From: Promethearchaeota archaeon
GTDB lineage: Archaea > Asgardarchaeota > Lokiarchaeia > Sigyniarchaeales > SOKP01
Assembly: GCA_048938445.1 (NCBI GenBank)
Contig: JBHLME010000086.1
Span: 1-19,105 of the forward strand
Length of the DNA stretch: 19,105 bases
Reading direction: 5' to 3'
Shown: piece by piece, positions 1-19,105 of the stretch
Layout: each line of letters opens with the position of its first letter
Numbering within the stretch: position 1 is the stretch's first letter
Position numbers and translations under genes: made by a program
Notes under the pieces: generated by a model
The model's input: only the letters and a program-made list of their open reading frames with translations
Database searches by the model: none
Told to the model about the DNA's origin: nothing

Positions 1-1
1 T

Positions 2-1258
2 GTTGCTAAAGAAGCTTTAGAGAATATGAGTGTAAAACCAAAATTAGCGATATTGGTTATAGACGCCCTTTCACGTATGCGTCATAATTATGCGGAAGTT
101 TTAAAAGGCGTAAGGGAAGAACTTGGAAAAGAAGTAACATTAATTGGAAGTACTGTTAACGGAGTTACAGTAAACGATCGATATGCTTTAAGAAGTGTTG
201 CTATAATGTTACTCGGAGGGGATATATCCCTCGATTCAACCTTTAATTATCCTAAATCTAGATTAGAATACGAGAGTATTGCAGAAAAAGTATATCAAAG
301 TAGTCTTAGCTTAGAACCAAATGATCAGCGTTTTATGTTATTATTTCAAGATGGAATTAAATTCCCACCCGAAGTTGTAGCTAAACAACAAGCTTTGAAT
401 GGTCGAGCGGCAGTTTTATTTGCAGGGTTAATAAAAAGGATATTTAAAAAACAGTTTGAAGAATTTAAAGAAAAAGGTCTGGGTTACTCTTCCACCCAAG
501 AATTTCTCGAAGCTTTATATGCTAAAGGATGGGATAAAACAGTTATTGGAAATCTTGCCACTAACACACGTAATTGGGATTCGGTTGAATTTTTTAATGA
601 TGAAATAGGTGATGATAATATTATCGGAGCATTATTGTCTCCACAAGGCTCTTCAAAGTTTGGATTTGGATATGGTGCAGGAGCAGAACCTACAGGAATA
701 AAATGCGTGCCTACTAAAAATATTGGAAATTTCATCTTAAAAATTGATGGAAAACCTGCTCTACAAGGCTTCTGTGATGCTGCTGGGATACAGAAAGATG
801 CATTAAGGGAATTAAAACCCTATGATTATATAAACAGTTATATAGTTTTAGGTACTAAAGAGACGGCTGGAGACAAAGATATTATACATCTTGTCGCTAC
901 AATTACCAACCCAGAGCTTGAAAACTTTCTTATGACTGGATTTCTTTTTGATAGAGTTCCCGAAGAATTTGAAATATTTCGAAGTGATATGAAAGTAATG
1001 CATAAAACTGCTGAACTGACTGTGAATCAAGCTCTAGAAAACATAGATAATCCACGATTTCTACTCGGATTTGATTGCGCACTTCGGTCCTTTTCATATG
1101 GGGATAATCTTCCAAGGATTATAGAAACGATTGATAATGCAATAGGTAAGGATATCCCTCGAATGATTATTGGATCTGGGGGTGAAATATTCGGAACAAA
1201 GGATATAGATTATTATTGGAATAATTTAACATTTCTGACCTTAGTAGGCGGGGATTAA
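2..1258 (+). CDS. FIST (FIST_N + FIST_C) domain protein, probably 5'-truncated by the window edge
   Basis: The frame is open from base 2 (VAKEALEN-MSVKPK), so the ATG at 26 may be internal. FIST-like motifs: 'LIGSTVNG', 'ILKIDGKPA', 'GFDCALR', 'GSGGEI'. Confidence 0.8.
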   Translation, partial: VAKEALENMSVKPKLAILVIDALSRMRHNYAEVLKGVREELGKEVTLIGSTVNGVTVNDRYALRSVAIMLLGGDISLDSTFNYPKSRLEYESIAEKVYQSSLSLEPNDQRFMLLFQDGIKFPPEVVAKQQALNGRAAVLFAGLIKRIFKKQFEEFKEKGLGYSSTQEFLEALYAKGWDKTVIGNLATNTRNWDSVEFFNDEIGDDNIIGALLSPQGSSKFGFGYGAGAEPTGIKCVPTKNIGNFILKIDGKPALQGFCDAAGIQKDALRELKPYDYINSYIVLGTKETAGDKDIIHLVATITNPELENFLMTGFLFDRVPEEFEIFRSDMKVMHKTAELTVNQALENIDNPRFLLGFDCALRSFSYGDNLPRIIETIDNAIGKDIPRMIIGSGGEIFGTKDIDYYWNNLTFLTLVGGD

Positions 1259-1327
1259 ATCAATTTTATCAAATTTTATGAGCAGTAATTCAAAATATCA
1301 TGAATTTTCTCATCGAATATTAACTAA

Positions 1328-1375
1328 TTTTTTTTTTTTTCAATGTAATTAAACTAATTACATTGTTTTTTTTTT
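1328..1375. promoter_or_regulatory. Perfect 11-bp inverted repeat (CAATGTAATTA-aac-TAATTACATTG) flanked by T13 and T10 tracts; terminator of the FIST gene and/or operator upstream of luxE
   Basis: Arms at 1341-1351 and 1355-1365; T runs at 1328-1340 and 1366-1375. Confidence 0.6.
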
Positions 1376-1481
1376 AATTTATATTTATAAGATTTTAGTT
1401 TAAAAAAAGTCCTACGCTTATGTACGGATAATTTACATAAACAATAAATTAATAAATAGAAATTAGTATAAGATATTTAAC

Positions 1482-2669
1482 ATGTTAATTGACAATTTCA
1501 TAGAAAAAGGGAAAAAATATTTATATACAGATGATCAAAAGAAAGTACAAAAAGAGCGTTTTAAAGCGGTAATAGAAACTACAAAACATCAAATTGAAAA
1601 ATGTGGTCTCTATCGTCAGCTTTGTAAGCAAAAAAATTTTGATCCTCGTAGAGACTTAAAATCAGTAGACGATATAAAGAATATACCGTACCTTACTTCA
1701 GCAAACTATAAAGGAAAAACGGGAACACCTAAGAAATTTTTATGTGTACCTGAGAGTGAAATTCAAGTCTGGCAGTCTTCAAGTGGGACATCTGGAGATC
1801 CATCTTTAATAGGTAAAGATAAAATTAACCTTCAAAGATATCTAAAAGTACTTAATTTTAGTTATGCAGAGGTTTTGAATTTAGCCCATTTTGATTGGAC
1901 CCTATTTTTCACCCCTCGACCTCAAAAGCTTTACACGATAGAAGATAAAATAACTGACCCCATTCGTAGCATGCTTTATGTGATGATTCTTACAAACAAG
2001 GCACCTTTGGAAAATAGAATTTATGCTCTAAAAATGGCTGATGAAGAATCAATGAAAAAAGGAAAACTCTTTGATATTGATAGCGAAGGAACACTTAGTT
2101 TTTTAAACGCAAATCCTTCAGAAAAAGGTAAAGGATGGATAAGTGGTTCTATTCCTTTATTGTATTCATTTTTCTCGGAAATATATAAAAAAACGGGACA
2201 AACATTTGAATGTGGTGAAGATTCAGTTGTAGTAGTTGGTGGAGGATGGAAGTCTTTTTCTGGTGAACAGGTCCCACCAGAGAAATTCCGAGATACATTA
2301 TCTAAATCACTAGGAATACCGCAGAAAAATATCCGAGATTCATATAATTTCTCTGAAACGGATTGTATGAATCCAGAATGTGAATATCATAATAAACATG
2401 TTCTACCATGGCAAGATATTATTATTAGGGATGTTGAAACCCTAGAGCCAGTAGAAATGGGGGAAACTGGATTAGTAAATGTAATCAATCCTATAGCTTA
2501 TAGTTATGCGGGCGTGTCGATACTTCAAGACGATATTGCTAAAATTACAATGGAAGATAATTGTTCATGTGGTAGAAGAGGCAAAATTATTGAAATCATT
2601 GGCAGAGCTCAAGGTGCAGAAGGAAAGGGATGCGGAGTCCAATTAGCTGGAGAAACTGATAATAATTAA
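1482..2669 (+). CDS. luxE: LuxE-family acyl-protein synthetase
   Basis: SSGTSG nucleotide-binding motif, GGGWK, 'YNFSE', 'QDD', 'CSCGRRG', and C-terminal 'GRAQGAEGKGCG' carrying the acylation cysteine typical of LuxE. Lies directly upstream of a luxC-like gene. Confidence 0.9.
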   Translation: MLIDNFIEKGKKYLYTDDQKKVQKERFKAVIETTKHQIEKCGLYRQLCKQKNFDPRRDLKSVDDIKNIPYLTSANYKGKTGTPKKFLCVPESEIQVWQSSSGTSGDPSLIGKDKINLQRYLKVLNFSYAEVLNLAHFDWTLFFTPRPQKLYTIEDKITDPIRSMLYVMILTNKAPLENRIYALKMADEESMKKGKLFDIDSEGTLSFLNANPSEKGKGWISGSIPLLYSFFSEIYKKTGQTFECGEDSVVVVGGGWKSFSGEQVPPEKFRDTLSKSLGIPQKNIRDSYNFSETDCMNPECEYHNKHVLPWQDIIIRDVETLEPVEMGETGLVNVINPIAYSYAGVSILQDDIAKITMEDNCSCGRRGKIIEIIGRAQGAEGKGCGVQLAGETDNN

Positions 2670-2750
2670 ATTGTAAATCAGAATTATTGAAAGATTTTTT
2701 TATTTTTAAATATTTTTTTTACTTTATTGAATAATTATATGATGGGGATT

Positions 2751-4457
2751 ATGAAAAAAAAAATAACAATTCCAGCTTTTATTTTTAAACCTGTATACTC
2801 AGAAAAGATTACTACAGAAGTATATAAACGTCAAGATGATGTATTAGAAATTGAATTTCCTGTTTTTGACAAGAAAGTAGTGCTAAAAACTGCAGAAAGC
2901 CTCTCATTGAAGAAACGAAGAGCTCATGATAGAGATATAGATGATGTTATAGAGGTTATTGATCAAGTGGGTGCTTTATGGAGTGATCCAAATTATGAGT
3001 TTCGTAAAGAAGCTTTAGAAGTTCTTCCTATAACTTCAGGACAATCAAAGGTACTGTGTGAGATAGAACTTACAAATATGCTTTCCTTACTGAATAAAAA
3101 ATCCATCGAAAATGAATTATTAGGACAAATTGGAGGAAAACAATATTTAGAGGAATGGATTCCCAAAAATGACGTAAGAATTCATGCCCAACCAAGAGGT
3201 GTTATATTACATAACCTTGCTGGTAATGCCTTCCTAATTGGTGTAATGTCTCTTAGTTATGGGTTAATTACTAAAAATGTTAATTTACTGAAGCTCCCTC
3301 ATGAAGAACCATATGTCCCAATAAAATTTTGTGAGTCCATGGCAGACATAGATAAAAAAATCGCAAAAGAAATAGCAGCGCTTTATTGGCAAGGGAGTAG
3401 AGGAGATATCTTTAATGAATTGTTTAATTCTGGAAATGTAAATTGTGTTGTAGCATGGGGAGGAATCGACTCTATTGAGGATATTAGGAGAAGAGCATAT
3501 CGGTATGGTATTAAAATAATTGATAATGGTCCCAAATTATCATTCTGTGTCGTTTCTGAGGATTTATTTAAAGATGTGAAAAATATGGAGGAAATAGCAA
3601 ATAAAGTTGCAATAGATGTAGTATGCTGGAATCAAAAAGCTTGTTTAAGCCCAAGAGTAATTTATATTGTAGATAATCCTCAAAAATCTGCCATTTTTCA
3701 TAATAATGGAGAATCAATATCAGATATGGATTTGGACTTATTAAATAATAAAAATAAAGAAAATAATGTTTTCGATGTTATGGATAAAAAATTTAACGGT
3801 ACTGAATTGGATGATCTTGATGTTGGTAAACTCATGAAGCGTTCTATAAAGTTACTTAAAAATGAATATTCCGAATTATCACCATTTGGATTCGCAAAAA
3901 TGTTAGCGAAAGGTTTGAAAAATACAGATCTAACTCTTCCACGTACACACCTCACTCAAGCTGATGGAATGGAAATGGAAAAAAAACGTGAATATTTCTT
4001 TATGAACTATGTCACTAAGAAGCGTGCAACTATTATCTACCCACCTAAAAATAAATTAAATTGGACTGTAGTTTATTTGCGTGATTTACCAACAATGATG
4101 GAAATAGATAAGTGTCAAGATCGATTTGTTATTGTCTCTAGAATTTCTAGCATTCAGGATCTAATTTATTCTATGAGAAAAGAAAAGCTACAGAAGTATC
4201 TCCAAACCATCTCCATCTATGGTGCCGATGATTTTGTCAAGAATGTTGCCGAAGAGTTTTCATTATTGGGAGCATTTAGATTTCCGCATATCGGTGAGCA
4301 TAATAGTAGTGTAATAGGAGTGCCATGGGATGGGGAATATATTCTCCAGGATTTGATAAAATGGGTATATATCGAGTTTTTAGAGCAAAAAGAAAAGAAA
4401 AATGAAAAAGAAAAATTCTCGCTTTTTGGAGATCTTAAAATACCCAATAAAGTTTAA
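2751..4457 (+). CDS. luxC: LuxC-family acyl-CoA / acyl-protein reductase
   Basis: 'PRGVILHNLAGN', 'VAWGG', 'GPKLSF', catalytic 'NQKACLSP' (Cys codon 3642-3644), 'PWDG'. Start placed at ATG 2751 behind GGGGA; the ORF track starts at TTG 2727. Confidence 0.9.
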   Translation: MKKKITIPAFIFKPVYSEKITTEVYKRQDDVLEIEFPVFDKKVVLKTAESLSLKKRRAHDRDIDDVIEVIDQVGALWSDPNYEFRKEALEVLPITSGQSKVLCEIELTNMLSLLNKKSIENELLGQIGGKQYLEEWIPKNDVRIHAQPRGVILHNLAGNAFLIGVMSLSYGLITKNVNLLKLPHEEPYVPIKFCESMADIDKKIAKEIAALYWQGSRGDIFNELFNSGNVNCVVAWGGIDSIEDIRRRAYRYGIKIIDNGPKLSFCVVSEDLFKDVKNMEEIANKVAIDVVCWNQKACLSPRVIYIVDNPQKSAIFHNNGESISDMDLDLLNNKNKENNVFDVMDKKFNGTELDDLDVGKLMKRSIKLLKNEYSELSPFGFAKMLAKGLKNTDLTLPRTHLTQADGMEMEKKREYFFMNYVTKKRATIIYPPKNKLNWTVVYLRDLPTMMEIDKCQDRFVIVSRISSIQDLIYSMRKEKLQKYLQTISIYGADDFVKNVAEEFSLLGAFRFPHIGEHNSSVIGVPWDGEYILQDLIKWVYIEFLEQKEKKNEKEKFSLFGDLKIPNKV

Positions 4458-4479
4458 TACAAGATGAATCTTTTTATTT

Positions 4480-6204
4480 TCACAATAGCAATATATCCAA
4501 TTTCTTCTTTATAGTGAAAAGATTTCCATCTTTTTGATAAATAATTATAACTTTTATATTACTTGATATAGGATTTGATTCTTTTTCATAATATTTCTTG
4601 AACCACCAAGTAAAAACAAGTTGATCATTAGGTTCCATAACGTCCGGGATATCAACATCATTCTTCTCAATTATTTCTTCAATTAGGAGGTTTTTAGGAT
4701 AATCTTTTATAATTTTTAAGTTCGAGATTTGTTTTCCAGAAATATTTTTTATTTGAACGGATAGATTTATCTTATATTCATTTTCTTGAGGTCTTTGAAT
4801 GACTTTCCATTTTTTATAAAATTCAATATCAAATCTTGATACATTTATCAATTCTCTTGGTTTGATCATATCATCTTTAACTACCGCATTTAGAAAGCCT
4901 TCTTCAATGAGTCTCTCTAAAATATCAATAAAATGTTCTTTTTGAATGTGGAAGTTCTTACATAATTCATCTATACTCACGGAACCTTGTTGTAATCTAT
5001 AATCCAACCACGATTTTAAATTCTGAAATCGAAGCTCAGGAAGTTTATTCTCTAAAATCCTAATTAATTCTTTTCTTCGTTTTTCTTCTTCAGAATTAAA
5101 TAATTGACCAATATTATTTAGAATATCATATGCAATATAAGAAATATTATAATGATTATTCTGTTCAAACCACATTTTTAATTTATTGAAATTTGAAGCA
5201 TTAAATTCATTTGCAATGTCTACAATTAATTTGGCCATCAAGGACTCTGCTAATGGTTGTTCTATTTTATAAATTTTTTTGAAAACATTATTAAAAATCT
5301 TGATATGTTCTTTTACATCTTCAGATATATCCCTAAATAATCTAAAAAATTTGTTAAATCCATTCTTCAAAATAGAATATGCAATAAGGTCTTCTATTGC
5401 CTCTAAGTTGTCAATAACATCATCTTCTATGAATAATAAAAACGTATCATCGAAAATATCCTCGTGATAATCCATTATATCACGAATACACTTTTTCATG
5501 GACTTATAGACAAGATAGTCATCATGATCAAGTAGACTTACTAAATCATGAGTAATTGGAATAACTAATTCCTTTCTTTTAATACCAAGTTGTGTAATCA
5601 AAAAAAATATCTTTTCTTGAGAGATCCAATTTCTTATAGGAATAGTTTTTACTAAATCCTGCAGATTTTCAACGGAGTATGTTTTCATATAAAGTTTTAA
5701 TAAAAAATCAAGTCCTTCCTTTATTACATCAATGTCTTTTTCCTCAAGTAAAATTTGTAAATCCTTTTCAAATTCGCTTATTAACCTTGGTCGATCTATA
5801 AAAATATCACTTAAAAACTCAATAATCTTCTTTCTTACTTCCCATAGATCATTATTTAAAGAATTAATTAATCCTGTTAATAATTGTTTCTCAAATTTAG
5901 AAGCTTCTGAAAAAATATTTATTAAAAAACTGATAATTCTTTCTCTTACAATAGGTTCAAATGAATTTATGTTAGAGATAATATCTTCCGTCTCATTTTT
6001 AATCAAATTGGTATTTCTGATAATCGAATTAGTGTAAATTTTAGTAGTAATTTCTTGAACCTCATCATCATAAGAAGTTAAATGAGGCTTAATTACATCA
6101 AGATGTTCCTTTGAAAGGTCATATCCTTCTTCCTGAATTTCCAAAATTCCCCTAAAAATAAATGGTAAGGATTCATAATTATCATCATTAACTAACATTA
6201 TCAA
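4480..6204 (-). CDS. HEAT/ARM-repeat protein with a winged-helix (PCI-like) segment and a C-terminal beta-sandwich (appendage-like) domain; true start may lie further upstream (ATT at 6276)
   Basis: HEAT-type units 'LNNDLWEVRKK', 'LLEEKDIDVIKE', 'LLDHDDYLVYK'. Winged-helix-like 'VSIDELCKNFHIQKEHFIDILERLIEEGFLNAVV'. Beta-rich tail 'INLSVQIKNISGKQISNLKI...MEPNDQLVFTWWF'. Confidence 0.7.
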   Translation of the reverse strand: MIMLVNDDNYESLPFIFRGILEIQEEGYDLSKEHLDVIKPHLTSYDDEVQEITTKIYTNSIIRNTNLIKNETEDIISNINSFEPIVRERIISFLINIFSEASKFEKQLLTGLINSLNNDLWEVRKKIIEFLSDIFIDRPRLISEFEKDLQILLEEKDIDVIKEGLDFLLKLYMKTYSVENLQDLVKTIPIRNWISQEKIFFLITQLGIKRKELVIPITHDLVSLLDHDDYLVYKSMKKCIRDIMDYHEDIFDDTFLLFIEDDVIDNLEAIEDLIAYSILKNGFNKFFRLFRDISEDVKEHIKIFNNVFKKIYKIEQPLAESLMAKLIVDIANEFNASNFNKLKMWFEQNNHYNISYIAYDILNNIGQLFNSEEEKRRKELIRILENKLPELRFQNLKSWLDYRLQQGSVSIDELCKNFHIQKEHFIDILERLIEEGFLNAVVKDDMIKPRELINVSRFDIEFYKKWKVIQRPQENEYKINLSVQIKNISGKQISNLKIIKDYPKNLLIEEIIEKNDVDIPDVMEPNDQLVFTWWFKKYYEKESNPISSNIKVIIIYQKDGNLFTIKKKLDILLL

Positions 6205-6382
6205 GTTCTCTAAAGCTTCTCTATAATTTCCACTTTTTAAATCCTCTTTTATCGGATTAAAATCGATATCTGTAATCCTATACCATCCCCTAAAATAAAT
6301 ATAATTTTTACTATATCAATTAAATTAAAAAACTTCATATTTAAAAATAAATGTTTTATATAGATTTTTGCTTCATTACAAC

Positions 6383-6437
6383 GAACTTAAAATTCAACTT
6401 GAATTAAATTTAAGTTCAAACAAAATTTGAATTAAAT
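6383..6437. promoter_or_regulatory. Nested inverted repeat plus direct repeat in the divergent promoter region between the HEAT gene and the mutase
   Basis: GAACTTAA (6383-6390) / TTAAGTTC (6410-6417) enclose AATTCAA-C-TTGAATT (6391-6405). TTGAATTAAAT occurs at 6399-6409 and 6427-6437. Confidence 0.5.
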
Positions 6438-6474
6438 AAGTTAATACATAAGGATTTTAATAAAGTGTAATTTC

Positions 6475-8148
6475 ATGTATGATAAAGATTATTTAGCAAA
6501 GATTAAAGAGGAAAAAGAGAAATGGGAATCACATAATCAAAATTCAAAAGAACGAGATGTTAATTTTGTTACTGATTCAGAAATTCCCATAAAACGATTG
6601 TATACACCATTAGATGTTAAAAGTAATTATTTAGAAAAGATAGGTTTTCCAGGGGTTCCTCCTTATACGAGAGGAGTATATCCAACAATGTATAGAGGGC
6701 GATTATGGACTTATAGGTTATTCAGTGGACATGGTACTCCGGAAGAAACCAATTTGAGATGGAAATTCTTGTATGAACAGGGTGAAACGGGTTTTTCCGC
6801 CGCTGTAGACTCTTTAACATTCAATGGAATAGATCCTACTAATAAAGATGCTGCTCCTGAAGTAGGTACATCAGGTGTCCCTTTATATTGTATTGATAGC
6901 TTATTTGCTCTTACAGAAAATATTCCAATTGATAAAGTAAGTGTTGCTCTAGTTGTAGAACCATTTACAAGTGCTCCCGTGTGTGCAATGTATTATAATA
7001 TGGCTCAAATACGAGGATATGATATTAAAACGCTAATGGGAACCACTCAAAATGATATTCTCACGATGACGGTGGGGTATATCCCCTATAAGAATTGTCC
7101 TCCCAATCACTTATTAAGATTAGCATGCGACCTTATTGAGTGGACGGTTCCAATGAAAAATGTTCCCAGGTGGCATCCAATTAATTTTACTGGTTATAAT
7201 TATCGTGAAGGTGGAATAAGTGCCATTCAAGAATTAGGTTTTGTATTTGCAAGTGCTTGTTCTCACATTGATAATCTCATAGAAAGAGGGTGGAAAATAG
7301 ATGATTTTGTCAACAGGCTTGCATTTCATTTAGCTGCTCATAAAGATTTCTTTGAAGAAATAGCTAAATACAGGGCTGCAAGAAGAATCTGGGCAAAATT
7401 GATGAAAGATAGATATGAATGTCAAGATCCTCGTTCTCAAGAATTTAGGTTTCACGTGCAAACTGCAGGTAGTTCATTAACTGCTCAAACGCCAAAAATT
7501 AATATCGTGAGGACAGCAATTCAAGCTTTGGAAGCAAATTTAGGAGGGTGCCAATCACTACATACAAACTCCTATGACGAGGCTATTTGCTTACCATCTG
7601 AAGAAGCTGCTCTCATTGCTTTAAGAACTCAGCAACTAATCGCAGATGAGACAAGAATTACAAATACAGTTGATCCCTTAGCGGGTTCTTATTATGTAGA
7701 ATGGCTTACGGATGAGATGGAAGATAGAGTGTGGAAATACCTTGATAAAATTGAAAAAGTTGGTTCAATAGATAAAACATTATCATCGGGCTGGTTATAC
7801 AAGGAAATGAGAGACGCATTCCATAAAAGACGTAAAAAAATTGAAAGTGGCGAAGAGATAATGCTAGGAGTAAATAAATATGAAGTGCCTTATGATGACG
7901 TTACTGATGTATTTCGAACAAATAAAGAAGCCATAGGTATCGAAGTGAAAAGAATTCAAAAATTAAAAGAACGGAGAGATAATGCTAAAGTAGAGAAATT
8001 TCTTGATAAATTAAGAAATGTTTGTGAAAAGGAGGAAAATGTAATGCCTATAATGATGGAAATTACAAAAGAGGGTGCCACGATTGGTGAAATATGTGAT
8101 ATTTACCGAGAAATATATGGCATATGGGAACCACCATTGGCCATTTGA
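6475..8148 (+). CDS. AdoCbl-dependent acyl-CoA mutase, large (substrate-binding) subunit, methylmalonyl-CoA mutase family; substrate probably not methylmalonyl-CoA
   Basis: 'GFPGVPPYTRGVYPTMYRGRLWT', 'GTTQNDIL', 'FFEEIAKYRAARRIW', 'FHVQTAGSSLT', 'SLHTNSYDEA', 'DPLAGSYYVEWLT', 'GVNKY'. No B12-binding domain in this chain. Confidence 0.93.
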   Translation: MYDKDYLAKIKEEKEKWESHNQNSKERDVNFVTDSEIPIKRLYTPLDVKSNYLEKIGFPGVPPYTRGVYPTMYRGRLWTYRLFSGHGTPEETNLRWKFLYEQGETGFSAAVDSLTFNGIDPTNKDAAPEVGTSGVPLYCIDSLFALTENIPIDKVSVALVVEPFTSAPVCAMYYNMAQIRGYDIKTLMGTTQNDILTMTVGYIPYKNCPPNHLLRLACDLIEWTVPMKNVPRWHPINFTGYNYREGGISAIQELGFVFASACSHIDNLIERGWKIDDFVNRLAFHLAAHKDFFEEIAKYRAARRIWAKLMKDRYECQDPRSQEFRFHVQTAGSSLTAQTPKINIVRTAIQALEANLGGCQSLHTNSYDEAICLPSEEAALIALRTQQLIADETRITNTVDPLAGSYYVEWLTDEMEDRVWKYLDKIEKVGSIDKTLSSGWLYKEMRDAFHKRRKKIESGEEIMLGVNKYEVPYDDVTDVFRTNKEAIGIEVKRIQKLKERRDNAKVEKFLDKLRNVCEKEENVMPIMMEITKEGATIGEICDIYREIYGIWEPPLAI

Positions 8149-8166
8149 TTTATCGGGGTGATAATA

Positions 8167-8562
8167 TTGGTTGATAAAAAAATTCGTGTATTAATGTCAA
8201 AACCAGGTATCGATGGACACTGGCGAGGTGGTATTGTTGTTTCAAGAGCCCTTAGAGATGCGGGTATGGAACTCATATTTGGAGGGTTTCAAAATGTAGA
8301 ACAAATCGTAGAATCTGCCATCCAAGAGGATGTGGATGTCATTGGTCTAAGCATACATTCAGGTGCACATTTTGCTTACACACAACAAGTTATTGATTTA
8401 TTAAAAGAGAAGGGCGTTTATGAAAACATAATTATTATCTTAGGTGGCGTGATTCCAGCAAGAGATTTTGCAGAATTGAAAAAAATGGGTGTTGCGAATG
8501 TATACGGTCCGGGGGCAATGGTAAATGATATTGTGAACTTCATAAGGGATAATGTGAAATAA
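8167..8562 (+). CDS. Acyl-CoA mutase small subunit (cobalamin-binding domain)
   Basis: 'KPGIDGHWRG' (DxHxxG), 'GLSIHSGAH', 'GGVIP', 'YGPG'. Immediately follows the large subunit. Start placed at TTG 8167 because GGGGTGA (8155-8161) looks like the Shine-Dalgarno; the track uses GTG 8158. Confidence 0.92.
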   Translation: MVDKKIRVLMSKPGIDGHWRGGIVVSRALRDAGMELIFGGFQNVEQIVESAIQEDVDVIGLSIHSGAHFAYTQQVIDLLKEKGVYENIIIILGGVIPARDFAELKKMGVANVYGPGAMVNDIVNFIRDNVK

Positions 8563-8574
8563 TGAAATTTATTT

Positions 8575-8622
8575 ATCTTAACCTCTAAGGTTCAATCTTA
8601 ACATAAACCTAGAATTATTAAC
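8575..8622. repeat. Three short repeats at exact 20-bp period (ATCTTAAC, ATCTTAAC, TTATTAAC)
   Basis: Copies at 8575-8582, 8595-8602 and 8615-8622; internal inverted repeat AACCT-cta-AGGTT at 8580-8592. Confidence 0.45.
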
Positions 8623-8706
8623 ACATTTTTAATCATAAACTTTTTACAAATTTTTATTAAAGAATTCTAAGATTATTCTATTAAGAAACTTGGAAGTGAT
8701 TTCAGA

Positions 8707-9084
8707 ATGTCAAAAAATGACATTGAATTTAATAAAAATGCTTTAGATGAATCCGAGAAGTATTATAAATTATTGCATTTATCATCAGATCAGCGGAGGA
8801 AAATCAGACTCGTATCAAAATTAGCAACGAATTTCATTCCAATAAGTGAATATGCAATGGCAGGTTTTGCTTATAGAGCAATTCAGGAATATCAAGTTGA
8901 TAATAAAATAGAAATGATTCAATTTGAAACAATGTCCGCGAGTGATAAACTTAAAATGTTTTCTAACCTATTAGAAAGAATTCGAAAAATGCTTTTAAAA
9001 GCCATTGTTACCCCAGATCAAACAGACCTTCTTGATAAAGCCGTAAAAGAGGCATACGAGTTCTATAAACACAATTTAATTTAG
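8707..9084 (+). CDS. Hypothetical all-alpha protein, 125 aa
   Basis: Clean ORF with ATG, SD-like GGAAGTG at 8691-8697, protein-like composition; no family recognised. Confidence 0.75.
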   Translation: MSKNDIEFNKNALDESEKYYKLLHLSSDQRRKIRLVSKLATNFIPISEYAMAGFAYRAIQEYQVDNKIEMIQFETMSASDKLKMFSNLLERIRKMLLKAIVTPDQTDLLDKAVKEAYEFYKHNLI

Positions 9085-9116
9085 TCGTTATATTTCATTG
9101 AAATTGTTTATAGAAG

Positions 9117-9137
9117 ACATTTTTCGACGAAAATGTA
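9117..9137. terminator. Imperfect inverted repeat downstream of the 125-aa gene (possible terminator or operator)
   Basis: ACATTTTTCG-A-CGAAAATGT with a one-base bulge. Confidence 0.3.
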
Positions 9138-9304
9138 GTTTTAATATTTATGTAATACAACTATATATTTTTAAATTAAAAGAATAAATTTATATTGTTA
9201 TTCGTTACACTTATTCCATTGTAGGAACAAAAAAAAAAAATTCCATTAAAAATTTTCATAAATGATAAAAATCTCAAGATTCAATCGAGGTGTAATATAT
9301 TTCA

Positions 9305-9826
9305 ATGAATCCTACTATAAAATGTCCCGTTTGCGGAAGTAAATTAGAAAAAATGACAATGAGTCATATAAAATCTAAGAAACATGAAGAAGCTTTAGAG
9401 AATGCCAAAATCAAAAATTCTGAAGATCCTGCATTAAAATTATTAAAATTACCAGAAATAAATACAGAAAACTTACAATACAAGTCTGAAGATGACATGA
9501 AATTGGAAGTACCTTTAGTTCCAGAACCTCCAAAAAGAAAAAAGCTTGAATTAAATTCTGCTGAAATGCCCGTCGATCTTAGTGCAATGAAACGTGCTGA
9601 AAAAGCAGGAAAAAAGGCAATTTTAGTGAATTGTGAAAGGTGTAATGGTGTAATTTTCGTACCTGTACCTCCCGAGATGGTTTTAAATTCGGAATTACCC
9701 GTCGTACCAATAACATACGTCCATTATAATCCAGAAAGGAAAGACAAGCATGGTATTACAATATACCTCGATCATGATTTTGATATTCGTAGACAAAGAT
9801 TATCTGATATTATTTTTCAAGAATAA
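9305..9826 (+). CDS. Protein with two putative zinc sites: N-terminal C2H2 finger and C-terminal CxxC..H..H module
   Basis: 'CPVCGSKLEKMTMSHIKSKKH'; Pro/Lys/Glu-rich linker; 'VNCERC...ITYVH...KHGITIYLDHDFDIRR'. SD GAGGTG at 9287-9292. Confidence 0.75.
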   Translation: MNPTIKCPVCGSKLEKMTMSHIKSKKHEEALENAKIKNSEDPALKLLKLPEINTENLQYKSEDDMKLEVPLVPEPPKRKKLELNSAEMPVDLSAMKRAEKAGKKAILVNCERCNGVIFVPVPPEMVLNSELPVVPITYVHYNPERKDKHGITIYLDHDFDIRRQRLSDIIFQE

Positions 9827-9902
9827 TAATATGATAAGATAAATATCATTAAACTAAAAATTTATTTTTTAAAAAATAAAATTGAAAAATAAAAAAGACA
9901 TG

Positions 9903-9928
9903 TACTATTTCTCTATATAGAATACTAT
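9903..9928. promoter_or_regulatory. TACTAT-N14-TACTAT direct repeat enclosing the palindrome TCTATATAGA, upstream of meaB
   Basis: TACTAT at 9903-9908 and 9923-9928; TCTATATAGA at 9912-9921. Confidence 0.4.
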
Positions 9929-9962
9929 ATTTGAAAAATGTGTAAATCGGTGCTACGTTTAA

Positions 9963-10928
9963 TTGAAGAGAAACTATAAAGTTAATGACTTGATTCTACA
10001 ATTTAAAAGAAAAGATAAAATTGCTCTTGCTAGATTAATTTCATTGATTGAAAATGAGCCTGAAAGGGCATCTGAAATTTTCAAGCATTTTGAAAACAAT
10101 AAGAATGACTCTTACATAATTGGAATAACAGGTTCTCCCGGGGTGGGAAAAAGCACCCTTGTTGGCTCAATTGTCAAGAAATTATTAAAGGAAAATAAAA
10201 CTATAGGAGTTATATCCGTAGATCCTACCTCCCCTTTTAGTGGAGGTGCTTTTTTAGGTGATAGAGTGAGGATGACCGAGATTTCTTTACATCCTAACTT
10301 ATTCATGCGGAGTTTAGCATCTAGAGGTTCTAAAGGAGGGCTTTCTCGAGCCGTATTTGATATAATCATGTTATATGAAGCCTTTGGGATGGACTTAATT
10401 CTCATTGAAACAGTTGGAGCGGGACAAAGTGAGTTTGAAATTTATAATTTAGCTCATACAGTTGTCGTGGTTCTTGTTCCGGGGTATGGCGATGCAATAC
10501 AGATGCAAAAAGCAGGGATCATTGAAATAGGAGATGTCTATGATGTTAATAAAAAGGATCTAGGTGGAGAAGATATCGCCGTACAAATTGAAATGATGCT
10601 TGATGATTCTACTCTTCAAGGGGGATGGCGTCCTCCTGTATCGATGACTAATTCGATTTCGGGTGAGGGTGTAGACAAATTAATACAACAAATATTCGAC
10701 CATAAGGAGCATTTGGAGTTATCGGGGATTTTAGAGAAAAAAAAAGAGCAACAGCTTTCTTATAAGATAAGAGAATTATTGTTTTATAAAATTGATAAGG
10801 TATTAGAGAGCCTTATTAGTCAAAAAGAAATTCATGAGATTCACGCAAAAGTAATTGATAATAAGTTCCAAGTATATGAAGCAATTCACGATTTATTTAG
10901 CAACGTAAAATTTGAACGAAAAAGGTAA
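9963..10928 (+). CDS. meaB: MeaB/ArgK family G3E GTPase, acyl-CoA mutase chaperone
   Basis: 'ALARLISLIEN', Walker A 'GSPGVGKST', 'VDPTSPFSGGAFLGDRVRM', 'ETVGAGQSE', 'GDAIQMQKAG', 'NKKD'; close to the mutase genes. Confidence 0.95.
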   Translation: MKRNYKVNDLILQFKRKDKIALARLISLIENEPERASEIFKHFENNKNDSYIIGITGSPGVGKSTLVGSIVKKLLKENKTIGVISVDPTSPFSGGAFLGDRVRMTEISLHPNLFMRSLASRGSKGGLSRAVFDIIMLYEAFGMDLILIETVGAGQSEFEIYNLAHTVVVVLVPGYGDAIQMQKAGIIEIGDVYDVNKKDLGGEDIAVQIEMMLDDSTLQGGWRPPVSMTNSISGEGVDKLIQQIFDHKEHLELSGILEKKKEQQLSYKIRELLFYKIDKVLESLISQKEIHEIHAKVIDNKFQVYEAIHDLFSNVKFERKR

Positions 10929-11097
10929 TTGGATAATAATTACTTAATTTTTTGGTAAAATATTAGATTGTTCCACAATCTTATTTATCTTAATTTTAAA
11001 TATTGTACTTAAATTTTATTAAAATATAAATGAAAATTATAAATCTCTCATGGCATTATAAAAAATTGTAAAAAGAATTGAATAACTAGGGATTCAT

Positions 11098-12249
11098 ATG
11101 AATTATATATGGGACACGATCGCAGATGCTGTTTCTAAAGAGGATGGACTGAGAGACGTGTATCCAATTTTTGAAAAAACGAAAATAGATGAAAATGGAT
11201 TCACGCATTATTATTTTTGCAAGATAATGTTTAAAAATCCTCATTTTGTCATTCCTGATGAATCATTTCTTTTATTTGAGAAATTTTTAGATGGAGGTTC
11301 AAGAGAATATCCATCAGATGGTAATATACCTACTGATTTAGTAGCTGCCGAAACTAGAAAAATTTTGAAAAGCATTGTAAAGATATCAAAAGATCCAAAT
11401 TCCCCTTTCTATGAGGATTCACTTGATGTGTTAAGAAATGGTAAATTTTCATTAATTAGAGGAACGATGAAACTATATTTGGGAAAATATACTACGAGAG
11501 ATTGGAGAAGGAAAAGATTTACCGATGATATTGATTTCTGGATATATAAAGTCCCTTTATGGGAACACGTGTTAAAGAAAAATGGATGGATAAAGAATAA
11601 AAAAACGCGAGAGTGGGAAAAATCTGTTTTTTGGCACAATCTTGCAACTCATGAAGATGAAACTCACATTCTTATAGCTTCTAATGATACTAATCAATTA
11701 TTGGACTTTGGTGGCGGTAGTTTTCTTGATGGTTCAAGCTTAAAAAGCATTTTCCAAAAAAAAATAAAAAGAGGACATGAAGTAGATCTTAGTGATATAA
11801 TCAATGTTGCTATGATTTTTAACAAGGCAGAAGGGCATTCTACTGAGGAATGGAACAATGCGTGGCAAGCATTTGAAGAGGCTACAAATACAAGAAGTAA
11901 AAGGATAACTTCTAACATTATAAGTTTATGTAGATACGCATATGCAATATCAGATTATCTAGAAAAAGTTGGCCAAGCTCTAATTAAATACCATAATCAT
12001 ATTTTTGATAAATCACGTTATCCAAACGAAAAAATTGTTAGAACTTGTCAATACTCCATTCATTGGAAAAAACATCTTAAGAGACATGGATTTGACATAA
12101 CTCGAGAGATGTTGCATAATTTTGTATTTAAACAGGGATATATTAAGATTTATTATGCAAGAAATTTGAAGCATTTTGCTGCAAAATTATTAAAACTATT
12201 AAACTCTAAGAATGAACATCTTAAAGTTGTTTTTGAAATTATTGACTAA
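11098..12249 (+). CDS. Hypothetical protein with a putative Pol-beta-like (AbiEii-like) nucleotidyltransferase core
   Basis: 'LIRGTMKLYL...RKRFTDDIDFW' resembles hhGG..h...RxTxDhD; 'KKIKRGHEVDLSDI' resembles K...R..D..Dh. The ORF is secure, the function tentative. Confidence 0.5.
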   Translation: MNYIWDTIADAVSKEDGLRDVYPIFEKTKIDENGFTHYYFCKIMFKNPHFVIPDESFLLFEKFLDGGSREYPSDGNIPTDLVAAETRKILKSIVKISKDPNSPFYEDSLDVLRNGKFSLIRGTMKLYLGKYTTRDWRRKRFTDDIDFWIYKVPLWEHVLKKNGWIKNKKTREWEKSVFWHNLATHEDETHILIASNDTNQLLDFGGGSFLDGSSLKSIFQKKIKRGHEVDLSDIINVAMIFNKAEGHSTEEWNNAWQAFEEATNTRSKRITSNIISLCRYAYAISDYLEKVGQALIKYHNHIFDKSRYPNEKIVRTCQYSIHWKKHLKRHGFDITREMLHNFVFKQGYIKIYYARNLKHFAAKLLKLLNSKNEHLKVVFEIID

Positions 12250-12297
12250 GCATAGATTTTAATGGTATACTTAAGTTTTTATATTCTTTTTTTAAAA

Positions 12298-14103
12298 TCA
12301 ATTACTTGCCATTGCGTCAAATGTATTTTTCATAGATTTTCCAGATTCCCATTCATTTTTTAGTATAAATTTTTGAATTAACTCATTTGGATTTTTTGGT
12401 AAATCTTTGTTAAATTCAATATATCTAGGAACCATAAAATATGCTAGATTTCGTTTTAAATAATTATGAAAATCTTTAGGAGTGATTGAAGACCCATTTT
12501 GTATTACAGCACAAATTTTTAATTCTTTTTTATCTGTATCATGGTCTTTAACTTCAAATACAGCGCTTTCTACTATGAGTGGATGGGAATTAGCAACAAG
12601 TTCGATATCTATTGCAAAAAAGATCTCTTCTCCTCGGCTAATCATGTCTGATTTCCTTCCGAGGTAATATAAAAAACCTTCATGGTCCGTATATCCGAAA
12701 TCACCGGTATATACCCATCGATCTTCTCCTTTTCGTGTAACAGTTTCTTCTTGTAAATTATAATATTCAAGTTCAAAAGGAAGTCTTGTTCTTGCACAAA
12801 TTTCACCCATATTATCTCGTCCAGGAGGTGATTCTTTTCCTTCAAAATCAACAATTTTAATCTCAACTCCTCGTGCGGGTTTTCCAACAGATCCTAGTTT
12901 TCCTCCTTTTGAACCTACACTATTAATTGTAAATCCGATAGCTTCAACTAAAGCCCACATTTCGATGATTTGAATCCCAAATCTTCTTTCAAAAGTCTCC
13001 CAATTTTTTTTTTCCACGCCAGCACCAAGGGCATACTTAATTGAGTGTTTTCTATCTAAAGTAGAGGGTGGTTGATTTACAAGTGCAGTTAAGAGCGCTG
13101 CATAATAACAAAAACCTTCAGGTTTATATTTTTCAATATCCTTCCAAAACGTTGAAACATCAGAAAATTCTGCAATTATTACCGATCCGTTATAAAACAT
13201 GATTGGAATTATCAGAAAATATCTTTGTAATCCTTGGAATAAGGGTAATGGGCAATAAAATTTATTTATTCTCGTACTAAATCCTAATTCTTCTAATTGT
13301 CTTCCTACACTGATTCCTGATAAAGTATAATAATTTCTATACAGAACTCCCTTTGGTTTTCCTGTAGTTCCAGAAGTATAAGCTATTTCAAGAGGATGTA
13401 AACTATTTATATCAAGCTCAGGATTCTCAATGTTATCTGAGAAGATTTCTTTAAACTTAGCACATCTCTCATTATATTCATAATCAGATGGAGCATTTCG
13501 AATAAAAATTTTTTTAATATCTGGTAGATGCTCGAAAATATCTTCTATATCTCTATAATATTCATAATCAATAATTAAAATCTCTGAATTGCTATTTCTT
13601 AATATGAATTCCTTCAGTTCTTTTTTAAAAGCATAACTTACTGGTACAAACACGCTACCAGTTTTTGCCACACCAAACCAACAAAAGATTACTTCTGGAC
13701 AAGTTGGCAATAAAACAGAGATGTTTGGATTTTTTAATCTTAATTTTTTACTTAGCTTTAAAATTCCATTTGCAATCCGGTTAGATATTATATTTGTTTC
13801 ATAATATGAATAGATATCATCTTGGTAATAAATAAATGGTTTATCTTTATTTATAATTGCTTTACTTTCTATAACTTTGGCAAGTGTAGCATCTTCAATA
13901 TCATATAATTTTGTTATTTCACTAAGATCATATATTCTCCTAATCTCTAAGTGTTCACCTTTTAATTCAATAACAACTTCTTCCTTATCTCTAAAAGGAA
14001 AGTCATCATCTTTTGCTATCTTACTAGGGATATAGACCCAATAACTATCATAACCACGATTTCCTGATTTTTTTTTTGAAATCCTACCTTTTCCTGTTTT
14101 CAT
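12298..14103 (-). CDS. AbrB/MazE/SpoVT-like DNA-binding domain fused to a CaiC-like AMP-binding acyl-CoA ligase domain
   Basis: N-terminal ~58 aa 'GRISKKKSGNRGYDSYWVYIPSKIAKDDDFPFRDKEEVVIELKGEHLEIRR' has the swapped-hairpin pattern. Ligase motifs: 'YTSGTTGKPKG', 'GSVGKP', 'GEIC', 'YTGD', 'YLGRKSD', 'LAYFMVPRYIEF'. Confidence 0.85.
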   Translation of the reverse strand: MKTGKGRISKKKSGNRGYDSYWVYIPSKIAKDDDFPFRDKEEVVIELKGEHLEIRRIYDLSEITKLYDIEDATLAKVIESKAIINKDKPFIYYQDDIYSYYETNIISNRIANGILKLSKKLRLKNPNISVLLPTCPEVIFCWFGVAKTGSVFVPVSYAFKKELKEFILRNSNSEILIIDYEYYRDIEDIFEHLPDIKKIFIRNAPSDYEYNERCAKFKEIFSDNIENPELDINSLHPLEIAYTSGTTGKPKGVLYRNYYTLSGISVGRQLEELGFSTRINKFYCPLPLFQGLQRYFLIIPIMFYNGSVIIAEFSDVSTFWKDIEKYKPEGFCYYAALLTALVNQPPSTLDRKHSIKYALGAGVEKKNWETFERRFGIQIIEMWALVEAIGFTINSVGSKGGKLGSVGKPARGVEIKIVDFEGKESPPGRDNMGEICARTRLPFELEYYNLQEETVTRKGEDRWVYTGDFGYTDHEGFLYYLGRKSDMISRGEEIFFAIDIELVANSHPLIVESAVFEVKDHDTDKKELKICAVIQNGSSITPKDFHNYLKRNLAYFMVPRYIEFNKDLPKNPNELIQKFILKNEWESGKSMKNTFDAMASN

Positions 14104-14126
14104 GATAATTAAAATTTATATATCAA

Positions 14127-14205
14127 TACTATTGTAATTATATAATTACTATAGTAAAAAAAAGGTTACTATTTTTTGTCCTTACTATTAATTAATTTAT
14201 AGTAA
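14127..14205. promoter_or_regulatory. Operator-like array upstream of the AbrB-ligase gene
   Basis: TACTAT at 14127, 14147, 14167 (20-bp period) and 14183. Perfect palindromes GTAATTATATAATTAC (14134-14149) and TTACTATAGTAA (14146-14157). Inverted repeat TTACTAT-N10-ATAGTAA (14182-14205). Confidence 0.65.
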
Positions 14206-16197
14206 ATTTATATACTCTTCTTTTATTAGAGGAAATCTATCAAGATCATAATGAGGAAAATAAAGTGAAAATGTATATTCTTTTTGAAATAATGGTGAAG
14301 AAGCAATTTCTCGATACTTAATCTCATGTGCGATTTTATTTGCAAGATTTCTTTGTTCATAATCTTTTATAAATAATTGTGCTCCTTTTCCAGCTGCATT
14401 ACCTATTTGAAATATGTGATCTTTATTAACTTCAGGGAATAAACCTATGAAGGCAGCATTTTCTTTATTGATATAAGTTCCAAAACCACCTGCAAGGATG
14501 ATTTGTTCAAGATTTTCCCTTGTTGTTTCCTCTGATTCAAGGAGTAGATTTGCTGCAGATAAGAATGCTCCCTTTGCTAATTGAACTTGATTAATATCTT
14601 TTTGAGAAATAGTAATCTCGTTTATTTTTTTCTCATCATTGTTAATTTGAAACCTTTCATCATCCCATTCTGCTTTATATACAATATAATGATATCCATC
14701 TTCTTTTTTTATAATTCGACGATTATTTACTATCTGTTCTGATTTGATATTAAATTTTCCAGCACGAGTTATGATATTTGATTTTAACATTTCTGCTATG
14801 ATGTCAATTAACCCCGAACCACATAATCCTAATGGTGATACCTTTCCTATTATTTCTATTGAGGGTTCTAATGAACTTCTATCAATTATAACTGATTCTA
14901 TTGCACCCTCAGAAGCACGCATACCATTTGAAATATGAGCACCCTCCAATGCTGAACCTGCAGCGCATGAACCTGCAACTAATCCTTCTTTATTTCCTAA
15001 AACAAGCTCACCATTCGTACCAATATCAATCAATAAAGAATATTTATCAAATGTATTGATTTTAGACGATATAACACATCCAATCGTGTCAGTTCCTACA
15101 TACCCTGCAATTACTGGTGGAGAATATACGTTCACATTTGAGTTACAATTAATTCCCAAAACATTTGCACTGATATTGATTGGAGCTTTAAATACAGGGA
15201 CATAAGGCGATAAAGATAAATATTCCGGATTCATACCAAAAACCATATGATGCATTCCAGTATTACCTACAATAGAAATATCTTTTACAGATGCTATGGG
15301 AACATTAGCTTTATCACAACAATCCTTAAGTATTTGATTAATAGCATTAATAACTAATTCCTTAGCTCTATCTATTGCGTGATTTTTCACGATATAAGTA
15401 ATTCTTGAAATAATGTCTTCACCAATAGCTACTTGAGGATTAAGCATAGCAGAGATTGCGGCTATTTCACCTGATTTTATATACATTAAATATCCAACAA
15501 TTGTAGTAGTACCAATGTCAATAGCTAATCCAAAAATCTTATCTGTTCTATCTCCAGCTTCAATATCAAAAAGTGACCAAGAACCGTTAAATGAGATATT
15601 TCTAAAAAAAGCTGTAATCAGACCATCTTCTTTTCTCATCATTATTGAGAGATTAGTACAGATATTATATAATAAATTATCTACGTATAGATTAGTGCTA
15701 TTTTCCTTAAAATTAAAATTTGTATTTCTTTCAATCATACTCTCAATTAGACAAGATAAATCATTTTTTGGATTCTCCAAATCAGCAGGGATTATTTTAC
15801 ATAATTTTGAAGTAATAGTTGGTTGAACTTTATTCGAATCTTTAATTCCTAAATGTTCCAAATCAGCATCAACTAAAATTCTATATCCTTTTGGCATTAA
15901 TGAGTCCGTAAGATATACACGTAAATTTCCTAAAATTTTAGCTTGACATGCCAACCTGTATCCCTCTGATATTTTTTGTTCATCTAAGACTTTCTTTTCT
16001 TGTTCTGACAGTTCTGAAATTTTAGGGTTGGGATCTACCACCCGAATCAAACATTTTCCACATGTACCTTTACCTGCACATAATGCACCAACGGGAATAT
16101 TTAATGCTAAAAGTGATTCATAAACAGTTAAACCATCTAAAATATTTATTCTCTTAGATATAGGTTCTAAAATTAGCGTATGTCTTTTATTTTCCAT
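14197..16197 (-). CDS. RACo-type reductive activator of corrinoid proteins (N-terminal [2Fe-2S] ferredoxin + ASKHA ATPase, DUF4445 family)
   Basis: 'CAGKGTCGKC...RLACQ', 'AIDIGTTT', 'NPQVAIGEDIISRI', 'VGNTGMHH', 'DIGTNGE', 'GLCGSG', 'QLAKGA', 'LAGGFG', 'GNAA'; adjacent to a corrinoid protein. Confidence 0.93.
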   Translation of the reverse strand: MENKRHTLILEPISKRINILDGLTVYESLLALNIPVGALCAGKGTCGKCLIRVVDPNPKISELSEQEKKVLDEQKISEGYRLACQAKILGNLRVYLTDSLMPKGYRILVDADLEHLGIKDSNKVQPTITSKLCKIIPADLENPKNDLSCLIESMIERNTNFNFKENSTNLYVDNLLYNICTNLSIMMRKEDGLITAFFRNISFNGSWSLFDIEAGDRTDKIFGLAIDIGTTTIVGYLMYIKSGEIAAISAMLNPQVAIGEDIISRITYIVKNHAIDRAKELVINAINQILKDCCDKANVPIASVKDISIVGNTGMHHMVFGMNPEYLSLSPYVPVFKAPINISANVLGINCNSNVNVYSPPVIAGYVGTDTIGCVISSKINTFDKYSLLIDIGTNGELVLGNKEGLVAGSCAAGSALEGAHISNGMRASEGAIESVIIDRSSLEPSIEIIGKVSPLGLCGSGLIDIIAEMLKSNIITRAGKFNIKSEQIVNNRRIIKKEDGYHYIVYKAEWDDERFQINNDEKKINEITISQKDINQVQLAKGAFLSAANLLLESEETTRENLEQIILAGGFGTYINKENAAFIGLFPEVNKDHIFQIGNAAGKGAQLFIKDYEQRNLANKIAHEIKYREIASSPLFQKEYTFSLYFPHYDLDRFPLIKEEYINLL

Positions 16198-16305
16198 TTA
16201 TATACACTTTAAAGAATATATTTTATTATCTAACTTACTTTTAAAATTCTGAACATTATTTCTATGATTTAAACAAAAAAAATAGGTAAAAATTAAATTT
16301 TCAAA

Positions 16306-16962
16306 TTAAGATCTTAACCATTTATCGATAATTTCAGCACCTTGCAATGCATCAACGGCATATGCATCTGCGTTAGTTTCTTCCATCATTTCTGCAGATG
16401 CTGCAGCTCCTCCTAAAATAACCTTCACCTTATTAGCTAAGTCTCCATTTTTTAATAGACTCATTGCTCTTTTTATTGCGGGTTCAGCAGAAGAAAGAAG
16501 ATAAGATATACCTACAACTTTTACGTCCTCTTTACAAGCAGCTTCTTTAAACTTTTCAGGTGGAATGTCCACTCCAAGGTCAATTATATCCATCCCATAG
16601 GACCTCATGATTGCAATTATTATACTTTTACCTAAATTATGAATATCTCCTTGGATCGTACCAATAACAACTTTTCCAGAGTAATTTCGAGATTCTGCTA
16701 ATTTTTTACGCTCATCTTCATCAATAGATACCAATTCTCCATCTAGAGCTTCTGCTGCTAAAATAAGCCCCATTTCTCCAGATTCTTCAAGACCTTTTAA
16801 AACTCCTTGCCTAATAATATCTACTGTTGAGATACCAGCTTGAATTGCTTGTTTTATTGTGAGTTTCATCGAATAAAAGTCAAGTGAATTTACAGCTTCA
16901 ACTATTTTCTTGATATGAATATCCTCCTCTTCAACTTCACTCTTTATTATTACTTTTTCCAT
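16306..16962 (-). CDS. Methyltransferase-type corrinoid protein (MtaC/MttC-like: helical cap + B12-binding domain)
   Basis: 'GKVVIGTIQGDIHNLGKSII' (DxHxxG), 'DLGVDIPPEKF', 'VGISYLL', 'VILGGAA', 'ADAYAVDA'. Confidence 0.92.
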   Translation of the reverse strand: MEKVIIKSEVEEEDIHIKKIVEAVNSLDFYSMKLTIKQAIQAGISTVDIIRQGVLKGLEESGEMGLILAAEALDGELVSIDEDERKKLAESRNYSGKVVIGTIQGDIHNLGKSIIIAIMRSYGMDIIDLGVDIPPEKFKEAACKEDVKVVGISYLLSSAEPAIKRAMSLLKNGDLANKVKVILGGAAASAEMMEETNADAYAVDALQGAEIIDKWLRS

Positions 16963-16972
16963 CGCAATAAAT

Positions 16973-16979
16973 ACCTCCT
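16973..16979 (-). promoter_or_regulatory. Shine-Dalgarno site of the corrinoid protein gene
   Basis: AGGAGGT on the minus strand, 10 nt upstream of ATG 16962. The 36-bp gap to the upstream gene suggests co-transcription. Confidence 0.75.
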
Positions 16980-16998
16980 AAAATATTGAAAAAAACTT

Positions 16999-17784
16999 TT
17001 AAACTACTAAAACAATACCATGCCAGCCAACATAAGGAACTCCTTTTTCTGAATGTTCAGGATTAATAACATATGGCGGTTTTTCTCCACATTTAAGAAT
17101 TGTAGCAAATACATCTACTCCACAAGCTTCTAATGCTGGTCTGGCTCTTAAATACTGCCGACACATCTCTCCTTCAAGTGCAGGACATGCTGGAAGTTTC
17201 TTTTGTTCCATTAAACCTTTAATGTATTCGGGAGATAGAAATCCACAGCCTAAACAAGGTCCACCTTTAAAACCCATCGCAAGATAATAACCTAAATAAG
17301 TTGCTTCCGCTTCGATTAATGAAACCATTTTATTTAACATGTCCACATCTCCATGAACTCCAGTTAAAATGCTTGGAAATATATGATTTTTTACGGGTGG
17401 ATAGACAGTAACTAAAATCGCATGTTTATAACAACTAACAATCTCTGTCATCTCTTCTGTAGTTGGAGAATGGGGAGGACAATTTATTGTCATTCCATAA
17501 CCAAAGCAGATTGGAATTCTACATTTCCATCTAACTCGCGGATCTATTACGATTTTATCAGTAGTTATTAACTTAGCATGACCAGTTGCATCTAATTTTG
17601 ATTCTTCAAGTACATTATTGATGAATTTATTTGATCGCTCAACGAGTTCGTTTATAACCTCCTCCTTATATTCCATTTGTATCGGAGAAGGAGGTCGATT
17701 TCTTTGTTTTGGTAATACCCTCCTCCATTTAAACGATATTTTTGACCATTCTTTATCTACTTCTGGTATATATTTCTGATCCAT
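16999..17784 (-). CDS. DUF2284-like cysteine-rich predicted metal-binding protein
   Basis: 'DPRVRWKCRIPICFGYGMTINCPPHSP', 'GGPCLGC', 'CPALEGEMCRQYLRARPALEACGVDV', C-terminal 'GIVLV'. Confidence 0.85.
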   Translation of the reverse strand: MDQKYIPEVDKEWSKISFKWRRVLPKQRNRPPSPIQMEYKEEVINELVERSNKFINNVLEESKLDATGHAKLITTDKIVIDPRVRWKCRIPICFGYGMTINCPPHSPTTEEMTEIVSCYKHAILVTVYPPVKNHIFPSILTGVHGDVDMLNKMVSLIEAEATYLGYYLAMGFKGGPCLGCGFLSPEYIKGLMEQKKLPACPALEGEMCRQYLRARPALEACGVDVFATILKCGEKPPYVINPEHSEKGVPYVGWHGIVLVV

Positions 17785-18257
17785 TTATTATTCACTCAGT
17801 TTCAACTTTTTTTTTACTTAGACATACATTTATTTATTAAAAGGTTATTTGAGTATTACTCCCGTAATCAACACTTTATGGTAGTAAAACGACTATAATT
17901 ATACTTTAAACAATTATAATTTATAAAATTTATTCTTTTTTTACTCTCGTAATAAATAATTTAGGGGTATACATTAAATAATTTTAATTATTTAAGATTT
18001 TTATTTCCTTATATTTAGATTTTAAAAGAATTAAAAACCGACTGATGTAAAGATTCTTATTTTAATTGTTAGCTAAAATTCAACTCAGATTATTATATAA
18101 CTACTAAAATATTCGACAATTTCTATGATACAAATACTCTATCAATTCTCTATATATTAATAAAACAACAATTCAAGAAGTGCACCTTAAACCTTTAAAT
18201 ACTGAACAAATTATTTTTAATTATTTACTAACCAAAAGACAATTGAAAGGACTTAAA

Positions 18258-19105
18258 ATGAATAAAAATGAATTTCTAAAAAATAAAAAAGATTTACTAA
18301 AAACTATTTCAATTATTATATTATTAATCTTTATAATATTCTCCAGTTTCTTATCACTTCCTATTTTTTTATGTGGGACATCTGAAGATTTTGATAATAT
18401 AAAAGAGGATGACTTGGAGTTAATATCTATTAAATCTTCAAATGGATATATATTTATCAATAATTTGGATTATAAACATTTAGGCCTGATTAGTTGGGAA
18501 GAAGCTATTGAAGAAGGTATGTGTTTTGGTTCAGGAACGGCGCTTGATCCCTATATTATTGCTAATTTAGTGATTGATGTTAATGGATCAGGAAGTGGGA
18601 TTATTATTACAAATTCAGATTTCTACTTTAGAATAGAGAATTGTACAATTAAAAATTCTGGAACAGGTTCCTATGATGCTGCAATTACATTATTTTATAC
18701 TAATTATGGAGATATCCGCAGAAATAATTTATCAATGAATAATAGAAGTGGAATTGTTTTATACAGATCACATTATAACAACATCGCTGAGAATAATCTA
18801 AGTTGTAATAGATATAGTTTATTTATAAGGTACAGTCAAAATAATACCTTTAGTGATAATTTAATTAGTAATAATATTATAGCATTTGATTTGTATGAAT
18901 GTGATAATAATATTATGTCATCAAATTTTCTCAGTAAAAATATACACGGAATGATGCTATTTGATTCTAATAATAACATAATATTGAAGAATAAAGTAAA
19001 CGAAAGTTATGATGGTTTTATTATATGGAACTCTAAAAAAAATAGGATTATACAAAACAATATTAAATTTAATGATAATTATGGAATACATCTAATAAAT
19101 TCTTC
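18258..19105 (+). CDS. Secreted or membrane-anchored right-handed parallel beta-helix (NosD/CASH-like) repeat protein, 3'-truncated
   Basis: Not in the ORF track because there is no stop in the window. Manual translation from ATG 18258: MNKNEFLKNKKDLLKTISIIILLIFIIFSSFLSLPIFLC (signal/TM) ... GMCFGSGTALDPYIIANLVID ... FRIENCTI ... Asn-rich repeats ('GIVLYRSHYNNIAENNLSCN', 'GMMLFDSNNNIILKNKV'). Confidence 0.88.
   Translation, partial: MNKNEFLKNKKDLLKTISIIILLIFIIFSSFLSLPIFLCGTSEDFDNIKEDDLELISIKSSNGYIFINNLDYKHLGLISWEEAIEEGMCFGSGTALDPYIIANLVIDVNGSGSGIIITNSDFYFRIENCTIKNSGTGSYDAAITLFYTNYGDIRRNNLSMNNRSGIVLYRSHYNNIAENNLSCNRYSLFIRYSQNNTFSDNLISNNIIAFDLYECDNNIMSSNFLSKNIHGMMLFDSNNNIILKNKVNESYDGFIIWNSKKNRIIQNNIKFNDNYGIHLINS

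What the first reader, a model, noticed from the sequence alone, without database searches (positions are those of the whole stretch)
12370..12960. The ligase domain looks catalytically crippled: A10 lysine replaced by Leu, A5 and A8 motifs degenerate, P-loop intact
Seen: the C-terminal motif reads LPKNPNELIQK (Leu575, codon TTA at 12379-12381) where adenylate-forming enzymes have PKTxxGKIxK/R. A5 reads MWALVE instead of YGxTE; A8 reads RKSDMISRGEEIF instead of RxxDxIxxGGENI. YTSGTTGKPKG and TGD are retained. TTA is two substitutions from AAA, so a single-base error is unlikely. Known: the A10 Lys is needed for the adenylation half-reaction and is the acetylation control site. Inference: a nucleotide- or ligand-binding pseudo-enzyme, consistent with a sensor role.
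Basis: partly seen in the sequence, partly recalled or inferred. Interest (0 to 1): 0.78.

Follow-up and report, generated by a model that had tools for sequence, protein, structure and literature searches.

The report
Ligase-derived sensor on an archaeal repressor
This Asgard-archaeal gene encodes an acyl-CoA-ligase-like protein that has lost key catalytic residues, carries a small DNA-binding-type domain at its front end and sits behind a conserved palindromic DNA site, so it most likely acts as a ligand-sensing gene regulator and no longer as an ordinary ligase.

Summary
The 601-aa product of 12298-14103 (-) is an ANL (AMP-binding) protein. Leu575 sits where the A10 lysine should be, and the A4 His, A5 Thr and A8 Lys/Gly are also replaced. 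The P-loop, A5 Glu, A7 Asp and A8 Arg are kept.

This is a family trait, not an error. In 112 fused Asgard homologues only 9 have K/R at that column, against 122 of 124 of the nearest unfused relatives. A tree suggests the fusion came first and the catalytic residues were then lost stepwise; the query keeps 0 of 4 diagnostic residues.

The N-terminal ~62 residues are the most conserved part of the protein. They are predicted as beta-beta-alpha-beta-beta, give weak but consistent AbrB/MazE/VapB fold matches, and are predicted to form an interdigitated dimer.

New here: an exact palindrome TTAC-N4-GTAA lies within 120 bp upstream of 22 of 30 family genes. In this window it also lies upstream of the conserved DUF2284-corrinoid protein-RACo operon.

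Best reading (about 0.55): an autoregulated AbrB-type transcription factor whose sensor domain is a decayed acyl-CoA ligase. Neither loss of catalysis nor DNA binding has been shown.

The parts
12298..14103 (-). Whole gene, 601 aa: N-terminal AbrB-like domain followed by an ANL (AMP-binding) domain
   Evidence: ORF and translation. Pfam AMP-binding covers residues 85-439 (E 5.7e-49) and AMP-binding_C covers 500-573 (E 1.7e-07). AF2 model: pLDDT 90.0, pTM 0.83.
13918..14103 (-). N-terminal domain (residues 1-62), beta-beta-alpha-beta-beta, AbrB/MazE/VapB-like
   Evidence: No Pfam hit at E<=10. Secondary structure. The top fold matches are VapB/MazE/AbrB/C56/SpoVT, all weak. hhalign against 27 Asgard PF04014 domains: probability 27%, E 6.6e-4. 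Predicted homodimer: score 0.54 against best control 0.00. It is the most conserved part of the protein.
13348..13380 (-). A3 P-loop YTSGTTGKPKG (residues 242-252), intact
   Evidence: Gly245 and Lys251 are present in 121 of 121 family sequences.
13234..13251 (-). A4 region PLPLFQ (residues 285-290); the canonical His is Gln290
   Evidence: unfused relatives have H in 120 of 124; fused have Q in 69 and H in 20 of 111.
12943..12960 (-). A5 MWALVE (residues 382-387): Thr replaced by Val386, Glu387 and Trp383 kept
   Evidence: Glu387 and Trp383 are present in 121 of 121 family sequences. Column 386 is T105/S12 of 127 in unfused sequences, and V61/T18/A15 of 121 in fused ones.
12700..12711 (-). 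A7 YTGD (residues 465-468), intact
   Evidence: Asp468 is present in 120 of 121.
12619..12657 (-). A8 RKSDMISRGEEIF (residues 483-495): Arg483 and Asp486 kept; Lys485, Arg489, Gly492 and Asn494 lost
   Evidence: unfused K485 107, R489 110, G492 122, N494 110 of 124. Fused G492 is 33 of 111.
12370..12402 (-). A10 LPKNPNELIQK (residues 568-578): Leu575 at the catalytic-lysine column, Lys578 three residues later
14146..14157 (.). Exact palindrome TTACTATAGTAA, 43-54 bp upstream of the gene's ATG (putative operator)
   Evidence: 3 exact sites in the window against 0.35 expected. An exact site lies within 120 bp upstream in 22 of 30 family genes.
14126..14137 (.). One-mismatch copy of the palindrome, 20 bp from the exact site
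   Evidence: On their own, one-mismatch sites are not enriched in the window (13 found against 10.7 expected).
17856..17867 (.). Exact palindrome TTACTCCCGTAA (as printed on the + strand), 72-83 bp upstream of the DUF2284 start; a one-mismatch copy lies at 17876-17887
   Evidence: At least one exact site lies upstream of DUF2284 in 9 of the 10 cases with that region available (the window and 8 of 9 orthologous loci).
17941..17952 (.). Exact palindrome TTACTCTCGTAA, distal site of the operon promoter region
14197..17784 (-). Upstream co-directional genes: DUF2284 (16999-17784), corrinoid protein (16306-16962), RACo-type reductive activase (14197-16197)
   Evidence: Pfam and NCBIfam. The same order and strand, ending in the ANL gene, is found in 10 orthologous loci.

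Best explanation
The protein is a one-component, autoregulated transcription factor of Asgard archaea. Its N-terminal ~62 residues form an AbrB/MazE-type interdigitated dimer. This dimer binds the palindrome TTAC-N4-GTAA, which is paired at about 20 bp spacing, in front of its own gene and in front of the adjacent DUF2284-corrinoid protein-RACo operon.

The remaining ~530 residues are an acyl-CoA-ligase (ANL) domain that has been converted into a sensor. It still binds ATP or another adenine nucleotide: the P-loop, A5 Glu, A7 Asp and A8 Arg are kept. It probably also binds a carboxylic-acid ligand. It has lost the residues that drive the two canonical half-reactions: the A10 Lys/Arg and A5 Thr for adenylation, and the A8 Lys/Gly and A4 His for CoA thioester formation. 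Ligand and nucleotide occupancy would change the ANL conformation and so change DNA binding.

What is shown: the residue losses, their family-wide and stepwise pattern, the conserved palindromes and the operon.

What is inferred: DNA binding by this protein, loss or near-loss of ligase activity, and the coupling between ligand and DNA binding. The ligand is unknown.
For: (1) Motif loss is real and family-wide. Column 575 reads L39 F27 E21 M7 K5 R4 plus 9 others in 112 fused sequences, against K67 R55 T2 in 124 unfused. Of the four diagnostic residues (H290, T/S386, G492, K/R575), fused sequences keep 0 in 56, 1 in 37, 2 in 11, 3 in 6 and 4 in 2 of 112. Unfused sequences keep 4 in 108, 3 in 15 and 2 in 1 of 124. 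The query keeps 0.

(2) Loss appears stepwise after the fusion. The fused clade is monophyletic (112 of 112, support 1.0). Its earliest branches keep 3-4 of the residues, and the crown clade of 59 that holds the query keeps 0-1.

(3) The nucleotide-binding residues are kept: Gly245, Lys251, Glu387 and Trp383 in 121 of 121, and Asp468 in 120 of 121.

(4) The C-terminal subdomain is relatively relaxed. The C/N identity ratio is 0.86-1.03 in fused sequences and 1.23-1.44 in unfused ones. The N-terminal small domain is the most conserved part.

(5) N-terminal domain:
- It is predicted as beta-beta-alpha-beta-beta.
- The Foldseek top rows are VapB/MazE/AbrB/C56/C68 (best E 0.33, TM 0.48).
- VIA-align lists 5itj Z 3.6, C56 3.4, VapB 3.1, AbrB 2.8 and SpoVT 2.8.
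- hhalign against Asgard PF04014 domains aligns the IP-containing strand in register (probability 27%, E 6.6e-4).
- Stand-alone homologues of 65-90 aa exist in other Asgard families.

(6) Predicted homodimer of the N-terminal domain. The score is 0.54 and the best of 3 controls is 0.00. The mark was reached by 20 of 30 proteins solved as pairs of one chain and by 1 of 23 solved as single chains. The runs agree in at least 98% of contacts and the partner pLDDT is at least 69. Because AbrB/MazE dimers have been solved, this pass may reflect likeness only.

(7) Operator-like sites:
- All 3 exact TTACNNNNGTAA sites in the window lie in the two intergenic regions of this operon (0.35 expected; 2 of 200 shuffles reach 3).
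- An exact site lies within 120 bp upstream of 22 of 30 family genes, across orthologue and paralogue groups and including the second fused gene of this genome.
- Of 53 sites in 31 loci (418,728 bp), 49 lie outside ORFs of >=150 aa.
- With ORF starts as called by my script, a site within 150 bp upstream is found for 17 of 27 family genes against 25 of 312 other ORFs (Fisher p 5e-11).
- The other genes carrying sites are conserved neighbours: DUF2284, a 171-aa protein and an SBP_bac_5 transporter protein.
- The centre of the palindrome varies and is often G/C-rich, so it is not simply a TATA box.
Against: - No assay exists: neither DNA binding nor absence of ligase activity has been shown.
- The N-terminal domain has no significant sequence match to AbrB/MazE. 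There are 0 Pfam families at E<=10 and 0 PDB sequences at E<=10 with a profile. All fold scores are weak (Z<=3.6, with MCE-domain rows interleaved).
- 8 of 30 family genes lack an exact site. About four of these (L015, L019, L023, L032) have a one-mismatch copy; L020, L038 and L040 have none.
- The palindrome is not enriched genome-wide: 103 sites against 192 expected under an i.i.d. model. Another factor could bind it.
- Intact P-loop, A5 Glu and A7 Asp are also what an active adenylating enzyme needs.
- The AF2 model fits adenylate-conformation structures best (rmsd 3.2-3.9 A against about 10.7 A for CoA-bound 4CL).
- Lys578 (K in 113 of 121) and a family-specific Arg256 (R101 and K6 of 111, where unfused sequences have P/S/T) could supply positive charge to the active site.
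- Neighbouring genes include CoA-transferase subunits and a thiolase, which would also suit a true CoA ligase.
- The sequences compared are related to one another, so the counts overstate independence.
Confidence: 0.55

Rival explanations
1. Bifunctional enzyme and repressor, in the manner of BirA (recalled from knowledge, not from a call). The ANL domain still carries out the adenylation step slowly. Because the CoA-transfer residues are gone, it holds the acyl-AMP, and this acyl-AMP acts as the co-repressor or inducer for the AbrB-like DNA-binding domain.
For: The P-loop, A5 Glu, A7 Asp and A8 Arg are conserved. The A8 Gly/Lys and A4 His, which serve CoA transfer, are lost. The AF2 model lies in the adenylate conformation. 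Basal fused members keep all four diagnostic residues, and the second fused gene of this genome (Arg at the A10 column) also has the palindrome upstream, so an enzyme-plus-regulator stage probably existed.
Against: The A10 basic residue and the A5 Thr, which serve adenylation, are also lost in the query's clade. Passages of the review PMC8388817 describe the A10 Lys as the key catalytic residue contacting the alpha-phosphate.
Confidence: 0.2
2. It is still a working acyl-CoA (or acyl-AMP) ligase with a non-canonical active site. Lys578, Arg256 or the Gly-rich 397-402 insertion compensates for the lost residues. The N-terminal domain only dimerises the enzyme or docks it onto partners, and the palindromes are bound by some other regulator.
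For: Strong purifying selection acts over the whole ANL domain (42-77% identity over 600 aa). There are many family-specific invariant residues around the active site: R256, N257, W383, N394, G397, S398, G400, G401. Lys578 is conserved. CoA-transferase, thiolase and enoyl-reductase-type genes lie nearby. An unfused ANL in the same genome also lacks the Lys (Phe at that column).
Against: Lys578 is equally conserved in relatives that still have K/R575, so it did not arise as a replacement. Both catalytic faces of the C-terminal subdomain (A8 and A10) are relaxed, and that subdomain evolves relatively faster than in unfused relatives. The palindrome travels with the gene across different genomic contexts, which is typical of autoregulation.
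Confidence: 0.2
3. It is a non-DNA-binding scaffold or accessory protein of the corrinoid system. The ANL-like body binds a nucleotide, and the VapB/MazE-like N-terminal domain mediates protein-protein contacts, for instance with the corrinoid protein or RACo.
For: The gene order DUF2284-corrinoid protein-RACo-ANL is strictly conserved in 10 loci.
Against: Paralogues with the same N-terminal domain and palindrome lie in unrelated contexts without corrinoid genes. The palindromes remain unexplained under this reading.
Confidence: 0.05

Closest known systems
CaiC-like / 'ATP-dependent acyl-CoA ligase' clade of the ANL superfamily (NCBIfam PRK06187, PRK06155, PRK08008)
   Same: They are the best sequence relatives. 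NCBIfam scores are 255, 241 and 232 bits, and unfused representatives reach 35% identity. They share the two-subdomain ANL fold, the P-loop, A5 Glu, A7 Asp, A8 Arg and a conserved Lys at the position of Lys578.
   Different: All scores are far below the curated cut-offs of 476, 722 and 651 bits. The unfused clade has K/R at A10 in 122 of 124, A4 His in 120 of 124 and A8 Gly in 122 of 124; the query has Leu, Gln and Glu. None of the 127 unfused representatives aligned begins with the 62-residue N-terminal domain.
SpoVT of Bacillus subtilis (AbrB-type N-terminal domain fused to a GAF sensor domain; architecture recalled, entry 2w1t listed)
   Same: The same logic applies: a swapped-hairpin DNA-binding dimer at the N-terminus followed by a ligand-binding domain in one polypeptide. 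SpoVT is among the structural matches to the N-terminal domain (Z 2.8, rmsd 5.5 A, 52 residues aligned).
   Different: The sensor here is an ANL ligase domain of about 530 aa, not a GAF domain. The sequence relationship to PF04014 is below significance. The lineage is archaeal.
BirA, biotin protein ligase and bio-operon repressor (recalled from knowledge, not tested here)
   Same: It is an adenylate-forming catalytic domain fused to an N-terminal DNA-binding domain, with regulation tied to nucleotide and acid binding.
   Different: BirA belongs to a different fold class with a winged-helix DNA-binding domain, and it is fully catalytic. Here the catalytic residues have decayed.
AbrB / MazE / VapB swapped-hairpin DNA-binding proteins
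   Same: They share the beta-beta-alpha-beta-beta order, a predicted interdigitated homodimer, a palindromic target in front of the protein's own gene, and the existence of stand-alone homologues of 65-90 aa.
   Different: No significant HMM match was found. The conserved signature, with invariant G14, Y18, W22, Y24, P26 and F35-P36-F37, is not covered by a Pfam model.

Membership tests
ANL superfamily (class I adenylate-forming enzymes) | Two-subdomain AMP-binding fold | tested here: met
   Pfam AMP-binding E 5.7e-49 and AMP-binding_C E 1.7e-07. Foldseek against solved ANL enzymes gives E about 1e-38 and TM up to 0.87, normalised by target length.
ANL superfamily (class I adenylate-forming enzymes) | A3 P-loop, (S/T)GD of A7, and the Arg of A8 (motifs as in Table 2 of PMC8388817) | tested here: met
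   YTSGTTGKPKG, YTGD and Arg483 are all present. They are conserved in the family.
ANL superfamily (class I adenylate-forming enzymes) | A10 motif Px4GK(psi)x(R/K) with the catalytic Lys, reported as fully conserved in 374 sequences (PMC6122825 passage) | tested here: not met
   The query reads P-K-N-P-N-E-L-I-Q-K. Glu574 and Leu575 replace the Gly-Lys pair. Only 9 of 112 fused sequences have K/R at this column.
ANL superfamily (class I adenylate-forming enzymes) | A8 motif Rx(D/K)x6G | tested here: not met
   Arg483 is present, but position 485 is Ser (unfused: K in 107 of 124) and position 492 is Glu (unfused: G in 122 of 124).
Acyl-CoA synthetase (function) | ATP-dependent formation of an acyl-CoA thioester | not testable with these tools
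   This needs ATP-PPi exchange and CoA-ligation assays.
NCBIfam equivalogs: CaiC (PRK08008), ATP-dependent acyl-CoA ligase (PRK06155), long-chain-fatty-acid-CoA ligase (PRK06187) | Score above the curated cut-off | tested here: not met
   231.6 against 651, 240.9 against 722, and 255.2 against 476 bits.
AbrB/MazE/SpoVT superfamily (Pfam PF04014) | Match to the family HMM | tested here: not met
   The first 90 residues give 0 Pfam families at E<=10. A stand-alone homologue reaches only E 0.11. hhalign against 27 Asgard PF04014 domains gives probability 27%, E 6.6e-4.
AbrB/MazE/SpoVT superfamily (Pfam PF04014) | Swapped-hairpin fold (beta-beta-alpha-beta-beta) forming an interdigitated dimer | tested here: inconclusive
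   The secondary-structure order fits. The top fold rows belong to this superfamily but are weak (E>=0.33; Z<=3.6). The dimer prediction passes: 0.54 against 0.00, with the mark reached by 20 of 30 solved pairs and 1 of 23 single chains.
Autoregulated one-component transcription factor | Conserved palindromic site in front of its own gene | tested here: met
   22 of 30 family genes have an exact TTAC-N4-GTAA within 120 bp upstream. The window has 3 sites against 0.35 expected.
Autoregulated one-component transcription factor | Sequence-specific DNA binding that responds to a ligand | not testable with these tools
   This needs EMSA or footprinting with and without ATP and candidate acids.

The most novel reading that the evidence does not exclude
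An Asgard-wide family of transcription regulators uses a fossilised acyl-CoA ligase as its ligand sensor. The family preserves, in living members, the whole path from enzyme (unfused), through enzyme plus DNA-binding domain (basal fused members with all catalytic residues), to pure sensor (the query's clade with none). In the query's orthologue group it switches a corrinoid-protein/RACo methyl-transfer module. In paralogue groups it switches an ABC uptake system. The trigger is probably a carboxylate, possibly a betaine-type or methoxylated acid, bound together with ATP or as a trapped acyl-adenylate.
Probability: 0.45. Interest if true: 0.8.

Novelty: new variant of a known kind. Interest (0 to 1): 0.72.

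Why it matters
Little is known about gene regulation in Asgard archaea, the closest prokaryotic relatives of eukaryotes. If this reading holds, several things follow:

- It defines a widespread and easily recognised regulator family, together with its DNA site (TTAC-N4-GTAA) and candidate target operons.
- It adds the ANL fold to the list of enzyme folds recruited as sensor domains.
- It offers a natural series for studying how an enzyme turns into a pseudoenzyme.
- In practical terms, these genes are currently annotated as 'AMP-binding protein', 'acyl-CoA ligase' or 'crotonobetaine/carnitine-CoA ligase'. They are therefore likely counted as fatty-acid or carnitine activation capacity in metabolic reconstructions, which may be wrong.
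- The nearest unfused clade uses Arg almost as often as Lys at A10, which is itself at odds with the 'fully conserved lysine' statement in the literature.

Tried and rejected
Sequencing error or decaying pseudogene: rejected. The gene is intact, and the same substitutions recur in more than 100 homologues at 42-77% identity.

Lys578 as a newly evolved replacement lysine: rejected as an evolutionary claim, because it is just as conserved in unfused relatives that keep K/R575.

Sequence-level identification of the N-terminal domain led nowhere:
- Pfam at E<=10 gave 0 families.
- A profile of 23 domains against PDB sequences gave 0 hits at E<=10.
- The ESM Atlas gave no usable hit.
- An HMM against six-frame ORFs of the genome found only the two fused genes; the next hit had E 0.22.

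Stand-alone homologues of the domain (8 loci) carry no TTAC-N4-GTAA upstream, so they neither support nor contradict the link between the site and the domain.

A genome-wide regulon could not be established. Of 103 sites, 53 are intergenic, in a genome whose crude coding fraction is 0.82. Some lie next to acyl-CoA-type genes: a 3-hydroxyacyl-CoA dehydrogenase, two HpaB/4-hydroxybutyryl-CoA-dehydratase-family genes, an NMO-type reductase and a binding protein. AT-rich intergenic DNA alone could give this picture, so it is only a lead.

One-mismatch sites are not enriched in the window (13 found against 10.7 expected).

The link to the nearby methylmalonyl-CoA-mutase/MeaB genes (6475-10928) was rejected as a conserved association. 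tblastn with the window's mutase and MeaB proteins found no match within +/-8 kb in the 30 related fused loci L013-L042; only one unfused relative, L048, matched.

Literature: six full-text searches returned no paper describing an AbrB-ANL fusion, an ANL sensor domain in a transcription factor, or this palindrome. I saw only search listings and abstracts, apart from passages of PMC8388817 and PMC6122825.

Full report
THE OBSERVATION.

The finding lies in a 601-codon gene on the minus strand, 12298-14103. Pfam assigns AMP-binding to residues 85-439 (E 5.7e-49) and AMP-binding_C to 500-573 (E 1.7e-07). Leu575 is TTA at 12379-12381 and Lys578 is AAA at 12370-12372.

phmmer alignments to solved oxalyl-CoA synthetases and 4-coumarate-CoA ligase place Glu574-Leu575 opposite the Gly-Lys pair of A10. 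Two MAFFT alignments with unfused relatives agree. According to passages of PMC8388817, A10 is Px4GK(psi)x(R/K), its Lys contacts the alpha-phosphate during adenylation, and it is the acetylation target. PMC6122825 calls this Lys fully conserved in 374 ANL sequences.

- In A5 only the Thr is lost (Val386). Glu387 and an aromatic residue (Trp383) remain.
- In A8, Arg483 and Asp486 remain, while Lys485, Arg489, Gly492 and Asn494 are lost.

The A4 His is also replaced, by Gln290.

A FAMILY, NOT AN ACCIDENT.

A word-index search returned 380 proteins. The best 120 are about 600 aa long and 42-77% identical, plus a few fragments, and they carry names from Lokiarchaeota/Promethearchaeota, Thor-, Hel-, Hod- and Hermodarchaeota. 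All full-length members carry the same conserved N-terminal ~70 residues.

In the 121-sequence alignment, Gly245, Lys251, Trp383, Glu387 and Gly482 are invariant, and Asp468 is present in 120 of 121. Column 575 is variable: its five commonest residues are L44, F29, E21, M7 and K6. Column 578 is K in 113.

An exhaustive HMMER search with the ANL part alone found 80,433 proteins at E<=1e-3. There is a sharp break between 8 fused-family representatives (39-56% identity) and unfused proteins of about 520-540 aa at 35% identity or less. One of the 8 (P0127, 544 aa) starts without the N-terminal domain and may be a truncated gene call.

FUSED AGAINST UNFUSED.

In 124 unfused representatives column 575 is K67, R55, T2. 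In 112 fused sequences it is L39, F27, E21, M7, K5, R4 and 9 others. Other canonical residues that are conserved in unfused sequences but lost in fused ones are His290 (120 of 124), Lys485 (107), Arg489 (110), Gly492 (122), Asn494 (110) and Thr571 (107). Thr/Ser386 is T105/S12 of 127 in unfused sequences and T18 of 121 in fused ones.

I then counted four diagnostic residues (H290, T/S386, G492, K/R575). Unfused sequences keep all four in 108 of 124. Fused sequences keep 0 in 56, 1 in 37, 2 in 11, 3 in 6 and 4 in 2 of 112. The query keeps 0.

Lys578 is shared by both groups (unfused K in 111 of 124), so it predates the loss.

The fused family also has its own conserved residues near the active site: Arg256 (R101 and K6 of 111, where unfused sequences have P/S/T), Asn257, Trp383, Asn394 and a Gly-rich insertion (G397, S398, G400, G401). 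This looks like remodelling and not simple decay.

In the window's own genome there are:
- one further fused paralogue (C105; 43% identity; Arg at the A10 column);
- at least ten unfused ANL genes, most of them with the canonical Gly-Lys;
- one unfused gene with Phe at that position.

ORDER OF EVENTS.

I built a FastTree (LG+gamma) of the ANL part from the 112 fused sequences and 40 of the 124 unfused ones as outgroup. The fused family is monophyletic (support 1.0). The earliest branches keep 3-4 diagnostic residues, for example H-S-G-R. Intermediate clades have lost only the A10 basic residue (H-T-G-F/M). The crown clade of 59, which includes the query, keeps 0-1. Some backbone supports are low (0.30-0.72), so this order is tentative. 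It nevertheless indicates fusion first and stepwise loss afterwards.

At matched divergence of the large subdomain, the C-terminal subdomain (which carries A8 and A10) is less conserved in fused than in unfused proteins: identity 0.387 against 0.513 in the 0.40-0.45 bin. The C/N ratio is 0.86-1.03 in fused proteins and 1.23-1.44 in unfused ones. The small N-terminal domain is the best conserved part of the fused proteins. The pairs compared are not phylogenetically independent.

THE N-TERMINAL DOMAIN.

There is no Pfam hit at E<=10, no PDB sequence hit with a 23-sequence profile and no Atlas hit. AF2 predicts beta-beta-alpha-beta-beta followed by a helix, both within the whole protein (pLDDT 90.0, pTM 0.83) and for the domain alone (pLDDT 69.6).

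Foldseek on the isolated domain found nothing at E<=0.001. However, the top rows are almost all VapB, MazE, AbrB and the archaeal plasmid proteins C56/C68 (best 5l6l_E, E 0.33, TM 0.48). VIA-align against 48,161 chains lists:
- 5itj, Z 3.6;
- C56, Z 3.4;
- VapB, Z 3.1;
- AbrB N-domain, Z 2.8;
- SpoVT, Z 2.8;
- MCE-domain rows of similar Z, interleaved with these.

hhalign against 27 bona fide PF04014 domains collected from Asgard genomes aligns 39 columns in the expected register (probability 27%, E 6.6e-4).

A two-copy complex prediction passes. The score is 0.54 and the best of 3 controls is 0.00. The mark was reached by 20 of 30 proteins solved as pairs of one chain and by 1 of 23 solved as single chains. 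The runs agree in at least 98% of contacts and the partner pLDDT is at least 69. The model shows 161-172 contacts, with pairing of strand 4 to strand 4', strand 2 to strand 2', and strand 3 to strand 1'. Because such dimers have been solved, this may show likeness only.

The domain occurs in 30 of 301 genomes sampled from the phylum. Most occurrences are in about 600-aa frames. It also occurs as stand-alone frames of 65-142 aa in other families of the phylum, one of them fused to DUF5678. Taken together, an AbrB/MazE-type fold is likely but not proven.

CONTEXT AND THE PALINDROME.

Upstream, on the same strand, lie DUF2284 (16999-17784), a corrinoid protein (16306-16962; B12-binding, MtgC/MtbC-like but below the cut-offs) and a RACo-type reductive activase (14197-16197). 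The order DUF2284-corrinoid protein-RACo-ANL recurs in 10 related loci whose ANL is 58-78% identical. In five of these it is preceded by two CoA-transferase subunits. It is absent from L019, L023 and the 40-57% paralogue loci. Those loci have their own conserved neighbours: a 171-aa protein without a family, an SBP_bac_5 binding protein with two permeases, a thiolase, an OYE-type reductase and a molybdopterin oxidoreductase.

Aligning the RACo-ANL spacers exposed a repeated palindrome, TTAC-N4-GTAA. Its distribution is as follows:
- The window has three exact copies: 14146-14157, 17856-17867 and 17941-17952. All three lie in the two intergenic regions of this operon. The chance expectation is 0.35, and 2 of 200 shuffles reach 3.
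- One-mismatch copies lie 20 bp from two of them, at 14126-14137 and 17876-17887.
- The whole genome has 103 copies against 192 expected under an i.i.d. model, so there is no general enrichment.
- The only other fused gene in the genome also has one, about 60-75 bp upstream depending on which start codon is taken.
- Across the window, that paralogue and 28 related loci with upstream sequence, 22 of 30 family genes have an exact copy within 120 bp of the start, mostly 31-50 bp upstream. L033 and L036 were left out because they have no upstream flank. About four more genes have a one-mismatch copy, and L020, L038 and L040 have none.
- In 31 loci (418,728 bp), 49 of 53 copies lie outside ORFs of >=150 aa.
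- With script-called ORF starts, a copy within 150 bp upstream is found for 17 of 27 family genes against 25 of 312 other ORFs (Fisher p 5e-11). The 25 are mainly DUF2284, the 171-aa gene and the transporter genes.
- The half-sites are fixed while the centre varies and is often G/C-rich, which fits a dimeric DNA-binding protein better than a TATA box.

A site that follows the gene through different neighbourhoods is the usual mark of autoregulation.

MECHANISM PROPOSED.

The most economical reading is an autoregulated AbrB-type regulator whose effector domain is a former acyl-CoA ligase. Nucleotide binding is probably retained. The residues that drive adenylation (A10 Lys/Arg, A5 Thr) and CoA transfer (A8 Lys/Gly, A4 His) have been lost in the query's clade.

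The AF2 model fits adenylate-conformation structures best (rmsd 3.2-3.9 A to the 4CL-ATP, MatB-ATP and luciferase-DLSA entries, against about 10.7 A for 4CL with AMP and CoA). This is a prediction, not evidence of activity.

Whether slow adenylation persists, as in a BirA-like trapped-adenylate model, cannot be decided here. The ligand is unknown. That the nearest sequence relatives are carnitine/crotonobetaine-type ligases, and that the corrinoid protein resembles glycine-betaine- and methylamine-specific ones (all below the cut-offs), is only a hint.

COMPARISON AND NOVELTY.

The protein is a structural member of the ANL superfamily, but it fails two defining motifs (A10, A8) and all curated equivalog cut-offs. 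It works most like SpoVT (an AbrB domain plus a sensor domain) and, conceptually, like BirA; both comparisons are recalled knowledge.

Six full-text searches found no description of such a fusion, of an ANL sensor domain, or of the palindrome.

I rate this a new variant of a known kind: an enzyme-derived sensor domain on a one-component regulator.

VERDICT.

Confidence in the regulator/sensor model is about 0.55, and interest is 0.72.

Noticed in passing
representatives P0131-P0272 (unfused relatives): In the nearest unfused ANL clade (CaiC/PRK06155-like), Arg stands at the A10 'catalytic lysine' column almost as often as Lys (55 against 67 of 124). A second Lys three residues later is conserved in 111 of 124. 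This contradicts the 'fully conserved lysine' statement in PMC6122825.
   Followed up: partly
G000 C141:7791-8870 (-) and C141:5923-7074 (-): An unfused ANL paralogue in the same genome has Gly-Phe in place of Gly-Lys at A10. A neighbouring ANL-like match contains 1 TGA and 2 TAG stops, so it may be a pseudogene or recoded.
   Followed up: no
window 1482-4457 (+): LuxE-like acyl-protein synthetase (E 1.1e-42) and LuxC-like acyl-CoA reductase (E 2.3e-74) lie side by side, preceded by a FIST-domain protein at 26-1258. This is an unusual pair for an Asgard archaeon.
   Followed up: no
window 6475-10928 (+): Methylmalonyl-CoA-mutase-type large subunit, B12-binding small subunit and MeaB GTPase, with two ORFs without any family in between (8707-9084 and 9305-9826). 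The cluster is not conserved next to the ANL gene in related loci.
   Followed up: partly
window 4480-6204 (-) and 11098-12249 (+): Two long ORFs (574 aa and 383 aa) have no Pfam hit. The 383-aa ORF also has no NCBIfam hit; the 574-aa ORF was not scanned against NCBIfam.
   Followed up: no
window 16999-17784 (-): The DUF2284 protein gives weak NCBIfam matches to selenoprotein families that contain this domain (ArsM/DUF2284 fusion E 1.2e-16; MbdU E 1.8e-13), both far below the cut-offs. Its role beside a corrinoid protein and RACo is unexplained.
   Followed up: no
L093-L100 (other Asgard families): Stand-alone homologues (65-142 aa) of the N-terminal domain exist. One carries a C-terminal DUF5678 (E 5.5e-10). 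The domain family has no Pfam model.
   Followed up: partly
L025, L028-L031, L035, L039, L042 (paralogue group): A conserved 171-aa protein without any family lies directly downstream of the fused gene. It has its own TTAC-N4-GTAA site, next to an SBP_bac_5/permease transporter that is also preceded by the site.
   Followed up: partly
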